This document shows positions 1 through 64,000 of a DNA stretch of 64,000 nt, in pieces. The DNA comes from Candidatus Binatia bacterium (lineage in GTDB: Bacteria; Desulfobacterota; Binatia; HRBIN30). Position 1 is the first letter of the stretch; each line of letters opens with the position of its first letter. The stretch is taken from contig BPIR01000003.1 in the NCBI GenBank assembly GCA_026004215.1, positions 250,879 to 314,878 on the forward strand, written 5' to 3'. The translations under genes were made by a program, and so were the position numbers. Below the pieces are notes generated by a model that saw only the letters and a list, made by a program, of their open reading frames with translations, made no database searches and was not told the origin of the DNA.

Positions 1-1346
1 CCGAGCTTGAGTTGCAGGCTGCCGAGTGCGCCACCTCCGGTGCAGAGCGGCGTGCTGGGGGGCGGGACGCAGCCGCCGGAGACAGCCTGTGGGGCCCACC
101 AGTTGCCCGACATGACGATCATGGAAAGCAGCTTGAGCGTGTTCTCGTAGTATCCCTCGTCGTCGATCGAAGTGGCCGTGACCAGATCCCAAATTCCATT
201 GAGCCACGTCTGGTTGGCGGCGTCGGCCATCGCGCCGACCCCGAGCGGCGCGACGAAGGCCATCGACCGGAAATCGGCGCCGGGGCTGAGCGTGCCGTTG
301 AGCTGGTAGCCGGACCGGATGGCGGCCGGATCGCCGCCGGTGGAGCTGCGAATCCAGGTGGTGATGCGCTGCACGGCGGCCCTGGCGCGCGCGTCTCCGG
401 AGACCAGATAATCGGTGCCGAGGCGCCATGGGTCGCGGCAGGCATTGAAGTCGTAGGCACCGTCATTGGGCCCTTCGAGGAAATTGGGGCCGACTGGATG
501 CGGCGTGCCGAGCGGGTCGGCGACGAAGTCGGGGATCAGGCCAGTGGCCGGACTGAAGGAGGTTTGGATGGCGTCAATGACGCCGTAGGTCTGGTCGAGT
601 ACGTCGGTCCACACAGCGTTACCCGTAGCGCTGGCGAAGGCGCGCAAATGGTCGGGCATGAAGTCGGAGGAACGAGTCGCCTGGTAGTATGCCGGCTCGG
701 CCGGGGTCGCCCAATCGCCAAGCAGGATGTAACGGCCACTGCCGTCGATCTCGGCGGTGCGGATGCCAGTGAGCACGCGCGCCGCCTCGGCAGCGTAGTC
801 GATCGGGCCGCAACTGCCCCACTGCTTGTCGGCCAGCAGTAGCGCGTAGGCGATGTCGAGGTCCCCGTCAGAGGCGCTGTCGGCTCCCTGCGCGCTACTG
901 CAAGAGGTGCGCTGGTACCAGGCCATCAGGCTGGGAGTGAGGGCCGATGGGTGCTCCTTGAAGTAGAAGAACATGCCGTCGAAGATGCGGCGCGCGTCGG
1001 GGTCGTGCCCGGCCATCAGCGCAGCCAGCATCATGCCGTAGCCGTGCGCCTCGGAGACGGTGAGGTTGCCGCGCCGCACGCGCGACAGCACCACGAAGCG
1101 CCCGGCACCGCAGGTCTGGGCCAGGTAGCGGGCCTTCCAGACGTCGTAGAAATCGCGCACCGCCTGGTCGAGGGTAGCCTGGCTCACGTGATTGGGCAGG
1201 ATCGAGCCGGCGGCATAGGCCATTGGGTGCGATCCGAACGGATGGTTCTCGGCAGCGCTGGCTGGCCGTCCGCCCGGGTGGAACACGGCGCTGCCCAGTG
1301 CCGCCGCAGTGAGCCAGCCGAGCGTTCGTCGCCGAATGTGCGGCAT
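1..1346 (-). CDS. glycoside hydrolase family 8 (endoglucanase/chitosanase-like), C-terminus outside window
   Basis: Minus-strand frame open from ATG at 1346 to the window edge, missing from the ORF track because it has no stop in the window. My translation: MPHIRRRTLGWLTAAALGSAVF... (signal-like), SEAHGYGMMLAA, and ASDGDLDIAYALLLADKQW. The last segment fits the GH8 signature A-[ST]-D-[AG]-D-x2-[IM]-A-x-[SA]-[LIVM]-[LIVMG]-x-A-x3-[FW]. Confidence 0.8.
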   Translation of the reverse strand, partial: MPHIRRRTLGWLTAAALGSAVFHPGGRPASAAENHPFGSHPMAYAAGSILPNHVSQATLDQAVRDFYDVWKARYLAQTCGAGRFVVLSRVRRGNLTVSEAHGYGMMLAALMAGHDPDARRIFDGMFFYFKEHPSALTPSLMAWYQRTSCSSAQGADSASDGDLDIAYALLLADKQWGSCGPIDYAAEAARVLTGIRTAEIDGSGRYILLGDWATPAEPAYYQATRSSDFMPDHLRAFASATGNAVWTDVLDQTYGVIDAIQTSFSPATGLIPDFVADPLGTPHPVGPNFLEGPNDGAYDFNACRDPWRLGTDYLVSGDARARAAVQRITTWIRSSTGGDPAAIRSGYQLNGTLSPGADFRSMAFVAPLGVGAMADAANQTWLNGIWDLVTATSIDDEGYYENTLKLLSMIVMSGNWWAPQAVSGGCVPPPSTPLCTGGGALGSLQLKL

Positions 1347-1928
1347 GTGTCTGAATCCTTCCCGTGCGCCCGGCCGTACCGCGCCGCCGCACATGAATCC
1401 CGCTACCTGGAAAATGCAGCAGCGGCAAGCACAATCTCGGCCCCCGCGCCGGTCAGCAATGAACGACGAAGTTCGCGCCATCGCCATCGGAGTGTGCTGC
1501 GATAACGGGATGGCGAAGCAGCGGGTTGCCGCGCCTCTTTCTGCGGCCAGCACTGTGCCAGCCCCCTCTCACAGCGGTGTCGGCTCGCCGCCTTCCGCTC
1601 GACCGTGGCCATGATTTCGATATGAACAGGGACGTGCGGGTGTGGTCGCGATCCGAGCCGTGCAGGCGAACTTTTTCGGTGTAGCCACGATGCTTGCCGG
1701 GTCACTCACGTTCGAAGCGGTGGTGATCCCGACGGCTGGAGAGGTCCCGACGGTCACACTCGCTCCAGGGCGGCGCTGCGCCATTGCACTCTAGCACCCT
1801 AAAGCGGATACCTCGTTTGGTCCGGCTTGGGCCCGACGCACGCGCGATCGGAACAGGATGGGGTTAGCTTGACTTTGTCCACAGAAACGATGTAGGCCGC
1901 GGACAGCCCCAGAAAGGAGGGAAGGGTC

Positions 1929-3917
1929 GTGCGATATTCGCCCGCGGTGGCAACGCTCGCGGTCCTACTGTGGAGCGGATTGCCGGGGCGCGTGCTCGCA
2001 GAGTGCGAGCAGGCGCAGTTTGCGAGCACGTGGGACGTCGTGCAAAATCTGTTCGTTCGCCACGGGTGCACCAACGACCTTTGCCACGGTGCCGGAAAGG
2101 CAGGCGGTCTGGACCTGCGCGCGCCCGAGGCGTACGCGAACCTCGTAGAGCGCGACGCCCAAACCGTGCCCGGCATGAAGCGCGTGCTCCCAGGGCTCGG
2201 AACACGAAGCCTATTGTTCCTGAACCTGGCAGCGAAGACCTTACCCGATCAGTACCGCGCGCCGTTGCGTCCGATGCCTCTCGACCCTTTGCCCGCATTG
2301 TCCTGGCGCGAAGTGGAGCTGGTTCGGCTCTGGATTCAGCAAGGTGCGCCGGAGGCTGGCGTCGTACCAGGGACTACCGATCTCGTGGACGCGTGTTTGC
2401 CGCCGCCGCAACCGGTTCCCATCCGCCCCTTACAGCCGCCCGAGCCCGGGAAAGGTTTTCAACTGCGGATGCCTCCATGGCTGGTTCCGCCCCATAGCGA
2501 AAAGGAAGTGTGTTTCGTGAGTTACTTCGATGTGCGCGATCGAGTGCCGGTGGAATTTCGCGCCCCAGGCGGGCTCATGTTCCGCTTCCGGGCAAACGAG
2601 GTACGGCAAAGTCCGGTGAGTCACCACATGATTGCCAATCTCTACGTTGGTCGCACGCCGCTGACCGATCCGATCTGGGGCGAGTTTCGTTGTCGCGGAG
2701 GCGAGCGGGACGGCGAACCTTGCCCGCCCACGGACGTGACGTTTTGCGGCAACGGGCTGTGTGCGTCGGAGCCGGTGGAGGCCGTCGGCTGCGCGGGCTT
2801 CGGTCCGCCGGACTTGGGTCAAGGCCTCAGCCTCATCCCATTTTCCGGTAGCCAACAGGTGGCCAACGAGATGCGCTTTCCACCCGGGGTGTACCAGCAG
2901 CTACCGATGCGCGGCGTGATCGTGTGGAACGCGCACAGTTTCAACCTGGGCGATGAGCCCGCGGTGCACGAAGCTTGGTTGAACTGGGAGTTTGCGCCCC
3001 CGGAAGAAGCCCGCATGGCGGTGTGGCCGATCGCCGGGAATCGAGACATTTACAAAATGACGCCGGTGCCGCCGTTTTCCACGCGCGAGGTTTGCAGTCA
3101 CTATGAATTCCCCCGCTTTGCGCGGCTCTTCCAGTTGAGCGGTCACGGACACAAACGCATGAAGCGCTGGCGCACATTCGAGGGCAAATTTGCGTGCCAA
3201 GGTGGCCCGGCTGCGGGGCAAGCGTGTTCCCCGTTGGGCTACGATTTCAATAGCCCGGACGTATGCGAAGGTTTTCCCTGCCAGGCCCTGGAGCGCGAAC
3301 GCGCGGGCGACTGCAACGAGGATGGCGTCGTGACGATCGAAGAACTCGTGCGCGCGGTGAACGTGGCTTTGGGAGCTGCTTCTGTGGATCAGTGCGTGGA
3401 TGCGGACCGCTCGGGTGACGACGCGATTACCATCGAGGAACTTGTCTTCGCGGTGAACGCCGCCCTTGCGGGCGTACCACCAGCGCGCCCGCGCGATCCC
3501 CACGAGTCGCTGTTGTACTTGAGCACGGTTTACAGCGACATGCTCGTGCTCAATCTGGCTCCCCCGCGACGCTACGATGCGGTAACGCCCGACAAACGCA
3601 CCATCACATACTGCGCCTTGTACGATAACGGCTTTACCGACCCTACGGCCGTCAAGCGCAAGTCTACCTCGCCTCTGCCCTCGTCGCCGGGAGTCGCAGG
3701 GGGACCTTGCGAAGTGCCGACCCACTGTACGGAGGGGCGGGTTGGAGCGCCGTGTTCGGGTGCAACTCAGGAGGATAGAGACCGCTCGTGCGACTCCTCT
3801 CCTGGCGCACTCGATGGCCGCTGCGATGCTTGTCCGCTCACGGGCGGCGTGACCACCGAAGACGAAATGTTCGTCTTGCTCGGCTTGTACTACATAGCCC
3901 CGGCGGGAGCGCTGTAG
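1929..3917 (+). CDS. secreted multidomain protein: PSCyt-like N-domain + PHM/DBH-like copper monooxygenase core with an inserted dockerin/EF-hand-like repeat pair
   Basis: SD GAAAGGAGGG upstream of GTG 1929; signal-like MRYSPAVATLAVLLWSGLPGRVLA. N-domain: HGCTNDLCHGAGKAGGLDL...LVRLWIQQGAP. Copper-site-like motifs: SHHMIANL, WNAHSF, F-QLSG-HGH, GGVTTEDEMFVLLGLYY. Dockerin-like pair DCNEDGVVTIEELVRAVNVALG / DADRSGDDAITIEELVFAVNAAL at about 3308-3472. Confidence 0.6.
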   Translation: MRYSPAVATLAVLLWSGLPGRVLAECEQAQFASTWDVVQNLFVRHGCTNDLCHGAGKAGGLDLRAPEAYANLVERDAQTVPGMKRVLPGLGTRSLLFLNLAAKTLPDQYRAPLRPMPLDPLPALSWREVELVRLWIQQGAPEAGVVPGTTDLVDACLPPPQPVPIRPLQPPEPGKGFQLRMPPWLVPPHSEKEVCFVSYFDVRDRVPVEFRAPGGLMFRFRANEVRQSPVSHHMIANLYVGRTPLTDPIWGEFRCRGGERDGEPCPPTDVTFCGNGLCASEPVEAVGCAGFGPPDLGQGLSLIPFSGSQQVANEMRFPPGVYQQLPMRGVIVWNAHSFNLGDEPAVHEAWLNWEFAPPEEARMAVWPIAGNRDIYKMTPVPPFSTREVCSHYEFPRFARLFQLSGHGHKRMKRWRTFEGKFACQGGPAAGQACSPLGYDFNSPDVCEGFPCQALERERAGDCNEDGVVTIEELVRAVNVALGAASVDQCVDADRSGDDAITIEELVFAVNAALAGVPPARPRDPHESLLYLSTVYSDMLVLNLAPPRRYDAVTPDKRTITYCALYDNGFTDPTAVKRKSTSPLPSSPGVAGGPCEVPTHCTEGRVGAPCSGATQEDRDRSCDSSPGALDGRCDACPLTGGVTTEDEMFVLLGLYYIAPAGAL

Positions 3918-4152
3918 TTTCGGCTGGCGCTTCGGCGGAGACGAACACCTGCATCGAACTCGCATCGAGCCAAAAGTTTCGAGTTGCTCAAGGCTCGCTT
4001 GGGCTGATGGGGGCCACGCGAGTTCTCCTCCGTGGGCCGGTCGGCCGCATCGCCCGCTCTGCGTTGGGGGGCGGCCTTTGGCGAACTCGCGCGAAAACGG
4101 TTTGCACGCGGATACGAGGACGCGGCATGATCCCGGGCGAGGTTGGACGGTG

Positions 4153-5838
4153 ATGAGCGCTGAGGGACCCTGGGCGTGGTGCTTTGCGGAAAGCGAGGTC
4201 TGCGTTGTTCCCGTCGAGGCTATTAGCGCCGAGGGGATTGCGGAAGAATTCGCAATCGAATTGCGGAGGCGCGCCGTGCTCCCGGAGGAGTCTTTCGATC
4301 TTCTCCGTCGAGCAATCCGCTTGTACTGGCAGCGCAGCGAAGAACTGCACGCGCTCGACCCGCGCCGCTGGTTCCCCCCGCGGGCACAGCATCTTTGCAT
4401 CGTCCGGCGGGGTGCTTGTGTGCGGCCGTACTTCCAGCCCATCCACAATGCGTCGTGGCTCCTTTACGAAGCAGACTTCGACCCCGGCTCTTCGTCATTG
4501 GAATTCGCCACGTATCTGTTCTTCCACGCGGAACGGATGGCCTGGCGCCGCGAGGTTCTCGCTGCGTTCGAGGAGACCAGCCCGTACTGGCTTTTGCGAA
4601 CCGAGGACGAGGTGGCCGACTTTTGCTCGGGAGCCCGACGTTCGGCGCGGCCCGATCGCGCCGCATTTCGCGCCCTGGCGAGTGCGTTGCCATGGGTCCG
4701 CTCGTTGTACTACCCGCCGGTGCGCGCGCCCCGCATCGAGGTGCCGGGTGGTTTTGTTTCTTTGGGTGCCAGCGGGCTACTCGGTTCGAGGAGCGATGCC
4801 CTTCGTTGGCAGCAGCTAAGGGGACAATGGCAAAGCGTAGCGGAAGGGGTGTTGGCGAGGCACTACCAGCGCTTTGCCGTGAGGCGCGGCCGCCGGCACG
4901 GCGGGCTCGGTTCCTGGTTGCGGGAACGACGGCCTTACGTGCTCGTGGTGGGCCGGGGTTTGGAGGTACTCTGGGATCCGGATCGGCCCGATGACGTGCG
5001 GCCGTTGGAACAGTTGCTCGCGCGTGTAGCGCCGGTCGTGGAGGAAAGCCTGAAGGCGGACATTGCGACGGTGGATGATGCAACGCAACGCTTCCTGCGT
5101 TCGGTGCGCGTCTCCTTGCCCAGCGAGGTGCCCCGAGTCGAGCCAGGAGGGTTGAGTTTTCTCTGGCCGGGTCGGCCCATCGTCGCTTACCGTCTGTACG
5201 AGCCCGGGATGGCTCGCTTGGGCCTGCCGGCGCCGCCTTACGAGCGCCTGATGCTGGCGGCGCGCACGATGCACGAGTGGGGTCACCTGGCCTCCGCTGC
5301 GGGTTGGGTGGGTGTGCCGCCGGAGCGCCGGAACGACTGGGAGGATCGCTGTGCGTTGCTCGAAGGACTGTGCGAGCAAGTGGTTCGCGATGCGCCCGCT
5401 GGCGTCAGGGTCGCAGTCGCATCTGAACTCGAAGCCCTCACCCGGCAAGACAAGCTGGGTCGGGCTCTGGCGCGCATCGTGCACACGAGGATGGAAGATT
5501 ATCGTGCCAATCTCGTCGCACGCGCCCTGCTATCCCGCCTGGAGTTGGAAACCTATGTGCGCAACAACGTTACCTGTTTGCAGCAGTCCATGCGGGCACC
5601 GGCGGTGTTCCAGCGATTGGTCCGGTACGCGTACGAATTCCAGTACCTCCTCCTTCTGGGTCTGGACGATCCCTGGGCGTACCTGTGTCGGAGCACCTGG
5701 TTCGACCGCGAGTACTGGACCTCGGGCATCGTGTCGCGAGACCTAACGAAATGCCTTTTTGACTGCGTGTCCGAATTGTGTGCGCTCCAGGCCGTGCAGT
5801 CCACCAAGATGCATTTCGCGGATGACTACCGTGCATAG
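4153..5838 (+). CDS. hypothetical protein with HExxH motif (HEWGH)
   Basis: Protein-like composition across 562 codons. ATG 4153 (GTG 4150 also possible) lies inside the longer track ORF 4078..5838, whose first 25 residues look like non-coding read-in. Contains ARTMHEWGHLAS. No family recognised. Confidence 0.5.
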   Translation: MSAEGPWAWCFAESEVCVVPVEAISAEGIAEEFAIELRRRAVLPEESFDLLRRAIRLYWQRSEELHALDPRRWFPPRAQHLCIVRRGACVRPYFQPIHNASWLLYEADFDPGSSSLEFATYLFFHAERMAWRREVLAAFEETSPYWLLRTEDEVADFCSGARRSARPDRAAFRALASALPWVRSLYYPPVRAPRIEVPGGFVSLGASGLLGSRSDALRWQQLRGQWQSVAEGVLARHYQRFAVRRGRRHGGLGSWLRERRPYVLVVGRGLEVLWDPDRPDDVRPLEQLLARVAPVVEESLKADIATVDDATQRFLRSVRVSLPSEVPRVEPGGLSFLWPGRPIVAYRLYEPGMARLGLPAPPYERLMLAARTMHEWGHLASAAGWVGVPPERRNDWEDRCALLEGLCEQVVRDAPAGVRVAVASELEALTRQDKLGRALARIVHTRMEDYRANLVARALLSRLELETYVRNNVTCLQQSMRAPAVFQRLVRYAYEFQYLLLLGLDDPWAYLCRSTWFDREYWTSGIVSRDLTKCLFDCVSELCALQAVQSTKMHFADDYRA

Positions 5839-5899
5839 GCGACCAACGATGGGTAACCCGGCAGGAGCAGGCCTGGTGCCTGCCCATGGTGCCGGGCGC

Positions 5900-5924
5900 G
5901 GGCGACCACAAGGGTCGCCCCTAC
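5900..5924. repeat. REP-like palindromic element, copy 1 (GGGCGACCACAAGGGTCGCCCCTAC)
   Basis: 8-bp stem GGGCGACC/GGTCGCCC with loop ACAAG, in the intergenic space between convergent genes. The identical 25-mer recurs at 6002-6026, and the flanks are also similar (..GAACGCGGGG vs ..GAAACGCGGGC). Confidence 0.6.
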
Positions 5925-6001
5925 GGAACGCGGGGAACGGGTGTTGTGGGAGGGCTTCGACACCGCGGTGCGGCCTTGGGTGCCTATGGTCGGGCATTGG
6001 C

Positions 6002-6026
6002 GGGCGACCACAAGGGTCGCCCCTAC
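6002..6026. repeat. REP-like palindromic element, copy 2
   Basis: Exact 25-nt repeat of 5900-5924 in the same orientation, about 100 bp downstream. Confidence 0.6.
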
Positions 6027-6165
6027 CGAAACGCGGGCATTAGGCGTTGCCCAAGCGCATTCGCACCACCGCGCGCCGTTGGGCGCCGGGGCTGGGTGAG
6101 GTTCGCCCTGGTGTTGCATCGCCACGGGACGTGCGTGGCCGGGCAGTTGGACAGCACGTTTTTAC

Positions 6166-6193
6166 CCGGCATGCGTGGATCCACGCGTGCCGG
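6166..6193. terminator. inverted repeat between convergent genes (possible bidirectional terminator hairpin)
   Basis: CCGGCATGCGTGG-AT-CCACGCGTGCCGG: 13-nt arms with one T/G position, immediately 3' of the minus-strand stop at 6196. There is no U-tract after it on either strand, so the call is weak. Confidence 0.3.
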
Positions 6194-6195
6194 AT

Positions 6196-7654
6196 TCACC
6201 CGAGAAAATCCAGGGGTTGGTAGGTGAAGCCGCCCGAGCCCAGGATATGGTTCGTACTCGTCTCCGACAGCCCGAGCCAACGCGTCATGACCTCTCCGTA
6301 CACGTGACGGAAATCCACGGTGTACACCATGTTACCGTTGCGGTCCGGCAGGTGAAGCTCCGGGTAAGCGCCATACACTCCGCCGGCCACAAAAGAGCCG
6401 ACTTGCGACTGGCTCTTAGTCGGCCCCACCACAAAAACCGGGCTTGCGGTGCCGTGGTCCGTACCGGTATCGGGGTCGTTGTTCCCATTTTCCGCGATGC
6501 GGCGGCCAAACTCCGTGAAGGTCATGATCAGGGTGTTGCGGTGCAAGTTGGCTTCTTCCAAGTCGCGCCAGAACGCCGTGATGGCCTTGTCCACTTGGTG
6601 CAGGAGTTTCCCGTGCAGCTCGTTGGGGAAGTTCTCTTGGACCTTTTGGTTCAACGGCTTTTGCGAGAGAGGAATATGCTTCCCTTGGTCGGAGTGGGTG
6701 TCGAAGCCACCGATGCCGACACGGAAGATCCTGCAGCCCAGGGGCTGGTCGCCCGGTTGGGCGCCGCGTAAAAGCGCGTACACGAGACGCAGCGAAGTGG
6801 CCAAGCTGTAGCGCTGCGGGGTAGGTGCGGCGATGGGGTGGTCCGGCGCGCCGTTAATCAGCGCATTGAGATTGCTGGCGCCAGCACTGGACACCGTGCG
6901 GTACGCGTCCATCCGCGATGCGACCGCATAGCCCGCGGAGGCCCAGGACTGCACGAATCCGTTCGCCGAGTTGGCGAGTTGTTCGTAAATTGTCGTGAAG
7001 GTTTGCACGAGCGGGGCTTGCTGTTCGGGGCGCTGGAGAGGGTTGGCTGGGATGCGCAAGTCGCTGACGCTGGTGAACGACAACGTTGCGGTGCGGCCGA
7101 AAAATATGGGGTGCAACGAGCGAGCGACATTGACTGCGGGCACGGGATTGTTCTGGCCGAAACACAAATCGTCGAGCGACCGGCCCATCCATCCGTCCGA
7201 AACGCCCGTGAGCAACGGATCTGCCTTGTACCAGATGGCCTTGGAGACGTCGTGGGAGAGGTTCCCGTTTGCGTAGTGGGCCCCCAGAATCACGGCGAGA
7301 TTGCCGCTGTCGTAGAGGCTCTTGAAGCCGGTCATGTGGGGGTGCAGCGCCAAGGCACCGTTGTGGAGAGGGGTCGTTGTCAATTTGTGTGGGCCCGAGC
7401 TCCGTCACCGGGATATTCAGCCACTGGCGCACCTGATCGTAGCGGGTGCGATTTTGGCCCGTCCCGTCCGATACCGGAACCACCGTGTTAATTCCATCAT
7501 TGCCGCCATCGAGCTCGACCAGAATCAGGTTCGTTCCTTGCTCGCAGGCCTCTAGAGCCGCCGCCTCGCGCGCGCGCAGCCAAATGCCCGGCAAGGAAAG
7601 CGCCGCTGAAGCTCCGAGAGTGGCCTTGAGGAAATCCCGTCGCGAAAACCGCAT
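6196..7654 (-). pseudogene. DUF1501 family protein (sulfatase/alkaline-phosphatase-like), reading frame broken once
   Basis: N-terminus with a Tat signal (MRFSRRDFLKATLGASAALSL...LILVELDGGNDGINTVVPV...VTELGPTQIDNDP) lies in track ORF 6854..7654. The rest (TPLHNGALALHPHMTGFKSLYDSGNLAVILGAHYANGNLSHD...DTGTDHGTASPVFVVG) lies in ORF 6196..7383, one base out of frame. The junction coincides with a G4 run at 7360-7363. The intact paralog at 10328..11797 is collinear across the junction (ADPNTNTPLALHP). Confidence 0.75.
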
Positions 7655-7670
7655 GGCTCGCCTCCTTTGC

Positions 7671-9215
7671 TCAGTGGACGTGGTACTGCGGCAGCATCAG
7701 GATCATCTGCAGAAGTGGGTTGAGCTGGAAAAAGATATTGATGTCGTCCTGGGGGTCGAACGGATCCGTCGGGCCGAGCAACTGGATCAACGACTGCCGC
7801 GTGGCCTCGTCTACTTGAATTGGTCCGAGAAGCCGCAAGAACCTGTCTACGACCTCGGCCCGGGGCAGCGGCTGGCGCGGGAGGAGGCGCTCCGCCCTGA
7901 CCGGATCTTTGTATTTCTTTGGGGGCCAGCGGCGCGTACACAGCCTGGATGCAAAAATCGCCCGTTGCAGCAGAGTATGCGAAGTGATCCAGTACTGGTT
8001 GCCTTTCCAACTAAACACATCCGGCGGGTCGAACAGGGTTTGCCCCATTTGCGTGAGCCCGCCTTTGCCTTGGTTGCCATCATCACCAAGCTGCACCAAC
8101 GAATCCTCGAAGGTATAAAATGTGCCAGAAGGTTTGACGCGCAGCATGCGGATGGACCCGACCACGTATTCGACCGGGCTTTTGACCGTCCGGTCTCGGT
8201 GGGCGTAAAACTCGGCTCGCAAGAACATGGCCCGGAGGACCGCCGGAATCCGGTAGCCGCTGGCCACAAAGACATCGGCCAGCTCGTCGATCAGGCTTAG
8301 GTCCTCGCGACTTGTGCCTGCATCCACAATCGGATCGTAGGCGTAGAACTTCCACAGCTTGCGAACCAGAAATCGCGCTGCGGTCGGGCGACCTTCCGTA
8401 TCGCGATGATGGAAAATGGCGTCGATCAAGCGCCGGTGCTCGTCCACGGCCACTGCCGGGTCGGTGGAGGCAGGTTCTGTGTAAGTGTTGGCGGGATTCT
8501 GGCTCGGGGTTTCGTTCGGATCCGGCTGGAAAAGGATCTTGGTGTCCCGATCGTGCCGGTTCATGTCGAAGTAACTTTCCACGTCGTTGTCCAGCTCGCG
8601 GATGCGCCAACCCGTGAGCATGCGGGCAGCGACCTTGACATCGTTCTGCGAGTAGTTCTTGTTGCCCGCAAAATCGAACACTCCGAGAGTGAAGAGTTCC
8701 ATAAGTTCGCGGGCGTAGTTTTCGTTGGGAGCACGCCGGGTATTGGATTGGCCATCCAGCCACCAAAGCATGGCCGGATCGATGTTCATCGCCTTCACCA
8801 GCTCGCGGAAATCCCCCAAGGCGTAAGCACGGAACAAGGCGTTTTGCTTGGCCATGTACAGCGACTTGTTCACGCGCGATTGAGCGGTGGCGAAATGCGT
8901 GTGCAGGAAGAGAACGATCTTCTCCAACGCGGGATTCTTGGGTTTGATCATCCGTTCGAGCCACCAAGCGCGCAGCAAGCTGAACGAATTCCAGTCGCGC
9001 GGGACAAGATTCCCTCGGCCTTGCGGAACCCTTGCCGGAACGCGCAGGCGTAGAACCCAGTCCACGGCTTGTTCGGGTGTTTTCATGGCCAGGGTGCGCA
9101 CGAGGGTGGCCTCACCCGTGCTCTTGCGCACCGAGCCGTTATGGCCGAACCCAGACCGCAACAACAGATGTGCCGCTGTATCGTAATTCCATTGATCGGG
9201 AGTGATGTTGGGCAT
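7671..9215 (-). CDS. DUF1800 family protein
   Basis: TAAHLLLRSGFG..., FLHTHFAT, NENYARELMELFTLGV; paralog of 11794..13275; immediately upstream of a DUF1501 gene, which is the usual pairing. Confidence 0.8.
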   Translation of the reverse strand: MPNITPDQWNYDTAAHLLLRSGFGHNGSVRKSTGEATLVRTLAMKTPEQAVDWVLRLRVPARVPQGRGNLVPRDWNSFSLLRAWWLERMIKPKNPALEKIVLFLHTHFATAQSRVNKSLYMAKQNALFRAYALGDFRELVKAMNIDPAMLWWLDGQSNTRRAPNENYARELMELFTLGVFDFAGNKNYSQNDVKVAARMLTGWRIRELDNDVESYFDMNRHDRDTKILFQPDPNETPSQNPANTYTEPASTDPAVAVDEHRRLIDAIFHHRDTEGRPTAARFLVRKLWKFYAYDPIVDAGTSREDLSLIDELADVFVASGYRIPAVLRAMFLRAEFYAHRDRTVKSPVEYVVGSIRMLRVKPSGTFYTFEDSLVQLGDDGNQGKGGLTQMGQTLFDPPDVFSWKGNQYWITSHTLLQRAIFASRLCTRRWPPKKYKDPVRAERLLPRQPLPRAEVVDRFLRLLGPIQVDEATRQSLIQLLGPTDPFDPQDDINIFFQLNPLLQMILMLPQYHVH

Positions 9216-9239
9216 TGCTCGATCCCCCCTCGCTCCGCT

Positions 9240-10319
9240 TTACTGGCATGAGTAACTGCTCAGTATGAAACCAGTTGCGGGCGCGCCCGCGAGAATCCAC
9301 TCTTTCAGGAGTCGAATTTCCCCGGCGGTCAACCGCGGCCGGGCCCGATCCGCAGCGGGATTGTGAAACGGCATGCGAAAGCCGTAGGCGCCAGAGCCAA
9401 ACGTCGGGCTATTGAGGCGCGCTCCGCCGAGGACCTTGAGATACAGTAGGCTGCCGTCGGGATCACCCGGTTTGACCCGCAAGAGCCCGTCACTATTGGC
9501 CGCGAAGTTGTGCGGGGCGGCGTTGACGAGGTCCGAATAGGCTGACCTCCCGCCCCCACACGAGGGTTTGAGGCACAGGTCGTGAGAGGGCTCGATCGAG
9601 CCGTGGCAGCCAGCCAAATTCGAGCACTTGCGATCGAAAATGTGCTGCTGGATTTGGTCGAAGGTGCTGGTGATCCCGGTGCAGGGACTCACTGGCTGGT
9701 TGGTCATTGGATCTATGGGCGGAAGGCAGGTGAGCTTGAAGGTGTCTTTGTCCGCTGCAACTCCGGCAGGGCACTTGCCGCCGCTCAACAGGGCGACGGT
9801 ACAAAGGGTGGTCTGCAGCTTGAGAGTGAACGGAGACCACTTCGGGCCCGCTGCAGTTTGCCGCACCGGCAACACCACGCGCACTGTCGTTGGGCCCGAC
9901 CAGCGGTCGGTATCCGCGGGCCCGAGCGGTAGCTGCCCATCGGCAAAGAGTTGCAGCGGTTCGAAGTCCGGCACGTGCTTCGGGTGATCGTCGAAACTCG
10001 GCCCGGTGTAAGGAATCGCAAAGCTGCCGCTGGGGAAGCTCGAGGGAGCACACCCGCTAAAGCTCGTGGTATTCAGACCGATCTGTACTTGGTAACCACA
10101 TTGCCCGAGCGTTGTGTCGCCGTCCCCACAAGCAGCGTCTTGATCGCGGCAACGCACTGCCTTGGGACGCGACGCGGGACTGTTCGGCGGCGGCACCGAC
10201 TGAAACGCGACCCAACAGTCCGTCGTGCTCGGGCCGCCGCCGGGTACTTGCGCCGAGGCACTGGCGCCGGCAAGCCAGCACGGCACGGCGAAGAGACACC
10301 ACAACGCAACGCTGCGCAT
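9240..10319 (-). CDS. secreted Cys-rich protein with C-terminal PSCyt-like (planctomycete cytochrome-c-like) domain lacking CxxCH
   Basis: Signal peptide MRSVALWCLFAVPCWLAGASASAQ. C-terminal IFDRKCSNLAGCHG...LLRVKPGDPDGSLLYLKVLGG...MPF...LTAGEIRLLKEWILAGAP resembles the N-domain of 1929..3917. Confidence 0.6.
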   Translation of the reverse strand: MRSVALWCLFAVPCWLAGASASAQVPGGGPSTTDCWVAFQSVPPPNSPASRPKAVRCRDQDAACGDGDTTLGQCGYQVQIGLNTTSFSGCAPSSFPSGSFAIPYTGPSFDDHPKHVPDFEPLQLFADGQLPLGPADTDRWSGPTTVRVVLPVRQTAAGPKWSPFTLKLQTTLCTVALLSGGKCPAGVAADKDTFKLTCLPPIDPMTNQPVSPCTGITSTFDQIQQHIFDRKCSNLAGCHGSIEPSHDLCLKPSCGGGRSAYSDLVNAAPHNFAANSDGLLRVKPGDPDGSLLYLKVLGGARLNSPTFGSGAYGFRMPFHNPAADRARPRLTAGEIRLLKEWILAGAPATGFILSSYSCQ

Positions 10320-10327
10320 GCCTCACC

Positions 10328-11797
10328 TCACGGTAGGAAAAGGGGCTGGCCGTTTCCGGGATGAACGAAATCGAAGTTCGGCAGCGTCCAGTAAAAGTTC
10401 GGATCGCCCACGTCCGGCGTCAGTAGAGAACTCAGAATTTCCGTCTGGGGGATCTGTAGCCAGTGTTTGAGGATCGCGCCGTATACATCCCGAAAGTCTG
10501 TGGAGCGGTGGGGATCCGAGTTGTCTTGGGAGTATTTGGTGTTGCCGTCGTCCCAAGTGGCTCCCGGATTCAGCACGCGACTGTCGGAGATGTTCGGATG
10601 GTTGCCATACACGCCGCCGTTGACTTTGCCGCCAATCAAAAAAACGGGGCCTTGCGAACCATGATCGGTCCCGTTGTCGTTTTGCTGCGGGCGGCGCGAA
10701 AATTCGCTCCACACCATGACCAGCACCTTGTCTGCAACCCCCATGTCGTCGAGGTCGTGGTAAAACGCCTCCAGTGCATCGCCAACCTCGCGGTGAAGTT
10801 CGTAGTGCGCTTGATTGGTTCCCACGGTGCCTTGATTTGCATGCGTGTCGTAGCCGCCGTTGGCAAGCGCGAAGTGGCGGGCACCGACGTCCGGAACGCC
10901 TTGATGTACCCCGTAAATGACTTTCGCGATTTCCCGCAAGCGGCGAGCCGTCCCGCTGTCGAGATCGTTGTATTGCTGGAGCCATGAGGCACGGTCCGCC
11001 GCATACAAGTCATCGAGCCCCGGGTACGCTTGGGTGGCCGTCAATGTGGCCTGGCCGCTGTTACCCAGAAAGCGCAACAGAGGTTGCGACGAGGCCTGCG
11101 CTTCGCCGTAGACGGCTTGAAAGGCCACCTTTTTCGCTGGGTCGTCATCCGGGTACCAATTGTCCAGTGGGAATTCGAGTTCGGAGAGCCGAATGGAGGT
11201 GAGAACACTGGTTGTCTGTTGCCGGAGCTCGCCCGCCATCCAATATCCGACCGACAAGGCAGGAATATCCGAAGCCCCGTACCGCGAGGCCAGGTATCGC
11301 CCGAGCCAGCCCGGACCCATGGCAGCCCGCGAGGCCGTTTCCCAGATCGTTCGCGAAACCGCGTGGGACAGGTTGTACTCCGGATACCCGCAGCCCTGAA
11401 CCACCGCGACCTTCCCGAGCTGATACAGCCGATGCAGGCCTTCCAGCCCGGGATGCAGGGCGAGTGGTGTGTTCGTGTTGGGGTCGGCGGCGACTGCATA
11501 CGGTGTCAACAGGGTTTCGCTCAGCCGCAACCCCCCTGGCCCACTCCGGCGCAGAATCTCGTAACTGGTGCGGAAGTTCGCGAAGCTGCCGTTGGCCACG
11601 GGTACCACGGTATTCAAGCCATCGTTGCCACCGTCGAGAAAAATCGAGACCAGGAAGCGGTCGCCAATATCCGCAAAGGCCTTGCGCACGAGGGCTCGAC
11701 TCCACAACCCGTTGGCCATGAGCCCACCGGCCACGAGGCCGCTGCGGATCAGAAAATCACGGCGAGAGAGAGACATAGCGGCCATCCTCCATTTCAA
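10328..11797 (-). CDS. DUF1501 family protein (Tat-exported)
   Basis: SRRDFLIRSG Tat motif, FLDGGNDGLNTVVPV, NLSHAVSRTIWET, NDNGTDHGSQGPVFLIGG. ATGA overlap with the upstream DUF1800 gene. Confidence 0.85.
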   Translation of the reverse strand: MKWRMAAMSLSRRDFLIRSGLVAGGLMANGLWSRALVRKAFADIGDRFLVSIFLDGGNDGLNTVVPVANGSFANFRTSYEILRRSGPGGLRLSETLLTPYAVAADPNTNTPLALHPGLEGLHRLYQLGKVAVVQGCGYPEYNLSHAVSRTIWETASRAAMGPGWLGRYLASRYGASDIPALSVGYWMAGELRQQTTSVLTSIRLSELEFPLDNWYPDDDPAKKVAFQAVYGEAQASSQPLLRFLGNSGQATLTATQAYPGLDDLYAADRASWLQQYNDLDSGTARRLREIAKVIYGVHQGVPDVGARHFALANGGYDTHANQGTVGTNQAHYELHREVGDALEAFYHDLDDMGVADKVLVMVWSEFSRRPQQNDNGTDHGSQGPVFLIGGKVNGGVYGNHPNISDSRVLNPGATWDDGNTKYSQDNSDPHRSTDFRDVYGAILKHWLQIPQTEILSSLLTPDVGDPNFYWTLPNFDFVHPGNGQPLFLP

Positions 11798-13275
11798 TGC
11801 AAGTGGACGTGCGGCGTTTGCAGGGCCAAAGCGAACAGCCCATGCAGCTTCTTTTCCCGCACACCGGGGTCGTTGAGGTCCAGCGGTCCGCCGAGGTAAT
11901 TCATCAACGCCTGCCGTTCCGCCGCCGTCAGTTGTTGGCGGATCCCCAGAGCCTCGGTCACCGCATCCACGATGTCTCCCGGGTCCGTCAGATTCAGGTT
12001 CATGAGCAAGTGCGGCCGCAGGTGCTGTGCCTTGTTACCCCGGGCCATAGCGACGTCACGCGCAAACGTGTAACGGGCGAGCAAGGTGGCACTGTTGATC
12101 CAGCCCTCTTCCCAGTCCCACCCGAAAACGCTCGGCGGTTCGAAAAGAATCTGACCCATGTCCGCCAGATAGTCCGTTACGTTTCCGTACGCCCCACCCT
12201 CGATGTACCAGTTGCCCCATTTGTCGCTGCGCGGCCGGACGCGTAGCAGCCGCAGGGTCGTCACCACGAAGTCCACGGGCCAAACTACGGATTTTGGCGT
12301 GCTCGCGGAATACGGTGGCACACCGGCTGTTTCGTAAAAGAAATCGTCCACCAAAATCTCGCGCACCAAACGGCGCAAATCCCACTCGATGTCGAAGGCG
12401 GAGCGCTGAATGATCCGGTCGATGATCGTCGCGTTGTCCGGATACGGTGGCAGCGGGTGCGCGAAATATTCCAGAAGTTTTTTCGTGATGAAGCGAGCGA
12501 CGGTGGATTTTCCGTCGCTGTCGCGGTGCTCGAAAATGATGTCCACGACCTGAGAGATCTCTTGCGGTCCTTCGCCATTGGGTTGCGTGAAGTCCCGCCC
12601 ACTCGAGCCAAACCCTCCGTGATTCCGGAAAATGACCTTGGGGCCGCGCTCCGAGCCGTACTCGCTCATGTAGTCATGGGCCCAATCGTTGAAGCGAACG
12701 CGGTTGCGGCTCCAGTCCCAACCCCATCCGGAAAACGCGCGCGCGATTTGCACGATGTCTTGCTGTTCGTAGTTGGGTTGACCGGCCAGGTCCGTTACCC
12801 CGAGAGTGAAAAGCTCCATGAGCTCGCGGGCGTAGTTCTCGTTGGGCTGCTCTTTGAAGTTTCGAAAGGTATCCAGGTACTCCATCATCGCCGGATCCAC
12901 GTTGATCGCTTTAACGAAGGTTTTGAAGTTGCCCTTGCAGTAAAGCCGCAGGAGCCGGTTCTGGTCGGCCATCCAGTGATGGTTTTGTACCTTGTCGTTG
13001 CCGGTGGCGAAATGGTCGTGCCAAAAGAGCACGAGTTTTTCCTGTAACGGGGCGCGCGTGCGCAGCATGTACTTGAGCCACGACACCCGGCGGCGCCAGA
13101 TGTCACGCCCGGGCGGTCGAAATTTCGCCGGCTTGAAACTCGTCAACCGGTCCGCCGCCGCCCCCCGGGTGAGAGATGCGAACGTTTGCACGTCCGTTTT
13201 GAGTGCTCCGAATCCGGTGCGCCGTAAAAGGTGGCGCGCATGTGTTTCCCCGAGAAGGGTATTTTGGTCTCCCAT
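11794..13275 (-). CDS. DUF1800 family protein
   Basis: HARHLLRRTGFG, FWHDHFATGN, NENYARELMELFTLGV. Its stop overlaps the DUF1501 start (11794-11797). Confidence 0.85.
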   Translation of the reverse strand: MGDQNTLLGETHARHLLRRTGFGALKTDVQTFASLTRGAAADRLTSFKPAKFRPPGRDIWRRRVSWLKYMLRTRAPLQEKLVLFWHDHFATGNDKVQNHHWMADQNRLLRLYCKGNFKTFVKAINVDPAMMEYLDTFRNFKEQPNENYARELMELFTLGVTDLAGQPNYEQQDIVQIARAFSGWGWDWSRNRVRFNDWAHDYMSEYGSERGPKVIFRNHGGFGSSGRDFTQPNGEGPQEISQVVDIIFEHRDSDGKSTVARFITKKLLEYFAHPLPPYPDNATIIDRIIQRSAFDIEWDLRRLVREILVDDFFYETAGVPPYSASTPKSVVWPVDFVVTTLRLLRVRPRSDKWGNWYIEGGAYGNVTDYLADMGQILFEPPSVFGWDWEEGWINSATLLARYTFARDVAMARGNKAQHLRPHLLMNLNLTDPGDIVDAVTEALGIRQQLTAAERQALMNYLGGPLDLNDPGVREKKLHGLFALALQTPHVHLH

Positions 13276-13453
13276 GTGCTCCCTCTACCAGAACCGCGCG
13301 GGTTATCTTGAAGCGAAGATCGCGCCAGAGCATCCGACGGCGGCCAGCCGATGTCAATGTAGAACTGCTCGCCCTCGCCTGTGACGGCGATAGTTAATGT
13401 GTTGACGCTGTGTGGCAATTTACGGCAACCGAGGCGAGCCAGCTCGCTCGAAC

Positions 13454-14614
13454 TTAAAGGCCGCGCAACAACTCGCTCAGGACCGTGCTCGCTGCAAACC
13501 ACTCCGACGCAATACGCTTCGCTGCCGCGCGGTGCCGGTCGGAATCGGCGAGCACTTTCTCGATGGCCGCACTCGCTTCTTCTACGGTAGCGACGGCAAA
13601 CAGCCCCTCACCGGTGGGCAGGATGGACTCGAACCCGGTGGCTTGCGTGATCACGGGGCGCCCAGCGGCCAGGTAGCAAGCGCTGCGATCGGAAAACCAG
13701 CCCGTTCGCAGCCGCACGTTAAGGTCCTTGGCCGTGGTGAACTCGCCGGCGGAGGCGGCGATGAAGTCGCGGTACGCGTGCGGATTGGCGGAAACTTGGA
13801 GAGGATCCACGATCTCCCAGCCCAGGCTGCGGAGCAGCGTTAGGTCCGGGGATTCTTTCTCCACGTCCATCGCAAGGACAAAGCCAGCGGCCACTCGCTG
13901 GGGAAGGTCCAAAAACCGCTGCCACTCTTGCCGTTTGCTCCAGCCGTAACGTTGGCCCTGGAAAACGATGTCACGGCGGCTTTCGTGCCAGCGCCCGATC
14001 GTGGTGAACGGGGCCCCTGGGGCTGGGGGGGCAGTTTCCCAAAGCCGTGTGACGATGGGTTGGCGTGTCGGGCGCCACTGGAAGCCACCGCTTGGAACCG
14101 GGCAGCGCGTTGACCCGATGTGCTCCCCAATGGTGAAGTAGCAATCGTGCTCCTCTAGGAAGGCTCGCAGGTCTGGGTCTCCTGCGGCGCAGCGAATTTG
14201 CGTGTAGCCGGGGTCGAGGTCCACGAATACGCGGGTCGCTCTCCCTAAACGAGGTAGGCGGGTGACCGGAGCTAGAGTGATGTGCAAGCGAGCGCATGCA
14301 ACCGCTTCGGAGAAGTCCCGCCAGGGCAAGCCGAATCGCCTGTCGCTGCATGCCTCCCAAAAGTGCCAGCGCTGGTCGAGCCCGTGTTCCGCGAAAAACT
14401 GCGACAGCGTTTGCACCCCTGCATCGCACGGTGCCGGCATGGTTCGGGTGACGGGATCGAAACAGTCGGGATACAAAGCCGTGTCTTCATAAAAGTACAC
14501 TTCGAATCCCAGCTCCTCGAAGCCCAAGAGATAATGGAGAACTTGCCAAGCGTAGCCGCCGAGCGGGCAGCGCGCGAAGTAGCCAGCAATGACGGCGATG
14601 TCTCGTTCGGCCAT
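13454..14614 (-). CDS. glycosyltransferase-like protein (GT-B C-terminal half, CgeB/Glyco_trans_1_2-like), paralog 1 of 3
   Basis: Full-length similarity to the two upstream genes (e.g. GWFSDRSACYLAAGRPVITQATGF...GEGLFAV). The C-terminal pattern resembles the GT1-type nucleotide-sugar half. Family assignment is from memory only. Confidence 0.55.
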   Translation of the reverse strand: MAERDIAVIAGYFARCPLGGYAWQVLHYLLGFEELGFEVYFYEDTALYPDCFDPVTRTMPAPCDAGVQTLSQFFAEHGLDQRWHFWEACSDRRFGLPWRDFSEAVACARLHITLAPVTRLPRLGRATRVFVDLDPGYTQIRCAAGDPDLRAFLEEHDCYFTIGEHIGSTRCPVPSGGFQWRPTRQPIVTRLWETAPPAPGAPFTTIGRWHESRRDIVFQGQRYGWSKRQEWQRFLDLPQRVAAGFVLAMDVEKESPDLTLLRSLGWEIVDPLQVSANPHAYRDFIAASAGEFTTAKDLNVRLRTGWFSDRSACYLAAGRPVITQATGFESILPTGEGLFAVATVEEASAAIEKVLADSDRHRAAAKRIASEWFAASTVLSELLRGL

Positions 14615-14644
14615 GGGCGATTCGGATCCACCTCTACGTCGGTG

Positions 14645-15832
14645 CTAAACGCCTGCTCCTTCTAGGAGTCGCGCCAGTACACGGTCGGAGTCGAAATATT
14701 CCCGAGCGAGTTCCCGAGCCGCACGTGAGTGACGCGCGTAGTCACGCTCGACCGCAGCGAGGGCCGCGCACGCTTGGTCCTGTGTTTCGAAGGCGAGCAG
14801 ACCGATCCCGCAGGGCAGCACCCCGCTGAAGCCGGTGTCCTGCACAACAGCCGGTCGCCCCGCGGCCAGGTAACACGCACTGCGATCGCTAAACCAGCCG
14901 GTGCGCCCGACGCGGTACCCATTTTTCACGACGGTGAACTCGCCACGCGATCTATGGATGTAGCGGCGGTAGGCTTCTGGGGAGCCAGCATGCACTCGCG
15001 GATCTGCAATGAGCCAGCCCGCTGCGCGCAGCCGAGCGAGGTCCGGTTCCTCCGGGTGAATGGCGAGGCAGAGTTCGAGCTCCACGGGTGCGAAGCGGGG
15101 CAAGTCGAGAATGCGAAGGAACTCTTCGCTCTTTTGTCCGTACCAGACTCCTTGCCACTCGACAGGGCTGTAGCCCCGCCAGTCTGCCACCGTGGTGTAG
15201 TGCCGCCCCGGAATCTCGCTGGTCTCCCAGTGATCCAGAACGACCGGTGGTGTCGTGGGATGCCACGACACGCCGCATGTCGGGGCTTTGCATTGCGGGG
15301 AGCCGAAACACAGTCCGACCGTGAAGTGCACGTCGTGATTGCGCAAATTCATGTCCACGCCGTACCGCTCTTGCCAGATTTGGGTGAAGGCCGGATCGAG
15401 GTCGACGTAGATCCGCCGGCGAGGACCGAAAAGGATTTCTTCGCGGTGCATTCGTCCCGACAAGTTCACGATGGCGTCAGCCGTGCGAGCAATGTTCACC
15501 GCTCGCGCAAAGGGAAGCCCAATGCCGCAGTGAGGGTCAGCGCTCGACCACAGCCCGGCGTGACGCTCCAGCCCGAATTCCGTCATCACCTGCCGGAAGT
15601 AGGCCGCATTGTACGAGGTCTCGAACGGGGCCGGATTCCACGTCTCGTCGAAGCAGCGTTCCGGCGCAAGCTCTTCGAAGTAGAAGACCTCGAACCCCAG
15701 ACGCTGCAAACCCAGAACATACTGGAGGAATGCCCACGTGTTCCCTCCGCCACCGATCGGATGGGCCGCAATGGCTCCAGCAACCAGGATGCGGCCAGAT
15801 CGGTTACGAGGGTACGAAAGTCGCCGGGGCAT
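14645..15832 (-). CDS. glycosyltransferase-like protein, paralog 2 of 3
   Basis: Start moved to ATG 15832 (MPRRLSYPRNRSGRILVAGAIAAHPIGGGG). The longer track ORF 14645..16093 would overlap the upstream gene and its extension is Arg/Pro-rich nonsense. Conserved block TGWFSDRSACYLAAGRPAVVQDTGF. Confidence 0.55.
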   Translation of the reverse strand: MPRRLSYPRNRSGRILVAGAIAAHPIGGGGNTWAFLQYVLGLQRLGFEVFYFEELAPERCFDETWNPAPFETSYNAAYFRQVMTEFGLERHAGLWSSADPHCGIGLPFARAVNIARTADAIVNLSGRMHREEILFGPRRRIYVDLDPAFTQIWQERYGVDMNLRNHDVHFTVGLCFGSPQCKAPTCGVSWHPTTPPVVLDHWETSEIPGRHYTTVADWRGYSPVEWQGVWYGQKSEEFLRILDLPRFAPVELELCLAIHPEEPDLARLRAAGWLIADPRVHAGSPEAYRRYIHRSRGEFTVVKNGYRVGRTGWFSDRSACYLAAGRPAVVQDTGFSGVLPCGIGLLAFETQDQACAALAAVERDYARHSRAARELAREYFDSDRVLARLLEGAGV

Positions 15833-15837
15833 CGTGT

Positions 15838-17010
15838 TCACGCCAAACCGCAGTCGGCCAGAAGCCGAGCGAGGACTCGTTCGGCGGCAAAAAAATTCTC
15901 GGCTATGGCGCGGGCGGCTTCGCAATGGTGCTTGTAGTTCGCTTCGATTCGATCCAGGGCCGCGAGAGCGCCTTCGAGGTCGCTGAACGCCAACAAGCCC
16001 TCGCCCACCGGCACGGAGCGGGAATAGCCGGTATCCTGTAACACGACGGGCTTTCCGGAAGCCAGATAACTCGCACTGCGGGTGGCGAACCAACCGCTAC
16101 GCGTGGCCACGTAAGCATTTTTGGCGATGCTCCACTCGCCGCGGGAGTGCTGCAAAAACCGCTGGTACGCGCGCGGAGTGCGCGAGCAACGATACCCGTC
16201 CAAAACCTCCCATCCGTGCGCCCGGAGTTGCTCTCGGGGCGCTGCCCCGGATAGGGCGAGCCGCAGCCGTACACGTGCATGGCGCGGGAGGTCGAGAAAT
16301 TTGAGGAACTCGACATCCTTCTCCCCGTAAGCGACGCCGGCGATGCGCGGTGGTTGGAGATCCGTTTTCCACGACATGACCGTAGTGTACCACCGCGCTC
16401 GCGGCCTGAAGACGAACGGCCAATCTTGCAAGCAAATCGGTTGGCGGGTGGGTTTCCAATCGAGGCCGCAAGCGGGCAAGCGGCAATCCGGCGCACCCAT
16501 GTTTTCGGCGAGCGTGAAAAAGTGCGTGTGCTTTCGGACCAAGGCAACGGAAAACGACTGGTCTTCTGTGGCCGTTCCCTGTTCCGCTGCCCACAGCTTG
16601 GCGTGGGTGTAGCCCGGGTCCGAGTCGAGATACGCAACGACACGCGCACCTCGGTAGCTTTCACGCAACCAACAGGCTCCCGAAACGTTTAGGAACAAAT
16701 CCGACCGGTCGCAGAACGCTCGCACCTTGCGTTCCTCCCAGCCGTGGAACTGGCCATCGGCGGCACGCACAGCCCACTGCTGCGCGGCCCGCTTCGTTTT
16801 GAGCTGAAGCGCTCGGCGGAGGTAGCGGATGCCGAACGAAGGGTCGGGGGTAAAGGTGGCGGCGCGAGGGTCGTAAAACCACTGGCCCGTATCTTCTAAG
16901 TACAGGACGTCCCAGCCGAGGGTTTCGAATCCGCGTACGTAGGCCAAATAGTCCCAGGCCACTCCGCCGAGAGGATACGTTGCCACTAAACCGGTGACCA
17001 CCACTTTCAT
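15838..17010 (-). CDS. glycosyltransferase-like protein, paralog 3 of 3
   Basis: MKVVVTGLVATYPLGGVAWDYLAYVRGFETLGWDVLYLED...SGWFATRSASYLASGKPVVLQDTGY. 4-nt overlap with the upstream ABC gene. Confidence 0.55.
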   Translation of the reverse strand: MKVVVTGLVATYPLGGVAWDYLAYVRGFETLGWDVLYLEDTGQWFYDPRAATFTPDPSFGIRYLRRALQLKTKRAAQQWAVRAADGQFHGWEERKVRAFCDRSDLFLNVSGACWLRESYRGARVVAYLDSDPGYTHAKLWAAEQGTATEDQSFSVALVRKHTHFFTLAENMGAPDCRLPACGLDWKPTRQPICLQDWPFVFRPRARWYTTVMSWKTDLQPPRIAGVAYGEKDVEFLKFLDLPRHARVRLRLALSGAAPREQLRAHGWEVLDGYRCSRTPRAYQRFLQHSRGEWSIAKNAYVATRSGWFATRSASYLASGKPVVLQDTGYSRSVPVGEGLLAFSDLEGALAALDRIEANYKHHCEAARAIAENFFAAERVLARLLADCGLA

Positions 17011-18788
17011 GGTGCAACCTTCGCGGGCGGTTGGTCGAGGCCGTGTGCGTACAGGCGATAAAAATGCCCGCGCAGCGCGAGCAATTGTTCGAATGTACCG
17101 CGCTCCACGATGCGACCGCGTTGGAGCACCAAGATTTGCTGGGCACGGCGTACGGTGGACAAACGGTGCGCGATCACCAGTGTAGTTTTGTTCCGACTAA
17201 CGGCTGCCAGCGCCTCCACGATCGCTGCTTCGGTTGCCAGGTCCACCGAGGATGTCGGCTCGTCGAGGACGAGAATGGGCGAGTCGCGCAAAAGCGCCCG
17301 CGCGATGGTGAGCCGCTGTCGCTCTCCTTCCGAAAGCGTGGCCCCTTGGCTCCCGAGGACCGTGTCGTACCCTTGCGGAAGGCGCTGGATGAAGTCATGC
17401 GCTTGCGCGAGGCGCGCGGCCCGCTCGATTTCTTCGCGCGTGGCGTCGGGCTTCCCGTACGCGATGTTTTCCCACACGGAGAGCGGGAAGATCATCGGCG
17501 GTTGCAAAACCATCGTGATCGCCTCGCGAAGAGAGCGCAAGCGAAGCTCGCGGATGTCGTAGCCATCGATCGTAACGCGGCCGCTGTCGGGATCGTAAAA
17601 GCGGGCCAGCAAGCTTACCAACGTGCTCTTGCCGGCGCCGGTGGGGCCGACCAGAGCGATCATTTCACCGGGCTTGGCCTCGAAATCAATGTCCACGAGG
17701 GTGGGCTGGCCGGGCTCGTAGGAAAAATGGACGTGCTCGAAGCGAATCCGTCCCGCAGGCGGTTTCGGAAAATCGCGATGGCCGTCCTGAATTTGCGGAG
17801 CCGTGGCGAACAGCTCCAGCACACGCCACAAGCCTGCGCGCGCGCCTTGCACGGCCCCGTAGGTGGAAAAGATTGCTTGCAGTGGGGAGTACAACGAAGC
17901 GAGGTAACTGAGAAACACCACCAAATCGCCCGCCGTCAGCGTTCCCGCCCACACGCGGTAGGTGCCGAACCACAGAACCGCGGCGCTGCCGGCCGCCAGC
18001 ACAGCGCCGGTGGATGCACCCAGTGCGGTCTGCCAGAGATACAAGCGCAAGTGCGCGCGCAAGCTGGCGGCACTGTGACGAGTGAAGGCTGCATGTTCTT
18101 CGTTTTCTTTACTGAATGCCTGCACCACCTTCATGGCTGCCATCGTGCGTTGCACGTGGTCGTATACGCGGCTTTCCCGCTCGCGTGCCTCGCGTGCAGT
18201 CGAAGTGAGCTTGCGCTCCAGGAGTATCAAAATGGCGATCAAGGCAGGGCAAACGGCCAGCGCCAGGACGGTCAAGAAGCCATCCATCTGGAACAACACG
18301 AAAAACATGCCGGCGAGCAGGCACAAGGAGGCGAGAATGGGAAACACGCCGTTCATCGCCAAGGTTTGGATGGCGTACGTGTCGCTGGTCACCCGGTAGA
18401 TCAAATCGCCGACTGAGGCGCGGGTGTGAAAGGAGAGCGATAGCCGCTGCAGGTGCTGATACAGGCGGCTGCGCAAGTCCGCCACCAAGTTCTGGCCAAT
18501 TGCGATGGTGGTGTAGTTGTTCCACACCTGCAGGAAACCCAGGCAAACGTAAATTCCAAGAAGGCCCAAGGCGGCAAGCGCGAGCAATGGACCACCTCGC
18601 GCCCAGGAGGCCGGCACCCAGGGCAGGGGCCGGCCCGGAAGCACGTAATCAATTGCGATTTTCAAGGGCCAAGGCTTGGCGAGCTCGAGCGCACTGATGA
18701 GACCCACTTGCGCGAGCCCGAGTAAAAACCTGCCCTTGTAGGGGGCGAGTGCAGAAAGCACGAAGGGTACGACACGCGGCCGGGACAC
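17007..18788 (-). CDS. ABC exporter, fused permease/ATPase (MsbA-type)
   Basis: N-terminal 6-TM-type region. Walker A GPTGAGKST, signature LSEGERQR, Walker B ILVLDEPTS. Confidence 0.85.
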   Translation of the reverse strand: MSRPRVVPFVLSALAPYKGRFLLGLAQVGLISALELAKPWPLKIAIDYVLPGRPLPWVPASWARGGPLLALAALGLLGIYVCLGFLQVWNNYTTIAIGQNLVADLRSRLYQHLQRLSLSFHTRASVGDLIYRVTSDTYAIQTLAMNGVFPILASLCLLAGMFFVLFQMDGFLTVLALAVCPALIAILILLERKLTSTAREARERESRVYDHVQRTMAAMKVVQAFSKENEEHAAFTRHSAASLRAHLRLYLWQTALGASTGAVLAAGSAAVLWFGTYRVWAGTLTAGDLVVFLSYLASLYSPLQAIFSTYGAVQGARAGLWRVLELFATAPQIQDGHRDFPKPPAGRIRFEHVHFSYEPGQPTLVDIDFEAKPGEMIALVGPTGAGKSTLVSLLARFYDPDSGRVTIDGYDIRELRLRSLREAITMVLQPPMIFPLSVWENIAYGKPDATREEIERAARLAQAHDFIQRLPQGYDTVLGSQGATLSEGERQRLTIARALLRDSPILVLDEPTSSVDLATEAAIVEALAAVSRNKTTLVIAHRLSTVRRAQQILVLQRGRIVERGTFEQLLALRGHFYRLYAHGLDQPPAKVAP

Positions 18789-18789
18789 T

Positions 18790-21576
18790 TTACTGCTTTT
18801 CCTCCGACCGAACGGCGCTGCCCCATAGGTCCAATTGTTGGGCGACGATCTCCTGTGCGTGCCACACCGTCTGACCGAGGCGGAAGCCCTCGATCAATGT
18901 AACGCCCGCAGTGACGGCGCCGAGGCAAAGCGCGAGCACGCCCACCTCCCGTAGCCCTGCGGCGAGAGACAAAGCCCCGACGGCAACGAGGGCTGCATTG
19001 GCGACCCCAGCCAGCCAGGAGGGTCGCACCCGGCAACGACTGCGCAGCAAACGTTTGGTTCCGCCGTGATTCTCTTCCGCCAGTGCCAGGTCCACCCGTG
19101 CCCACAACCCCCGGTGCACGGTAATGTCGAAATCGCTCCACCCCTGATCGATAGCCACCAAATACTTTCGGGGTGCGAGAAACCCAATGAGCGCATGCAG
19201 GAACTGCTCCTTGCTGGTGCCCCGTTCGCTCCAGAAGCACAGGAAAAATTGCCTTTTCCTCCAGTGGACCTCGGGTGCTTGCGGAAGCCCCGTGAACTGC
19301 ACCCGCGAAGCGCCGTTGTGACCCTGGAGCCGATGGACATAGCGCTGGATACTGCGCACCAATGGCCCCAAGTAGATGAGTGCAGCGACCAACAACCGGC
19401 CCCGCCAGTGGTCGAAGCGCGGATCGATTTTGGCTTTCCAGGCACGCCCGAGCGCGAGAGCGAAAGGGAGAAGCAGAGGCAGAGCCGCAAACAATCGCCA
19501 GCGGCCGGCTACCACGGCTCCGACGAACAGCACCAGGCTGAACACGTTCCACTCCAGCGTGAAAGGGAAATACGCCAGCAACGAAGAGGGCGTCTCGTAC
19601 ATGGTTTGGAAGAGGCCGCGTCCGAACACTCCGTGGTAAATGATCGGTCGCGAAGAAAAGATGGAGAGTCCGAGATCGCCGTAAATCCGCCCGATCCATT
19701 GCGACTGGCCGAGCATGTTGAAGCGGAACGGGTGCTTGAAGTAGAGTTGTGCCTCCGCCTGCCCGTAACCCATTTGTTGCTTGAGGTAGGCCCGCACCGT
19801 GTTGCGGCGAAAATGCCACACCTGGGCCGCCGGGCTAAAGCCGATGCGATAGCCGGCATCTTGCAGCCTCCAGCACACGTCCACATCGTCGCCTGCCGCT
19901 CGGTGCACTGGGTCGAACCCGCCGATTTGCTGCAACGCAGCTTTGCGGAACGCCATGTTGCATCCGGGAATATGTTCCGCGACTTCGTCGTCGAGCAGCA
20001 CGTGCGTCGGACCACCCGGAGCAGCCGCCACGTACGCCGCGACCGCCGAGTCCTCGGGCGGAGGCAAGTTGGGACCACCGACCCCGGCGAAATCGGACGC
20101 AACAAACTTGTAGGCGAGGTAGGTGAGCCAATCCGGATCGACGACGCAGTCGGAGTCCGTATAGGCCACGATTTCTCCGGAGGCCGCCTCCAAGCCGACA
20201 TTGCGGGCCACACTCAAGCCTTGGTTCGCCTGCGAGATAAGGCGGAACTCCGGATATCGCTTGGCGATTTCTTCCGTGCGGTCGGTGGACCCGTCGTTGA
20301 CGACAATGACCTCGTAATTCGGGTAGCGGAGTTCCCGCAGCGAGGCCAAACAGGCGTCCATGGTGCGCTCGGCGTTGTAGGCGCAAATGACGACGGAAAT
20401 CTTCGGCGCCGAAGACAAGGGCGGAGGTAAGGGGGAACGGTAAAGTTTTTGGACAGCGTGAAATGCGGGTTTACGCTGCCGTTGCCGGTCGACGAGGCCA
20501 AAGGCCCAGTCTTCCACTTGCGCGCCGCCGGTGAACCAGTCATCGGTCCAAGAAAACACGAATGTTCCGGCCACCCCGGATTCGAACGCCGCCCGAACTT
20601 GCCAACCGAGGATGTGTGCTTGCCCGTCACTGCCCTCCCGCAACGAGTCGATGCCGAATTCCGTGAGCACCAGGGGCTTGTCGCCCGCGAGGTTTTGCAG
20701 CCGCGACAGATAGCGCCGAAACCTGCGCTCATCGTGCAGGTACACGTTGAAGGAGACGAAGTCCAAAAAATCGAGTTCGAGGTATTCCGTGGGCGGGAAG
20801 TTGGCGTAACTGACCAGAGTGTCCGGCAGCATATCCTTCGCCAGCCCGTAGAGGTCGTGCAAAAAACGGCCGACGCGCTTGGGACCGTGCCAGCGCACGA
20901 CATCGGGCGGAATCTCGTTCCCGAGAAAAATGGCTGCCAGACTCGGATGCCGGCCGAGCCCGCGCAGACTTGCAGCGAAGCTCGAGCGTATGCCGGCGGT
21001 CAGCTTGGCGCTGTCGAGAAAGCAGACGTGTTGCGTCCAAGGGATCCCAGCGAAAACCAATACACCGTGCTCCGCCGCTAAATCCAGAAACCAGTCGGGT
21101 GGCGGCGTAAACGTACGCAAGCAATTGGCCCCCAATTCCTGCATGAGCGCCATATCTCGCCGCACAGTCTGTGGCGAAGGAAATGGGACTCCGTCAGAGG
21201 GAGCAAAAGGGCCGTACGTGACGCCGCGCAAGTAAAGCTTTTCGTCTCCGCGAAAGAAGAATTTGCCTGCCGGACGCAGGCTCAGCGTGTTGGCGGCGTC
21301 CCATTCCACGCGCCGCTCGATGGCCGGGGCGTACATGTGGGGTGCGTTTAGCGAAATCGCCTGCGGAACACACGCGAAGTTGCTCGCGGGCCGGGTGGAG
21401 GTGTCGGGCGGTCGCCGAACTCGCATCCGCGATTCTTCGACCGCCCCCGCACAAAGGGAGGGATGTCGGAGCGACCGACCAGCAGGAAGATGTAGGGGCG
21501 CCCGGCCGTGTGCCCCTACAACGTCCAGCGAGAGGTCGGCCGCAGGGCGTCGCTTTGGGTGTGTTCCCCAAAGCAA
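18790..21576 (-). CDS. fusion protein: clan GH-A TIM-barrel hydrolase-like domain + family 2 glycosyltransferase + C-terminal multi-TM region
   Basis: GH-A-like: YLRGVTYGPF..., LGNEIP (acid/base NE), LVLTEFGID (nucleophile E). GT2: ISVVICAYN, VVNDGSTD, YTDSDCVV, GCNMAFRK, then QQMGYG where Q(Q/R)xRW is expected. Hydrophobic C-terminal third. The true start is probably internal (ATG 21426 or 21336), because the first 50-80 residues of the track ORF look non-coding. Confidence 0.7.
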   Translation of the reverse strand: MLWGTHPKRRPAADLSLDVVGAHGRAPLHLPAGRSLRHPSLCAGAVEESRMRVRRPPDTSTRPASNFACVPQAISLNAPHMYAPAIERRVEWDAANTLSLRPAGKFFFRGDEKLYLRGVTYGPFAPSDGVPFPSPQTVRRDMALMQELGANCLRTFTPPPDWFLDLAAEHGVLVFAGIPWTQHVCFLDSAKLTAGIRSSFAASLRGLGRHPSLAAIFLGNEIPPDVVRWHGPKRVGRFLHDLYGLAKDMLPDTLVSYANFPPTEYLELDFLDFVSFNVYLHDERRFRRYLSRLQNLAGDKPLVLTEFGIDSLREGSDGQAHILGWQVRAAFESGVAGTFVFSWTDDWFTGGAQVEDWAFGLVDRQRQRKPAFHAVQKLYRSPLPPPLSSAPKISVVICAYNAERTMDACLASLRELRYPNYEVIVVNDGSTDRTEEIAKRYPEFRLISQANQGLSVARNVGLEAASGEIVAYTDSDCVVDPDWLTYLAYKFVASDFAGVGGPNLPPPEDSAVAAYVAAAPGGPTHVLLDDEVAEHIPGCNMAFRKAALQQIGGFDPVHRAAGDDVDVCWRLQDAGYRIGFSPAAQVWHFRRNTVRAYLKQQMGYGQAEAQLYFKHPFRFNMLGQSQWIGRIYGDLGLSIFSSRPIIYHGVFGRGLFQTMYETPSSLLAYFPFTLEWNVFSLVLFVGAVVAGRWRLFAALPLLLPFALALGRAWKAKIDPRFDHWRGRLLVAALIYLGPLVRSIQRYVHRLQGHNGASRVQFTGLPQAPEVHWRKRQFFLCFWSERGTSKEQFLHALIGFLAPRKYLVAIDQGWSDFDITVHRGLWARVDLALAEENHGGTKRLLRSRCRVRPSWLAGVANAALVAVGALSLAAGLREVGVLALCLGAVTAGVTLIEGFRLGQTVWHAQEIVAQQLDLWGSAVRSEEKQ

Positions 21577-21936
21577 TGCACCGCAGGGACTTTCCTCGCA
21601 AACCCCGCCGTATCGTATCCAGTCATCGAGCCGAGGGGCGGGCCGGTTGCACCAAGTTGCGGGATTCGCTGCTCGGGCGAGCCCCTCGAACGTGTTGCCG
21701 CTGGGGCCCTGGGCGCCGAGGTGCCCGTGATGTCCGTCCGGCTTCGGAACGTTGATTTCCTTTTACCTCGTACGCGGCGGTCGGGTGGCTGGCGGGCAGT
21801 CTGTGGGCCAGGCGCCTCACCCAGCGATTCACCGCACCTTTCCTCCGTTCCCGCTGCGGCGAAGATACGTGCCGCGAGTTTCCAGCCGTCTGCCAGCGTG
21901 ATAGGGAAGAGGGGCGTCGAAGTCAGGAGGTCAGCC

Positions 21937-22470
21937 ATGCTGGACGAGATCTTCACCGAAGAGGAAGAGATCCAGGCGGAACGGGAGGCAGAGGCTGCAC
22001 GGTTAGGGGCGCAAATCTTGGGCCTGCCGATCAAAAACCTGCCCACCCTCAGGCCTCCGCTCTGTGTTGCGCGCACCGCGAGGGTGCGAGAAGCGATCGA
22101 GCGTATGAACGAATCCGGCGTGGGGTGTGTTCTCGTGGTCGAGGGCGAGCGGCTGTGCGGCATTTTCACGGAACGCGATGTGTTGACGCAAGTCGTCGGC
22201 AAGGCCGTCGACCTCGATCGGCAGAGAGTGGAGGAGTTCATGAGCCCGAATCCCGAGTCGCTGTCCCCGGACGATCGTGTGAGCTTCGCCCTGAACGTGA
22301 TGGCCGTGGGCGGGTTCCGTCACGTACCTCTGGTGGACGACGACGGCCGTCCGGCCGGCGTGGTGTCCATGCGCAACATCGTGGACTATATGGTCGAAGT
22401 GTTTCGCACCGAGGTGCTGAACCTGCCCCCATCGCCGCACCACCTTCCTCGTTCTCGCGAGGGAGGTTGA
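21937..22470 (+). CDS. CBS domain pair protein
   Basis: AGGAGG 6 nt upstream of ATG 21937. GVGCVLVVEGERLCGIFTERDVL and GFRHVPLVDDDGRPAGVVSMRNIV are typical CBS repeats. The longer track ORF 21508..22470 has an implausible N-terminus. Confidence 0.8.
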   Translation: MLDEIFTEEEEIQAEREAEAARLGAQILGLPIKNLPTLRPPLCVARTARVREAIERMNESGVGCVLVVEGERLCGIFTERDVLTQVVGKAVDLDRQRVEEFMSPNPESLSPDDRVSFALNVMAVGGFRHVPLVDDDGRPAGVVSMRNIVDYMVEVFRTEVLNLPPSPHHLPRSREGG

Positions 22471-22543
22471 TGATGCGGATGCACCCAGCATTGCTCGATC
22501 GGCGGAGGCCGTCGCAAGCGCCGAGCAGTGGTGCGCCGTTGCG

Positions 22544-25180
22544 CTAAAGGTCCGCGCCGATTTGCAGCGGTTGCACCTCGTCCCGCTGCGGGTCGATGCG
22601 GACGGCCAGGCGCGGCCAGGGATACACAGGAAGAGTCGCATCGGGAATCCTGCGCGCGAGTGCGAGCAGCGAACCATCATTGGCCCAAGTCACCCGGAAA
22701 AAGTCGAGCTCCGGAGTCGCCCAACTCCGGACCGTCTGTTCGGTGAGGTCCAGGACGTACACCTGGCGCTGCAGCCGCGGGTATGTCCGGCTGCCCGAAG
22801 CAACGAACGCGAGCCGCGTGCCATCCGGGCCCAAAGCAAGGTCGCTAAGCGCAATGGCTCCTTGCACGAGCACCTGGGGGGAATTCTCTCCGGCAGACGG
22901 TACTTGCCAAATCTCCCAGGATGGGCCGTTTGCCAAACCGACGAAGAAAGAGTCGGTCGTGCTGCTCCACGTCACGAACGGAATGCCGTGCTCCCAACTC
23001 AGGAGTGTCTCGAAGTGCTCCGTGCCCGCCCGTTGCCGCAGTAGTCGGCTACCAGCGGAATCGCTGGTGACAATTCCCAGCTCTTCGGGTGGGTTGACGG
23101 CAACTAGAGCGTCCACGCGCTGGTCGAGTAGCCGTAAAATCGTCCGGGCGCGGCCGGAGGCGCCGTAACGCACCACTTTCTCGCCCGCCGCTGCCAAAAT
23201 GGCGCCACTTTGAGTCGGCAGTGCGTAGTTGGCGGCTCCCACCGTGCGCCGGCTTCCGTCGCTTTCGAGTACGAGGACGGAACCCAAATCTCGTGCAGGA
23301 TCGGCGAGGGTGAGCACAAACCAGCCCCGGTCCGGATCGGAGAGGGGTGGTTGCAACAGCCCGCGTGCCAGTTCCCATTCCTTCACGTCACCACTGGTCA
23401 ATCGCAATCGGGCTCGCGTGCGGGACCAGGGAAACGGTTCGCCCTGAACGACGAGAGTGCCGGGCTCGCTCGGCGCCAGGAATAGCGGATCCTCGCGCCG
23501 CGGGTACCGATTGTTTTCGCGAATCGGATCCGCGAGCTGAAGGAACGGATCCACGATTACTTCGGAATCCGCGGAGTCGAGGCGTACTTCACCCGGGGGA
23601 ACCACCTGGATCCACTGCGCTTCGCTCGTCGGTGACTTGCGTACCAACAGCGGTACCGGCCAGGTCCACTTGGCGCTGCCGGCGTTGGTGACCGTCAAGG
23701 TTCCGGGCCCCGCTGGATCCACGGAAAAATCCAGCGTGTCGCGACCCCGCACGAATGATCGAAAGAAGTCCGCCAACGGCTTCCCAGCGCGCCGTTCGAG
23801 TACTTCCTGCACCTCTCGCACCCCGATTTCTTTGTAAGAATACGTGGTCGCGATGTCTCGCAGTGCAGCGAAGAACGCGTCATCCCCGACGACGTGGCGC
23901 AACATCCACGCAACATACGTGCCCTTGCGGTAAATCGTGTCGCGCGCGCGGGCCCGCGGCCAGGCATTGTCGAGCACCGTCATGTCGGCGACGGCTTGCT
24001 GCGTGGCCGGGTCGTACAGCTCGCCGAGCATGCGCCGGACTAAAGCTTCTTGCCCGTGCACCGCCTCGGTGGCGAGCAAGCTGCTGAGTTCGGCGAAACC
24101 CTCGATGATCCATTGGGGGCCACTACCGGCGCGCAACCATCCACCCGTCACAGTTCCACCCCACCACGAGTGTGCGAGCTCATGGGCGATGAGCGCAAAG
24201 CCGCGATCTTCGGAGGCCAGGGCCCGCCGCGGGATGCCCATTGCTCCCGCTCCATCGTGGAATGCACGGTCGAGTTCCGGGTGGACGAAGAGACTCAAAA
24301 ACGAAAACCCAGGATTCCCCAGACGATCCGCCAGCGCGCCATAAGCGGCTTCCATTGTGTCCAGGATCGGGAGTACATCGAGCGTGTCGCTCGAGGGAAC
24401 ATAGGCGCGCAGCCGTACCGCTCCGGCCCAGCGTTCTTGGAAACGGTAGGCGCCAGCGATGAGCCCGAACCCCGCCACCGGCCGTTCGCTTTGCCAGCGG
24501 TACTCCCGACTTTGACCACGCCAATGGATTTCCGAACCGCTTCCGGTTTCGACCAACTGCCAGGATGCCGGCAACTGGATCGTGGCGGCGAGCTGGAAAA
24601 AACCTTGTCCGTCGAGAGGGTACCAGAGGCAATCCGTTGGCAGCAGGACTTCCGCACGGGTGATGCGGCATTCCCGCGGGCGCAAGGAGGGCCGGCCGGC
24701 GTAAGACAAGTGAATCACCTGTGCCGAGCGAGCGGGTTGCGGAAGAGGGCAGCGCACGAGCGGGCCGATTTGTAAACACGCGAGGGGAACGACCGGTGCG
24801 CCGGCAACCTCTGCTTCGCCTTGCTCGATGCGCAAACCGGGATCCAAGAGAAAATACAGTTCTGGGCGAGGCGCTTGAGCCGAGTCGAGACGCAGGGTGA
24901 CTTTGGCCTCGAGACCTTCCCGCGCCGGGTCCACGCGCGCTTCCACGGCCACGGCCTCGATGCGCTGGCCGGAAAACAAAAGCTCTAAGCGCGCGAGCGC
25001 CTTGCGGAGGACCGGCATGTCGGGCGCATGGATGGCATGCCAGCAAACGAAAACGGCCACGACCACGACGAGAGTCGCCAGCCATGCCCCCGTTTCCACC
25101 ATCCCCACAGCCACCCGGGCGAGTTTTCGTCCCCACACGAACATGCGAGCGTCATACGTATGCAAAGCCGCGCCTGTCAA
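22544..25180 (-). CDS. membrane-anchored M1-family (gluzincin) peptidase fused to a TolB/PD40-like beta-propeller region
   Basis: N-terminal TM segment (GAWLATLVVVVAVFVCW). HELAHSWWGG...WIIEGFAE matches HExxH-x18-E. C-terminal repeats such as GTRLAFVASGS...QVYVLDL. Confidence 0.7.
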   Translation of the reverse strand: MTGAALHTYDARMFVWGRKLARVAVGMVETGAWLATLVVVVAVFVCWHAIHAPDMPVLRKALARLELLFSGQRIEAVAVEARVDPAREGLEAKVTLRLDSAQAPRPELYFLLDPGLRIEQGEAEVAGAPVVPLACLQIGPLVRCPLPQPARSAQVIHLSYAGRPSLRPRECRITRAEVLLPTDCLWYPLDGQGFFQLAATIQLPASWQLVETGSGSEIHWRGQSREYRWQSERPVAGFGLIAGAYRFQERWAGAVRLRAYVPSSDTLDVLPILDTMEAAYGALADRLGNPGFSFLSLFVHPELDRAFHDGAGAMGIPRRALASEDRGFALIAHELAHSWWGGTVTGGWLRAGSGPQWIIEGFAELSSLLATEAVHGQEALVRRMLGELYDPATQQAVADMTVLDNAWPRARARDTIYRKGTYVAWMLRHVVGDDAFFAALRDIATTYSYKEIGVREVQEVLERRAGKPLADFFRSFVRGRDTLDFSVDPAGPGTLTVTNAGSAKWTWPVPLLVRKSPTSEAQWIQVVPPGEVRLDSADSEVIVDPFLQLADPIRENNRYPRREDPLFLAPSEPGTLVVQGEPFPWSRTRARLRLTSGDVKEWELARGLLQPPLSDPDRGWFVLTLADPARDLGSVLVLESDGSRRTVGAANYALPTQSGAILAAAGEKVVRYGASGRARTILRLLDQRVDALVAVNPPEELGIVTSDSAGSRLLRQRAGTEHFETLLSWEHGIPFVTWSSTTDSFFVGLANGPSWEIWQVPSAGENSPQVLVQGAIALSDLALGPDGTRLAFVASGSRTYPRLQRQVYVLDLTEQTVRSWATPELDFFRVTWANDGSLLALARRIPDATLPVYPWPRLAVRIDPQRDEVQPLQIGADL

Positions 25181-25253
25181 TCTGCGGCGGGTTGTTCACT
25201 GCACGTTGGCCGACTGGTGAGCATTGCCCGGCGTTGAATGCGGCCGTCGCTGG

Positions 25254-25282
25254 TTGACACGATGTGGACGGGAAGCGACACT
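25254..25282 (+). promoter_or_regulatory. possible sigma70-type promoter for the exosortase operon
   Basis: Perfect -35 TTGACA at 25254-25259, 17-nt spacer, weak -10 GACACT, about 30 nt upstream of GTG 25314. Weak call. Confidence 0.25.
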
Positions 25283-25313
25283 GCTGCGCGACCGAACTGA
25301 GGAGCGGGTTGCG

Positions 25314-25853
25314 GTGTCGATGTTGGTACGCTGGTTCAAAGAGCAGTGGCCTGTGGTCCGTGTGGTGGCGACCTTCTTGGGGATCATTCTCGCTGTCTTT
25401 GCAGCGACGGACTACGCACCGCTGGCTGACCGCTTGAACTTTGCCGAGTGGATGGCGCAGTTCGCTACGTGGGCCAGTTCCTTTTTGTTGCGTGCCTTGG
25501 GGCCGGTGCTGGGGTTTGCGATCAGTGTGCAAGGCACGCGCATCACTGCTGGTGGCTTTGCGGTGGACGTTACGGAAGCGTGTTCCGGTGTGGTCCCGAC
25601 GGCCATTTACGGCGCCGCGGTGCTGGCGTATCCGGCCAGTTGGCGGGCGCGCGCCATTGGCCTCGCCCTCGGCACTGTTGTGATTCACACTTTGAACGTG
25701 CTGCGGGTGGTCGGCCTGTTTCTGGTTGGGTTGTTTGCGAACCCGTACTTTCATTACACGCATGTGTACTTGGCGCAGGCGCTCGTGATCGTGGTGGCAG
25801 TGGCCACCTGGGTGTACTGGGCTCAACGCTTCGTTCATGTCCCTGGCCGTTGA
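25314..25853 (+). CDS. exosortase/archaeosortase-family transpeptidase, minimal (about 180 aa) form
   Basis: Polytopic membrane protein with the family's Cys/Arg/His triad in order: VDVTEACSGVVP, HTLNVLRVVG, YFHYTHVYLAQA. GAGGAG lies 9 nt upstream of GTG 25314; ATG 25320 is also possible. Confidence 0.75.
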   Translation: MSMLVRWFKEQWPVVRVVATFLGIILAVFAATDYAPLADRLNFAEWMAQFATWASSFLLRALGPVLGFAISVQGTRITAGGFAVDVTEACSGVVPTAIYGAAVLAYPASWRARAIGLALGTVVIHTLNVLRVVGLFLVGLFANPYFHYTHVYLAQALVIVVAVATWVYWAQRFVHVPGR

Positions 25854-26451
25854 CCCACTGCGATTTCTCGGGCAGCTTTTGCTGTCCTTTGTCGCTTTAT
25901 TTTTTGTCTGGCTGTTCGTCGGGCCCTGGTACACGAGCTTCCTGGCCGTGCTGGCGGAATTGGCGGTGAGTATTGCCGACCGGCCGACCGCCGTGTGGTC
26001 CGCAGGGACCGCGCTGTTTTTCTGGCCGCGAGGCCTCGCGCTGCCCCCACAGCCACCGACCATCGCAGGGGAGTGGATCCAGGCGAATACCATCCTGCTG
26101 TTGGCACTGATGATTGCCACTCCGGCGGCGACTTGGGAAAAAAAAGGCAAGCGGCTGGCACTGGCGTTCGCGCTCGTACTCTTGTGGCAGGTGACCGAGC
26201 TCGTGTTGGCCATCCAGTTTGGATACGCCACCCAAGTGGACCCCCAGGCGTACAGTGCACGGGCGCGTTACCGCCTGGCCCTACTGACCAACCTAGCGAT
26301 GTACGTGGACACGCAAGTCGTTCCGTTCATGATCTGGGCGGGCATTCATTTTCGCGAGCTTTTGGCGAGGGCCTTACGCCGTCCGAGTAGCCAGGGAGAA
26401 GCACAAACGGTACGTGCAAAGAAGCACAGGAGTGGGCGTCACTCGACTTGA
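25837..26451 (+). CDS. polytopic membrane protein translationally coupled to the exosortase gene
   Basis: ATG 25837 overlaps the last 17 nt of the exosortase ORF. Four to five hydrophobic segments (LLLSFVALFFVWLFVGPWY..., ILLLALMIATPAA..., LALAFALVLLWQV...). Basic C-terminal tail. No family recognised with certainty. Confidence 0.6.
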   Translation: MSLAVDPLRFLGQLLLSFVALFFVWLFVGPWYTSFLAVLAELAVSIADRPTAVWSAGTALFFWPRGLALPPQPPTIAGEWIQANTILLLALMIATPAATWEKKGKRLALAFALVLLWQVTELVLAIQFGYATQVDPQAYSARARYRLALLTNLAMYVDTQVVPFMIWAGIHFRELLARALRRPSSQGEAQTVRAKKHRSGRHST

Positions 26452-29400
26452 ACGGCTTCCAGGCGCACCGCGGATCGCGCCAGGGCCGGCGATGCCGAAC
26501 TTACTTCGACCCAGAGCGTGGCCGGCAAGGTCATGGCTTCCGCACTCGCAGCCGCAAAGTGCAGTTGGCCGCCGACCGCGCGTTGGGCCACGAGCGGTGG
26601 CTTGCCCTGCACCACCAGGCGGGCACCAATGGAGCGCACGCGTCGCGGATCGTAAGTCACGCGGGCTTCCAGCGCCGAGAACGCGGTGGGAAGGGCGATA
26701 CGGTAAGGGATGCGGTGCAGCGTTTGCCGGCCGCGCCGCAAGAGCCGCGGCTGTCCCCGCTGGACGCGTCCGATTGCCCCCTGAACCGCCGGAGGAGTTT
26801 GCCACGACGCGTTCACGTCGCCGATGAGAACCCCGAGAAAGTCTTGCCCACTCGCACTGGCGCCGAGTGGGGCGTATTCGATGGCGCCGCTCACACATGG
26901 GCTGAGAGATGGCTGGGGCATCAGAAGAGACTGATTGGGAACCGGGTCCGGTACGGGGATGAACTGCCAAGGAGACCCACAGCTCACCGTCGCCGGGAGT
27001 GTCGCAATAGCCCCCACGACGTAGCGAAGCAGCACGGCGGCATCGGCCGCAGTCACTTGACCCGATGCATCCACGTCCGCTGCGAGCGCCTCGCTCGTGC
27101 TCAATGTTCGTAAGCCCACTGCGCCCTGCAAAATCATCACCGCGTCGCTTGCGGTGATCGCTCCCGAGCCGCTGGCATCGAGCCATGGCTCGATGCGGTT
27201 CGATCCGACAACGGCTTGCCCAAAGGTGAACGTTCCTGTCGAGTCGGTCATGACCTCGACGGGGGGATTGGCCAGACGCACGTGTGTGCCCGCCATCGGC
27301 TGCAGACTTCCGTGGTAGCGAATAACGCCCGAGAGTTGGACGGTGGGCACGGTCGTCGCCGTGGGGGACATTGTTGGAGAAAAGCTCGCGGTTTGAGTGG
27401 GCGTCTGGGTACGGGAAGGTGTCGCCGTCCGAGTTGGGCTCGCCGTTGCGGTGTGCGTTCGTGTGAACGTCGGCGAGGGCGACGCAGTTGGGGACCGCGT
27501 GGCGGTTCGACTCGGCGTTGCGGTGTCGGTCGGTGTGAAGCTCGGCGTGCGGGTGTGTGTGGGTGTTCCCGAGAATGTGCGGGTTGGGGTCAACGTTGGG
27601 CTGGGTGTTTCGCTGCGAGTGGCAGTGGCCGTCTGTGTCGGAGTGAGAGTGCGTGTCGCCGTCATGGTGGCGGTGGGAGCGGGCGTCGAGGTCCAGGACG
27701 GGGTCGGGGTGAGGGAAGGTGTGGTCGTGATCGTTGGCGAAGGTGTTTCCGTAAACGTCGGCGTGATCGTTGGGGTGGCGCTCGGCGGCAAAGTTTGTGT
27801 GAATGTCGGCGTGGAGGTCGCCGTTCCGGTTGCAGTGGGAGGCACGGTATCGGTGGGAGTGGCGGAGACCGTTGGCGTGTTCGTGTGAGTCGCTGTGGCG
27901 CTGAGCGTGGGAGTCCACGAGGGCGTGAACGTGGATGTCGGAGTGCGAGACGGCGTTGCGGTGTTGGTGGGAGTTCGGGTTGCGGTCTCGGTTGCCGTCG
28001 CCGTGAACGTACGCGTCGGCGTCCCTGTGCGCGTCGGTGTTGCGGTAAAGCTGGCCGTCGGCGTGCGCGTAGGGGTCCGCGTGGTCGTGGGTGTACGGGT
28101 GAGCGACGGCGTTGGCGTCGCTGTCAGGGTTCTCGTGGGTGTGACGGTGGCAGTATCGGTTGCCGTTGGGCTGGGTGTGGGGCTGCGCGTTTCCGTTGGG
28201 GTGAAGCTAGGGCCGGAGTAGGGGTAAACGAACTGCATCGCCGCGATGTCATCTGCCCGAACCTCAGCGCAGCGGCCATCGTTGTGCGCCCGATAATACA
28301 TTGTGGCGTCTTTGAGTGTGAAGTTAGGCTCGGTAGGGTTTTCCGAAGAATGCCCGAGGCCTATGCTGTGGCCCACTTCATGAGTCAGCACCTCGGCAAC
28401 CAAGCACGGGGTCCAAAATTGAGGGCACTGCGTAGACCAGCCGTCGTTGAGAACGACTTTGCCGGTGGTGATCGCGTTGAAAGTCGTGCCGTTCACGGTG
28501 ACCTGGTAAAACCCGCTGGAGCAATAGCCTCCAATTGCGAGCGTGCCGGAGCAATTGTTGGGGTCGCTGATTTCGCCCCGTGGATCGTCGAACACGATGC
28601 GGTTGAAGCCGCAACCGCCGTAACCGAGCGGAGTCGGGGTGGGAAATCCAGGAGCTGGTGTGGGAGTGGGGCTGATGACGCCGCCGTAGTTCAACACCAG
28701 TCCCGCTCCGGGCACAGAGCTCCACGCGGCCAACGCGTCGGCGACGGCTTGCATCGAGGCTGTCGGACCTAGCCCAGAGTCGATGGTGCTCTCATACGTC
28801 ACGGGCGTGCCCGAGTCGGCTTGGTGCCAGCGCGCCGGCGGGCTACCGAGCAGGGTAAAGGCCGCGTGATACTCGTAAAGCGCGCTCGGGTCCTCGACTG
28901 CACTCGCAGTCGGAGGTGCACTGGGCATGCTTCCCGGGTTTTCGGAACTTCCAGAAGCCAGTGCGCGAATCAGATCGAGAAAAGTCTCTAGCTCTTGTTC
29001 GCGTGGCGCCGCCGAGGCAAACCCTCCGCCCGGTGCGGCGAAGACCGAGCCCGGTCCCGGATCGCCCACGGCGACGCGCACTCCGTCGCTACGCTGTCGA
29101 ATCCCGAACTTTCCCAGAGCGAGCGAGTTGATCTGCCAATGACCCTCACGGTCTCGCGCGAGGAACAGCACCACGTCTTCGCCGAGAAAGAACTGTGGGG
29201 CCCCGAAAATCCACTCGATGCGCTCTCCCACCTGCCCGCCGGGCACGCGCACGTTCACACTGGGTTCGGGCAGCGCACCTTTGATGGTTTCGAACACCCG
29301 CACGCCAATCCAAGTGGCGATTGCGTCATCTCCGGTGATTGTGGAGCGAATTTCTGTGACCCGTCCGACGACGATGCACTCCGAACTCGCGACTAAGGCT

Positions 29401-29507
29401 TCGTCGCTCATGGGCACGAACGTGGTGGCCCTTGCCGCAAGAGCAGTCAAGCAAGTCGCCACCAGCGAAGCGAGAAAAATTGCCCGACAACCGATCGAAT
29501 GCTGCAT
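26439..29507 (-). CDS. secreted metzincin (matrixin-like) protease - PT linker - CarboxypepD_reg-like - dockerin-like - cohesin-like
   Basis: Start set at ATG 29507 ([27 protein letters not shown] signal). [12 protein letters not shown] plus Met-turn ATMYY. About 290-aa Pro/Thr linker. LSGVIRYHG...TDSTGTFTF. Dockerin loops [17 protein letters not shown] and [23 protein letters not shown]-terminal [13 protein letters not shown] block. Confidence 0.75.
27341..28210 (-). repeat. Pro/Thr-rich low-complexity linker coding region (about 290 codons)
   Basis: Runs from [18 protein letters not shown]... to ...[15 protein letters not shown]. Produces spurious GV-rich and Arg-rich ORFs in other frames. 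Confidence 0.9.
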
Positions 29508-29610
29508 GCGGAACAAATTCCTCGTCAGTCTGATACTGGGATTCGTGCCACCGCGGTGGAGGGTGCACAAGTGAGAATTTGCGCTCGCTCCGACAAGGCG
29601 ACCCGCGAGC

Positions 29611-32600
29611 CTATTCGATGCTCGACTGGGTGATGATGACCTGTCTTCGGCTGGGTCGTGCGCCCTGCCCGAAGCTGAGCCAACCAAGGATGTCGGGAGC
29701 TGGATTTGCGTGGACACGGGCGAGTGCGAAGCTGATTTCATCCGGTCCGATCCGGTAAGCGGCGAGGGCGGATAGCGATTTGGAGCGGAGCGAAAGTTTT
29801 GCACGCCCGAGCCGATCTCGGTCGAAGCGAATTCGTGCGGTCACCGCATTCCACGAGCCAGCGCCACGAACTTCGATGGGTACTCGCCACTGCCCGCGAA
29901 AGTGCCGGGGCGTCCCTAGTCGGATCGAGACGGGCTTCTGTGCAAGTTCTGCTTTTCGTTGTCGCAACGCCGCTCGGGCGATCAGGCCCGATCCGTCCAC
30001 CCGTGCAGACTGGAAATCGCCGTTACAATCTCCCATCAACCCGGAGACAAAGTCGAGACCCTGAATGTCTTGCATGACGCCACTGAGCGACACCTGCAAG
30101 ACCGTCCCACAGTTGTTCGTCGTGACCGGCGTCGGCGTGGCCACCGGCGGGAGCGAGCCAGCGGGCAGGACGATCCACGAGCCCACGCAGGAGTTCGCGG
30201 GCGCTATGCCCACGACGTAGCGCAGTATCGCCACGGCATCCGAAGCAGTTAGGGAGCCGTTTCCGTCCGCGTCGCAAGTCTTTTGTTTGAGCTCGTTTCC
30301 AGAAACCGTGCCGGTGACCATCCGAAGCACCTCGACCGCATCGCCGGCACTGATGGGCTGACTACCGGTGCTGATGCGCGCCATGAGGGTGTGCGCCTCA
30401 TCAGGTAAAGCGGCAACTCGCACAGACCCAGGGGGCACGCCATCGATTTGGTACGCTCCATCGCTTCCAGTAAGCGCAAGCAGGGAACCGAAATCGCTCT
30501 CCGCCCGCACCGGAACGTTGGGAAGTGGAGAGGTGACATCGAAGTAACCCACCCGGCCACTGAGACGCAGCGCGGCAAGTGTGGGTGTAGCGGTAGGTGT
30601 CGGGCTTGCGGTGTTGGAGGGCCGTGGGCTCGCGGTAAAAGTTTCGGTCGGCGTGGGCGTGCGGGTCGGGCTGCTGGTGGGCGACGAAGTGGGCGTGCGT
30701 GTCGGTGTTTGGGAAGGAGACGACGACGGCGATGGAGTGGGCGATCGTGTCGGCGTTTCGGTTCGGGTTCGCGTTGGCGTTGTCGTGCTGGACGGGGTGC
30801 GCGTCGCCGTCCGAGTTGGAGTTCGCGTTGGGGTCAACGTCAGCGTAAACGTGTTGGTCGCGCTGGCCGTGGAGGTAGCCGTGCGGGTTGGCGTGTGCGT
30901 GCGCGTGGGCGTTGCGGTGAGGGTCGAGGTGTGTGTCGCCGTGAGTGTAGGTGTCAAGGTGTGAGTCGAAGTGGGCGAGTTCGTTGCCGTGCGCGTCGGA
31001 GTGAACGTGTTCGTCGGGGTACGTGTGAACGTCACCGTGGGCGTGCTCGACGGAGTGAACGTCGGAGTGGACGTACGGGTGTAGGTTCTCGTCGGCGTCA
31101 TCGTTCGGGTGGGCGTAAAGGTGAACGTGTTCGTGGCCGTGGGTGTCTGACTGGGTGTGGACGTGGCCGTGGCTGTGGGCGACCACGTGCGAGTGGGCGT
31201 GATCGTGGGCGACGGTGTGTCGGTGCGGGTCGGCGTTCGAGTCGGGGTACCTGTGGGCGTAAAGGAGTTCGTGGGGGTGAATGTGGAGGTTGGAGAACGA
31301 CTCGGCGTTTGGGTCGGCGTGGTCGTTGGTGTGCTCGTGTTGGTTGCGGTGGCAGTGACTGTCGGCGTCTGAGTGGGAGTGGGGGTCCCTGTTGCCGTGA
31401 AGGAGTTCGTTGCTGTGGCGCTGGCAGTGGGCGTAAACGTCGGCGAAGGGGAACGTGTCGGGCTGGGGCTCGCTGTCGGAGTTGGCCGGTTGGTTGGGGT
31501 CCACGCGGCAGTAGCGGTTGGGCTCGGAGTACTGGTGGGCACACTGGTTGGCGGCGGAGGCAGGGTAAAGTCGAGCGTGGCCACTCGCACGCGCGCGGCA
31601 TCGGGGACCGAGAGGAACAGATGGCCGTCGCTGTCCAGCGTTAGGCCGGTTACTCGCGAGATGCCCGCGGCCAGTGCCGGGCCGCCGTCTCCCGTATTCA
31701 ACGCAGTGCCATTGCCCACCACCGTCGTGATGACTCCGCTCGCCGCGTCCACTCGCCGGATCCGGTAGTTGCCCGCATCGGCAATCAGCAAATTTCCGAA
31801 CAGATCGAATGCAATGCGCGTGGGTGCCGAGAGTTGCGCTTGCGTGGCGGGTCCCCCGTCTCCGCTAAAGCCAGCCCAACCGGTGCCCGCAATGCGTTCC
31901 AGCAAACCGCCGCGAATACGGCGGATCATGTTGTTGCCGCGGTCCACGAAATACAAGCTGCCATCCGGCCCGATGGCCACGTCGGTGGGACCGGCGAGCG
32001 GGGACTGTGCTGCTACGGCGCCATCGGGCGGGTTGCCCCACGAGCCGTTGCCGGCAACCGTGGTGATGATCCCCGCTTCCACCTTGCGCACGCGGTTGTT
32101 CTGCAAATCCGCGATGTACAAAATGCGGCCATCCGCGGAAACGGCCACGCTCCAAGGGTTGGCCAGCGTCGCTTGTGTGGCTGGGATTCCGTCACCGTTG
32201 TATCCGAACGCTCCCGTGCCTGCGATTGTGGAAATGACGCCGGTTGTCGCGTCTAGCTTCCTCACGCGGTGGCCGTTGAGTTCGGCAATATAAAGGTTGC
32301 CCGACATGTCGGCCGCGACGGCGAGCGGATTTGTCAGTTGAGCGCTAATCGCCAAGCCGCCGTCTCCGCAAGGAGAGCCTGTGCTGCAGGGGCTGCCGTT
32401 GCCCGCCACCGTGGTGATTGTCCCGGTTAGCGAGCTGACCATTCGCACCCGGTGATTGGCGCTGTCCGCAATGTACAGCTCGAAGCCCGCACCATTGGTA
32501 AACTCGTGTACGAGCAGGCCCATGGGATCTACCAGCGCGTCCGCCGCCGTGCCGCCGTCGCCCACGCCTCCGCCAACGAGCGGCGACACGATACCGCTCG

Positions 32601-33831
32601 GTGGCACCGCACGTACGCGATCTTCCGTGTTGGGCGGAGCTGCCACGTACTGGCCAATGTATACGGCAGCCCGTAGCACCATCAGTGGCAAGACCCGTAA
32701 GCAGGGCAAAGCTCGTTTGCGTCGCCAGCCCACCGTCCGGTGAGGGCGCGCGCGTGCCGTTGCCGGCGACGGTTTTGATGATGGACTGTCCAGTAATCAG
32801 ACCGCCAACCGATTCGAGTCGGCGGACGCGGTTGTTGCCGACGTCCGTGAAGTACAAATTTCCGCCGGGTCGAAGGCGAGCTTGCCCGGATTGAAAATCC
32901 TCGCTGCAGATGCCGGCCCATTGTCGCCAGTAAAAGCCTGAATGCCGTCGCCAACCACGGTTGTAATCGTTCCTTGCATGTCCACGCGGCGAATACGCGA
33001 GTTGGCGAAATCGGCGATGAAGAGGTTGCCCGCGTCATCGAGTGCGACGTGCCACGGGTTGGCGAGCTTGGCTTGAGTAGCCGGGCCACCGTCGCCGCTG
33101 TATCCCCATGCCCCCGTGCCGGCGACCGTAGTGATGATGCCGTTCGGTCCGACCTTGCGCACGCGGTTACCGTCGGACTCTGCAATATAAAGGTTGCCTG
33201 CGCTGTCGAGGGCAAGCCCGCGCGGCGCATTCACGCTGGCACTGGTCGCGGGGCCACCATCGCCGTTGCTGAACCCACGGCCGTCCCCGACGACGGTGAC
33301 GATAGTGCCGTCGGATGAAACCTTGCGTACGCGGTGGTTGAACGTATCGGCAACGTACAACTCGCCCCCGGCTCCGCAGATCACGTCTGTTGGAAAATTC
33401 AGTTGCGCCGCCAAGGCCGGGCCTCCATCGCCGGAAAAACCTTTGGTGCCGGTACCGGCTACGGTCGTGATGGTCAGCTTTACGAGATCCACTTTGCGCA
33501 CTCGGTGATTGAGCCCATCGGCGATAAACAGCACTCGCCCGCAAACCGCGAGCCCACGCGGGTCCACGATGCCATTCCATGCAACGCCGCCGTCGCCCAC
33601 GCCTCCCCCAACCACAGTGGCGATGAAGCCCGTGGGCGGAAAGTCGAGAGCCGAGCTGCGAGGGCACCAGGGCGCAAAGAAAAAAACCAGAAAGTAAGCG
33701 AGCAAGTGCGGAAATCCGCTTCGCCTGGTGGAGCAGAGTCTCGCAACGCTGGGTGGGAGTTGGTGAAACTTGTTACGCATTCGGAGTTTCCAGAACTGCC
33801 GGCACCGGATGCATGATGCCTTTCTTGTCAC
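29611..33831 (-). pseudogene. double NHL-repeat beta-propeller - PT linker - CarboxypepD_reg-like - dockerin-like - cohesin-like protein, frame broken twice
   Basis: Three consecutive track ORFs (32797..33831, 32345..32857, 29611..32733) each carry NHL repeats (e.g. [56 protein letters not shown]). One NHL blade is split at about 32862 (KLAFDPA / GNLYFTDVGNN), and a second shift lies at about 32660-32700. Likely start is ATG 33780. The C-terminal cassette is as in 26439..29507. Confidence 0.7.
30583..31565 (-). repeat. Pro/Thr-rich linker coding region (about 330 codons)
   Basis: Runs from [24 protein letters not shown]... to ...[10 protein letters not shown]. Confidence 0.9.
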
Positions 33832-34281
33832 CGGAATCGGTGTCGCGGAGGCGCGCGAAATCTGTGCCAGCCTCGCTATGCGAGTACGGGTGCGCCACGG
33901 TACGGGCGATCGGCAGGCGCCTCGATTGTTGTCGGCAAAAAAATGGCGTTGTTGTCACAGTTTCGTTCGCTTGCAGGTGGGTTCGGGCTCCTGCCCCGAG
34001 GGCAGAGCCCACGGCTTCACGCACTTCCGCAACCGCCTCCAATCCCAGTTTGCCCGCGTGCCGCTGGAAACCACCAGTTTGCGGGCTCGCAAAACATCTC
34101 GCAAATCGCCGGCTGAATCAACAAGAAAAATCGGCCTGCCGCAACGTGGCGAGATGTGCTGGCCGCGAGCCGGCGACGGCCTGCATCTCATGGACCGCTG
34201 TCAAAATCAGCATCGCGATTTTGTCCGGTACCGTCTCCATCTCCCGCGGATGGCTGCGCGAGAGAAACGGTAGTTTGCGAT

Positions 34282-34310
34282 TGACAGCGGTCATTTCCTG
34301 GTGATAGGGA
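34282..34310 (+). promoter_or_regulatory. possible sigma70-type promoter for the PT-protein genes
   Basis: Perfect -35 TTGACA at 34282-34287 followed by TGGTGATAGG about 15-17 nt later, about 70 nt upstream of ATG 34380. Weak call. Confidence 0.25.
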
Positions 34311-34379
34311 GAAGTCCCCGTTAGCGGGGCTCTTTTGGGCAGAACGTAGAACGTGGCACAGAAGCAAAGGAGTTTGCGG

Positions 34380-35621
34380 ATGGCGAGAGGACGAATGCAG
34401 AGGGGAGATGTGGGTTCGCGGAGGATTGTTTGTGGCTTGGCGGGTGTCGTCATCGGCGTACTTTGCGTTGGCCGCCAGGCGGAAGCCCAGTTCAGCCTTT
34501 CGTTCAACCAGCGGGCTTCGAACGGTACGGTCTATGAAGTCATCGTCGTGCCGAACCCTCCCTTGAGTGCCGGCGCCGATCAGATGCGCATCACGACCAT
34601 CGCCGGTTCCACATCCGGTGTTCAGTCGTGTTCTTCCACCGGAGGGAGTTCGGGTCAAAACACTGCGGCGGTTGCTGGGGTGGATCCGAACATCGGTTCC
34701 TTGCATCCGTTTGCTGCGGTCCTTCGCACCAACGTATTGACGCCCGCAAACGTATCCTCTGTTTCGTTTAACGCCGGTGGAGGCGGGCGCTTGACGATCG
34801 GCGGAATTGATATCTGCGCCAACCCGGCGGACTGCACCGGCGGCGCTCCGGATGCGACGATCTTCGACCTCGATGGGAACCCAGTTGCGGCGGGCTCCGT
34901 GACGGGCACCGCCGTGCCGCCGGCTTGCATCGCCTCCGGCGTAACGGCTTTGTGCTCTTCGGGTAACTTCAACACTTTCGGTTTCGACTTGCCCCGCGAT
35001 TCGAACACAAAAGCTTGCCAAGCCCCGCCCACTACGAATCGGACGGTATGTGGTTCGCCGCCAACGGACGGCTTTACCGTAGGCCCGGGCCAGGTCGTGG
35101 TATTCATCTATGACGGCAACTTGGCGAACACCGGATTTAGTGTAGGCGCGGCTGGTTTTGGGATCGACACGGACGGGGTCAACAATCCTAATTGTGCGGC
35201 AAATAGCGTGATCACGGCCGACGGCCAAAACCCGAGCGCTCCGCCCCCACCGCCTCCGACGCCCACCAACACTCCGTCAAACACGCCTACACCCACGAGC
35301 ACTCCGACGCACACCTTTACCCTGACCCCGACGGACACGCCGACGAACACTCCCACGCCTACCAATACACCGACACCCACGTTCACCCTGACGCCGACGA
35401 ACACCCCGACAAACACGCGTACGAATACGCCAACCGCTACCCGTACGAACACACCAACGAATACCCCCACAAACACGCACACACCGACACCCAGCCCGTC
35501 GCCCACACCGCCGCCGATACCGGTGGTGCCCTCTCCGATCTCGCCTGCGGGTGCGGCCATGATCAGTGGCCTGGCTGCGGCCCTGGTGTGGATGATGCGT
35601 CGGGCACTGCGCCGAGGCTAG
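34380..35621 (+). CDS. secreted protein: unknown Cys-rich N-domain - PT repeats - PEP-CTERM-like C-terminal sorting signal (paralog A)
   Basis: AAGGAG 7 nt upstream of ATG 34380; signal-like [24 protein letters not shown]. About 260-aa domain alignable to paralog B. TPTNTP repeats. Tail [38 protein letters not shown]. Confidence 0.8.
35239..35510 (+). repeat. Pro/Thr repeat coding region (about 90 codons)
   Basis: Runs from [25 protein letters not shown]... to ...[12 protein letters not shown]. Confidence 0.9.
35511..35618 (+). other. C-terminal tripartite sorting signal, copy A
   Basis: PPIPVVPSP motif, 17-18 hydrophobic residues ([16 protein letters not shown]), then basic RRALRRG at the extreme C-terminus. 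Confidence 0.65.
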
Positions 35622-35668
35622 GAAAGTTCACGAAGGGTTAACCGGACCGTTTTGGAGGCTAGGGAGCC

Positions 35669-37144
35669 GTGAATTGGCTAGAGAGGCATTTCCGCTTGGT
35701 ATGTCGCGGCGCCTTAGCCTCTGCCCTTGTGGCGGCGCTGATTGCTAGCTGGCGAGTGGAAGTACTGGCGCAGCTCAATCAAGCCTCCTCCCAGCGGGCG
35801 GCGGACGGCACGGTGTACCATGTGATCATTGTTCCGCCGACACCGCTCAATGCAGGTGCGGAGGAAGTGCGTGTCACCACGTTAGCCGGTGGGGTTCAGG
35901 GTTTGGTATCTTGCTCCGGGGTTGTGGGCGGACAGGCCGCACTGGCGCGCGCGCTCGTCGGCGCCGATCCGGGGGCTGGTCAAACCCTTTTCCCGGCTGC
36001 GCAGATCAGCCGTACCACCGTTCTGAACCCTCCTTCCTTGACGGTGTCGTTCTCTCCGGGAGGAGGGGGCCGGCTCACGTTCGGATCGGGTCCGACCGGC
36101 TTGCAAATTTGCCGTAACCCTGCGGACTGCACAGGCCCCGAAACGGTCGTGCCCTTGGTATCCATTTCTACTGCTGACAGTAGTGTGCCGAAGGCGTGCG
36201 TGGCGTCGAATGTCGGTGCAGGCTGTATGAGCGCCTTGGTGAACACGTACGGCTTCGGCTTGGATGCGAACAACGACGGGAACTGCGACGCGCCCCCGAC
36301 CACCGACACGAACGTGTGCGCCTCCACCCCTGCGGACGGTTTCAGTATCCCGGCCGGACGAGCCATCGTGTTCGTGTACGATAGCGGGCTTGCGAATACG
36401 GGATTTACCATCGGTGTTGCGGGCTTCGGCATAGATACGGACGGCACCAACGACCCGCAGTGTAGCGCTAACCAGGTTGTGAGTGCGGACGGACAAAACC
36501 AAAGCGCACCACCGCCTCCACCACCGACATTCACGCCGACGAATACACCCACTGAGACCCCCACGCCGACAAACACACCGACGGATACCCCAACGCAAAC
36601 TCCTACGCATACCCCGACGAGTACGCCCACGGAGACACCGACACACACTCCGACGAATACACCGACCAACACGCCGACGCACACTCCGACGAGTACGCCG
36701 ACCAACACCCCGACGAACACCCCGACAAACACGCCGACGAACACGCCGACCAACACGCCGACGCACACTCCAACGAACACGCCTACCAACACACCGACGC
36801 ACACGCCGACGCACACCCCGACGAACACGCCGACCAATACGCCCACACACACTCCCACGAACACTCCGACCAATACGCCCACCCATACTCCCACCCCGAC
36901 TCCGACGCCGACGTCAACGGACACCCCGACCCCAACGCCCACGGCAACGTTTACCCCCACCCACACGATGACGCCTACAGACACGCCGACCCTTACGCCC
37001 ACCCGGACGCGGACGCCGACGCGGACACCGCCGCCGATTCCGGTCATTCCCTCGCCGAGTGCGCCGAGCGGACTGGTGATGATTGCTACTCTGGCAATCG
37101 CACTGGCGTGGCTCTTGGGCCGCTCGCTGCGAACGAGCCGTTAA
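35669..37144 (+). CDS. secreted protein: unknown Cys-rich N-domain - PT repeats - PEP-CTERM-like C-terminal sorting signal (paralog B)
   Basis: GTG 35669; hydrophobic N-terminus [14 protein letters not shown]. Shares with paralog A the blocks DGTVYxVIxVP, GGGGRLT, CxNPADCTG, [15 protein letters not shown] and [14 protein letters not shown]. Tail [39 protein letters not shown]. Confidence 0.8.
36506..37027 (+). repeat. 12-nt periodic tandem repeat coding (T-P-T-[NH])n, about 175 codons
   Basis: Reiterated units ACGCCGACGAAC / ACGCCGACCAAC / ACGCCGACGCAC, giving [14 protein letters not shown]... Confidence 0.9.
37028..37141 (+). other. C-terminal tripartite sorting signal, copy B
   Basis: [10 protein letters not shown] motif + [15 protein letters not shown] + GRSLRTSR. 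Confidence 0.65.
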
Positions 37145-37371
37145 GCTCCTATCCTGCACTGCACCGAGCGCAGGAACGTCGAAGCTCGCGCTGGCCTCGA
37201 CGCAAAACAATTTGACTGTGGCTGAAGTGTTCGCCTCTAGCGCGTTCCACGTGCGGATCACGTGCGACGGCATCGGCAACATTCAATGGTGCTGACCCAG
37301 CAGCAGAGTGTGCGGTGCTTGCGAAAATGACTTGCGAACGCTCCTTCGGTGGGTGAGAAGAACAAGGCACA

Positions 37372-37395
37372 GTGCAGTGATCGGTCTCACTGCAC
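37372..37395. promoter_or_regulatory. perfect 9-bp inverted repeat just upstream of the cohesin-dockerin gene start
   Basis: GTGCAGTGA-TCGGTC-TCACTGCAC, ending 8 nt before ATG 37404. Could be an operator or a 5' UTR hairpin. Confidence 0.3.
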
Positions 37396-37403
37396 GAGCG
37401 GGC

Positions 37404-39734
37404 ATGAGCGTGAACGAATATCGGCATCGAACGATCGGCTTCCGTTGGGCGTTGCTTTCGCTGGTGGTTTGGCCAATTGCCGTCGCGGGGCAGACCCGTA
37501 ACGTGAGCTTGCAGCCCGGAGTCGCTGCTGTGGGCCTGGGTTCGCCCGTGACCCTGGAAGTGCGCGTAGACGATCCGAGTCAAATCATCGCCTACAACTT
37601 GGGGATAAGTTACGACTCTGCGTTGCTGGCGGTGAACAGCGACCTTGTGTTCAGCGTGCCCGGATGCCTAGCGCAAGGGAACCGGCAGGACCCGGGCAAA
37701 ATATGCATCGCTATCGCTTGCCCCAACGCGTTATCGGGGTCCAATGTGAAACTCGCAGAAATCGCCTTCACGGGGCTGGCCAATGGCCTTACCGCAGTCA
37801 GTTTCGCGAACGTCACCTGCGGCTCCAGCAGCGTGCCCGCTTGCTTGTTGGAAAAGGACGGGGGCGGCTCGTTGAGTTGCGCCACTACGGGTGCATCCGT
37901 TCAGGTCGGGGCGACGCCAACACCTAGCCCAACCTCGACGTTCACCAGTAGCGTGACCCCTACGCTAACCGCCACCCTCACCCCAAGTCGGACGCCAACG
38001 AGAACACCCACTCCGACGAATACGCAGACACCCACCCGAACTCACACTCCGACGCGCTCACCCACGAACACGCCCACTCCCACGAATTCGCCCACCGCGA
38101 CGCGCACCGACACCGCAACTCCAAGCCCCAGTTCCACTCCGTCCCCAACGAACACTCCAACTACCACGGCAACATCCAGCCCGAGCTTTACGCGCACGAA
38201 TTCGGCCACGCCCACTGTTTCCGCGACTGCGACGGCGAGCCCGACCCGGTCCTTTACGCCGTCGGCGACAGCTTCCAGGACCGCAACGGTGACTTTTACC
38301 GCCACGCGAACCGCAACGCCTACCCCGAGCGCGACTATGTCAGCGACAGCCACGCACACGCGTACGCCAACGCGGTCGGGCACGCCGACGCCTACGGCCA
38401 CGCCTAGCGTGACCCGCTCCCCCACGGCGACGGTAACCGGCACCTTACCGCCTACTTTCTCGCCAACGCGTTCGTTCACCCCGACTTTAACGGCTACCTT
38501 GTCGGCGACGCCGACGCGAACGTTTACGCCGAGCCCGAGCCCGACGCACACGTTCACTCAGTCGCCCACGCCGAGCCCCTCGGCCACTCGTTCGCCGACT
38601 TTTTCTCCGAGCCTCTCGCCGACTCGTTCCTTCACCTCGACCCCATCGCCCACTTCGACACACAGTCCAACGGCCCCGGCTTCGCCGACGCCTTCACCCA
38701 CCTTCACGCGCAGCCCGACAGCCACTCGCTCGGCGACGGCATCGCCGACACGGACAGTTCCCTTCACGGCGACTCCCACGCGCACGGGCACCTTCACAGC
38801 TTCGGCGACGCAAACCCGAACGGGCTCTCCAACGGGCACCCCTTCGGGAACATCCACGCCGACATTCACGCTGCCGCCGGCGTTTACGGCTACCGCCACG
38901 CGTACTTCTGCGACACCGTTGACCCAATCGCCGACCAGTACCCCGACTCGTCCCACCACTCCGACGAACACAAAACCACCGACGATTACGCCAACCCCCA
39001 CCCACACCACCACCGCCAGCGCCACGATTTCCCCAAGCCCGACTTGGTCCCCGAGCGTGACGCCGACTTCCTCAGCTACGCCGTCAGTCACGGAAAGCCC
39101 GAGCCCGACGAGTAGTCCAACCCTGACGGAGACCGAAACGCCAACCCCGAGTGCAACGGAAAGCCCGAGCCCGACTCTCACTCCAACTTCAACGGCGGAA
39201 CCTACCCCCACTGCATCGTGGAGTCCCACGTTCTCTCCGGCACCGACGGAAACTGCCACCGCTACGCCGACGGCCGTTCCCACGGAAACGGCCACCGCTA
39301 CACCGCTCGCCTCGCCTGCGGAGACGCCCTCGCTGACGCCGTCACCGGAGTTGCCCACCGAGTCGCCTACGCCAAGTCCAACGGTGTCGCCCACGTTCTC
39401 TCCGTCTGAAGGGCCGACTCCGACGGAGACTCGCGAACCCACGCCCACGGTCACCGCTACGGCAACCGTGGAAGAACCGGTGGCGACGCCCACGATGACG
39501 CCAACAGCGGGTTTGACGGTGTGTCCCGGAGACTGTGACGGGGATGGTCAGGTGGCAGTGTTCGAGATCGTCCGCATGGTGAACGTGCTGCTAGGTGCCT
39601 TGCCTGTGGATGCTTGTACCGCGGGAGACCTGTGCGGCGACGGTCGAATTACCATCGATGAAGTGATCTTGGCGGTGCGCGCGTTACTGCAGGGATGCCC
39701 GTTCCCGGTCAACCCCGACCGTTGTGGGCCGTGA
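37404..39734 (+). CDS. secreted cohesin-like domain - about 530-aa PT linker - dockerin-like domain protein
   Basis: Start at ATG 37404 (signal [18 protein letters not shown]). Cohesin-like pattern [32 protein letters not shown]...[21 protein letters not shown]-terminal dockerin pair [22 protein letters not shown] / [21 protein letters not shown]. Confidence 0.75.
37911..39510 (+). repeat. Pro/Thr/Ser-rich linker coding region (about 530 codons)
   Basis: Runs from [18 protein letters not shown]... to ...[14 protein letters not shown]. The antisense strand gives long GV-rich pseudo-ORFs. Confidence 0.9.
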
Positions 39735-39765
39735 ACGCAGCCACAAGCGGGCGCTGCGAATACTC

Positions 39766-40953
39766 TCAAATGTATGGTTCCAGCGCGTGCGCCAGTGCGC
39801 GCGCCAGTTGGCGCGGCGTACGAGCGGCGAGGGTCTTTGAACAGTGACGCGCATAGCGCGGGAAAGCACTATCTCCGCTGCCCCAGCGCGCGGGGTCCTC
39901 CGGCTGAATCCACACCACAGCGCGCGACCTTTGGTGGATTGCCCGGAGGAGCTCCGCTCTCGGCGGGCGGTAGTTGTTGCGCCCGTCGCCCAGCACGAGC
40001 ACGACGGTGTTGCGATCGATCTCCTTCGCGCGTTCGGCGTAAAAGACCTGAAGCACGGCGCCAAAGTCCGAGCGCGCGTGGGGATCGAACGGCGTGCAGG
40101 GGAAGGCGCGGTCGCCCCGAACCTCCAACTCGACCAGGGAGTCTACGAACCCGTAAAACCGGGCCCTGCGAAACAACGGGCGCGCCGATGCGAGCAACGC
40201 GAGAAAGAATTCGCTGGCCGATGCCACCGAGTAGGAAAGATCGCAAAACGCCACCAGCTTGTTGTGCCGCGGGCGCCTGCGCCGCACCACCGGTCGCAGA
40301 AAAATCCCGCCCGAAGAGACCGCTTTGCGGAAGGTTGCACGGAAGTCCAACGAGCCGCGGCGAGCCCGCTTTTTTCTCCGCGCGAGGCGGCACCGAAACA
40401 GCCGGCTGAGCTTGGCCATGGGTTCGCGGAGCTCCTCGATCATCAGAGGGTCGAGGTGCAGCCAGGGACGGTCCCAACCGACCTGGCGAGCCGTATCCTC
40501 GCCGCCGGTGAAAGGTTCCGGCTTTTGCAGCGGCGAATTCTCGGGTCCGTCCGCCACCCACAATTCGCGGGTCGGTCCGGCTTCGCGCTGGCTTTGTGCG
40601 CGGATGAGCTCGCGGAGAGAGCGTGCCCGACCGCGTGTGCGGCGGGCTTCGGTCCGAGGGACATCACCGCGGCCGTTTGCCCGACCCGCAAAGGCGCCTG
40701 AGTCAGACCGGCGGGGGCGGCGCCGCCTTTCCGTTGTAGCCGGGGGAAGTGGGAAAAATCGTTCGAACAACGCGTCGAACATCGAACGCTGCTCCGCCGT
40801 TTTGACGAGGCTTGCCGCCAGCGTTGCTCGCAACACGGCTCGGTCGATCCCCAAGGCAGCCACCCCCTGGAGGGCGTCCGCAACTTCGGCCGGGCTAACG
40901 TCCACGCCGTGTTCGCGCAAAGCCTGGACAAAGGCGAGAAGCCGCCGTTGCAC
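39766..40953 (-). CDS. VWA domain protein, CoxE-like
   Basis: LDFRATFRKAVSSGG...RRRRPRHNKLVAFCDLSYSVASAS (DxSxS MIDAS-like)...VVLVLGDGRNNY...AVVWIQPE. Lies 11 nt downstream of a MoxR gene. Confidence 0.7.
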   Translation of the reverse strand: MQRRLLAFVQALREHGVDVSPAEVADALQGVAALGIDRAVLRATLAASLVKTAEQRSMFDALFERFFPLPPATTERRRRPRRSDSGAFAGRANGRGDVPRTEARRTRGRARSLRELIRAQSQREAGPTRELWVADGPENSPLQKPEPFTGGEDTARQVGWDRPWLHLDPLMIEELREPMAKLSRLFRCRLARRKKRARRGSLDFRATFRKAVSSGGIFLRPVVRRRRPRHNKLVAFCDLSYSVASASEFFLALLASARPLFRRARFYGFVDSLVELEVRGDRAFPCTPFDPHARSDFGAVLQVFYAERAKEIDRNTVVLVLGDGRNNYRPPRAELLRAIHQRSRAVVWIQPEDPARWGSGDSAFPRYARHCSKTLAARTPRQLARALAHALEPYI

Positions 40954-40964
40954 GCCGACCCACC

Positions 40965-41849
40965 TCAGCCCGCGCGCCCGGCGCTACCACCGACGAGCGA
41001 TAGCCAGCGTTGCTGGACCAGGGCGAGATCTTCCTCGTGCTTGAACAGCACACCCAAGATTGCGCGGGCCTTGGGGTCTTTGAGTTCGGAGATGCCCAAC
41101 GCCAGCAAAGCCTCTGCCCATGCAATGGTTTCTGCCACGCTCGGCTTCTTGCGCAGTTCCAGACGGCGTGCGGCTTGCACGCACCGCACAATGTGTTCGG
41201 CCAGCCGAGGTTCGAGCTGGGGAACCTTGAGCCGTACAATGGCCGCCTCTCGTTCCGGAGAAGGGAAGTCGAGAAAAAAGTACAAACAGCGCCGCCGCAG
41301 AGCGTCGGAAAGCTCGCGGCTACGATTGGAGGTCAGAATCACGGTGGGGCGATGCCGGGCTTGAATGGTGCCGAGCTCCGGAACGGATATTTGGAATTCT
41401 CCGAGAAATTCGAGCAAAAATGCCTCGAACTCCTCGTCTGCCTTGTCCACCTCGTCCACCAACAACACCGCCGGCTCGGCGCTCCTTAGAGCCTTGAGAA
41501 GCGGCCGGTCCAGCAAGTACTCCTCGGTAAAGATCTCATCGCGGAGAGCGCTCCATGGCGCGTCTCTTCGTTGGTCCACCTGCAAGCGCAGCAACTGCTT
41601 GTGGTAGTTCCACTCGTACAAGGCCTTGGCCTCATCCAACCCCTCGTAACACTGGAGGCGGTACAGCGGCCGATCGAGAGCTTCGCTCAACGCCCGGCCA
41701 ATGTCGGTCTTGCCGGCGCCCGCCGGACCTTCGACGAGGAGCGGCCGTTCGAGTGCCAGGCAAAGGTGCAGAACGGTAACGAGTTCCGGCGGCGCGATGT
41801 ATCGCGCCCGCTCCAAGGCTTGTTGCAGGTGTCCCAGATGCGCTGGCAT
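40965..41849 (-). CDS. MoxR-family AAA+ ATPase (CoxD-like)
   Basis: Start at ATG 41849. Walker A LLVEGPAGAGKT, Walker B LLVDEVDKA, and SNRSRELSDALRRRCLYFFLDFP typical of MoxR. Confidence 0.8.
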   Translation of the reverse strand: MPAHLGHLQQALERARYIAPPELVTVLHLCLALERPLLVEGPAGAGKTDIGRALSEALDRPLYRLQCYEGLDEAKALYEWNYHKQLLRLQVDQRRDAPWSALRDEIFTEEYLLDRPLLKALRSAEPAVLLVDEVDKADEEFEAFLLEFLGEFQISVPELGTIQARHRPTVILTSNRSRELSDALRRRCLYFFLDFPSPEREAAIVRLKVPQLEPRLAEHIVRCVQAARRLELRKKPSVAETIAWAEALLALGISELKDPKARAILGVLFKHEEDLALVQQRWLSLVGGSAGRAG

Positions 41850-41883
41850 GGCAACGGGATGCTTGCAGCGGGCGACCAGTTTC

Positions 41884-42882
41884 TCAACCGGTTGTACCTG
41901 CCTGCGGGCAGCCTTGGGTCGCGCTGCGAGGTCTCCCGCCCAGTTGCACACCACCCTCGACGAGGATCCGGCGCAGGTGTTGGATGCTGATATCGCGCAC
42001 GATGGCGCGTTGCAAAAGCGCCGTGCGCAAGCTCCGTAACGACCAGTACGGCCGCGCAAATCCGAATTCGGCTGGCGACCGAGAGGCCAGCGCCAAAATG
42101 TTCCGCCGAACTTCGGGCGTGAAGCGTAACGGTCGCATCGGCCGGCGAGGGGCTTGCAGGCCCAGAAGTCCGCGGTTGCGAAAACGCCGCAACCAGTGCC
42201 GGACAGAAGAACGGCCCATTCCTACAGCGGCGGCAATCTCTGCTTCGTCGAGCCCATTAGCGCGAGCGAGCACAATGCGCGCGCGGCGCGCGACCTCCGT
42301 TGGAGCGTGTGCCACCAGATGCTCGAGCCCGGCCCGTTGTTCGGGCGTGAGTTGCAGTGGAGCACTGCGCTTGCGCTGCCAAAATTCACGGGGAAGAGGA
42401 GTCCCGCGGAGGATTTGGCGCAAGCCTTCGACGCTGATATGTTTGACCAGACCTCTGCGGAGGATATGCAACTGCAGCTTCCGCAGCGACCAGCCTGCGA
42501 AGGGCTCACCCGCCGCACTGGGTGGACTCATCGCAATGCGAATAATGGCATCGCGCACGCTTCCCGTTACTCGCCGGGTTCCCGCCCTGGAAGAAGCATC
42601 GTGCAGCCCCGCAAGTCTCGTTTCCACGAAACGCCGTAACCAGCGGCGCACCGTCACGCGGCTCACCCCCACCTGCCGGGCGATCGCGCTCAGAGACTCG
42701 CCTCGCGCCCGTAGCAGCACAACACGGGCACGCCGTGACAGCGAGGGAGAGCCCTCCTGCCCGAGCCAGTGCAGCTCGGCTGCCTCGTCGTCGCGCAAGT
42801 GCACAAACCCGGGTAGCTGTTCCGAAACTCCCTTCGGAGTGCGCTGCGTACTCTTGACTCGGCCCACCCTCTCGACGGCCAT
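41884..42882 (-). CDS. tandem helix-turn-helix protein (two IS630-transposase-N-terminal-like HTH modules, no DDE domain)
   Basis: Two copies of the pattern RRARVVLLRARGESLSAIARQVGVSRVTVRRWLRRF / RRARIVLARANGLDEAEIAAAVGMGRSSVRHWLRRF, each followed by a winged-helix-like segment. No catalytic domain follows. Start uncertain (ATG 42882 or TTG 42927); see the upstream in-frame ORF. Confidence 0.6.
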   Translation of the reverse strand: MAVERVGRVKSTQRTPKGVSEQLPGFVHLRDDEAAELHWLGQEGSPSLSRRARVVLLRARGESLSAIARQVGVSRVTVRRWLRRFVETRLAGLHDASSRAGTRRVTGSVRDAIIRIAMSPPSAAGEPFAGWSLRKLQLHILRRGLVKHISVEGLRQILRGTPLPREFWQRKRSAPLQLTPEQRAGLEHLVAHAPTEVARRARIVLARANGLDEAEIAAAVGMGRSSVRHWLRRFRNRGLLGLQAPRRPMRPLRFTPEVRRNILALASRSPAEFGFARPYWSLRSLRTALLQRAIVRDISIQHLRRILVEGGVQLGGRPRSATQGCPQAGTTG

Positions 42883-42939
42883 CGTGGACAGCTTGCTTTT
42901 AGCCGGATTACGGCCGAGAACAAGCAAAATGGAGCGGGC

Positions 42940-43098
42940 TCAGACTTCGTCCCAGAAAAAGCTCGCGCGCGTGATCGAATCGAGCGGGGGTACATCCTGA
43001 GGCGCGTACGGTGCCACAGGGGCCTGCCCTACAAGTGGGTCCGCTGGCCGTCGCTCTCTCCGGCGGCGTTCGAGCTTGGGCAATTCGATCTCCGTCAT
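42940..43098 (-). CDS. 52-codon ORF with strong SD, in frame with the HTH gene and separated from it by a single TGA
   Basis: GGAGGATGAG precedes ATG 43098. Sequence MTEIELPKLERRRRERRPADPLVGQAPVAPYAPQDVPPLDSITRASFFWDEV, then TGA at 42940-42942. Below the size cut-off of the ORF track. Confidence 0.3.
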   Translation of the reverse strand: MTEIELPKLERRRRERRPADPLVGQAPVAPYAPQDVPPLDSITRASFFWDEV

Positions 43099-43304
43099 CT
43101 CATCCTCCGTGCTGTGATGACGGACTGCAATGTCCGAGCCATGCGCCCGGCTGTCCTGGGGCCGAGGAATTCAGGCCGAGTAGTCTGCAAAATGAGCCGC
43201 TCCGGAAATTCGGGGTCGCCAAAACGGTACAGGTATGGCGCGGGAATGGGCGGTTTGGCGGCGGCTTGCTCAGGAGCGCGTTGGGTAGGGGGTAACGGCG
43301 GGCG

Positions 43305-43961
43305 TCAGCGTTGCGGGCGTGCTTGGGTTTGCTGCATCAGACGATCGACAATTTCAACGGTCCGGTTTGCAGCGCGCTCGGCGGCCTCGCTTTGCCGCAC
43401 CGCGTCCTCCGCGGCTGCAGCCGCGCGGTCGGCGGCGGCCTCCACGCGTGCGACGAGTTCTTCGAGCGAGGGTTTGGGAGCCGGAGCCGATTTGGCTTCT
43501 GCTGCAGGTGCGGCGGCATTTTCCGGTGCCGGCGGGGGTTCGGGGGGATTCAGTGCCAGCTCGATCTCGAGCCGTTTACTCGCTGGAATCCCGCCCGTGA
43601 ATTTCAGAATGCCCAAATGGGGATACGCTTCCGGCAACGTCAGCGCGCGGCCAAAGTCTACCTCGACATTTCGGCGCAAGTAGTACAGGCGTACCTCGTA
43701 AGAATCCCAAGGCCACTCCGGGCGAATTTCCTGCACCTCGGCATAATCGGGATAGCCGTATTCTTCCAGATAGCTGCGCAACGCATCCATCTTGGCCGCT
43801 TCGCGTTCCAGCGTTGTGCGCGAAATCCGGTAGGGTTCGCCAATTTCGGTTATGTACGGGCGCCGGGCCGGAATCTCGCGCCTCACATCGGCAAACCCCC
43901 GAACCCCGCACAACAAAGCCGCCAGGGATGCGGTAGAGACGACCCAGTGAGAGTACTTCAT
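43305..43961 (-). CDS. hypothetical exported protein with Ala/Glu-rich C-terminus
   Basis: AAGGAGG upstream of ATG 43961; signal-like MKYSHWVVSTASLAALLCGVRG. No family recognised. Confidence 0.55.
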   Translation of the reverse strand: MKYSHWVVSTASLAALLCGVRGFADVRREIPARRPYITEIGEPYRISRTTLEREAAKMDALRSYLEEYGYPDYAEVQEIRPEWPWDSYEVRLYYLRRNVEVDFGRALTLPEAYPHLGILKFTGGIPASKRLEIELALNPPEPPPAPENAAAPAAEAKSAPAPKPSLEELVARVEAAADRAAAAAEDAVRQSEAAERAANRTVEIVDRLMQQTQARPQR

Positions 43962-44134
43962 CCGAGAGACCTCCTTACGCTTGGCGAGCGTACGGAAGGC
44001 TGGTTGCACGGTCAAGCAGAAATTGTCTGCATGTGTGCGATCGAATATTGGCCGTCGCTTGCCTCGGGAAAGTCAGTCCGCTTAGGAGTTCCCTGGCGCT
44101 TGTGTCGCACAGTGCTCCACAGGAGTGAAGAGTT

Positions 44135-45157
44135 ATGGGCATCGTTCGAGGCGAGGAATTGACCTACACGAAGCTGCAACAGTTGGACTTCAGCCGCACG
44201 CTTTGCCTGCAGTCCGTCAGTGCCTTGGAAGTCCATGGGCCGCACTTGCCCCTGGGCATGGACCTGTTCATGGCGCGGTGGATGGCCGAAGAAGCAGGCC
44301 GGAGATTCGCCGAAGCACATCCGGACTGGACCGTCGTTCTCCAGCCGCATCTTCCGGTGGGTACGGACGAGCTGCCCCTCCCTGGCTCCATGCGGGTCGG
44401 TCCAACCACCTTTTACCGCCTCCTGCGAGACCACGCGCGTTCGCTCGTGGAAGCGGGATACCGCTACATCGTGCTGACCAACGGCCACGGCGGACCGCGC
44501 CATGCCGCGGCTATCGAGCACGTGTGCCGCGCGATCAGCAAGCGCTATCGAGTGGCGATGTTTTCGCCTTCGATCGTTGCCTTGCACCGAATCATTACCG
44601 GGGAGCGCTTTGCCGAGGTGGAAGGGCTGCTGGGGCGTGCGCTGACCGGCGAGGAAAAGGCCGGACTCCTTGCGGGCGAGCATGCGGGTGGGTGGGAGAC
44701 TGCCTTTCAGTTGGCCGCTGACGGCCGTAGTGTGGAGCCCTTCTGGAGTCAGTTGCAGCGGGACGAGCCCCCGAAATGGCGCCCGCTCGTTCGGCTTGGC
44801 GAATGGTGGATTGCCCGGGAGCAGCGCCGCGGAAGAACGGCAACAAAGATTCGCGAGCTCACCGATGGGCTTGCCGGTGGAATCGGCTGGCTTTTGAATG
44901 CGCAATACGGCTACGGTGGGCCTCCAGTGTCGTACAAGGGAACCCCTGCTGTTGCGTCGGAGGAGCTCGGTCGAGCTTTTCGAGAAATCATGGTGCGAGA
45001 CTGCCTGGAGCTGATCGAGGAAGTCACCAGTGGGAGGCGTCCGGCCGAGTCGGTTCGCAGTCTGGCGTCGGATCATGCTCCGATCCAACCGCTGTTCTTC
45101 CGGCGTCTAGGGCTGGCGGCCGTGGCGATTGTCGCTGGCCTGGTGTGGCTCTGGTGA
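44135..45157 (+). CDS. creatininase-family amidohydrolase
   Basis: LEVHGPHLPLGMD and VLTNGHGGP resemble the creatininase-family metal-site motifs (EQHGPHLPLxTD, NGHGGN). Confidence 0.65.
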   Translation: MGIVRGEELTYTKLQQLDFSRTLCLQSVSALEVHGPHLPLGMDLFMARWMAEEAGRRFAEAHPDWTVVLQPHLPVGTDELPLPGSMRVGPTTFYRLLRDHARSLVEAGYRYIVLTNGHGGPRHAAAIEHVCRAISKRYRVAMFSPSIVALHRIITGERFAEVEGLLGRALTGEEKAGLLAGEHAGGWETAFQLAADGRSVEPFWSQLQRDEPPKWRPLVRLGEWWIAREQRRGRTATKIRELTDGLAGGIGWLLNAQYGYGGPPVSYKGTPAVASEELGRAFREIMVRDCLELIEEVTSGRRPAESVRSLASDHAPIQPLFFRRLGLAAVAIVAGLVWLW

Positions 45158-45185
45158 GCACGGGGGTGGTCTCGAGGAGGTTTCC

Positions 45186-46121
45186 ATGTTGTTCGGTTTG
45201 CACACTGGCCCGCAAAATTGCACCTACGAGGAACTCGTAGACCTGTGGCGCTATGCCGATGGCGCCGGCTTCCACTGGATTTCGGTTTGGGATCATTTTT
45301 ATCCCGCCATGATTCGGCCCGAGGACGCGCAAGGGAGTTGCTTCGAGGCCGTGTCCATTATGACGGCGCTGGCAAAAGAAACCCGCCGCGTGCGGGTGGG
45401 ATGCCTAGTGTACTGCATGGCGTACCGGCATCCGGCAGTGCTGGCGAATGCTCTTGCGACCATGGATCACGTGAGTGGTGGGCGCGTCGAGGCGGGGCTC
45501 GGTGCCGGCTGGAGTCAAATCGAATTCGACGCTTATGGAATTCCCTTCCTTCCGATTCGCGATCGCCTCGACCAACTGGAAGAGGGCATTCAGGTCATTC
45601 GCTCGTTGTTGAGCGAGCCGGTGTCGAACTTCGATGGGCGTCATTACCGATTGCGGGACGCCCGCTGCGAGCCGAAGCCTTTGCAAGGGCGCTTGCGGCT
45701 GTGGGTGGGCGGGATGGGTGAGCGGCGGCTGCTCCAGATTGCGGCACGCTACGCCGACGGCTGGAATGTTCCGTTCATCGGCCCGGAACTGTTCGCGCAA
45801 AAGAATGCAGTCCTCACGCGTTGGTGTGACGAGCTGGGCCGTGATCCGGGGGACATCACTCGCACCGTCAACCTCGGTTTGGCCATTGCGCCAAACGAGA
45901 CCGAGCTGGCGAGAAAACGGGAAGGGCTACGGCAGCAGTTTGGAGCTGCGCTGGAGTTTATCGAGCCTGGGATGCTGATCGGAACGCCGGCCCAAGTGAT
46001 TGGCCGAATCGCGGAGTACCAGCGCGGCGGTGCGGACTGGATCATTGTGGCGCTCCGTGCGCCGTTCGATCGCGAGGGACTACAGCTTTTTGTCGAAGAA
46101 GTATTCCCGGCCTTCCGTTGA
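45186..46121 (+). CDS. luciferase-like (LLM class) flavin/F420-dependent oxidoreductase
   Basis: GAGGAGG upstream of ATG 45186. MLFGLHTG...GFHWISVWDHF...HPAVLANALATMDHVSGGRVEAGLGAGW is typical of the LLM family. Confidence 0.65.
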   Translation: MLFGLHTGPQNCTYEELVDLWRYADGAGFHWISVWDHFYPAMIRPEDAQGSCFEAVSIMTALAKETRRVRVGCLVYCMAYRHPAVLANALATMDHVSGGRVEAGLGAGWSQIEFDAYGIPFLPIRDRLDQLEEGIQVIRSLLSEPVSNFDGRHYRLRDARCEPKPLQGRLRLWVGGMGERRLLQIAARYADGWNVPFIGPELFAQKNAVLTRWCDELGRDPGDITRTVNLGLAIAPNETELARKREGLRQQFGAALEFIEPGMLIGTPAQVIGRIAEYQRGGADWIIVALRAPFDREGLQLFVEEVFPAFR

Positions 46122-46143
46122 TTGCCGAGAGCGTGGCTGGTGC

Positions 46144-47100
46144 TCACTTGATCGCTTGCGGGTTGACGGGCGAGCCGACCGCTCCAGTGATGGGCAAGGG
46201 CGGCGCCACGAAAAGAAATTCGTACACTCCGTCATCGGCACAGTCCCTGGCTAAATCCTCCAAATCGAAAATCTCGCCGACGAGCATGCCCATGTGCACG
46301 ATGGCAACGCAGTGCAGGGGTTGGAAACAGTCCGGCGTTTCGTTGGGGATCACTTCCGTTCCCCAGGTGTCGGTCGCGTAGCCCGCGATCTCGTTGCGCG
46401 CCAGCCATTCCGCGCACTTGAGGCTCAGCCCCGGGGCGGGTCCGCCCGCATACTGACCCCAGCTTCCCTCGGCACGCACTTGCGCCAGTTGGCCCGTGCG
46501 GATGAGCACGATATCTCCCCGCTCGATGGCCACACCCTCTTGCTTCGCGGCCGCGTCGAGATCTTCGGGATAAATGGCTTCTCCCGGCTCGAGCCAAGCC
46601 TTGTTGCGCAGGCGGGGGATGTCGAGCAGCACGCCACGGGAGACCACGTGTTGCTTGACCTTCTCGATGGAATTGGCGCGCGCTCCGCTGCTGGTTACCC
46701 ACTCCGGGCCGCGGTCGTTGTACATCTTGCCGTCAAAAAAAATGTGGGAGAGCGCGTCCCACTGCGTGGCGCACTGCAAGGGCATGGTGATGGCGTCGTC
46801 GCAGTAACGCAGACCAGGAATGAAATCCTGGGCCCCCGACGCAATGTCGCCTCCGTCTTGAAGCATGTAGTGCAGCGGGTTGACCCGGCCCGCAAAGCCG
46901 GTTTGCGGCCCTTGCGCATCGAAGGGAATGGCGAGGGAGAAGACTTTGCCGCGCCGAACCAAACCGGCCGCACGCACGATCTTCTCGGGTGTAATGAAGT
47001 TCAAAGTGCCGAGTTCGTCGTCTTTGCCCCAGCGTCCCCAGTTCGAAAATTTCTTGGCCAGGGCACGTACGTCTTCGATGGTGAACTGTTCCTGGCTCAT
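46144..47100 (-). CDS. cyclase-family protein
   Basis: AGGAGG upstream of ATG 47100. FSNWGRWGKDDELGTLNFITPE N-terminal block is typical of one cyclase subfamily. The HxGTHxDxPxH metal motif appears degenerate (LQCATQWDALSH). Confidence 0.55.
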   Translation of the reverse strand: MSQEQFTIEDVRALAKKFSNWGRWGKDDELGTLNFITPEKIVRAAGLVRRGKVFSLAIPFDAQGPQTGFAGRVNPLHYMLQDGGDIASGAQDFIPGLRYCDDAITMPLQCATQWDALSHIFFDGKMYNDRGPEWVTSSGARANSIEKVKQHVVSRGVLLDIPRLRNKAWLEPGEAIYPEDLDAAAKQEGVAIERGDIVLIRTGQLAQVRAEGSWGQYAGGPAPGLSLKCAEWLARNEIAGYATDTWGTEVIPNETPDCFQPLHCVAIVHMGMLVGEIFDLEDLARDCADDGVYEFLFVAPPLPITGAVGSPVNPQAIK

Positions 47101-47121
47101 GTTTCCTCCTGGCGTGATTTC

Positions 47122-47967
47122 CTACCGGTGTAAAAACACCGGGCAGCTTGCGTTGCGCAGTACGTACTCGGTGGTGCTCCCCAGCACGAGCTCGATGATC
47201 CGGCTGTGCCCATATGCGCCGATGAATAGGAGGTCGTGCCTTTGCTCTCTGAGGTAGTTGGCGATGCGTTCGGGTGCGTTGCCGGTTTGCTGCAGCTCGA
47301 ATTTTACCTCGATCGGATACGCCTTGAGATAATTGGCGGCTTCTTGCAGGATTTTTTGGCCGGCGCTTTCGTCGCGATGCACCGTGAGCACCGTGAGGGG
47401 CAGTCGCAAGACAGTGCAAAACTCGGCGGCGGAATGCATGGCTGCCGCGGCGCGCTGACTGCCGTCGTACGCCAACAGCGGCCTTTCGATTTCTTTGAAT
47501 TGTAGCGTGCACACGAGTACCGGCTTGGGCGAGCGGCGGGTGACGTTTTCCGCCGTGCTGCCCAGCAGACCGGTCACGAATTTCTCGTTCACGCCGCGGT
47601 GGCCAATGGCAACCAGGTCGGCCGTTTTCGCCGCTTCGGCGATCTCGTTCGGAACGATTCCCATGGTGAGAATGGTATCGTAGCGGACGCCGGCTTCTTC
47701 GGCGCGCGCGCGGAACTCTTCGAGAATGGCTTTGCCCCGTTCGTGCAAGACCTCGCGCATCTTGGACGAGAAATCCAAGTAGGGCTCGAAGCCGAGCGAT
47801 CCGGAAATGTCGTGGAAAAACGAACCTTCGATCGAAACGATGTCCACCACGTGGAGGCCAATCACGGTGGCTTCGAGCTTTTGCCCGAGCCAAATCGCAT
47901 AACGCGAGGCAGAGCGTGCGTGTTCCGAGCCGTCGACCCCGACCAGGATGGTTTTGATCATGGGCAT
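47122..47967 (-). CDS. tandem universal stress protein (UspA family)
   Basis: Start at ATG 47967 (MPMIKTILVGVDGSEHA). Two Usp-like halves, the second ending GAYGHSRIIELVLGSTTEYVLRNASCPVFL. Confidence 0.8.
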   Translation of the reverse strand: MPMIKTILVGVDGSEHARSASRYAIWLGQKLEATVIGLHVVDIVSIEGSFFHDISGSLGFEPYLDFSSKMREVLHERGKAILEEFRARAEEAGVRYDTILTMGIVPNEIAEAAKTADLVAIGHRGVNEKFVTGLLGSTAENVTRRSPKPVLVCTLQFKEIERPLLAYDGSQRAAAAMHSAAEFCTVLRLPLTVLTVHRDESAGQKILQEAANYLKAYPIEVKFELQQTGNAPERIANYLREQRHDLLFIGAYGHSRIIELVLGSTTEYVLRNASCPVFLHR

Positions 47968-48098
47968 GCCTGTATCACCCTGCGCCGACCTTCGACAAGC
48001 TTGTTTGCCCGCCGCCCCGCGTTGAGTTTGTGGCCTTGAGATCTTGCCAAAGCCAGCATCCGGCGGCACAGTGACGCTTTGTTCGCGAGGTTGCCGGT

Positions 48099-48587
48099 TT
48101 GAGCGGGATGCGGATGCAAAAGCGAGCGGTTGGCCTAGCACGCACAGCACGAAAGATGGTGTCTGCGTGGGTGGCGGCCGTCTTCGTGCTCGCAACCGTC
48201 GCTCCGCCCGTGGGCTTGGTGGCGCACCGCCACGCGGGCGACGATTACACGCACGTCCACCCTTGGTTCGGCTTCGGATGGTTGCCGGAAGAGATCGCGC
48301 CCGCGAGTATGGGCGAAGCTCTTCCGTTTGCCGATAACGACACCCCCGTGGATTGGTGGCTTAGGCCCCGCAAGCTAAAGGGGCAACAGCCGGCCGTTTC
48401 GCGGCAGGCTCAGGGAAGAGCCTCCCACGTACATGCATTTTCCCCGTTTCACCCGAGCCTTTTGGCCTCCGTAGCGTGCGGGGTCACAGTCGCTCCCCTG
48501 TGCACCTTGACGGCGACGCTGCCGGAGGATCCGTCGTTTCGCCGCTCCAGCCGCCGTCACTCTCGCGCCCCACCGGCACCCGCCTGA
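48099..48587 (+). CDS. possible small His-rich membrane/exported protein
   Basis: Hydrophobic segment VSAWVAAVFVLATVAPPVGLVA followed by HRHAGDDYTHVHPWFGFGW and SHVHAFSPFHPS. No SD or homolog recognised, so coding status is uncertain. Confidence 0.3.
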   Translation: MSGMRMQKRAVGLARTARKMVSAWVAAVFVLATVAPPVGLVAHRHAGDDYTHVHPWFGFGWLPEEIAPASMGEALPFADNDTPVDWWLRPRKLKGQQPAVSRQAQGRASHVHAFSPFHPSLLASVACGVTVAPLCTLTATLPEDPSFRRSSRRHSRAPPAPA

Positions 48588-48703
48588 TCCCGGGAACTTT
48601 CGAGCATTCGGAATCGGGACCTGGCGCGCGCCAGCCGAGGGCAGAAGCTGTATGCCTGCGCTGCGCCTACGCGCGCCTTTGTCCGAGCATGGGGGAGGAG
48701 CAT

Positions 48704-51121
48704 ATGCGAGAGTTATGGCTTTACTTGGGGTTGATGGGCATTTTGGTGGTGTTGGCGCCGGAAGCGGGGCTGCCGCAAGGGTCGGAGTTCGGAGGCAGCG
48801 CACTGCCTCCGGAAAGCGATTGCCAAACCGAAGCGGGAAACGGCACGGAACCGAAACAGTCGGTCGAACGGGGGCGGCGGCGCGTGGACTTGGGCGAGGT
48901 CGTGGTACAGGCCCGCCGGCCTTTGAGTTCTGCCTCCTCGGAGGAAATACGCGCCCGCGATTTTGCGGTGCGTCCGCACGGCACGTTGCAAGAAATCCTG
49001 AACAACGTTCCCGGCCTGGTCGTGGCCCAGCATCAAGGAGGCGGCAAAGCTCCGCAATGGCTCGTGCGCGGATTCGACGGCGATCACGGGAGTGATTTTG
49101 CCGTGTTCGTGGACGATATGCCGGTGAATCTCGTCTCTCATGCGCACGGCCAAGGATACGCCGACGTGAATTTCGTGATTCCCGAAACCATTCAACGTTT
49201 GCAACTGTACAAAGGCCCGTATTTCCCGGAGTTTGGCGACTTTGCCAACGCCGGTGCCCTGCAAATCGTGACGAAAGATACGTTTCCCGAGCCGTTCGCC
49301 ATGGCCGAGGGAGGCTTCTTCGGTACGCACCGTTACGTGGTGGGGGCTTCACCGGCGGCTGGGGATTGGAAAGCGTTATTTGCCGCGCAGGCGTACTTTT
49401 CCGATGGCCCGTTCGAAAATCCCCAGAACGATTCGCGCTACAATTTCTTCGCGAAGCTGCGCCGCGAGTTCGATTCCTCGCGAGATTTGTCGCTGACTGG
49501 CGGCGCCTACGCGGGCGACTGGGATGCTTCGGGGCAAATCCCCCTGCGCGCGGTGCAAGCTGGGAAGGTGGCGCTGGCGCCCCTCGACTTGGACCCCTTG
49601 GCGCCGACGCGACCCTTCGACCGCTTCGATGCCATCGATCCGACGGAGGGAGGGAAGACCGACCGTGAATTCCTCAACCTCCACTACCGCTTTGCTCCCC
49701 AGGAAGACGAGCAATGGTCCGCACACATGTGGGGACAGCGATACAAGCTCGCGCTCTTTTCCAATTTTACCTTTTACAAGGATACGGGCTTGCGCTTCGT
49801 GGAACGTGGTGGTCGCATCGCCGACGTTTTCGGTGAGCCGCCGGAGGTCCGGCAGTTTTACTTGCCGGGCGATGGGATCGAGCAAAATGATAGCCGCGTG
49901 TTGTATGGCGGGCGCCTCCAGTATTTACGCTACTGGTTTGCGCCCGGATGGGAAGGCGTACCCCTGCGCACGCGCGTGGCCGTCGAAACGCGCCACGATC
50001 ACATCCACTTACACTTGTACCGCCAAGTGCGGCGCCAGCGTTTTTTTACCGTGAACGCCGTGGCTGTGGAGGAGCGATCCGTTGCCGGCTTTCTCGACCA
50101 ACAAGTGTTTTTCACCGATTGGCTCCGGCTCGAAGTGGGGCTGCGCGGCGACGTGTTCTTCTTCGATGGGCGCGATCGCTTGCCGGCTGGAGTGGGCGTG
50201 CTCGACCCGGTGTCGGAGGAGTGCCTGGGGCAAAACGACCCCAACTTCTGTGCGGTGCGCATCCGCGGTAACGTGAGCGACTCGATCGTCAGCCCAAAAG
50301 CAAACTTGATTTTTTCTCCGATGGCGAACACCGACGTGTACGGGAACTTCGGCATGGGTTTTCACTCCAACGATGCGCGCAACGCGCTCTTGGCAAAAAA
50401 CTTCCCGCAGCTTGCCGGACCCCTGCAAAGCCCGCTCACTCGCTCCCTCGGTTACGAGATCGGTGCCCGCACGCGCCAGTTCGACCGCTTGGACCTCGCC
50501 GCCGCGCTTTGGCTGCTGGATTTGGATAGCGAACTCGTCTTTTCGGGCGATGCGGGCAACCAGCAAATTGGTGCCGGAGGAACATTCGAGCCGGCGGGGA
50601 AAACGCGCCGTTGGGGAATCGACTTCGAGGCGCGCTACCAAGCCACGCGCTGGCTCTTTTTGGATTACGACCTGGCCTACGCGGATCCGCGTTTTCGGGG
50701 CACGGGCGAAGCTGTGCCCTTGGCACCGACACTGTTGATGAACGGCGGAGTCACGTTGAGTCCGTTGGCAGGATTCGAAAGCGCCTTGCGCGTGCGGTAC
50801 CTCGGAGATCGGCCTGCCATCGAAGATCGCTCGCTCACGGCACGCGGGTACACCCTGGTGGACCTGCTCGGACGCTATCGCTGGCGCAACGTCGAAGCCT
50901 CGATTGCGTTACTGAACATCCTCGACCGGGATTGGCGCGAAGCCCAGTTCGCGGACAACTCGTGTTTGCTCGGCGAACTCCAAGATCCGGCCAGACACCC
51001 GGGAACGCCGTGCTCGATTCGCCCAGGCTTGCAAGGCACGCACGAAGACCCGCCAGCGGATATTCACTTCACCCCCGGAAATCCATTCTGGGCGCGAGGT
51101 GGCTTGACGGTGTATTTTTGA
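48704..51121 (+). CDS. TonB-dependent outer-membrane receptor
   Basis: GGGGGAGGAG upstream of ATG 48704; signal MRELWLYLGLMGILVVLAP. Plug-domain motifs (LGEVVVQA, LQEILNNVPGLVV, LVRGFDG, VFVDDMPVN). Long beta-barrel region ending GGLTVYF. Confidence 0.85.
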   Translation: MRELWLYLGLMGILVVLAPEAGLPQGSEFGGSALPPESDCQTEAGNGTEPKQSVERGRRRVDLGEVVVQARRPLSSASSEEIRARDFAVRPHGTLQEILNNVPGLVVAQHQGGGKAPQWLVRGFDGDHGSDFAVFVDDMPVNLVSHAHGQGYADVNFVIPETIQRLQLYKGPYFPEFGDFANAGALQIVTKDTFPEPFAMAEGGFFGTHRYVVGASPAAGDWKALFAAQAYFSDGPFENPQNDSRYNFFAKLRREFDSSRDLSLTGGAYAGDWDASGQIPLRAVQAGKVALAPLDLDPLAPTRPFDRFDAIDPTEGGKTDREFLNLHYRFAPQEDEQWSAHMWGQRYKLALFSNFTFYKDTGLRFVERGGRIADVFGEPPEVRQFYLPGDGIEQNDSRVLYGGRLQYLRYWFAPGWEGVPLRTRVAVETRHDHIHLHLYRQVRRQRFFTVNAVAVEERSVAGFLDQQVFFTDWLRLEVGLRGDVFFFDGRDRLPAGVGVLDPVSEECLGQNDPNFCAVRIRGNVSDSIVSPKANLIFSPMANTDVYGNFGMGFHSNDARNALLAKNFPQLAGPLQSPLTRSLGYEIGARTRQFDRLDLAAALWLLDLDSELVFSGDAGNQQIGAGGTFEPAGKTRRWGIDFEARYQATRWLFLDYDLAYADPRFRGTGEAVPLAPTLLMNGGVTLSPLAGFESALRVRYLGDRPAIEDRSLTARGYTLVDLLGRYRWRNVEASIALLNILDRDWREAQFADNSCLLGELQDPARHPGTPCSIRPGLQGTHEDPPADIHFTPGNPFWARGGLTVYF

Positions 51122-51317
51122 AATCACTTGGCCCCGGATCGGTGCCGCCGCAGTGTGGGCATCTTTCCGGGGCAGAGTTTCGCTTCGCCCGGTGCGGGCG
51201 CGAGTGCGGATCGGGTACCGAGCCAAGCGGGCCTGCATTGCCGCCGTGCCCGCGGGGATGTCGAGGTACGCCGCCAAAGTTTGCGGCCGCCGCATCGTGC
51301 GGATAGATTGGGCTCGT

Positions 51318-52799
51318 ATGTCTCAACCGGCAACCTCATTGACGTTCACCAAAGATCCACAAAAGTTCTTTTACGATCACCTCGGCCTCGAGCCTCGCTG
51401 GCTCGAAGAGGGGATCGGCGGTGCATTGCGGCGCCGCTGCGACGATGCGGATTTGTACTTCGAGTACCGCACGGTGGAATCGGTGAGCCTCGAGGACGGC
51501 TTGGTGAAGTCGGCCACGCGACACGTGCGCCAGGGCGTCGGGGCGCGTGTCGTAGTTGGGGATAAGACCGGCTACGCCCACACCGACGAACTCACGTTGG
51601 AGAGCCTGCGCTTGGCGACCCGTACGGCCGAAGCCATCGCTTGGGAGGGCGCGCAGTCTCGCTCGGTTGCGTTGCAGCGGGTTCGCCCAAGGCACGACTT
51701 GTACCCCTTAGAGAACCCGCCCATTGCGGTGGCTTTGGAGGACAAGGTGGCAGTCCTCTCCCGGGTAGACGAGTATGCGCGCCGGTTCGACCCGCGAATC
51801 CGCAACGTGCTGGCGAGCATCGTGGTCGAGCACAAGGTGATCTTGATCGTACGGGCCGAGGGCCTCGTGGTCGGCGACATCCAGCCGCTCGTGCGCATGC
51901 AGGTCACCTGCATTGCAGAGGAGAACGGCGAGCGCCAGCAAGGCAGCTACGGAGGCGGCGGTAGAGTCGAGTTCGCATATTTGTTGGAGAACGATCGGTA
52001 TCTCCTCTTCACGCGCAAAGCTGCCGAGCAAGCCATCCGGAACCTGCGAGCCGTGGATGCTCCGGCAGGCGAGATGGTAGTGGTGTTAGGGCCCGGATGG
52101 CCTGGCATTTTGCTCCACGAAGCGGTGGGACATGGTCTGGAAGGGGATTTCAACCGCAAAGGCGTCTCCGCCTTCGCGGGGCGGCTGGGAGAGGTCGTCG
52201 CCTCTCCGCTGTGCACGGTTGTGGATGATGGGACGATTCCGAATCGGCGCGGATCCCTGAACGTAGACGACGAGGGAACGCCCACCGGGCGGACGGTGCT
52301 CATCGAAAAGGGCATCCTGCGGGGATATTTGCAGGACCGGATGAACGCTCGCTTGATGGGTATGCCACCGACCGGAAACGGCCGGCGCGAATCCTTTGCG
52401 CACGTGCCCATGCCGCGCATGACGAATACGTTCATGCTACCGGGTGAAAGCGACCCCGAAGAGATCATTCGCTCGGTGGACCGAGGTTTGTACGCTGTGT
52501 ACTTTGGCGGCGGCCAAGTGGACATCACGAATGGGAAATTTGTCTTCTCGGCCAGCGAGGCTTACCTCATTGAAAACGGCCGCGTCACTTATCCGGTTAA
52601 AGGCGCGACCTTGATCGGCCACGGGCCGGAGGTTCTCAAGCGGATTACCATGGTCGGCCATGACCTCGCGCTCGACGAAGGTATTGGCACCTGCGGCAAG
52701 GATGGACAGTCGGTTCCCGTGGGGGTGGGTTTGCCGACCGTGCGTGTGGACGGACTCACGGTGGGCGGAACAAAACCGGTGCGGGGCGAATCGTCATGA
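51318..52799 (+). CDS. tldD: metalloprotease TldD
   Basis: DLYFEYRTVESVSLEDG, GVGARVVVGDKTGYAHTD, HEAVGHGLEGD. ATGA overlap with the downstream pmbA-like gene. Confidence 0.85.
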   Translation: MSQPATSLTFTKDPQKFFYDHLGLEPRWLEEGIGGALRRRCDDADLYFEYRTVESVSLEDGLVKSATRHVRQGVGARVVVGDKTGYAHTDELTLESLRLATRTAEAIAWEGAQSRSVALQRVRPRHDLYPLENPPIAVALEDKVAVLSRVDEYARRFDPRIRNVLASIVVEHKVILIVRAEGLVVGDIQPLVRMQVTCIAEENGERQQGSYGGGGRVEFAYLLENDRYLLFTRKAAEQAIRNLRAVDAPAGEMVVVLGPGWPGILLHEAVGHGLEGDFNRKGVSAFAGRLGEVVASPLCTVVDDGTIPNRRGSLNVDDEGTPTGRTVLIEKGILRGYLQDRMNARLMGMPPTGNGRRESFAHVPMPRMTNTFMLPGESDPEEIIRSVDRGLYAVYFGGGQVDITNGKFVFSASEAYLIENGRVTYPVKGATLIGHGPEVLKRITMVGHDLALDEGIGTCGKDGQSVPVGVGLPTVRVDGLTVGGTKPVRGESS

Positions 52800-54145
52800 C
52801 GATTGCCGAAGCGGCAGAGCTGGTGCTCGCAACGGCCAGGGCGAACGGGGCGACGGCCGCCGACGTGGTGGTCGCTCGCAGCCGCCAGCTCGAGGTCTCC
52901 GTGCGCCAGCGCGCACTGGAGAAGGTGACGCAAGCCGAAGAAAAACAACTGGGTTTGCGCGTGTTCGTGGGGAAACGCAGCGCCGTGGCCGCAACTTCGG
53001 ATCTCACCGCCGCGGCTCTCCGCGAATTTGCCCGCGAAACTTGCTCGCTCGCCAAAGTCGTGGCGGAAGATCCGTTCTCTGGCTTTCCCCGCCCGGAAGA
53101 ATTGGCCCGCGAACTTCCGCAGTTGGAACTGTTCGATGCGCGCGTGGCGGAAATGACGCCGGAACAAGCGCGCGCCTTGGCCGAAAGGGCCGAGGCCAGC
53201 GCTCTCGATTACGATTCCCGCATCGTGAATTCCGAGGGCGCGGAGTGTTCCGCTCAGTCGGCCGAGATCTGGTACGCGTCGACCTTGGGATTTGCCCGAG
53301 GCTACGAGAGCAGCGCGATCAGCGTGTCGGTCGTTCCCGTGGCGAAAAGCAATTCGGGAATGCAGCGAGACTACTGGTACTCGGTGGTGCGGCAGCTCGA
53401 CCAATTGGAACCCCCGGAAGCAATCGGGCGCAAAGCGGCGGAGCGCGCCCTGCGGCGGCTCGATGCCCGCAGTGTGGCCACATGCGAGGTGCCGGTGATT
53501 TTCGACCCGGAAACCGCATCGAGCCTGCTGGGGCACTTGTCGCAAGCTGTGCTCGGGCAAGCAATTTACCGGGGCACCTCGTTTCTGGTGGGGCGCTTGG
53601 GCCAGAAAATCGCGCCGAGTTTTGTGACGGTCGTTGACGATGCCCGCATTCCTGCAGCCTTGGGCTCCAAGCCCTTCGATGCCGAAGGAGTCGAAACGCG
53701 CCGTAACACAGTGGTCGACGGGGGCTATCTGAGTTCGTACTTGCTGGATAGCTACTCGGCGCGGCGTCTCGGGTTCCCTTCGAGCACCGGCAATGCCGGG
53801 CGATCCGTAGGGTCAGCGCCCTTGGCCGCTCCGACGAACTTTTACCTGCTACCCGGTGAAACTCCGCCAGAGGAACTCATACGCTCGGTCTCCCGGGGGT
53901 TATACGTCACCAATTTGATCGGCTTCGGGGTCAATCTCACCACGGGCGACTATTCTCGCGGGGCGAGCGGTTTGTGGATCGAAAACGGTGCATGCAGCTT
54001 TGCGGTGGAGGAGGTAACGGTGGCGGGCAACCTTTTCGAGATGTGGTCGCGCATCGAGGCCATTGGAAACGATCTGGCGCTGCGGCGAGCGGTTGCGGCG
54101 CCGACCATACTGATCGGGAAACTTACTGTGGCCGGACGCGGGTGA
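52796..54145 (+). CDS. pmbA: metalloprotease PmbA/TldE
   Basis: Same-fold partner immediately after tldD. VVVARSRQLEVSVRQ..., GLRVFVGKRSAVAATSDL, C-terminal FAVEEVTVAGNLFEMW. Confidence 0.8.
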   Translation: MTIAEAAELVLATARANGATAADVVVARSRQLEVSVRQRALEKVTQAEEKQLGLRVFVGKRSAVAATSDLTAAALREFARETCSLAKVVAEDPFSGFPRPEELARELPQLELFDARVAEMTPEQARALAERAEASALDYDSRIVNSEGAECSAQSAEIWYASTLGFARGYESSAISVSVVPVAKSNSGMQRDYWYSVVRQLDQLEPPEAIGRKAAERALRRLDARSVATCEVPVIFDPETASSLLGHLSQAVLGQAIYRGTSFLVGRLGQKIAPSFVTVVDDARIPAALGSKPFDAEGVETRRNTVVDGGYLSSYLLDSYSARRLGFPSSTGNAGRSVGSAPLAAPTNFYLLPGETPPEELIRSVSRGLYVTNLIGFGVNLTTGDYSRGASGLWIENGACSFAVEEVTVAGNLFEMWSRIEAIGNDLALRRAVAAPTILIGKLTVAGRG

Positions 54146-54159
54146 CCCCCGGGGCGCGC

Positions 54160-54819
54160 ATGACGATGCCGACACGGGCAAGCGGCTGGTTGGTTGTGGG
54201 TGTGGCGTTTGTTGCCGGCGCGTGCGGCTGGTTTCGCAGCCGGCCGCCGATCGAGCCGCGAGTTGGAGCTTCGCAGCAAGGGGTGGCTTCGTGGTACGGT
54301 CCGCGGTTTCACGGCAATCCGACCGCCAGTGGGGAAGTGTTCGACCAGTACGACCTCACCGCAGCCCACCCGACCCTGCCATTGGGTACACGAGTGTTGG
54401 TGACGAATTTGGAGAACGGCCGGCAAGTGGAGGTGCGCGTGAACGATCGCGGGCCGTTCGTCCGCGGCCGCGTGATCGATCTCTCCTACGCGGCGGCGCG
54501 CGCGCTGGGCATGACGCGCCCGGGAACGGCACAGGTGCGCGTGGAAGTCATCGGCTTTGGCCAGGTGTACCCGGAGCATGCGCCGTACGCAGTCCAAGTG
54601 GGCGCATTTGCAGATCGGCGCCGGGCAGAAGAGCTGCGCCGCGTGTTACGCCCCATGTTTGCGGACACCCGCGTGCAGGCCTGGCGCGTCAACGGCCGCA
54701 CCTATTACCGAGTGCGCCTCGGCCGCTTCAAGCGCCACGAGGAGGCCCGCGCGCAGGCGCTCAAGGTGCAACGGTACGGTGTCGTGCCGGTAGTTGTCCG
54801 CGTCGAAGAGCGATGGTGA
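54160..54819 (+). CDS. rlpA: septal ring lytic transglycosylase RlpA-family lipoprotein (DPBB + SPOR)
   Basis: Lipobox-like FVAGAC. GVASWYGPRFHGNPTASGEVFD...TLPLGTRVLVTNLENGRQVEVRVNDRGPF. SPOR-like YAVQVGAFADRRRAEEL...YYRVRLGRF. Confidence 0.8.
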   Translation: MTMPTRASGWLVVGVAFVAGACGWFRSRPPIEPRVGASQQGVASWYGPRFHGNPTASGEVFDQYDLTAAHPTLPLGTRVLVTNLENGRQVEVRVNDRGPFVRGRVIDLSYAAARALGMTRPGTAQVRVEVIGFGQVYPEHAPYAVQVGAFADRRRAEELRRVLRPMFADTRVQAWRVNGRTYYRVRLGRFKRHEEARAQALKVQRYGVVPVVVRVEERW

Positions 54820-55445
54820 GCCTTGGCGGCACAAAGCTCCGGCCGGCGATCGAAGCGGTGACCCTGCTCGCCGTAGCACTGCCCTTGGCTTTGTGGCTGC
54901 ACACCTCGGCTGTCTGGCTCGCGGTACCGCTCGTGTACTTGGCGGCGACGAAACGCGACCTCGACAGTTACGGCCTGACCTTGCGGGGCATTCCGGGGGT
55001 AGGGTTTCACATCAGCTTGCTGCTGGGTGTGTTCGTTCCGTATCTAGTTGGGCATTACACGTACGGTACTCGGTACTTGGGCCGTGATTTCGCCCCGCAA
55101 TTGCCCGAGAACGTTGTCGAGCTCACGCTGGATCACCTCCTCGGAGTCGGCCTGGCAGAGGAGTTCTTCTTCCGGGCCTACATGCAAACGGAGTTCGACC
55201 GTGTTTGGAAGCCACGCTGGTCGTTTCTCGGGGCCCGGTGGGGCCCCGGCCTGCTATGCGCCAACGCATTGTTTGCGCTGTGCCACGTGTTCCACGGCGG
55301 CGCCGTGCGACTCGTCGTATTCTTTCCCGGCCTTCTCTACGGCTGGCTGTGGGCGCGAACTCGTACGGTCGTCGTCCCGGCGTTTTACCACGGCTTGAGC
55401 AACGTCCTCATGAGCATCATGCTCGCTTCGCTCGGTGGCCCGTGA
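54813..55445 (+). CDS. CPBP-family intramembrane glutamic endopeptidase
   Basis: EEFFFRAY (EExxxR), FALCH (FxxxH), HGLSN (HxxxN) in a polytopic protein. Start overlaps the rlpA stop. Confidence 0.75.
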   Translation: MVSLGGTKLRPAIEAVTLLAVALPLALWLHTSAVWLAVPLVYLAATKRDLDSYGLTLRGIPGVGFHISLLLGVFVPYLVGHYTYGTRYLGRDFAPQLPENVVELTLDHLLGVGLAEEFFFRAYMQTEFDRVWKPRWSFLGARWGPGLLCANALFALCHVFHGGAVRLVVFFPGLLYGWLWARTRTVVVPAFYHGLSNVLMSIMLASLGGP

Positions 55446-55624
55446 AGATCTTGTCGCTGGGCTGACAAAGTGCGGCTCCAGGGCGGGCTGCGGCAATCGC
55501 GCCGACAAGTTTCGACACAGTGGCGTTGCTTTGTTGACGGCGCGATCGGTTCGGAGCGATGCGCAGATGACAAAGACTGTCCATTGCGCTCGCACGCGCT
55601 GTTGAGGCGGTTTGTCGGTGCACC

Positions 55625-55640
55625 TGGCCCAGAGCTTGCA
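55625..55640 (+). promoter_or_regulatory. possible sigma54 -24/-12 element upstream of pilT
   Basis: TGGCCC-AGAGC-TTGCA versus consensus TGGCAC-N5-TTGCW, 37 nt upstream of ATG 55677. Could be chance in GC-rich DNA. Confidence 0.2.
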
Positions 55641-55676
55641 GCTCGGGATGGACCCGGTCTGCAAGAGGTGACAGCG

Positions 55677-56792
55677 ATGGCAATGGACATCACGCAACTG
55701 TTGACATTTGCTCACCGAGAGGGCGCGTCGGACGTTCACTTGTCCTCGGGCGAGCCGCCCATGGTGCGGATCCACGGAGATATGAAGCGGATCGAGCATC
55801 CGCCCCTGACGCCGGATGAGGTCCACCGCATGGTGTTCGACATCATGACGGACTCCGTGCGCAAGCAGTTTCAGGAAACCAACGATGTGGATTTCTCGTT
55901 CGAGCTCGGTGAGGTCGCTCGCTTCCGTGTGAACGTGTTCCGGACGCGCAAGGGCGAGGCGGCGGTGTTTCGGACCATTCCCACCAAAGTCATGACGATT
56001 GACGAACTCGGGCTGCCGCCCGTGATCAAGGACATTTGCAAGAAAGAAAAGGGCTTGGTTTTGGTGACGGGCCCGACCGGTTCCGGTAAGTCCACCACGC
56101 TGGCTGCCATGATCGACTTCATCAACGAAACGTACGAGGGCCACATTCTCACCATCGAGGATCCCATCGAGTTCGTGCACCGCTCGAAGAAGTGCTTGGT
56201 GAACCAGCGCGAAGTGGGGCCGCACACGATGTCGTTCAACGCAGCCTTGCGTGGCGCGTTGCGCGAGGACCCGGACGTGATCCTGGTCGGTGAGATGCGT
56301 GATTTGGAGACCATCTCCTTGGCTCTGACCGCCGCAGAGACCGGCCACTTGGTGTTCGCCACCGTGCACACTTCGAGTGCGCCCAAAACCGTGGACCGCA
56401 TTATTGACGTTTTTCCCGCAGCCCAGCAGGGGCAAATCCGCGCCATGTTTGCGGAGTCCATTCAGGCGATCATCACCCAAACGCTAGTGAAGAAGAAAGC
56501 CGGCGGACGCATTGCCGCATTGGAAATTCTCATTGGCACGCCGGCAGTGAGGAATTTGATCCGGGAGAACAAGATTCATCAGCTCCCGTCGGCCCTGCAA
56601 ACCGGCCAAGCTTGGGGCATGCAAACGCTGGATATGGCTCTGCTCGATCTGGTCGCGCGCGGCCTGGTCACGAAGGAAGAAGCCCAGTCGCGCACGCTGA
56701 CGCCGAACTTGTTCGGTCCAGAAACGGCGACCCGCAACGACGGGCGGGCCAGTTCGCCCCTCAAGGCGTCGCGCCCATTCCTCGGGAGGTAA
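55677..56792 (+). CDS. pilT: type IV pilus retraction ATPase PilT
   Basis: GASDVHLSSGEPPMVRIHG, Walker A GPTGSGKSTT, ILVGEMRD, GHLVFATVHT, AVRNLIRENKIHQL. Confidence 0.9.
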   Translation: MAMDITQLLTFAHREGASDVHLSSGEPPMVRIHGDMKRIEHPPLTPDEVHRMVFDIMTDSVRKQFQETNDVDFSFELGEVARFRVNVFRTRKGEAAVFRTIPTKVMTIDELGLPPVIKDICKKEKGLVLVTGPTGSGKSTTLAAMIDFINETYEGHILTIEDPIEFVHRSKKCLVNQREVGPHTMSFNAALRGALREDPDVILVGEMRDLETISLALTAAETGHLVFATVHTSSAPKTVDRIIDVFPAAQQGQIRAMFAESIQAIITQTLVKKKAGGRIAALEILIGTPAVRNLIRENKIHQLPSALQTGQAWGMQTLDMALLDLVARGLVTKEEAQSRTLTPNLFGPETATRNDGRASSPLKASRPFLGR

Positions 56793-56805
56793 CGGAGGGG
56801 CGGCC

Positions 56806-57969
56806 ATGGCGGACATTCGCGAGCTGCTCGCCGAAATGGTGGCCCGCAACGCATCGGACTTGTACCTGACGGCGGACAGTCCGCCGATGTTCCGCGTCGA
56901 GGGCTTCAATCAGCCTTACGGCACGACGCCGCTGACCCCACGCGAAGTGGAACTGTTGGCGCATTCGTTGATGAGCGACCGGCAGCGCGCTCAGTTCGAC
57001 GAGAAGCTCGAGATGAACCTGGCCATTGCCTCGGATCGGCTGGGGCGTTTTCGTATCAACGTGTATCGCCAGCGCGGCGTTGTCGGCGTGGTGATCCGTC
57101 AAATCAAGACGCGGATTCCCACGCTCGACGAGCTGGGTCTTCCGCCGGTGCTCAAAGACATCGCCATGAGCCGGCGTGGCTTGGTCTTGGTGACGGGAGC
57201 TACTGGATCGGGCAAGTCGACCACCCTGGCTGCCATGATCGATTATCGAAACGAGAACTCGACTGGGCACATCCTCACCATCGAGGATCCCATCGAGTTC
57301 ATTCATCCCCACAAGAAGTGCATCGTGAGCCAGCGCGAGGTCGGCTTCGATACTGTGTCGTTCAACGAGGCGTTGCGCAACACGTTGCGGCAGGCGCCCG
57401 ATGTCATCCTCATCGGAGAAGTGCGCGACGTGGAAACCATGGAAGCGGCCATCACGTTTTCCGAAACGGGCCATTTGTGTCTCGCCACGTTGCACTCCAA
57501 CAATGCCAACCAGGCAATCGAACGGGTGATGAACTTTTTCCCCGCGTCGCGCCACCCGGAAATTTACTTGCAGCTCTCGCTGAACCTGCGGGGCATTATT
57601 TCGCAACGCTTGGTGCCGGGGGTGGATGGGCGGCGGGTGGCCGCATTGGAGATTCTGGTGGACACGCCCTACGTCAAAGAGCTCATCAAGCGCGGCGAGA
57701 TCGACAAGCTCAAGGAGGCCATGGAAAACAGCACGCAAGAAGGCGGGCAGACGTTCGATCAAGCCCTGTACGATCTCTATGCGCAAGGCCGCATTACCGA
57801 AGAGCAGGCACTGGCCAATGCGGACAGTGCCAACAACCTGCGCATCCGCATCAAGCAGCTCGAAATTAGCCGCAAACATCCAGTGCAACGCAAGTTGGCG
57901 AGTCTGGCCGACACCGGTGGCCTGCGGATCGAGGGAAAGGAGCCGACGAGCGCGTTGCGTAAAGCTTGA
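56806..57969 (+). CDS. pilU: PilT-family ATPase, PilU-like
   Basis: ASDLYLTADSPPMFRVEG, GATGSGKSTT, ILIGEVRD, GHLCLATLHS, YVKELIKRGEIDKLKE (PilU-type variant of the PilT AIRNLIRE motif). Confidence 0.8.
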   Translation: MADIRELLAEMVARNASDLYLTADSPPMFRVEGFNQPYGTTPLTPREVELLAHSLMSDRQRAQFDEKLEMNLAIASDRLGRFRINVYRQRGVVGVVIRQIKTRIPTLDELGLPPVLKDIAMSRRGLVLVTGATGSGKSTTLAAMIDYRNENSTGHILTIEDPIEFIHPHKKCIVSQREVGFDTVSFNEALRNTLRQAPDVILIGEVRDVETMEAAITFSETGHLCLATLHSNNANQAIERVMNFFPASRHPEIYLQLSLNLRGIISQRLVPGVDGRRVAALEILVDTPYVKELIKRGEIDKLKEAMENSTQEGGQTFDQALYDLYAQGRITEEQALANADSANNLRIRIKQLEISRKHPVQRKLASLADTGGLRIEGKEPTSALRKA

Positions 57970-58024
57970 AGCCTTGGGGGCTGAAGGGGGGCCATCACCC
58001 GACCGGGTGGTGGGGGTCCGGGTG

Positions 58025-58055
58025 CGGAATCCTGAGACGGGGCGGCAGGATTCCG
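58025..58055. terminator. hairpin between convergent pilU and cutA
   Basis: CGGAATCCTG-(11 nt)-CAGGATTCCG, a 10-bp perfect stem. No clear U-tract. Confidence 0.35.
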
Positions 58056-58081
58056 GCCCGGCCCAACATCAGGCTTCGGAT

Positions 58082-58426
58082 TCAATCGCGCCGCGGGTTT
58101 TGCGCCGGCACAGCCGAAAGTGCCCACGCCAAGTAGTCGGCGGAGCCTTCGGCAACCGGAATGGCGATCACCTCGGGCACCGAGTATGAGTGTAGCTCAC
58201 GAACGGCGCGCTCCAGCGCGGCAAAATTGCGCGCCGCGCACTTGATGACGAGCAAGTGCTCTTCGTCCCGGTGCAGGTCGCCTTCCCACATGTACACCGA
58301 TTGAATCGGGCCCACGATGTTCACGCAGGCGGCGAGCTGTCCTTGCACGAGATGTTCTGCGATGCGCCGCGCTTCCTCGACGCTGCTGGTGGTGACGAAG
58401 ACGGTGTACAACCGGCTTTGTTCCAT
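58082..58426 (-). CDS. cutA: divalent-cation tolerance protein CutA
   Basis: Start ATG 58426. LYTVFVTTSSVEEARRIAEHLVQGQLAACVNIVGPIQSVYMWEG...EHLLVIK...HSYSVPEVIAIPV is a typical CutA1 pattern. Confidence 0.8.
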   Translation of the reverse strand: MEQSRLYTVFVTTSSVEEARRIAEHLVQGQLAACVNIVGPIQSVYMWEGDLHRDEEHLLVIKCAARNFAALERAVRELHSYSVPEVIAIPVAEGSADYLAWALSAVPAQNPRRD

Positions 58427-58440
58427 GGTGGCATTTTCCT

Positions 58441-59496
58441 CTAGCTTGGTCGGTGTTCCCCTTCCGGCGCGTGTCGCTGCTGCCAATGCTGCACTAGGTG
58501 CAGATAGTCAATGGCGGGTTGGTTCGGTGGAAGCGGCCGAGCGACGAGCACGGTGCGGCGGGTGCGCGCGCGCACCCACCACTGGAGGCGGGGCAAGAGC
58601 CCCCGGCCGCGCCGGGGCGGAAGTACGCGGCGGCGGGCTAATTCGAATTCCAGCGCCTCGCGCACCTGCGGATGCAGGTAGCCGCGCCGGCAAATATCGG
58701 CCAGCGAGTTGGCCAGATGGCGCGCACTCAAGCCGGCTTCGGCCGCAAGGCTTTGGGCCACCTCCGCAACGCCATCGATGTCGAGGTGTTGGTCTTGGAA
58801 CAAGCATGCGGCGCTCTGGAAGTAGTCGAACGCCGGGATGAGCCGCGGCCCGAACGGCTCGAACACCCGAGGCGGCGAGCGCCGTTCTAAGTTGATATAA
58901 ATGCGTTCCACGGCATCGGCCGGTGCAATTTGCGCGGCCAGGGTTTGCGCCTCTTCGATGAGTTCCGGATCCACACCGGCGCGTTGCAAAATCGCCGGCA
59001 GCTCAGCCGTGGTGAGCCGGCCGGCGAGGAGGTCGGCATACATCGAGTAGATCAGCGGATCGGATTCCCAGTCGTCGCCGAACAGTACCTCGCGGGCGTG
59101 CGGTGGAAACTCGCCGCGTTGCCGCAGCAGTACGGTGAGTTTGTAGCCCACTTGCTCGCGCAGGTTGCGGAAGCGGCCGCGCATGATGTGCTGGAGTTGA
59201 TTCTTGAAGGTAATCCCTTCGTATTCCGTGCCGTCCAGGGCGAGCTTGTCTTTGATTGCCTTGGCAATTTGGGGCGGGCTGGCGGAAATAAAAAACACCC
59301 GCACCTCGCGTCCTTGCTCGCGTGCCACCCGCCGCAGGTTGCGGATCAGCGTGACCACACCAGGCACGGTGATTTTTTCTTCCGGCTTCTCGAAGGGGAT
59401 TTTCACCAGGTCGCGCAGCGAATCGAACTCGCTGCGGAGGTAAGTTTTGTCGAGATCCCAGCGGAACACGATTGGGTCAGGTTGCGCCGCGGGCAT
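58441..59496 (-). CDS. HAD-type phosphatase, App1/DUF2183-like (possible phosphatidate phosphatase)
   Basis: Start ATG 59496. HAD motifs WDLDKTYL (DxDxT), FISASPP, LFGDDWESDPLIY. The longer track ORF 58441..60195 overlaps plsX and is Arg-rich nonsense upstream. Confidence 0.55.
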   Translation of the reverse strand: MPAAQPDPIVFRWDLDKTYLRSEFDSLRDLVKIPFEKPEEKITVPGVVTLIRNLRRVAREQGREVRVFFISASPPQIAKAIKDKLALDGTEYEGITFKNQLQHIMRGRFRNLREQVGYKLTVLLRQRGEFPPHAREVLFGDDWESDPLIYSMYADLLAGRLTTAELPAILQRAGVDPELIEEAQTLAAQIAPADAVERIYINLERRSPPRVFEPFGPRLIPAFDYFQSAACLFQDQHLDIDGVAEVAQSLAAEAGLSARHLANSLADICRRGYLHPQVREALEFELARRRVLPPRRGRGLLPRLQWWVRARTRRTVLVARPLPPNQPAIDYLHLVQHWQQRHAPEGEHRPS

Positions 59497-59510
59497 GGTC
59501 CGTAGAAGTT

Positions 59511-60524
59511 CTATGCGCTTTCGAGCGTGGCGCGGATTTCGCGAACCACGCCATCGCGGACTGCTTTGGCGGCAACTTTGATCGCGTTGCTGATCGCTCG
59601 GGCCTCCGAGCGGCCGTGCGCTTTGATCAGCAAGTGCTCGAACCCCAGGATGGGCGCGCCGCCATAAGCGGTGTAGTCGGTGAGACTCCGCAGCCGTTCG
59701 AGGCCGCTTTCGAGCACGCGCAAGCCGAGCCGATACCGCCAGCTTTCCCTGGCCGCGCTGCCGGCTAGTTCGCTGAGCATGTCGGCGATTCCTTCCAACA
59801 ACTTCAAGACCACGTTGCCGGTGAAGCCTTCCGTTACGATGACATCGGCCCGGCCTTTGATGAGCTCGTGCCCCTCGATGTTGCCGACGAAATTCACTCC
59901 GGGCACACGACCCAAGCGCCGATACGCCTCCACCAGCACCTGCCCGCCCTTGTTGTCCTCGCTTCCCATATTGAGCAGGCCTACGCGTGGGCTGGGTACC
60001 TTCGAGATGCGCCGGGCGTAAGCGCTTCCCATGATGGCAAATTGCACGAGTTCCGTAGCTTCGCAGCGGATAGTGGCGCCGACATCCAGCAAGAGGGCGA
60101 GCTGGTCTTGGCCTGCGTATTCCGTTTGCCGGGGATACACGGAGGCCAGAGCCGCGCGGCGAATGCCAGGGAGAGGGCGGAAAAAGCGCGCGCACGCCAA
60201 CACAGCGGCACCCGTGTTGCCAGCGGTGACGGCTGCGTCGGCTTCGCCCGCGGCGACGAGTTGCACGGCTTGGAGGAGCGAGGCGCGTGGCTTCTTGCGC
60301 ACCGCTTCATGGGGTTCGTCGTTCATGGCGATGACTTGCTCGCAATGCTGGATCTGCAACCGCTCCGGGCGATACTGCACGCGGTCGAGGCAAGACTGAA
60401 TTTGCTTCTCGTCGCCCACCAGGATCACGTCAATTTGCGTGTCCAGGCTCACCGCGGCCGCGCCTTTCACGATTTCGTGCGGCGCATGGTCCCCTCCCAT
60501 GGCGTCGAGAGCAATCGTTGGCAT
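59511..60524 (-). CDS. plsX: phosphate acyltransferase PlsX
   Basis: Start ATG 60524. IALDAMGGDHAP, AVTAGNTGA, GLLNMGSE, TEGFTGNVVLK, GAPILG...LIKAHGRS. Confidence 0.9.
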   Translation of the reverse strand: MPTIALDAMGGDHAPHEIVKGAAAVSLDTQIDVILVGDEKQIQSCLDRVQYRPERLQIQHCEQVIAMNDEPHEAVRKKPRASLLQAVQLVAAGEADAAVTAGNTGAAVLACARFFRPLPGIRRAALASVYPRQTEYAGQDQLALLLDVGATIRCEATELVQFAIMGSAYARRISKVPSPRVGLLNMGSEDNKGGQVLVEAYRRLGRVPGVNFVGNIEGHELIKGRADVIVTEGFTGNVVLKLLEGIADMLSELAGSAARESWRYRLGLRVLESGLERLRSLTDYTAYGGAPILGFEHLLIKAHGRSEARAISNAIKVAAKAVRDGVVREIRATLESA

Positions 60525-61224
60525 GGCTCGCTGTTTAGCAAAGAATTCGCACGCGTCCCGTGTGCCTACCGTTTCCGGTTTCCCAACCGCGCGGCGCTGC
60601 ATTGTCCCCTCTAATGAGCGGGAAGCGCGGTCTGCCTAAGGGCTCCGAGCCGTGGTGCCTCCTACACAGTTGACACCCCGGCAGGGAGATCCTTTCACCC
60701 GGGCACCCTTTTCGAGATCGCCAAGGACGGTCGTGTGACCGAGGTGGTTTGGGGGAATGGGTACCGGAGCTTGGGATACGACGCGAAATGAATAGCGGGC
60801 GAAACTGATCTGTGAGCCCCTGACCGAGGGGCTGGACAGCGCTTCAACCTCCCTGCTGCGACCCGAGGTGGGTCGAGCCGTGGCAGGCCAGAAGACGGGA
60901 AACAGGTTTGGTACGACGGCGCGGCAGCGCACGGTGTGGCTGGGGGCGTTGCCCGCCTTCAACATCGGCAAGTTCACCCAGATGTGAAGCCCTTTACACG
61001 GGCACAGCTCGCCATGGGGCTGTCGACCCACGCGGCCGGTTAGCGGAACTGAGGTGTGCCGAGTTGACTCCGCCGAAACCTGGCTTTTGGGCTTTGGCAA
61101 CCTTATCGAATGAGAGGTCGCCTTTCTTTGTGGAAGGGGCCCGGGGTGAACGCACTTCGGGAAGCAGATGCGCATTACGCGCTAGGTCGTGCAACCACCT
61201 CCTGCTCGGCCTCTGCGAGAGGCG

Positions 61225-61740
61225 CTAGCGGTCAGGAAATGTTTGTGCGTCCAAGCCCTCTCCAGATCCACCAATGCCGGTGTAGAGCGGCCATTGCCAA
61301 GTGCCGGCTTCGCCGGTCCGGTCGGTATAGGTTCCGGTCATAGTGCCGTCGGGACGCACCTGCCCCACAAACCGCGCAGCCACTTGACCACTCTCGTCAC
61401 GCACGACGCCGCTCACGAACGTCCCGCGGACGCTGCCTTCCAGTGTGCCGTTCCGCAATAAACGCGAGCCTTCCAGCGTAACGCGTCCTGTGATCTGACT
61501 CCCAGTGCGTTCCACCCCGTCAATACGGATCCCTCGGGGCGGCTTGTCGTGCGGCTCTCGGCTCTGCCAGCGCCCGGTCCGTCCCTGAAAGGCTTCAACG
61601 GGAAAAACCCTCTCTTGGACTACTTGTGCCGCAGTTGGTCTCTGCACAGCCAAACACCCAAGAATCAAGTTCCAGTACACGAGAGTTTTCAGGGCGCGCG
61701 AACCACGAAACCGCGGCAACAGAGCTGCACAGGAACTCAT
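61225..61740 (-). CDS. small secreted hypothetical protein
   Basis: Start ATG 61740 (MSSCAALLPRFRGSRALKTLVYWNLILGCLAV signal-like). Repeated GxVxG-type beta-rich segments. No family recognised. Confidence 0.45.
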   Translation of the reverse strand: MSSCAALLPRFRGSRALKTLVYWNLILGCLAVQRPTAAQVVQERVFPVEAFQGRTGRWQSREPHDKPPRGIRIDGVERTGSQITGRVTLEGSRLLRNGTLEGSVRGTFVSGVVRDESGQVAARFVGQVRPDGTMTGTYTDRTGEAGTWQWPLYTGIGGSGEGLDAQTFPDR

Positions 61741-61828
61741 GGATTTCCTCCCACGCGTGGAATCGGGAGAATCACATACCCTGGAAGCCGAGAGGGAGTC
61801 AATCAGGTGCAGGATTACGAAAGAGATA

Positions 61829-61857
61829 TTGACAGAGTTTTTTTTTTTTATCGTAAG
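61829..61857 (+). promoter_or_regulatory. promoter-like element containing a T12 homopolymer, upstream of the toxin operon
   Basis: Perfect -35 TTGACA (61829-61834), then GAG + T12 (61838-61849), then ATCGTAAG. TATCGT lies only 14 nt from the -35, so -35/-10 spacing would depend on tract length. Confidence 0.3.
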
Positions 61858-61931
61858 CTTACTCCACAGTTTTCCCATCGATTCGTGTAGAGGAAAGTAC
61901 GGGGGAATTCGGTCAGGAGGGAGGGCAAGAA

Positions 61932-62396
61932 ATGCAACAGCTTTCGGGAGCGAGAAGGCCTCGAAGGATCCGCCGAACCCGCTGGAAAGTTACGGCCAAG
62001 AGCCGTTGGATCGCCGCGGGAGTGGTGGCGATGGCAAGCTTGATCTTCTTTGGACAACGCTGGGGTCGCGCTCAGTGGCCTGCGCAGGCAATGCCGCGTG
62101 CGGGGATTGCGCCCGTTGAACTCGAAGCACTCTTGGTCGAGGAGCCGAAGCTTCCCGAGGAGGCCGCCGCTCCTATGGTTGCCGCGCGGGTGGCGGAGTC
62201 GGAAGAGCGTATCGCAGCTCTGCGCCAGACTGAAGAACTCACAGGCGAGGCAGCTCGGGGCGCTGGAGCGAGGCCGCTCGCCCTGACCGAACCGCGCGCT
62301 CTGGATCTTCCAGTGGAACGCGACGACCCTTTGGAAGTTTACCCCGCACCCGAGCTCGATCGGCTCCGGCAAGCGCTTCGCTCGCAGTCATTCTGA
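61932..62396 (+). CDS. small single-pass membrane protein preceding the toxin gene
   Basis: AGGAGGGAGGG upstream of ATG 61932. Basic N-terminus, TM segment WIAAGVVAMASLIFFG, acidic/Ala-rich remainder. Confidence 0.6.
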   Translation: MQQLSGARRPRRIRRTRWKVTAKSRWIAAGVVAMASLIFFGQRWGRAQWPAQAMPRAGIAPVELEALLVEEPKLPEEAAAPMVAARVAESEERIAALRQTEELTGEAARGAGARPLALTEPRALDLPVERDDPLEVYPAPELDRLRQALRSQSF

Positions 62397-62418
62397 CCAC
62401 TCGATGTGAGGTCTTGCC

Positions 62419-64000
62419 ATGTTCAGCGGCCAACGGCGTTCTGACAGCAAACCTACCGCACTAGCAGCGTTGAGTTTACTGTTCGTGGTGGAGATCGGGT
62501 CGGCTCAGTCGAACAACGAGAGTCAGCCTTCCCCGTCAACCTTTACCGGGCTTGCGAGCGGCCCGAACGTGGCTTTGAACGTCGGTGCGGCTACCACGAG
62601 CATTCCGATCGCCGTGCCAACTGGTCACAGGAACATCACTCCCCGTTTGGCCCTTCGGTACTCGAGCGGGGGCGGAGCCGGGCCTTACGGGGTGGGGTGG
62701 ACTCTACCTCTGGCGCGCATCGAGCGTGACTCGCGATTCGGGGCCCCCGGCTGTCCGAACCCCGGAGAAGCCGGGGCCCGCTTTGTGCTGTCCACCCCGG
62801 AAGGGTCGATTCCCTGCAAGCTTGTGGACACCACCACCGGCCACTGCCGGCCGGAAGTGGAAGGAAGTTTTCTGCGCATCCGTTACATTGCGAGTTCGAA
62901 TTCTTGGGAAGTGCGCGAGAAAAACGGCATCGTGCATCGCTTTGGTGAAGTGCCGTCGGCCAGGCTCTTCAACGGCGACCCGCTCGGGCTCTTCGATGTG
63001 CGAGCGTTCCGCTACGCAGGCGATCCTGGAACCATCGGCTCGCGATGCACCTGGACGGCCGCTTGGGCCGTAACCTCGACGAGTGATCCGAACGGCAACC
63101 TCGTGGAGTTTAGTTACTACCCGGACTTTCGCCCGATGTTGGTTCAGTGGGGCGCCAATGGGGCCACGGGTCATGCGTACCGCGTGCAGTTCTTGTGGGA
63201 AGCACCGCAACAGACCGGCCAAACGGTTACAGTGTCCATCGGGGGCATGGCGGTCACGTATCAACACAGGCTCAAGAAAATCGTGGTGGAAGCGATGAAC
63301 CCGGTGGCTCCCATTCGGAGCTACACTTTTTATTACGCCGGTGAGCGAGTGGACGACCAGACAGTCCTTCCGCCATCCGCGGGACGCGGGTGGATATTAC
63401 GCACCGTCCAGCTCGCTGGGGCCGACGGGGGAGTTCTCCTGCGCGCAGATGGAGCGCCGGCAAACACCGTGTTCCACTACTTGTCGCACCGTCTTGCCAC
63501 TGCCGAAAACGCCGGAAACGAATCCTCTTTTGGCTTTGCCCCGGTAACCGCTTCGTTGAATAGTGCGGCGAGCTTCACCAGTGTGCAGGAGCGCATCGGC
63601 GGAGGCGCCGGCCCGGAGGTGTGGCTTACCACCGCGGATCTCTTGGACATGAATGGCGACGCGCTTCCCGACGCGGTTCGTGTTGTTCGCGACGGCGCGG
63701 GCAACTGCATCTGGCAGGTCAACTATGGTATTTCCGGGTCGGCGGAAGGCTGGGCCGTCCCTGGAAACCTTTGCGCGATTCGGGAGGAGCGTTCCGAACG
63801 ACGAAGCGATGGCAGCCAGAAGCGAACGCTCTTGAAGACGACGTTGGATATTAACGGCGATGCCATACCTGACTTTGTAGACGGTACCACTAGCCCGTGG
63901 TCGGTGTGGTTGGGCTACGCACCCACAGCAAACAGCACTGGGGGGTTTCTAAGTCCCATTCCGTGGATGAACAGCTCTTACACGTTGAGCTTCTGTTCCG
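62419..64000 (+). CDS. SpvB/TcB-type toxin-complex (Tc, BC-like) or RHS-family protein, N-terminal part; continues beyond window
   Basis: Open frame from ATG 62419 to the window end, not in the ORF track. NVGAATTSIPIAVPTGHRNITPRLALRYSSGGGAGPYGVGWTLPLARIERD matches the SpvB N-terminal domain pattern. Followed by FG-GAP/VCBS-like loops LLDMNGDALPDAV and LDINGDAIPDFV. Confidence 0.75.
   Translation, partial: MFSGQRRSDSKPTALAALSLLFVVEIGSAQSNNESQPSPSTFTGLASGPNVALNVGAATTSIPIAVPTGHRNITPRLALRYSSGGGAGPYGVGWTLPLARIERDSRFGAPGCPNPGEAGARFVLSTPEGSIPCKLVDTTTGHCRPEVEGSFLRIRYIASSNSWEVREKNGIVHRFGEVPSARLFNGDPLGLFDVRAFRYAGDPGTIGSRCTWTAAWAVTSTSDPNGNLVEFSYYPDFRPMLVQWGANGATGHAYRVQFLWEAPQQTGQTVTVSIGGMAVTYQHRLKKIVVEAMNPVAPIRSYTFYYAGERVDDQTVLPPSAGRGWILRTVQLAGADGGVLLRADGAPANTVFHYLSHRLATAENAGNESSFGFAPVTASLNSAASFTSVQERIGGGAGPEVWLTTADLLDMNGDALPDAVRVVRDGAGNCIWQVNYGISGSAEGWAVPGNLCAIREERSERRSDGSQKRTLLKTTLDINGDAIPDFVDGTTSPWSVWLGYAPTANSTGGFLSPIPWMNSSYTLSFCS

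What the first reader, a model, noticed from the sequence alone, without database searches (positions are those of the whole stretch)
25254..39734. Candidate undescribed surface-display system: minimal exosortase, a new CTERM-type tail, and non-cellulosomal cohesin/dockerin proteins on giant Pro/Thr stalks
A contiguous 14.5-kb block holds the following genes:
1. A roughly 180-aa exosortase-family enzyme with a coupled membrane protein.
2. Two paralogous secreted proteins ending in a conserved PPPIPV[VI]PSP + TM + basic tail.
3. A metzincin protease and a double NHL propeller. Both end in the same CarboxypepD_reg-like / dockerin-like / cohesin-like cassette.
4. A protein with an N-terminal cohesin-like and a C-terminal dockerin-like module.

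All five secreted proteins contain Pro/Thr linkers of about 90, 175, 290, 330 and 530 residues.

Exosortase anchoring and cohesin-dockerin assembly are each established. Their combination in one locus of a Gram-negative-type genome, next to a polysaccharide locus, with no cellulase, suggests an outer-surface scaffold. That scaffold would display a protease and a propeller on long stalks. I do not know of a described system with this composition.
Basis: partly seen in the sequence, partly recalled or inferred. Interest (0 to 1): 0.85.

Follow-up and report, generated by a model that had tools for sequence, protein, structure and literature searches.

The report
Exosortase-linked cohesin–dockerin surface protein cluster
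An uncultured soil bacterium (phylum Binatota) keeps together a small membrane 'sorting' enzyme, two stalked proteins with a previously uncatalogued anchoring tail, and a protease, a propeller protein and an adaptor that carry cellulosome-type plug-and-socket modules, which suggests a new way for Gram-negative-type cells to build a protein layer on their surface.

Summary
The 179-aa enzyme is an exosortase with Cys/Arg/His. It is nearest XrtH (83 bits, cut-off 86) and has an XrtH-associated-like partner.

The two paralogues end in PPIPV[VI]PSPxxP[AS]G + TM + basic residues. No NCBIfam or Pfam model matches this tail. Across public genomes and metagenomes I found over 100 copies on five unrelated N-terminal domains. 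All named genome hits are Binatia-like MAGs.

The matrixin and the NHL protein (broken here by two frameshifts) end in an Ig-like / dockerin / divergent-cohesin cassette. That cassette defines a family of at least 383 clusters and always sits at the C-terminus. The 776-aa protein resembles a monovalent adaptor: one cohesin, a 525-aa Pro/Thr stalk, one dockerin.

Tail genes neighbour cassette or cohesin genes in 13 of 27 metagenome contigs of 6 kb or more. The exosortase is adjacent only in this clade. In sister clusters the cohesin protein itself ends in an IPTL-like tail, or once in this same tail.

In this window no anchored protein carries a cohesin or dockerin. The tail proteins' N-domain is a confident all-beta model with no structural match.

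Verdict: partly supported. This is a new variant of known kinds, and no binding has been tested.

The parts
25314..25853 (+). XrtH-like mini-exosortase (179 aa)
   Evidence: TIGR04178 49 bits (cut-off 23). TIGR04177 XrtH 83.1 bits (cut-off 86). PF09721 30.5 bits. Cys90, Arg131 and His150 are invariant in a 10-sequence alignment. The exact sequence is in NCBI.
25837..26451 (+). Exosortase-associated polytopic membrane protein (204 aa). It overlaps the xrt stop.
   Evidence: NF041730 XrtH_assoc 25.4 bits (cut-off 35). The L046 orthologue has a faint Pfam XrtH_assoc hit. It follows xrt in all relatives.
26439..29507 (-). Secreted matrixin-like metalloprotease: signal peptide, catalytic domain ([11 protein letters not shown]), 299-aa Pro/Thr stalk (27330-28226) and C-terminal cassette
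   Evidence: Peptidase_M10 22 bits. 342 homologues, many named matrixin family metalloprotease [Candidatus Binatia]. Stalk measured.
26439..27350 (-). Cassette of the protease: Ig-like (CarboxypepD_reg-like), dockerin (27018-27179), about 70-aa Cys/Trp module, divergent cohesin (last ~110 aa)
   Evidence: Profile A1 against PDB: dockerins E=1e-9, NOMO2 Ig-like domain E=4e-8. Profile A8: all four PDB hits are cohesins, best 2xdh E=0.007. Family member P0141 scores Pfam Cohesin 29 bits, above the cut-off. Foldseek hits are dominated by cohesins.
29611..33780 (-). Double NHL beta-propeller protein with a 338-aa Pro/Thr stalk (30568-31581) and the same cassette (29611-30573; dockerin 30214-30363). 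Broken here by two compensating frameshifts at about 32858 and 32680.
   Evidence: NHL and TEN_NHL hits. Three-frame translation. Intact 1420-aa orthologue in L001. A8 HMM E=4e-38.
34380..35621 (+). Tail protein 1: signal peptide, 250-aa all-beta domain with 8 invariant Cys, P6, Pro/Thr stalk, [15 protein letters not shown] + TM + RRALRRG (tail 35508-35621)
   Evidence: AF2 model pLDDT 88 with no PDB fold match. No Pfam or NCBIfam hit to the domain or the tail.
35669..37144 (+). Tail protein 2: paralogue (52% identity in the N-domain), 195-aa Pro/Thr stalk, [15 protein letters not shown] + TM + basic tail (37028-37144)
   Evidence: 12- and 36-nt tandem repeats encode the stalk.
37404..39734 (+). 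Monovalent-adaptor-like protein: signal peptide, N-terminal cohesin (37491-37925), 525-aa Pro/Thr stalk (37893-39467), Cys-flanked dockerin (39525-39734)
   Evidence: Pfam Cohesin 18.4 and Dockerin_1 14.7, both below cut-off. Relatives of the N-domain score Cohesin 34.6 and 27.3 bits, above cut-off. hhalign to the cassette cohesin: 91% probability, E=1e-6. Top PDB sequence hits are cohesins.

Best explanation
This is a conserved surface-protein gene cluster of Candidatus Binatia, a diderm lineage.

Shown: the parts and their distribution.
1. An XrtH-like mini-exosortase with its membrane partner.
2. Two paralogous secreted proteins: a novel disulfide-rich beta domain, a Pro/Thr stalk, and a C-terminal signal PPIPV[VI]P[ST]PxSP[AS]G + TM helix + Arg-rich end.
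3. A matrixin and a double NHL propeller. Each sits on a ~300-aa stalk and ends in an Ig-like / dockerin / cohesin cassette.
4. A cohesin - 525-aa stalk - dockerin protein.

Inferred mechanism:
- All five proteins are exported by Sec.
- The tail proteins are held in the inner membrane by the C-terminal helix. The exosortase cleaves at the Pro-rich motif and transfers them to an unknown acceptor. This is by analogy with archaeosortase A and with IPTL-CTERM substrates, one of which is the outermost S-layer protein of Methylomirabilis.
- The three proteins without anchors assemble non-covalently through Ca-dependent cohesin-dockerin contacts. The cassette dockerins would bind the N-terminal cohesin of the adaptor. 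The adaptor's Cys-flanked dockerin would bind a cassette cohesin.
- The result would be a stalked extracellular layer or network that holds a protease and a propeller at the cell surface.

In sister clusters the N-terminal-cohesin protein is itself exosortase-type anchored. In this clade that anchor has been replaced by a dockerin, so the tether to the cell is either the tail proteins (no binding evidence) or a cohesin-CTERM protein encoded outside the window.
For: Component identity.

The tail behaves as a genuine sorting signal:
- 18 tails in genome contigs, all in MAGs titled Binatia, Deltaproteobacteria or unclassified bacterium whose tail-gene neighbourhoods resemble this one.
- 91 tails in 79 of 80 metagenome pattern hits, with a sharply conserved consensus.
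- Five unrelated passenger families, always after a Pro/Thr linker.
- Same layout as the [IV]PT[LM]xEW[AG] tails beside classical XrtH genes.

Clustering:
- Full synteny of xrt-assoc-metz-NHL-tail1-tail2-cohdoc in HR30 and CAZHQG. In CALAMI the block is covered by two separate loci of one contig (L002, L072).
- The core is retained in JBBILD/CAZNNR, where xrt is 69% identical and the flanks differ.

Link between tails and cohesin/dockerin genes:
- The order cassette gene | tail gene(s) | N-terminal-cohesin gene recurs in L068, L120, L140, L091 and in 13 of 27 metagenome loci of 6 kb or more.
- None was seen in about 120 kb around seven other mini-exosortase loci, six titled Binatia.

Anchored cohesins in relatives:
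- L184/L194: Pfam Cohesin 34.6 bits plus an 'AVPTLGSWG'-TM-RTR tail.
- L203/L220/L191: 'QIPA[LV]D..G' tails (TIGR04174 15.6 bits, cut-off 20.5).
- L091 (two proteins) and L192.
- L182: cohesin + Pro/Thr linker + '[15 protein letters not shown]'-TM-RR, the same tail as in the window.

Precedent: an IPTL-CTERM protein is the S-layer protein of a diderm (PMC8671808).
Against: - No protein in this window joins an anchor to a cohesin or dockerin.
- The tail proteins' N-domain shows no cohesin or dockerin similarity. Foldseek best E is 0.045, and the A8 and A3 HMMs do not hit it.
- The xrt gene is absent from all 27 longer metagenome loci with tails.
- Genomes CAVWTK, JBGQHM and CBFGUK carry the same tail, yet the only mini-exosortase found there is about 27-36% identical. 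The enzyme-signal pairing is therefore inferred from adjacency in one clade only.
- Cohesin calls for the window's own sequences are below Pfam cut-offs, and the cassette AF2 model is poor (pLDDT 49.5).
- L182 is one 1.2-kb contig, and Pro/Thr repeats can cause chimeric assembly.
- The NHL gene is frameshifted in this assembly.
- How an inner-membrane-processed protein would cross the outer membrane is unknown.
- No cohesin-dockerin pairing was tested.
Confidence: 0.5

Rival explanations
1. Co-located but independent envelope genes. The XrtH-like enzyme sorts the two beta-domain proteins, for example as an S-layer-like coat. The cohesin/dockerin proteins form a separate secreted complex. Adjacency would reflect co-regulation of surface and extracellular proteins, not physical attachment.
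For: No shared interaction module between the tail proteins and the cohesin/dockerin proteins. About half of the longer tail loci have no cassette or cohesin gene in view. The IPTL-CTERM S-layer precedent needs no cohesin (PMC8671808).
Against: The gene order cassette | tail | cohesin recurs with five different tail passenger domains. Cohesin proteins with CTERM tails occur in the same clusters. Both argue for one system.
Confidence: 0.3
2. The Ig/dockerin/cohesin cassette is not an intermolecular assembly device. It would be a C-terminal export, sorting or self-clasping domain: the dockerin binds the cohesin in cis, or the domain is recognised by an outer-membrane translocon in the manner of T9SS C-terminal domains.
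For: The domain lies at the extreme C-terminus in 149 of the 150 best-scoring representatives: 36 or 37 residues from the end in two of them and 25 or fewer in the other 147. Dockerin and cohesin are always paired in one chain about 70 residues apart. Cargo is diverse: matrixin, reprolysin, NHL and Vgb-lyase propellers. That is typical of sorting domains.
Against: A separate adaptor-type protein (cohesin...dockerin) and anchored single-cohesin proteins are encoded next door. They have no role in a purely cis model. No dedicated translocon gene is in the cluster.
Confidence: 0.15
3. Decaying or mis-assembled locus. The Pro/Thr repeats and frameshifts would mean that part of the architecture is an assembly artefact or a pseudogene set.
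For: Two frameshifts in the NHL gene. 12- and 36-nt tandem repeats in the stalk DNA. L043 holds a truncated tail-domain/cassette hybrid at a contig end.
Against: The same architecture is assembled independently in at least six genomes and dozens of metagenome contigs. Domains are conserved under evident purifying selection, at 45-85% identity. All other ORFs are intact.
Confidence: 0.05

Closest known systems
XrtH / IPTLxxWG-CTERM exosortase system (NCBIfam TIGR04177, TIGR04174, NF041730)
   Same: A mini-exosortase of about 160-180 aa with Cys/Arg/His. It is followed by an XrtH-associated-type membrane protein. Substrates have a signal peptide and a C-terminal motif that starts with Ile-Pro, then a TM helix, then an Arg-rich end. 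Some substrate genes are adjacent.
   Different: Both enzyme and partner score just under the curated cut-offs (83.1 against 86; 25.4 against 35). The motif is PPIPV[VI]PSPxSP[AS]G, not IPTLxxWG, and no IPTL model matches it. Substrates carry long Pro/Thr stalks.
Sortase-anchored cellulosome of Ruminococcus flavefaciens, and scaffoldin classes in general (PMC11557425)
   Same: A cell-surface transpeptidase-type sorting signal on a single-cohesin anchoring protein (seen here in relatives L182, L184, L203). A monovalent adaptor with one cohesin and one dockerin (the window's 776-aa protein). Dockerin-bearing enzymes. Long Thr/Pro linkers.
   Different: A diderm host and an exosortase rather than a sortase with LPXTG. 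Cargo is a metalloprotease and beta-propellers, with no glycoside hydrolase or CBM. Each cargo protein carries both a dockerin and a cohesin. No multi-cohesin primary scaffoldin is present.
Non-cellulosomal cohesin/dockerin proteins, e.g. Archaeoglobus fulgidus cohesin 2xdh (Peer et al. 2009, as cited in PMC5244752)
   Same: Divergent cohesin and dockerin modules, sometimes in the same polypeptide, in organisms that do not degrade cellulose. 2xdh is the best PDB sequence match of the cassette cohesin.
   Different: Here the modules form a fixed C-terminal cassette family. They sit in a conserved gene cluster with CTERM-sorted proteins, which gives a testable context.
Methylomirabilis lanthanidiphila S-layer protein mela_00855 (PMC8671808)
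   Same: A protein of about 300 aa with a signal peptide and an XrtH-type C-terminal sorting domain. It was shown experimentally to form the outermost layer of a diderm.
   Different: It has no Pro/Thr stalk, a different motif, and no associated cohesin/dockerin genes reported.

Membership tests
Exosortase/archaeosortase superfamily (TIGR04178, PF09721) | Signature-domain score above the curated cut-off | tested here: met
   TIGR04178 49 bits against 23. PF09721 30.5 bits against 25.7.
Exosortase/archaeosortase superfamily | Conserved catalytic Cys, Arg and His in a polytopic membrane core | tested here: met
   C90, R131 and H150 are invariant in alignment A7.
XrtH (TIGR04177) | Score at or above the 86-bit cut-off | tested here: not met
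   83.1 bits. It is the best-scoring family but sits below the cut-off. L005 and L006 score 109 and 106.
XrtH system | Adjacent XrtH-associated membrane protein (NF041730, cut-off 35) | tested here: inconclusive
   25.4 bits, E=1e-5, in the right position and of the right size.
XrtH system | Cognate IPTLxxWG-CTERM signal on the substrates (TIGR04174 / PF18203) | tested here: not met
   The window's tails have no hit even at E<=10. The motif is PPIPV[VI]PSP.
PEP-CTERM / XrtA | PEP motif tail (TIGR02595) and a long 8-TM EpsH-type exosortase in an EPS locus | tested here: not met
   No PEP-CTERM hit. XrtA was not among the hits for the window's enzyme. It reached only 21.7 and 20.2 bits (cut-off 208) for the relatives from L033 and L005. 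The enzyme is 179 aa.
Dockerin type I (PF00404) | Two EF-hand-like Ca-binding repeats and a Pfam score of at least 22.9 | tested here: met
   Metzincin 27.7 bits. NHL 16.8 and adaptor 14.7 fall below the cut-off. The cassette profile hits PDB dockerins at E=1e-9 with both repeats aligned.
Cohesin (PF00963): N-terminal domain of the 776-aa protein | Pfam score of at least 24.1, or demonstrable homology to cohesins | tested here: inconclusive
   Own score 18.4. Relatives detected with its HMM score 34.6 and 27.3, above the cut-off. The top five PDB hits are cohesins, but E is about 0.2.
Cohesin (PF00963): C-terminal domain of the cassette | Pfam score of at least 24.1, or demonstrable homology or fold | tested here: inconclusive
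   The window sequences have no Pfam hit. Family member P0141 scores 29.0. Three of 34 members have E<0.01. Profile against PDB finds cohesins only, best E=0.007. Foldseek on a low-confidence model is dominated by cohesins. hhalign to the other cohesin gives 91% probability.
Cellulosome | Dockerin-borne glycoside hydrolases, a CBM, and a multi-cohesin scaffoldin | tested here: not met
   Cargo is a matrixin and NHL propellers. No GH or CBM was hit. Only single cohesins are present.
Cohesin-dockerin complex formation | Ca-dependent specific binding between the modules | not testable with these tools
   No multimer prediction or experiment was available.
Matrixin / metzincin (PF00413) | HExxHxxGxxH zinc site and the family profile | tested here: met
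   The motif [11 protein letters not shown] is present. Own score is 22 against 24. 342 homologues were found, and most of those listed carry PF00413.

The most novel reading that the evidence does not exclude
Binatia build a cellulosome-like but non-cellulolytic surface machine. Exosortase-processed, Pro/Thr-stalked anchor proteins would hold a self-assembling network outside the outer membrane. The anchors include single-cohesin 'anchoring scaffoldins' with IPTL-like or PPIPV tails. The network would consist of enzymes and propellers that each carry a dockerin+cohesin cassette, extended by cohesin...dockerin adaptors. This would be the first functional context for non-cellulosomal cohesin-dockerin pairs in a diderm, and the first exosortase-dependent scaffold.
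Probability: 0.4. Interest if true: 0.8.

Novelty: new variant of a known kind. Interest (0 to 1): 0.68.

Why it matters
Non-cellulosomal cohesin and dockerin modules are common in genomes, but their function is stated to be unknown (PMC5244752, citing Peer et al. 2009). What bacterial exosortases attach their substrates to is also unresolved.

This cluster and its relatives tie the two together in a defined and recurrent gene set:
- a sharply conserved new sorting signal;
- a fixed Ig-dockerin-cohesin cassette family of at least 383 clusters at 50% identity;
- adaptor-type and anchored single-cohesin proteins.

That turns both questions into concrete binding and processing experiments with a handful of small recombinant modules. 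It also offers new orthogonal cohesin-dockerin pairs and a Gram-negative display signal for engineering. Finally, it describes the likely cell surface of an uncultured, globally distributed soil and sediment phylum.

Tried and rejected
- The search for homologous proteins with the cassette found nothing. With the protease domain it returned no orthologue above 47% identity. The long Pro/Thr-rich proteins appear to be missing from that index, so no deep alignment could be given to AlphaFold. The 2-sequence cassette model was poor (pLDDT 49.5).
- A second genome-contig scan with an exosortase alignment reduced to one pattern, [FA]VLAYPASW, and added no loci. Genome-level co-occurrence of tail and enzyme therefore rests on five genomes.
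- The short 9-codon tail pattern gave mostly chance matches, including a repeated sphingomonad element. The extended pattern fixed this.
- I considered and rejected the idea that the tail protein N-domain is a cohesin: it has no HMM or fold match.
- The tail does not fit VPXXXP-CTERM or PEP-CTERM: there are no model hits and the spacing differs.
- P0012 (tail domain fused to a cassette) is not used as evidence of domain swapping. The ORF is truncated at both ends and lies 374 nt from a contig end.
- Antisense ORFs inside the stalks (for example 35980-37047, with 'VGV' repeats) are reverse-complement artefacts of ACN-CCN repeats.
- Literature searches for XrtH, IPTL-CTERM, and exosortase with dockerin found no description of such a system.

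Full report
**What is in the window**

The window has 62-65% G+C. Its closest relatives are MAGs of Candidatus Binatia, including 'Bacterium HR30'. A TonB-dependent receptor at 48476-51121 shows a diderm envelope.

Between 25.3 and 39.7 kb lie seven genes:
- xrt, 25314-25853 (+)
- a membrane partner that overlaps the xrt stop, 25837-26451 (+)
- a metzincin, 26439-29507 (-), convergent with the partner
- an NHL gene, 29611-33780 (-)
- across a 0.5-kb divergent intergenic region, two paralogous tail genes, 34380-35621 and 35669-37144 (+)
- a cohesin...dockerin gene, 37404-39734 (+)

All five secreted proteins have N-terminal signal-peptide-like leaders. Their Pro/Thr/Ser-rich stalks measure 113, 195, 299, 338 and 525 residues.

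The NHL gene is read in three frames in this assembly. One base is missing from a G-run near 32858 and there is one extra base near 32680. The orthologue in L001 is an uninterrupted 1420-aa ORF. This is therefore either a sequencing error or a recent pseudogene.

**The exosortase**

The 179-aa protein passes the exosortase/archaeosortase signature: TIGR04178 at 49 bits against 23, and PF09721 at 30.5 against 25.7. Its best specific family is XrtH at 83.1 bits, just below the 86-bit cut-off. XrtX, archaeosortase B and XrtM score far below theirs.

The next gene matches the XrtH-associated membrane protein at 25.4 bits against 35. Cys90, Arg131 and His150 are invariant across ten mini-exosortases.

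It is thus a peripheral member or sister of XrtH, not a new minimal class. Multivoradales and Blastocatellia relatives score 109 and 106 bits. A second Binatia subtype scores only 67.

**The tail**

Classical XrtH loci have [IV]PT[LM][ST]EW[AG] + TM + Arg tails on neighbouring genes. This holds in Rhodoferax, Polaromonas, Acidobacteria and Nitrospiraceae.

The window's paralogues and their orthologues instead end in TPPPIPV[VI]PSPxxP[AS]G, a hydrophobic helix and an Arg-rich end. Neither NCBIfam nor Pfam recognises this tail, even at E<=10.

The 18 hits that are real C-terminal tails are all in MAGs titled Binatia, Deltaproteobacteria or unclassified bacterium, with tail-gene neighbourhoods resembling the window's.
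- A 14-codon pattern in metagenomes gave 80 stretches. Of these, 79 are real tails (91 tails in total), with consensus PPIPV[V>I]P[S>T]P[T]SP[A>S]G[L]x[L/M][I/V]xGL.
- The tail always follows a Pro/Thr linker. It is carried by five unrelated N-terminal domain families.

That modularity is the hallmark of a sorting signal.

The N-domain of the window's paralogues has 8 invariant cysteines. It gives a confident all-beta AF2 model (pLDDT 88) with no significant PDB neighbour: best E is 0.045 and TM is 0.2-0.3.

**The cassette**

An alignment of nine metzincin and NHL C-termini (A1) hits PDB dockerins at E=1e-9, with both Ca-loop repeats aligned. Its first 60 columns hit the NOMO2 Ig-like (CarboxypepD_reg-type) domain at E=4e-8.

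The last 180 residues have no Pfam hit on their own. An exhaustive HMMER search of 1.84 billion representatives nevertheless found 383 clusters (E<=1e-3). In 149 of the best 150 the domain ends at most 37 residues from the C-terminus. The cargo is varied: matrixins, reprolysins, NHL propellers and Vgb-lyase-like propellers.

Four lines identify the final ~110 residues as a divergent cohesin:
- One family member passes Pfam Cohesin (29.0 bits).
- A 34-sequence profile finds only cohesins in the PDB, best the non-cellulosomal A. fulgidus cohesin 2xdh at E=0.007.
- Foldseek on the poor AF2 model (pLDDT 49.5) returns mainly cohesins.
- hhalign links the domain to the N-terminal domain of the 776-aa protein at 91% probability.

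About 70 conserved residues, CxxxWxFxP...GQDFxAxLFGDCxGxW, lie between the dockerin and the cohesin. I could not assign them.

**The 776-aa protein**

Its N-terminal domain scores 18.4 bits on Pfam Cohesin. Relatives found with its HMM score 34.6 and 27.3, above the cut-off.

Its C-terminus, [17 protein letters not shown]...[18 protein letters not shown]...GCP, is a Cys-flanked two-repeat dockerin. It is of a different type from the cassette dockerins. A similar dockerin ends a subtilase in L045.

One cohesin plus one dockerin is the architecture called a monovalent adaptor scaffoldin in cellulosome genomics (PMC11557425).

**Is it one system?**

The seven genes are syntenic in HR30 and CAZHQG. 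In CALAMI the same genes are covered by two separate loci of one contig. The core persists in JBBILD and CAZNNR, where xrt is 69% identical and the flanks differ.

The more telling evidence comes from distant contigs. There the tail proteins share only 35-45% identity or have a different N-domain altogether. The same neighbourhood still recurs: a large cassette protein transcribed divergently from one or two tail genes, followed by an N-terminal-cohesin gene.
- Genome contigs: L068, L120, L140, L091.
- Metagenome contigs: L177, L184, L191, L194, L197, L203, L205, L210, L218, L220, L223, L246.
- In total, 13 of 27 metagenome loci of 6 kb or more.

By contrast, none was seen in about 120 kb around seven other mini-exosortase loci, six of them titled Binatia. 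The exosortase is in none of those 27 loci. Its adjacency is particular to the window's clade.

In sister clusters the N-terminal-cohesin protein ends in a C-terminal anchor rather than a dockerin:
- 'AVPTLGSWG'-TM-RTR (canonical IPTLxxWG layout)
- 'QIPA[LV]D[QH][HY]G'-TM-RR (TIGR04174 15.6 bits against 20.5)
- 'VAPTMSSG', 'QVPDVSTSG' and 'AAPLLSPT' variants

One contig, L182, encodes signal peptide, cohesin, Pro/Thr linker and '[15 protein letters not shown]'-TM-RR. That is exactly the window's tail class. Its cohesin is 60% identical to that of L203, and hhalign to the window's cohesin gives 96% probability. Anchored single-cohesin proteins therefore exist in this gene family.

**Mechanism**

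Shown: domain identities, the signal's conservation and modularity, and the gene neighbourhoods.

Inferred: the rest.
- The tail proteins are processed by the XrtH-like enzyme and displayed on their stalks. The only experimentally localised XrtH-type substrate I found is the outermost S-layer protein of the diderm Methylomirabilis (PMC8671808).
- The protease, the propeller and the adaptor have no anchor of their own. They would assemble by cohesin-dockerin contacts. With two dockerin types and two cohesin types, the simplest pairing is cassette dockerin to N-terminal cohesin, and Cys-dockerin to cassette cohesin. That pairing would give chains or networks.
- What ties the network to the cell in this clade is open. 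It could be the tail proteins' novel domain, or an anchored cohesin encoded elsewhere in the genome.

Rivals are independent co-regulated surface proteins (0.3), a cis-acting or export role for the cassette (0.15), and an artefact or decaying locus (0.05).

**Comparison and novelty**

The parts are known kinds: the XrtH-like system, non-cellulosomal cohesin and dockerin modules, and adaptor or anchoring scaffoldin logic as in the sortase-anchored Ruminococcus cellulosome.

New elements:
- the PPIPV-type CTERM signal;
- the fixed Ig-dockerin-cohesin cassette family;
- their conserved clustering with exosortase-type anchored cohesins in a diderm phylum, with proteolytic and propeller cargo.

Full-text searches found no paper that connects exosortases with dockerins or cohesins, or Binatia with either. 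I rate it a new variant of known kinds, of good interest. No binding or processing evidence exists yet.

Noticed in passing
window 32650-32900: The NHL gene is split by a 1-base deletion in a G-run (about 32858) and a compensating 1-base insertion (about 32680). About 180 nt between them are read in another frame. The orthologue in L001 is intact (1420 aa).
   Followed up: yes
L184, L194, L191, L203/L220, L091: Two different CTERM signal classes occur in the same gene cluster: PPIPV[VI]PSP on the beta-domain proteins and IPTL-like ([IVA]P[TAD][LVM]xxxG) on the cohesin proteins. Binatia also have two mini-exosortase subtypes (window type, and L030-L035/L033/L038 type, 25-28% identical in alignment A7). 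One enzyme per signal is a possibility.
   Followed up: partly
L043 1-1204 (JGI Ga0373620_0000322, contig end): P0012 is an ORF that joins the C-terminal half of the tail-protein N-domain, a Pro/Thr linker and the first two-thirds of a cassette. It is truncated at both ends and sits next to a PemK toxin gene. It is a recombination remnant or a chimeric assembly through Pro/Thr repeats.
   Followed up: partly
window 6196-13275 (-): Two tandem DUF1800/DUF1501 gene pairs. The second pair (10328-13275) is adjacent. In the first (6196-9215) the genes lie about 290 nt apart. An unassigned 359-aa ORF lies between the two pairs.
   Followed up: no
window 17007-21576 (-): A 928-aa family-2 glycosyltransferase with an N-terminal GH2-like TIM-barrel region, followed by an ABC exporter with fused TMD-NBD. 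This is the only 'polysaccharide' element near the cluster.
   Followed up: no
window 22544-25180 (-): An 878-aa M1-family peptidase (HELAHSWWG). Its ~400-aa C-terminal region has no Pfam hit and looks to me like a TolB-type beta-propeller (by eye, not tested). It lies immediately upstream of xrt and is syntenic in the closest relatives, but it is displaced by 3 kb in L003.
   Followed up: partly
window 26439-26451: The convergent partner gene and the metzincin gene overlap by 13 nt at their 3' ends.
   Followed up: no
window 35980-37047, 38042-39493, 30401-31504 (-/+ antisense): Long antisense ORFs rich in Val/Gly or His/Thr/Asn lie inside the stalk-coding DNA. They are by-products of ACN-CCN repeats and pass simple GC3 filters.
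   Followed up: yes
L048, L055-L057, L064, L066, L067, L070, L073, L080, L082, L096, L098, L099, L113, L115, L144, L147, L150, L151, L153: An identical sequence that translates in one frame as AE|[36 protein letters not shown] recurs, mostly in sphingomonad genomes and often about 206 nt from a contig end. It looks like a shared mobile element. It is unrelated to the tail.
   Followed up: no
window 51153-54145 (+) and 39766-42059 (-): A TldD/PmbA metallopeptidase pair sits downstream. A VWA(CoxE-like) and MoxR-type AAA pair flanks the cluster directly. The latter pair is syntenic in HR30, CAZHQG, CALAMI and CAZYMF.
   Followed up: no
L191 8066-9373, L184 877-2199, L203 4803-6074: Anchored cohesin proteins carry a conserved ~90-aa domain (ITSGAV.GSTRVFG.GA.NV...GE.IFA.D...) between the Pro/Thr stalk and the IPTL-like tail. 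It is absent from the window's protein and I did not assign it.
   Followed up: no

Follow-up and report, generated by a model that had tools for sequence, protein, structure and literature searches.

An XrtH-like minimal exosortase of Candidatus Binatia, its overlapping membrane partner, and a likely cognate C-terminal sorting signal

The window analyzed here, a stretch of 64,000 nucleotides from a Candidatus Binatia bacterium with a G+C content of 62.7%, carries a pair of overlapping genes on the plus strand. ORF A (25314..25853, 179 aa) encodes an XrtH-like minimal exosortase with the triad Cys90, Arg131, and His150. It starts with GTG at 25314, 9 nt downstream of the sequence GAGGAG, and ends with a stop codon at 25851-25853; an alternative in-frame ATG lies at 25320. 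The motifs DVTEACSG, TLNVLRVVG, and YFHYTHVY are present in its product. ORF B (25837..26451, plus strand, 204 aa) encodes a polytopic partner of the XrtH-associated type, which lacks a conserved Cys. Its ATG start codon at 25837 lies within the 3' end of ORF A, and the two genes share 17 nt on the plus strand (25837..25853, ATGTCCCTGGCCGTTGA), an arrangement that points to translational coupling. Promoter and terminator scans of positions 24900-26800 gave nothing informative.

The sequence IPV[VI]PSP, a candidate sorting signal in the first-pass annotation of this DNA, was found twice in the window, at nt 35517 and nt 37037. In each case 33-35 residues remain between the motif and the stop codon of a long plus-strand ORF, and the motif precedes a hydrophobic helix and basic residues. 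The putative substrate S1 (34353..35621, plus strand, 422 aa) consists of a signal peptide, a Cys-containing domain of ~290 aa, a PT-rich linker, the tag (about 35514..35552), a transmembrane (TM) helix, and a basic end, RRALRRG. The putative substrate S2 (35669..37144, plus strand, 491 aa), whose gene is in tandem with that of S1, is paralogous to S1 and has a longer PT linker; its tag (about 37034..37072) is followed by a TM helix and the end RSLRTSR. The tails of both proteins have the form PPPIPV(V/I)PSPxxPxG, followed by the hydrophobic helix and basic residues. The signal peptides of S1 and S2 were recognized by inspection, and the paralogous ~290-aa domain had no match in Pfam.

The product of ORF A was scored against curated models. 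It reached 49.5 bits on TIGR04178, the exo_archaeo signature (cutoff 23), and 32.2 bits on PF09721 (cutoff 25.7), so that A lies above both curated cutoffs for the superfamily. In an alignment of 28 sequences, including true XrtH proteins and one XrtM, residues Cys90, Arg131, and His150 were invariant, and the minimal exosortase with Cys, Arg, and His hallmark residues that had been read from the sequence at first was thus borne out. Only model positions 108-250 of the 254-position Pfam model Exosortase_EpsH (PF09721) were aligned to A, which therefore appears to be a truly minimal form. Among the subtype models, XrtH (TIGR04177) gave the best score, 83.7 bits, 2.3 bits short of its cutoff of 86. 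It was followed by XrtX (NF046081, 69.4 bits, cutoff 170) and ArtB (TIGR04144, 56.4 bits, cutoff 150), and XrtM gave 54.0 bits (cutoff 125). This scoring had been suggested as a check, and A reached the curated cutoff of none of the NCBIfam exosortase subtype models. A PDB sequence search with the A profile returned no match below E=0.1. By these comparisons, A is a real short exosortase of the XrtH-like kind, with its triad. One relative within the A clade is named by NCBI only as 'archaeosortase/exosortase family protein'.

The homology search returned 26 other 90%-identity clusters of ~180-aa proteins with 49-80% identity to A, whose few named members are Candidatus Binatia MAGs. The next tier of homologs (37-48% identity) carries the JGI name 'exosortase H (IPTLxxWG-CTERM-specific)'. 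Six further members of the A clade scored 74.9-84.7 bits on TIGR04177, while the true XrtH proteins P0031 and P0036 scored 117.2 and 128.7 bits. The scores on this model are therefore bimodal, at 75-85 for the seven clade members tested versus 117-129 for true XrtH. When 44 sequences were placed in a neighbour-joining tree with XrtM as the root, the Binatia clade was monophyletic in 100 of 100 bootstraps and branched beside the XrtH set on a long stem; in this family tree, proposed as a further check, the clade is sister to XrtH. The surroundings of the nucleophile also differed systematically, with VDV(T/S)(E/P)ACSG(A/V)VP in the Binatia clade versus VNIRNGCNGVEA in XrtH (in short form, TEACSG(A/V)VP versus RNGCNGVEA). 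When one genome per GTDB species was scanned with a Binatia-only A alignment as the query, related loci were obtained from 34 GTDB species, almost all with a Binatia label, and the clade is thus nearly all Candidatus Binatia. Because the score lies below the cutoff and the clade is separate, A is placed in a sub-branch that is sister to XrtH and, by the curated criterion, falls outside XrtH itself. On the sequence data, the A clade is a Binatia-specific sister branch of exosortase H.

The partner encoded by ORF B could not be assigned in the first-pass annotation, and this no longer holds. B matched NF041730 (exosortase H-associated membrane protein) at 25.4 bits (E=1e-5), below the cutoff of 35, and the same model matched 15 of the 34 B homologs at E<0.01 (2.3e-7 for the strongest). 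PF28117 (XrtH_assoc) was precomputed on the B homologs P0065, P0070, and P0072, and as 'weak' on P0110; local BLASTP identity between B and the homologs bearing this domain was 63-68%. The partners of true XrtH could be aligned with B at 22-23% identity. A profile search gave at least 253 clusters of B relatives of 190-230 aa. The B profile run against 1.84 billion representatives gave 460 relatives, and the best 150 of the 460 were all of the B type; the lack of exosortases among these best 150 is uninformative on remote homology between A and B. In a PDB sequence search with the B profile, no match was obtained below E=0.1. B is, by sequence comparison, a divergent member of the exosortase-H-associated membrane protein family. 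The early suggestion that A belongs among the short subtypes with dedicated partners agrees with these data, XrtH being its best model and B falling in the XrtH-associated family. Some members of the B family bear C-terminal TPR repeats on the predicted cytoplasmic side, which would be compatible with a scaffolding role for the family.

A B homolog lies directly after A in all 34 species loci selected with A, and in 32 of the 32 measurable loci, as well as in the window, B starts with ATG and shares exactly 17 nt with A, in agreement with the translational coupling first proposed. The same order was found for four of four more remote B homologs from outside the Binatia clade (22-27% identity), each directly after an exosortase of 169-191 aa; at these loci (L040-L043) the two genes overlap by 17, 4, or 1 nt or are 22 nt apart. 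The true XrtH genes P0036 and P0031 have partner genes with overlaps of 17 nt and 4 nt, respectively, and the 17-nt overlap was also seen at the XrtH-type loci L038 and L040. In the loci inspected, no B homolog was seen without an exosortase neighbour. Since the gene pair and the 17-nt overlap recur across 34 species-level genomes, the feature is not due to chance. Judged from gene order and sequence, the A-B pairing is obligate and is a property of the entire XrtH-type family. The expectation that homologs of B would always follow this subtype held in 34 of 34 loci, but the pairing is not peculiar to the subtype.

The C-terminal tails were then represented by an HMM built from a seed of 7 tails, on which S1 scored 69.4 bits and S2 scored 68.5 bits. 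There were 10 strong matches (59-80 bits), located in the window and in loci L008, L012, L013, L015, and L027. In the A-selected loci (L001-L034) and the window, all tail genes are on the same strand as A and 4-10 kb downstream of it. In L001, L002, and L018, an S1 homolog lies at the same downstream distance and the sequence ends before the tail. Among the 20 A-selected loci with a full 10-kb downstream flank, a tail-bearing ORF was found in 5 and an S1 homolog ending before the tail in 3, and no tail gene was found within 10 kb in 12. A metagenome scan seeded with the tails added 30 more loci; in the tail-selected loci L044 and L045, A-B lies 6-8 kb upstream of the tails, and in L056, B lies upstream.

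The 0.94 Mb of related loci, taken in 20-kb pieces, contained 52 tails, 42 of them unique. The tag consensus is P-[IV]-P-V-[VI]-[PSA]-S-P-T-S-P-A-G, with P1, P3, P8, and G13 invariant, and it is followed by 15-16 uncharged hydrophobic residues and then an Arg-rich end. The short motif noted at first is therefore real and longer than described, P[IV]PV[VI]xSPTSPAG with a helix and an Arg end. At least five unrelated N-terminal domains occur among the tail-bearing proteins, which each have a signal peptide and a PT linker and are often encoded by tandem gene pairs. Tripartite signals, the Cys/Arg/His triad, and subtype-specific signals have been described for exosortases (Haft 2023, bioRxiv 10.1101/2023.06.07.544157), and a motif, helix, and Arg end on unrelated proteins fit the operational definition of a tripartite sorting signal given there. 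A tail-profile search of a set of 5.8 billion proteins returned only 18 short fragments (24-80 aa) and missed S1 and S2 themselves, so that the tail-bearing families cannot be counted from this set. Taken as sequence features, the P[IV]PV[VI]xSPTSPAG tails are likely the cognate signal of A-B.

We compared 14 tails with NCBIfam release 20 at E<=10, and no sorting-domain model reached its cutoff. The best scores were 21.1 bits on VPXXXP-CTERM (TIGR04143, cutoff 30) and 17.1 bits on MYXO-CTERM (TIGR03901, cutoff 20), and PID-CTERM (NF046080, cutoff 26) gave 12.1 bits on one tail. PEP-CTERM (TIGR02595, cutoff 16) had no domain match on the tails, and IPTL-CTERM (TIGR04174, cutoff 20.5) had no match on the 14 tails even at E<=10. 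Synthetic controls were detected, an IPTLSEWG tail at 50.9 bits on IPTL-CTERM and a PEP-CTERM control at 38.0 bits on its own model, and the signal is unlike IPTLxxWG, as the first-pass annotation had it. A regular-expression search of the 64-kb window and the 0.94 Mb of related loci found no IPTLxxWG or PEP-type tails. The tag motif contains no Cys, a residue that is invariant in MYXO-CTERM. Rhombosortase or myxosortase is an unlikely handler of these tails, given that the motif has neither GlyGly nor Cys and that the tails are linked to A-B. One tail fragment weakly matched (E=0.038) the Thr-rich stalks of ArtA-dependent S-layer glycoproteins.

We consider it probable that, in Candidatus Binatia, A and B are the two subunits of an XrtH-type exosortase machine, which would sort tagged surface proteins such as S1 and S2. 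This reading is built on homology, the triad, the obligate pairing with its overlap, the architecture of the tag, the occurrence of the tag on unrelated proteins, and its cis linkage to A-B. A would be the catalytic subunit, an intramembrane Cys endopeptidase or transpeptidase with Cys90, Arg131, and His150 in the outer half of the membrane. In its AF2 model (pLDDT 90.0), A has helices at 2-33 and 43-66, a three-stranded sheet at 71-85, and helices at 93-105, 110-141, and 143-173. The positive-inside rule predicts a cytoplasmic position for the basic loop YPASWRARA and would thereby place the three residues in the outer half, where a helix-held tag would present its SPTSPAG segment. The conserved 17-nt overlap would allow B to be made in fixed proportion to A. 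B would be a non-catalytic membrane partner, probably docked on A, and may serve as a scaffold, a substrate gate, or an acceptor-binding subunit; both its physical interaction with A and its role are suggested by gene order.

The substrates of this putative machine would be Sec-exported surface proteins, S1 and S2 in the window, in which a globular domain is carried on a PT-rich, probably glycosylated stalk. The tripartite tag would retain the substrate in the inner membrane until A recognizes the motif, and A would then cut off the helix with the Arg tail and transfer the mature protein to an anchor at the surface. The cleavage step, this anchor, a complex of A with B, and the glycosylation are proposed by analogy with the XrtA/PEP-CTERM and ArtA/PGF-CTERM systems. 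An IPTL-CTERM protein forms the S-layer of Methylomirabilis (PMC8671808). Together with PT linkers that resemble ArtA-dependent stalks, this makes a role of S1 and S2 in a surface coat plausible.

Two other readings of the locus were weighed against the two-subunit machine. A might be an ordinary exosortase H narrowly missed by TIGR04177, with IPTL-CTERM substrates elsewhere in the genome, in which case the PIPVV tails would belong to another enzyme or be plain anchors. XrtH is indeed the top model of A (83.7 bits, cutoff 86), and with a score only 2.3 bits under the cutoff A could count as ordinary XrtH; moreover, partner B falls in the XrtH-associated family, substrates are not adjacent at true XrtH loci either, and the IPV[VI] at the start of the tails resembles IPTL. 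However, the TIGR04177 scores are bimodal (75-85 for seven clade members, 117-129 for true XrtH), the A clade sits on a long branch with 100% support, and the residues around the catalytic Cys differ consistently. The IPTLxxWG tail is also absent from the window and from 0.94 Mb of related loci, and TIGR04174 is silent on the tails at E<=10 while its control scores 50.9 bits. Finally, the linkage of the tails in cis to A-B is far above chance expectation for a few dozen genes distributed randomly in a genome of several Mb. We therefore regard the ordinary-XrtH reading as rather improbable.

The second reading takes B to be unrelated to sorting, for example a small transporter or a housekeeping membrane protein that shares the operon of A. 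Such a reading can draw on the fact that B has no known function, catalytic motif, or PDB relative. Against it stand the adjacency of A and B in 34 of 34 A-selected loci and the same adjacency in all six loci inspected outside the Binatia clade (L035 and L038 with true XrtH, L040-L043 with a distant B). The overlap, too, is conserved within the Binatia clade and recurs at the XrtH-type loci L038 and L040, with A proteins at 37-48% BLASTP identity and B proteins at ~22%. An unconnected B is accordingly very hard to credit. Two further assignments of B were rejected. That B might be the N-terminal half, missing from A, of a long exosortase is contradicted by the absence of a PF09721 match even at E<=1, and hhalign places B on the C-terminal core of A. 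EpsI is a single-TM protein with a periplasmic domain, whereas B is polytopic with 4-5 helices in the AF2 model, and B as an EpsI-type partner was ruled out.

The two-subunit machine has a sharper version, which does not contradict it: B may be a catalytically dead paralog of the exosortase core, and the enzyme an obligate heterodimer in which only one protomer is active. The AF2 model of B (pLDDT 91.8) has a helix at 7-47, a three-stranded sheet at 51-77, helices at 78-94, 100-134, 141-160, and 162-180, and then a basic C-terminal helix. From the three-stranded sheet onward, the order of elements is identical in the models of A and B; before the sheet, however, B has one long helix and A has two. 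In hhalign, residues 85-146 of B were placed onto residues 96-153 of A, pairing LATPAxTW..R with LAYPASWRAR, at P=0.006-0.009, while reversed-profile controls gave P=0.14-0.37. None of 90 locally shuffled decoys reached the real score with either B alignment (24.6 versus 14.3±2.9, and 23.9 versus 13.6±2.3), and reciprocal hmmsearch returned the same A-B register at 5-11 bits. B has no conserved Cys, and manual extension of the alignment puts Glu79 at the position of Cys90. On the other side, the hhalign probability for A-B is only 5-6%, the A-B bit scores are low, and membrane helices tend to match spuriously.

Foldseek comparison of the AF2 models of A and B with the PDB was uninformative on this point, with E>0.001 for every match and TM-scores of about 0.35 at most. 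The noise-level matches were to claudin/TARP and rhodopsin. From the order of elements and the sequence tests, a dead exosortase paralog is possible, though we hold it to be a good deal less likely than not. An equally tentative extension is that translational coupling makes a pseudo-enzyme pair, whose Binatia branch co-evolved with a private 13-residue tag and builds a PT-stalked surface layer.

The two-subunit machine was compared with the XrtH system, which comprises XrtH (TIGR04177), an associated protein (NF041730/PF28117), and IPTL-CTERM substrates (TIGR04174). Both have an exosortase of ~160-200 aa with the Cys/Arg/His triad, whose gene is overlapped downstream by that of a polytopic partner; the partners, of ~200 aa, belong to one family. 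The tags are also alike in that each begins IP-(T/V)-(L/V) and ends in G right before the helix. In contrast to XrtH, the A clade lies under the curated cutoff, forms a separate clade restricted to Binatia, and has different Cys flanks. The Binatia tag has 12-13 residues, versus 8 in IPTL-CTERM, is without Trp, and gives no TIGR04174 match. Unlike those of the six XrtH-type loci examined, the Binatia substrates are encoded in cis within about 10 kb. What is new here is the XrtH-like sub-branch and its distinct 13-residue signal class, in a kind of system that is already known. The new subtype proposed in the first-pass annotation therefore stands as a new sub-branch with a new signal class, not as an orphan, since it is sister to XrtH; the catalytic Cys is present, no curated subtype model reaches its cutoff, and neither the window nor the 0.94 Mb holds an IPTL-CTERM tail.

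Exosortase subtypes are defined by an enzyme clade and a private C-terminal tag, and this locus adds an uncatalogued pairing for a poorly known phylum-level lineage, the Binatia. Annotation at present gives the enzyme only the general name 'archaeosortase/exosortase family protein' and calls its partner and substrates hypothetical. The tail HMM together with a clade-specific enzyme HMM could flag the Binatia surface proteome, which may include S-layer-type proteins by analogy with the Methylomirabilis IPTL-CTERM S-layer protein. Subtypes with private signals are an established pattern (Haft 2023), so that the finding would not surprise a specialist, and the general picture of exosortase action is unchanged. 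Among the papers searched, none described XrtH biology, the XrtH partner, or exosortases in Binatia/Binatota. We know of no experimental evidence for any XrtH-type enzyme. With the enzyme, the partner, and two putative substrates in one 12-kb stretch, the locus offers a compact cassette for a first biochemical test of an XrtH-type system and is suited to asking what the conserved partner B does.

Likenesses to other members of the superfamily were also found. Archaeosortase B with VPXXXP-CTERM resembles the Binatia system in its short sortase (a 156-position model) and in a Pro-rich motif. The VPXXXP-CTERM model matched two tails weakly (21.1 and 17.6 bits), mostly through the helix part of the model, but the scores of A and of the tails are far under the respective cutoffs of 150 and 30. 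ArtB is archaeal and is not known to have a B-type partner. Exosortase X (NF046081) is likewise a short form, with 168 positions, to which A was aligned full-length at 69.4 bits (cutoff 170). We presume PID-CTERM (NF046080) to be a possible signal of exosortase X, a guess made from the neighbouring accession numbers. XrtA/EpsH with PEP-CTERM and ArtA with PGF-CTERM have in common with the Binatia system the superfamily, the triad, and the arrangement of signal peptide, Thr/Pro-rich stalk, and tripartite tag. XrtA differs in having more than 8 TM helices, in being about three times longer, and in its location in EPS loci, where it is often fused or paired with EpsI and not with a B-type protein. 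The P-I-P of the Binatia tag nevertheless resembles P-E-P.

The 17-nt overlap between the gene for the XrtH-like minimal exosortase (ORF A, 25314..25853, plus strand) and that for its divergent XrtH-associated membrane partner (ORF B, 25837..26451, plus strand) is dual-coding. In most loci, the nucleotide sequence of the overlap is conserved as ATGCGCCTGGGCGTTAA, in the comparison of window 25837..25853 with the equivalent site in the related loci L001-L034, which were selected by ORF A. The A frame reads ...(A/V)PGR* here, and the B frame M(R/S)L(G/A)(V/I). No Shine-Dalgarno-like sequence was found in the window upstream of the ATG of ORF B.

Some proteins of the XrtH-associated family carry C-terminal TPR repeats, as seen in the B-family representatives P0291, P0301, P0315, and P0322. 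A faint TPR match was also present in the gene 3' of the partner at the true-XrtH locus L038. These TPR links hint that the XrtH-associated partner recruits other proteins.

The upstream context of the exosortase gene (17010..25180, minus strand) was also recorded. It comprises an ABC exporter (17010..18893, minus), a 990-aa protein with a GH2-like TIM barrel and a GT2 glycosyltransferase (18793..21762, minus), a CBS-domain protein (21496..22467, plus), and an 878-aa M1-peptidase-like protein (22544..25180, minus), which is transcribed divergently from the exosortase gene.

Secreted proteins that have very long PT-repeat linkers and are without the PIPVV tail (the C-terminal motif, helix, and Arg-rich end of the putative substrates) are clustered at 26439..33831 (minus) and 37308..39734 (plus). 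They include a matrixin-like metalloprotease with a dockerin (26439..29804, minus), and two NHL-repeat proteins (29611..32733 and 32797..33831, both minus), the former with a weak dockerin-like match below the cutoff (16.8 bits versus 22.9). The plus-strand member (37308..39734) gave a weak cohesin match and has a PT linker, and its C-terminus is Cys/Asp-rich and dockerin-like. The cluster resembles a surface assembly of the cohesin-dockerin kind, placed between the exosortase pair and the substrates of that pair. Long ORFs rich in GV repeats lie antisense to the PT-repeat linkers (27397..28221, 30548..30961, 35980..37047, and 38045..39493); these are not genes but artefacts of the PT-repeat composition.

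In L008, a third PT-linker protein (18848..20218) adjoins two canonical tail proteins and ends in a degenerate tail, ...APAASPAGLAALVGMLAGVSFLLLRRRRG. The SPAG, helix, and Arg cluster are kept, the PIPVV part is missing, and the tail HMM scored it at only 8.6 bits. The minimal element may be SPAG, or else the L008 tail may be a decaying tag. In L027, two tail-bearing ORFs (17529..17915 and 19334..19657) are cut short by frame changes within the PT repeats, with a poly-Arg reading in the upstream frame; the frame changes probably reflect assembly or sequencing error in these repeats. The tail fragment P0045 is named 'MYXO-CTERM domain-containing protein' by JGI. It scored 17.1 bits against the MYXO-CTERM model, under the cutoff of 20, and lacks Cys. 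JGI probably mis-annotated the fragment owing to the helix and Arg part, which is common to both tail types.

Follow-up and report, generated by a model that had tools for sequence, protein, structure and literature searches.

Two adjacent genes in a 64,000-nucleotide stretch of a Candidatus Binatia genome (hereafter the window) encode proteins ending in nearly the same proline-rich motif, followed by a hydrophobic helix and a few basic residues, and an exosortase is encoded upstream on the same strand. Is this tail a signal that the exosortase reads and, if so, does it belong to a class already described? An earlier note on this DNA had raised the possibility of a new exosortase recognition class, a proposal that the present analysis supports: the signal/exosortase pair is judged genuine and apparently undescribed. 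The host adds to the question, as Candidatus Binatia (Binatota) has not been cultured and its genomes were assembled from many environmental metagenomes. To our knowledge there are no isolates, and a literature search on the envelope biology of this lineage returned nothing.

Two paralogous window proteins share a C-terminal tail

The two genes and their parts are as follows.

34353..35621, + strand: tail protein A, 422 aa, with signal peptide, Cys-containing beta-rich passenger, poly-Pro/PT linker, and putative sorting tail
about 34353..34487, + strand: signal peptide of protein A
35241..35504, + strand: poly-Pro/PT linker of protein A
35505..35618, + strand: tail A, 38 aa, with 16-residue motif, transmembrane (TM) helix, and RRALRRG
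35619-35621, + strand: stop codon of protein A
35669..37144, + strand: tail protein B, 491 aa, paralog of A, with signal peptide, passenger, PT linker, and putative sorting tail
about 35669..35770, + strand: signal peptide of protein B
36509..37024, + strand: PT linker of protein B
37025..37141, + strand: tail B, 39 aa, with 16-residue motif, TM helix, and GRSLRTSR
37142-37144, + strand: stop codon of protein B

Both C-termini carry TPPPIPV[VI]PSPxxPxG, a hydrophobic segment (mean KD 1.9 to 2.7), and basic residues, and each tail is preceded by a linker of poly-Pro and PT repeats, detected as TRF arrays. The tails had been described correctly before, save for coordinates that were a few bases off and are replaced by those above. 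They score 65.8 (A) and 59.9 (B) bits with a local tail HMM, and no other open reading frame (ORF) of the window ends in a comparable tail. Proteins A and B are 43% identical across their N-terminal ∼280 aa, whereas the tails are 58% identical overall, with 11 of 12 motif residues alike. The motif is indeed far better conserved between the paralogs than the PT repeats, although proof comes from its conservation on unrelated proteins rather than from the paralog pair. Gene conversion was rejected as the source of the A/B tail likeness, both because the tails are just 58% identical and because other species carry this motif on proteins that are unrelated. An AF2 model of the protein A passenger (pLDDT 83.7) has no relative in the PDB by Foldseek (best E 0.08; TM ≤0.22). 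The idea that A and B are cohesin-type scaffoldins anchoring the adjacent dockerin giants was dropped, cohesin appearing only at Foldseek rank 45 (E 3.5).

The tail recurs at the extreme C-terminus of unrelated secreted proteins

When the tail alignment served as query in a word-index search, which is insensitive to tails on long proteins, just 8 sequences emerged, all of them short gene-call fragments, and we therefore ran the tail profile exhaustively over the cluster representatives (50% identity) of 1.84 billion proteins. This search retrieved 107 representatives at E ≤1e-3, 46 of them at E ≤1e-10. All 107 matches lie at the extreme C-terminus and none is internal, which places the tails far beyond chance. 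In the fetched loci, a stop codon follows the end of the match by 0 to 8 residues in each of the 89 ORF matches. The tripartite PEP-CTERM-type layout of motif, helix, and basic end, first seen in two sequences, thus holds for the 107 clusters, and restriction of the tail to the two window proteins, which would have spoken against a recognition class, is excluded.

The consensus reads PP[IV]PV[VI][PSA]SPxSP[AS]G, a TM helix (L..W.L), and RR. Among 119 distinct tails, the motif columns most conserved are P11 (100%), P16 (99%), and G21 (99%), followed by S15 (88%), P19 (86%), and V12 (84%), figures that are partly circular in that the sequences were fetched with a profile of the motif, albeit by an exhaustive search whose matches are never internal. 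Columns 22 to 36 are hydrophobic and include conserved L28 (94%), W34 (83%), and L36 (89%), and the basic end is marked by R37 (76%), R38 (85%), and R41 (63%). The motif columns lack any acidic or aromatic signature residue, Glu included, as well as an invariant Cys and a GG pair. The Binatia tail shows seven of the eight attributes that Haft (bioRxiv 10.1101/2023.06.07.544157, section 5) lists for a tripartite C-terminal sorting signal and perhaps, in part, the eighth, the existence of homologs elsewhere without the tail or with another signal. Several loci encode more than one tail: the window has two, L005, L013, L018, L032, L043, L090, and L096 have tandem pairs, and L081 has three tail genes. 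Source labels of the carriers are mostly Candidatus Binatia, a taxonomic restriction that rests on few named records.

Upstream of the tail, the carriers differ widely. Their N-terminal parts fall into 22 components unrelated by BLAST, and protein A aligns with the carrier P0039 in the tail only. Pfam and NCBIfam models identify choice-of-anchor D/Q, DUF11, SdrD_B, ice-binding, HYDIN/VesB Ig, and Dicty_CTDC passengers. The choice-of-anchor domains owe their name to homologs that vary in their anchor signal. By a hydrophobicity heuristic (basic n-region plus hydrophobic h-region), signal-peptide-like N-termini were called in 63 of 73 carriers versus 4 of 20 control ORFs, and the carriers without one resemble truncated gene calls. 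An unsystematic look at homologs found a different C-terminal region in P0009 and degenerate tails in P0006, P0010, and P0012.

Curated CTERM models do not match the tail

None of the curated PEP-, IPTL-, VPXXXP-, and MYXO-CTERM models matches the tail. TIGR02595 and TIGR04174, against which scoring had been suggested, gave no match at E ≤0.1 in 83 carriers or at E ≤10 with the window tails. P-E-P is absent, PEP-CTERM (TIGR02595/PF07589) finds nothing, and the sole PEP-type match, to PEP_CTERM_MHFG (E ≥0.014), is of low complexity and falls far under that model's cutoff of 100 bits. The earlier reading of VPSP as occupying the place of VPEP holds as a positional analogy and nothing beyond it. 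Weak matches to VPXXXP-CTERM (TIGR04143) occur in 2 of 83 carriers (best E 0.005), below what the model demands.

The resemblance of the motif's first residues to IPTL, also remarked upon earlier, fared in two ways. It is apt at the level of the enzyme, where the exosortase stands closest to XrtH, but the tail itself is not matched by IPTL-CTERM models, a comparison made with the curated TIGR04174 and PF18203 models rather than directly between profiles. PF18203 yields at most 12.1 bits (cutoff, 20.8), with the degenerate tail of L013 and in its TM part only, and the conserved T-L or W-G of IPTLxxWG is absent from the motif columns. A plasmid collection was searched for XrtH as a source of genuine IPTLxxWG tails and contained none, nor were tailed substrates found in the flanks of the XrtH-type loci L041 and L093.

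A short exosortase, probably sister to XrtH, is encoded with a partner membrane protein

The candidate enzyme and its neighbor overlap.

25314..25853, + strand: exosortase, 179 aa, of a Binatia-type sister clade of XrtH; proposed sorting enzyme (Pfam Exosortase_EpsH, TIGR04178)
25837..26451, + strand: partner membrane protein, 204 aa, overlapping the end of the exosortase gene (weak NF041730 match)

Membership of the former in the exosortase superfamily is clear from TIGR04178 (49 bits; cutoff, 23) and PF09721 (30.5 bits; cutoff, 25.7). XrtH (TIGR04177) is its best subtype, at 83.1 bits against a cutoff of 86. Eight other clade members score 66.5 to 86.9 bits, with only P0146 (86.9) passing, whereas the XrtH-type proteins P0156 and P0161 reach 117.2 and 128.7 bits. 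A gap also divides the enzyme family, with scores of at least 165 bits for the clade and at most 108 bits for XrtH-labeled proteins, at 37 to 48% identity. Since the XrtH cutoff is narrowly missed, we regard the clade as a sister group of XrtH and not as a member. The ArtB model is a secondary match (51 to 56 bits; cutoff, 150). The catalytic-type residues Cys90 (within ACSG), Asn128, Arg131, His147, and His150 are invariant in 21 clade members. The clade was found in 34 species genomes, mostly labeled Candidatus Binatia, and in all 34 loci a partner gene of ∼200 aa lies directly downstream of the exosortase. The window partner reaches 25.4 bits (E 1e-5) with the XrtH-associated membrane protein model NF041730, under its cutoff of 35, and its relatives match PF28117 (XrtH_assoc) faintly.

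Tail genes recur near this exosortase subtype

Further genes around the exosortase are listed below.

18790..21576, - strand: fusion of a GH2-like part and a GT2 glycosyltransferase (Pfam Glycos_transf_2, E 2e-34)
22544..25180, - strand: metallopeptidase of the M1 family (Pfam Peptidase_M1) with a TM segment at its N-terminus; its gene neighbors that of the exosortase and is divergent from it
26439..33831, - strand: giant secreted dockerin/M10-like and NHL-repeat proteins, without the tail, separating the exosortase module from the tail genes

In 17 of 34 genome loci, as well as in L001 to L004 and L090, the exosortase has the M1 peptidase gene upstream of it, and the order GT2-CBS-M1-exosortase is retained in 10 of 34. 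The arrangement with the dockerin giants is syntenic in L001 to L005, L090, and L092, and in about 13 to 16 of the 34 genome loci. The GT2 fusion raises a possible link to glycosylation. Omp85/TamB and TonB-dependent receptor genes are also nearby, on which ground we take Binatia to be diderms.

In at least 7 species, contigs carry complete tail genes no farther than 10 kb downstream of the exosortase, and contigs of 4 more provide supporting cases. The distance is 4 to 10 kb, with exosortase and tail genes on the same strand, in the window and in L001 to L004, L013, L017, L018, L020, L032, and L090, and several of the exosortases so linked are just 49 to 52% identical to that of the window. 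In L006, L007, and L023, a gene of the tail-protein family begins within the flank. The source contigs of exosortase P0140 and of tail protein P0008 are both JGI contigs of 102,700 bp, probably one and the same (that of L005), and DATKMS01 and JBGOUW01 are metagenome-assembled genomes (MAGs) that contain exosortase and tail genes on different contigs. No complete tail gene was found within the ±10-kb flanks of 26 of the 34 exosortase loci. The lack of an exosortase in 43 metagenome tail loci is uninformative on linkage, because most of these contigs are shorter than 7 kb. Other carriers are scattered in housekeeping neighborhoods, as expected of a one-to-many relation between enzyme and substrates. 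With linkage over ∼10 kb, shared MAGs, and mostly Binatia labels, the tail tracks the exosortase subtype encoded in the window at the contig and MAG levels, in line with the co-variation anticipated for a recognition class.

Proposed mechanism and alternatives

These findings are probably best explained by a tripartite sorting signal on unrelated secreted Binatia proteins that is processed by the lineage-specific XrtH-sister exosortase and its partner. Carriers would be exported through Sec by their N-terminal signal peptides and held in the inner membrane by the C-terminal helix and Arg cluster, with the Pro/Ser motif exposed at the periplasmic face. The exosortase, a predicted polytopic Cys/Arg/His enzyme, would then read the motif and cut near the invariant SP[AS]G abutting the helix. 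Cleavage would remove the helix and basic tail, and the new C-terminus would probably be passed to an envelope acceptor, while the poly-Pro/PT linker may serve as a spacer, possibly glycosylated. Cleavage and its site, acceptor, partner role, glycosylation, and the pairing of enzyme with substrate are all inferred here. PEP, PEF, PGF, and IPTLxxWG each contain an acidic or aromatic signature residue; the Binatia motif does not, and its recognition by the exosortase is therefore argued by analogy. The signal is most likely an undescribed yet conventional cell-surface sorting signal, in a pair of the PEP-CTERM/exosortase kind.

A signature made solely of Pro, Ser, Gly, and aliphatic residues, together with the conserved L28, W34, and L36 of the helix, could also hint at a distinct processing chemistry or acceptor, or at a surface layer peculiar to Binatia and built of beta-rich proteins without a solved fold relative. 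Attachment might then be glycan linked, or recognition might be intramembrane and followed by a second proteolysis by the M1 peptidase; a conserved island with a GT2 glycosyltransferase, an ABC exporter, the membrane M1 peptidase, the dockerin giants, and a VWA/AAA pair surrounds the system. We consider this rather unlikely. Closer to known biology, the system might be a lineage-specific flavor of XrtH/IPTLxxWG-CTERM, with a divergent XrtH enzyme and a drifted IPTL-CTERM tail. Every clade member scores best with the XrtH model, one of them above the cutoff, and a short exosortase with an overlapping partner module of ∼200 aa is common to the XrtH-type loci L041 and L093; the partner matches XrtH_assoc weakly, both motifs open with I-P and close with G right before the helix, and the degenerate L013 tail matches IPTL-CTERM faintly. 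Nevertheless, the score gap between the families is clear, 8 of 9 clade members tested, that of the window included, fall under a cutoff that XrtH-type enzymes exceed with 117 to 129 bits, and neither TIGR04174 nor PF18203 is above threshold in any of the 83 carriers or in bare tails. In place of T-L..W-G, the Binatia tails have a 12-residue Pro/Ser motif with other invariant positions. We consider the XrtH-flavor reading as a whole unlikely.

Two further explanations leave the exosortase aside. Since the Pro-rich motif extends a Pro/Thr stalk, it could be structural, and the tail a permanent inner-membrane tether of rigid polyproline and a TM helix, as the absence of tail genes from the flanks of most exosortase loci would allow. 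However, a passive stalk has no need of residues that are 99 to 100% conserved at fixed spacing across 22 BLAST-unrelated groups, nor of the L/W/L positions in the helix. In a diderm, adhesin-like and ice-binding passengers anchored in the inner membrane would stay periplasmic, and the recurrence of tail genes by the exosortase module across divergent species also speaks against this reading; we judge an unprocessed anchor very unlikely. Alternatively, the tail may be a true sorting signal served by another enzyme, either the membrane-anchored M1 metallopeptidase adjacent to the exosortase in half of the loci or a rhombosortase- or myxosortase-type protease elsewhere, given that several CTERM classes (GlyGly- and MYXO-CTERM) proved to use nonexosortase enzymes. 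This is highly improbable: every locus has the partner gene but only 17 of 34 have the M1 peptidase, neither the invariant Cys of the myxosortase type nor the GG of the rhombosortase type is present in the motif, no rhomboid or CPBP gene was found among the scanned window ORFs, and tails with this architecture have exosortases as their established partners.

Significance and relation to known systems

Current annotations call the carriers "hypothetical protein" and the enzyme "exosortase/archaeosortase family protein." A phylum-specific signal would provide a sequence-based catalogue of the Binatia surface proteome comprising at least 107 protein clusters, with adhesin-like, ice-binding, and Ig-like proteins among them, and new HMMs could be built for the signal and its exosortase. 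Within the field the advance is incremental, because many signal/sortase pairs have already been catalogued.

The mechanistic precedent is archaeosortase A with PGF-CTERM, as in the S-layer glycoprotein of Haloferax volcanii, where a Cys/Arg/His enzyme of the exosortase family removes the C-terminal helix beside a motif that contains Pro-Gly and the protein receives a lipid anchor. The proposed Binatia system has another motif, belongs to another domain of life, and uses an enzyme of another subfamily. Archaeosortase B/VPXXXP-CTERM (TIGR04144/TIGR04143) shares a Pro-rich signature opening with V-P and gives the weak cross-matches reported above, but the spacing is VPSPxSP versus VPxxxP, the hosts are bacterial versus archaeal, and the enzyme is far under the ArtB cutoff. 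With XrtA/PEP-CTERM (TIGR02595/PF07589), the Binatia system has in common the tripartite design, a one-to-many enzyme-substrate relation, Thr/Pro-rich low-complexity linkers, signal peptides, and loci containing glycosyltransferases; its motif, however, has no P-E-P or acidic residue and matches no PEP-CTERM model, and its exosortase is short whereas XrtA is long.

Both HMM score and identity place the XrtH subfamily (TIGR04177), which pairs with IPTLxxWG-CTERM (TIGR04174/PF18203), nearest to the Binatia enzyme. Both systems combine an exosortase of ∼180 to 190 aa, an overlapping partner gene of ∼200 aa (NF041730/PF28117), and a tripartite tail whose motif opens with I-P and places G at the helix boundary. 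They are set apart by the enzyme score gap, with most clade members under the curated cutoff, and by a Binatia motif that is longer, rich in Pro/Ser, devoid of T-L..W-G, and followed by a helix with conserved L/W/L. As a natural variant near XrtH with a very different motif, the Binatia pair may help to decode how exosortases read their substrates. The hosts also appear to differ: XrtH is a system of Beta- and Gammaproteobacteria, and the source labels of the present pair point to Candidatus Binatia.

Two tandem proteins share a C-terminal tripartite tail

Two tandem paralogs of the window (GC content, 62.7%), proteins A and B, end in the tails that the earlier note had proposed as an exosortase signal. 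Both tails are present, with starts 3 to 6 nt upstream of the positions first assigned.

34353..35621, + strand: protein A, 422 aa, tandem paralog of B
35505..35618, + strand: tail A, end of protein A, [38 protein letters not shown]
35669..37144, + strand: protein B, 491 aa, tandem paralog of A
37025..37141, + strand: tail B, end of protein B, [39 protein letters not shown]

No other window ORF carries a further tail of this kind. Proteins A and B have signal-peptide-like N termini, a Cys-containing domain of ~250 aa (43% identity between the two), and a linker of PPPPPP and PT repeats encoded by 12- to 36-bp tandem arrays. The ~250-aa passenger of A (34467..35240), which has conserved Cys residues, was confidently modeled by AlphaFold as all-beta (pLDDT, 83.7; pTM, 0.84). 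It matched no Pfam family and, by Foldseek, no PDB relative (best E, 0.08); the modeled fold may be uncharacterized.

The extremely P/T/S-rich 808-aa protein at 37308..39734 (+) has N-terminal cohesin-like and C-terminal dockerin/EF-hand-like regions, both subthreshold, and a 1,120-aa neighbor among the minus-strand ORFs 26439..29804 and 29611..32733 combines an above-threshold dockerin with a matrixin-like zinc-protease motif, a combination suggestive of extracellular assemblies of the cohesin-dockerin type in Binatia. An in-frame TGA at 32797-32799 (-), between ORFs 32797..33831 and 29611..32733, cuts an NHL-repeat giant into 344 and 1,040 aa; the counterpart in the relative locus L001 is a single 1,389-aa gene, to which the window translation aligns across the stop (66.7% identity). 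Possible explanations of the TGA are recoding, a nonsense mutation or pseudogene, and an error in the assembly. A convergent VWA_CoxE gene, mostly with an AAA ATPase, repeatedly follows tail-gene clusters (39766..42059 [-] and loci L001, L043, L090, L091, L096, and L097), also where no exosortase is nearby; the best NCBIfam names of the pair, MadC and MadB, are both under the cutoff.

The tail occurs on many BLAST-unrelated passengers

An exhaustive search of 1.84 billion cluster representatives with profile A3, which covers the tail alone, returned 107 proteins at E ≤ 1e-3 (46 at E ≤ 1e-10), so the proposed signal is not limited to A and B. Every match (107/107) lies at the extreme C terminus, and in all fetched loci 0 to 8 residues separate the end of the tail domain from the stop codon. 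Once the last 45 residues had been cut off, BLAST grouped the carriers into 22 unrelated components, the A/B family being the largest. Their passengers include choice-of-anchor D and Q, DUF11, SdrD-B, ice-binding, HYDIN/VesB-type Ig, DUF1573, CarboxypepD_reg, and Dicty_CTDC domains; similarity between carrier P0039 and protein A is confined to the tail. N termini are signal-peptide-like in 63 of 73 full-length carriers versus 4 of 20 control ORFs.

The consensus of 119 distinct tails reads PP-[IV]-P-V-[VI]-[PSA]-S-P-x-S-P-[AS]-G, followed by the helix and then RR. Conserved positions lie in the motif (P11, 100%; P16, 99%; G21, 99%), the helix (L28, 94%; W34, 83%; L36, 89%), and the basic cluster (R37, 76%; R38, 85%). 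The A/B orthologs P0001 to P0012 retain the tail. Two distant ones, P0006 and P0010, have DUF4215 Cys-rich repeats in place of the PT linker and a degenerate tail (..PPPGxVAPAMSPLGG-TM-RR); locus L013 likewise holds one degenerate tail (..APAASPAG-TM-RRRR). Because the SP[AL]G core beside the helix is the sole part of the motif left in these tails, their sequences point to it as the element conserved most deeply and as the most probable place of processing. The P0006/P0010 series is a natural display of which motif positions are dispensable.

The PEP-CTERM and IPTL-CTERM models (NCBIfam release 20), to which the earlier note had likened the motif, matched neither the window tails (E ≤ 10) nor 83 carriers (E ≤ 0.1). 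VPXXXP-CTERM matched only 2 of these 83 carriers (best E, 0.005) and MYXO-CTERM 1 (E, 0.021). With Pfam on bare tails (E ≤ 10), the sole match was IPTL-CTERM to the degenerate L013 tail, in the TM part of the profile (12.1 bits versus a cutoff of 20.8). The lack of real CTERM matches is meaningful, since these weak matches show that marginal short-domain matches do get reported.

Tail genes neighbor a distinct exosortase clade at several loci

The candidate enzyme and its partner are encoded upstream of the tail genes.

25314..25853: exosortase, PF09721 match; TIGR04178, 49 bits (cutoff, 23)
25837..26451: partner gene, overlapping the exosortase; weak XrtH-associated membrane protein match, 25.4 bits (cutoff, 35)

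The best subtype of the exosortase is XrtH, at 83.1 bits versus a cutoff of 86. Its homologs form two groups separated by a sharp score drop: a clade (49 to 100% identity; ≥165 bits) in which the members that bear a name are Candidatus Binatia MAGs, and a group at ≤108 bits (37 to 48% identity), several of which are labeled 'exosortase H (IPTLxxWG-CTERM-specific)'. The XrtH model scored 66.5 to 86.9 bits on eight further clade members, one alone passing, versus 117 and 129 bits on P0156 and P0161 of the XrtH-like group. Cys90, Asn128, Arg131, His147, and His150 are invariant across the clade.

Scanning one genome per GTDB species placed the clade in 34 species, about two-thirds labeled Ca. Binatia; the others bear mostly generic or 'Deltaproteobacteria' labels, with one Myxococcales and one Margulisiibacteriota. 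Loci L014/L043 (DATKMS01) and L008 (JBBILD01), labeled 'Candidatus Margulisiibacteriota' and 'Myxococcales', show a Binatia-type exosortase module and Binatia-like synteny, and DATKMS01 also has tails; both bins are probably misclassified or contaminated. The partner gene directly follows the exosortase at 34/34 loci, a GT2-CBS pair lies further upstream at 10/34, and a membrane M1 peptidase is upstream at 17/34. In the window, a membrane-anchored M1-family metallopeptidase (22544..25180, -) is the divergent neighbor of the exosortase and may serve the sorting system as an accessory protease. The window also holds, at 6196..13275 (-), two DUF1800/DUF1501 gene pairs in a row; between these and the exosortase come an ABC exporter (17007..18788) and a GH2-like/GT2 fusion protein (18790..21576).

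Co-occurrence of tail and exosortase subtype was seen in some of the 10-kb flanks and in two MAGs; tail-side metagenome contigs are too short to inform on linkage. In the window and in L001 to L004, L013, L017, L018, L020, L032, and L090, tail genes lie 4 to 10 kb downstream of the exosortase and share its strand; several of these exosortases are only 49 to 52% identical to that of the window. The A/B family begins just within the flank in L006, L007, and L023, and in L090, L091, and L092 the syntenic slot is occupied by a passenger without BLAST similarity to A or B. The records of exosortase P0140 and of tail protein P0008 both give a 102,700-bp JGI contig, presumably one and the same. The MAGs DATKMS01 (contigs 39 and 241) and JBGOUW01 (280 and 56) carry the exosortase and tail genes on separate contigs. 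Other carriers are scattered among housekeeping genes, matching expectation for a one-to-many sorting system.

Proposed mechanism and comparison with known systems

Dedicated membrane endopeptidases generally remove tripartite signals. A Cys/Arg/His triad is present in exosortases and archaeosortases, which may work as transpeptidases; with ArtA, the PGF-CTERM helix is removed and a lipid attached. Beyond tail architecture and co-occurrence, we infer a four-step route by analogy. The tail protein would be exported by Sec and held back by its helix and Arg cluster; the Binatia exosortase would then read the Pro/Ser motif and cut near SP[AS]G, and the new C terminus would be handed to an acceptor. 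The PT linker would serve as a spacer and may be glycosylated. The GT2 and ABC exporter neighbors are circumstantial evidence.

The tail displays, fully or in part, all eight attributes listed by Haft for sorting signals (bioRxiv 10.1101/2023.06.07.544157). Our literature search found no paper joining Binatia with exosortases; its sole IPTL-CTERM mention was the Methylomirabilis lanthanidiphila S-layer protein mela_00855, which has an InterPro-predicted IPTL-CTERM domain and whose C-terminal tail is the only part missed by proteomics (PMC8671808), indirectly supporting processing in the related XrtH-type system. The closest system is XrtH/IPTLxxWG-CTERM, to whose enzyme the Binatia clade is a probable sister group. 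The Binatia system shares its two-gene module, but its tail and enzyme both fall outside curated membership limits. We therefore regard the putative signal/exosortase pair as real and apparently undescribed. It helps to annotate an uncultured phylum and is conceptually incremental, signal/exosortase pairs being a well-known kind.
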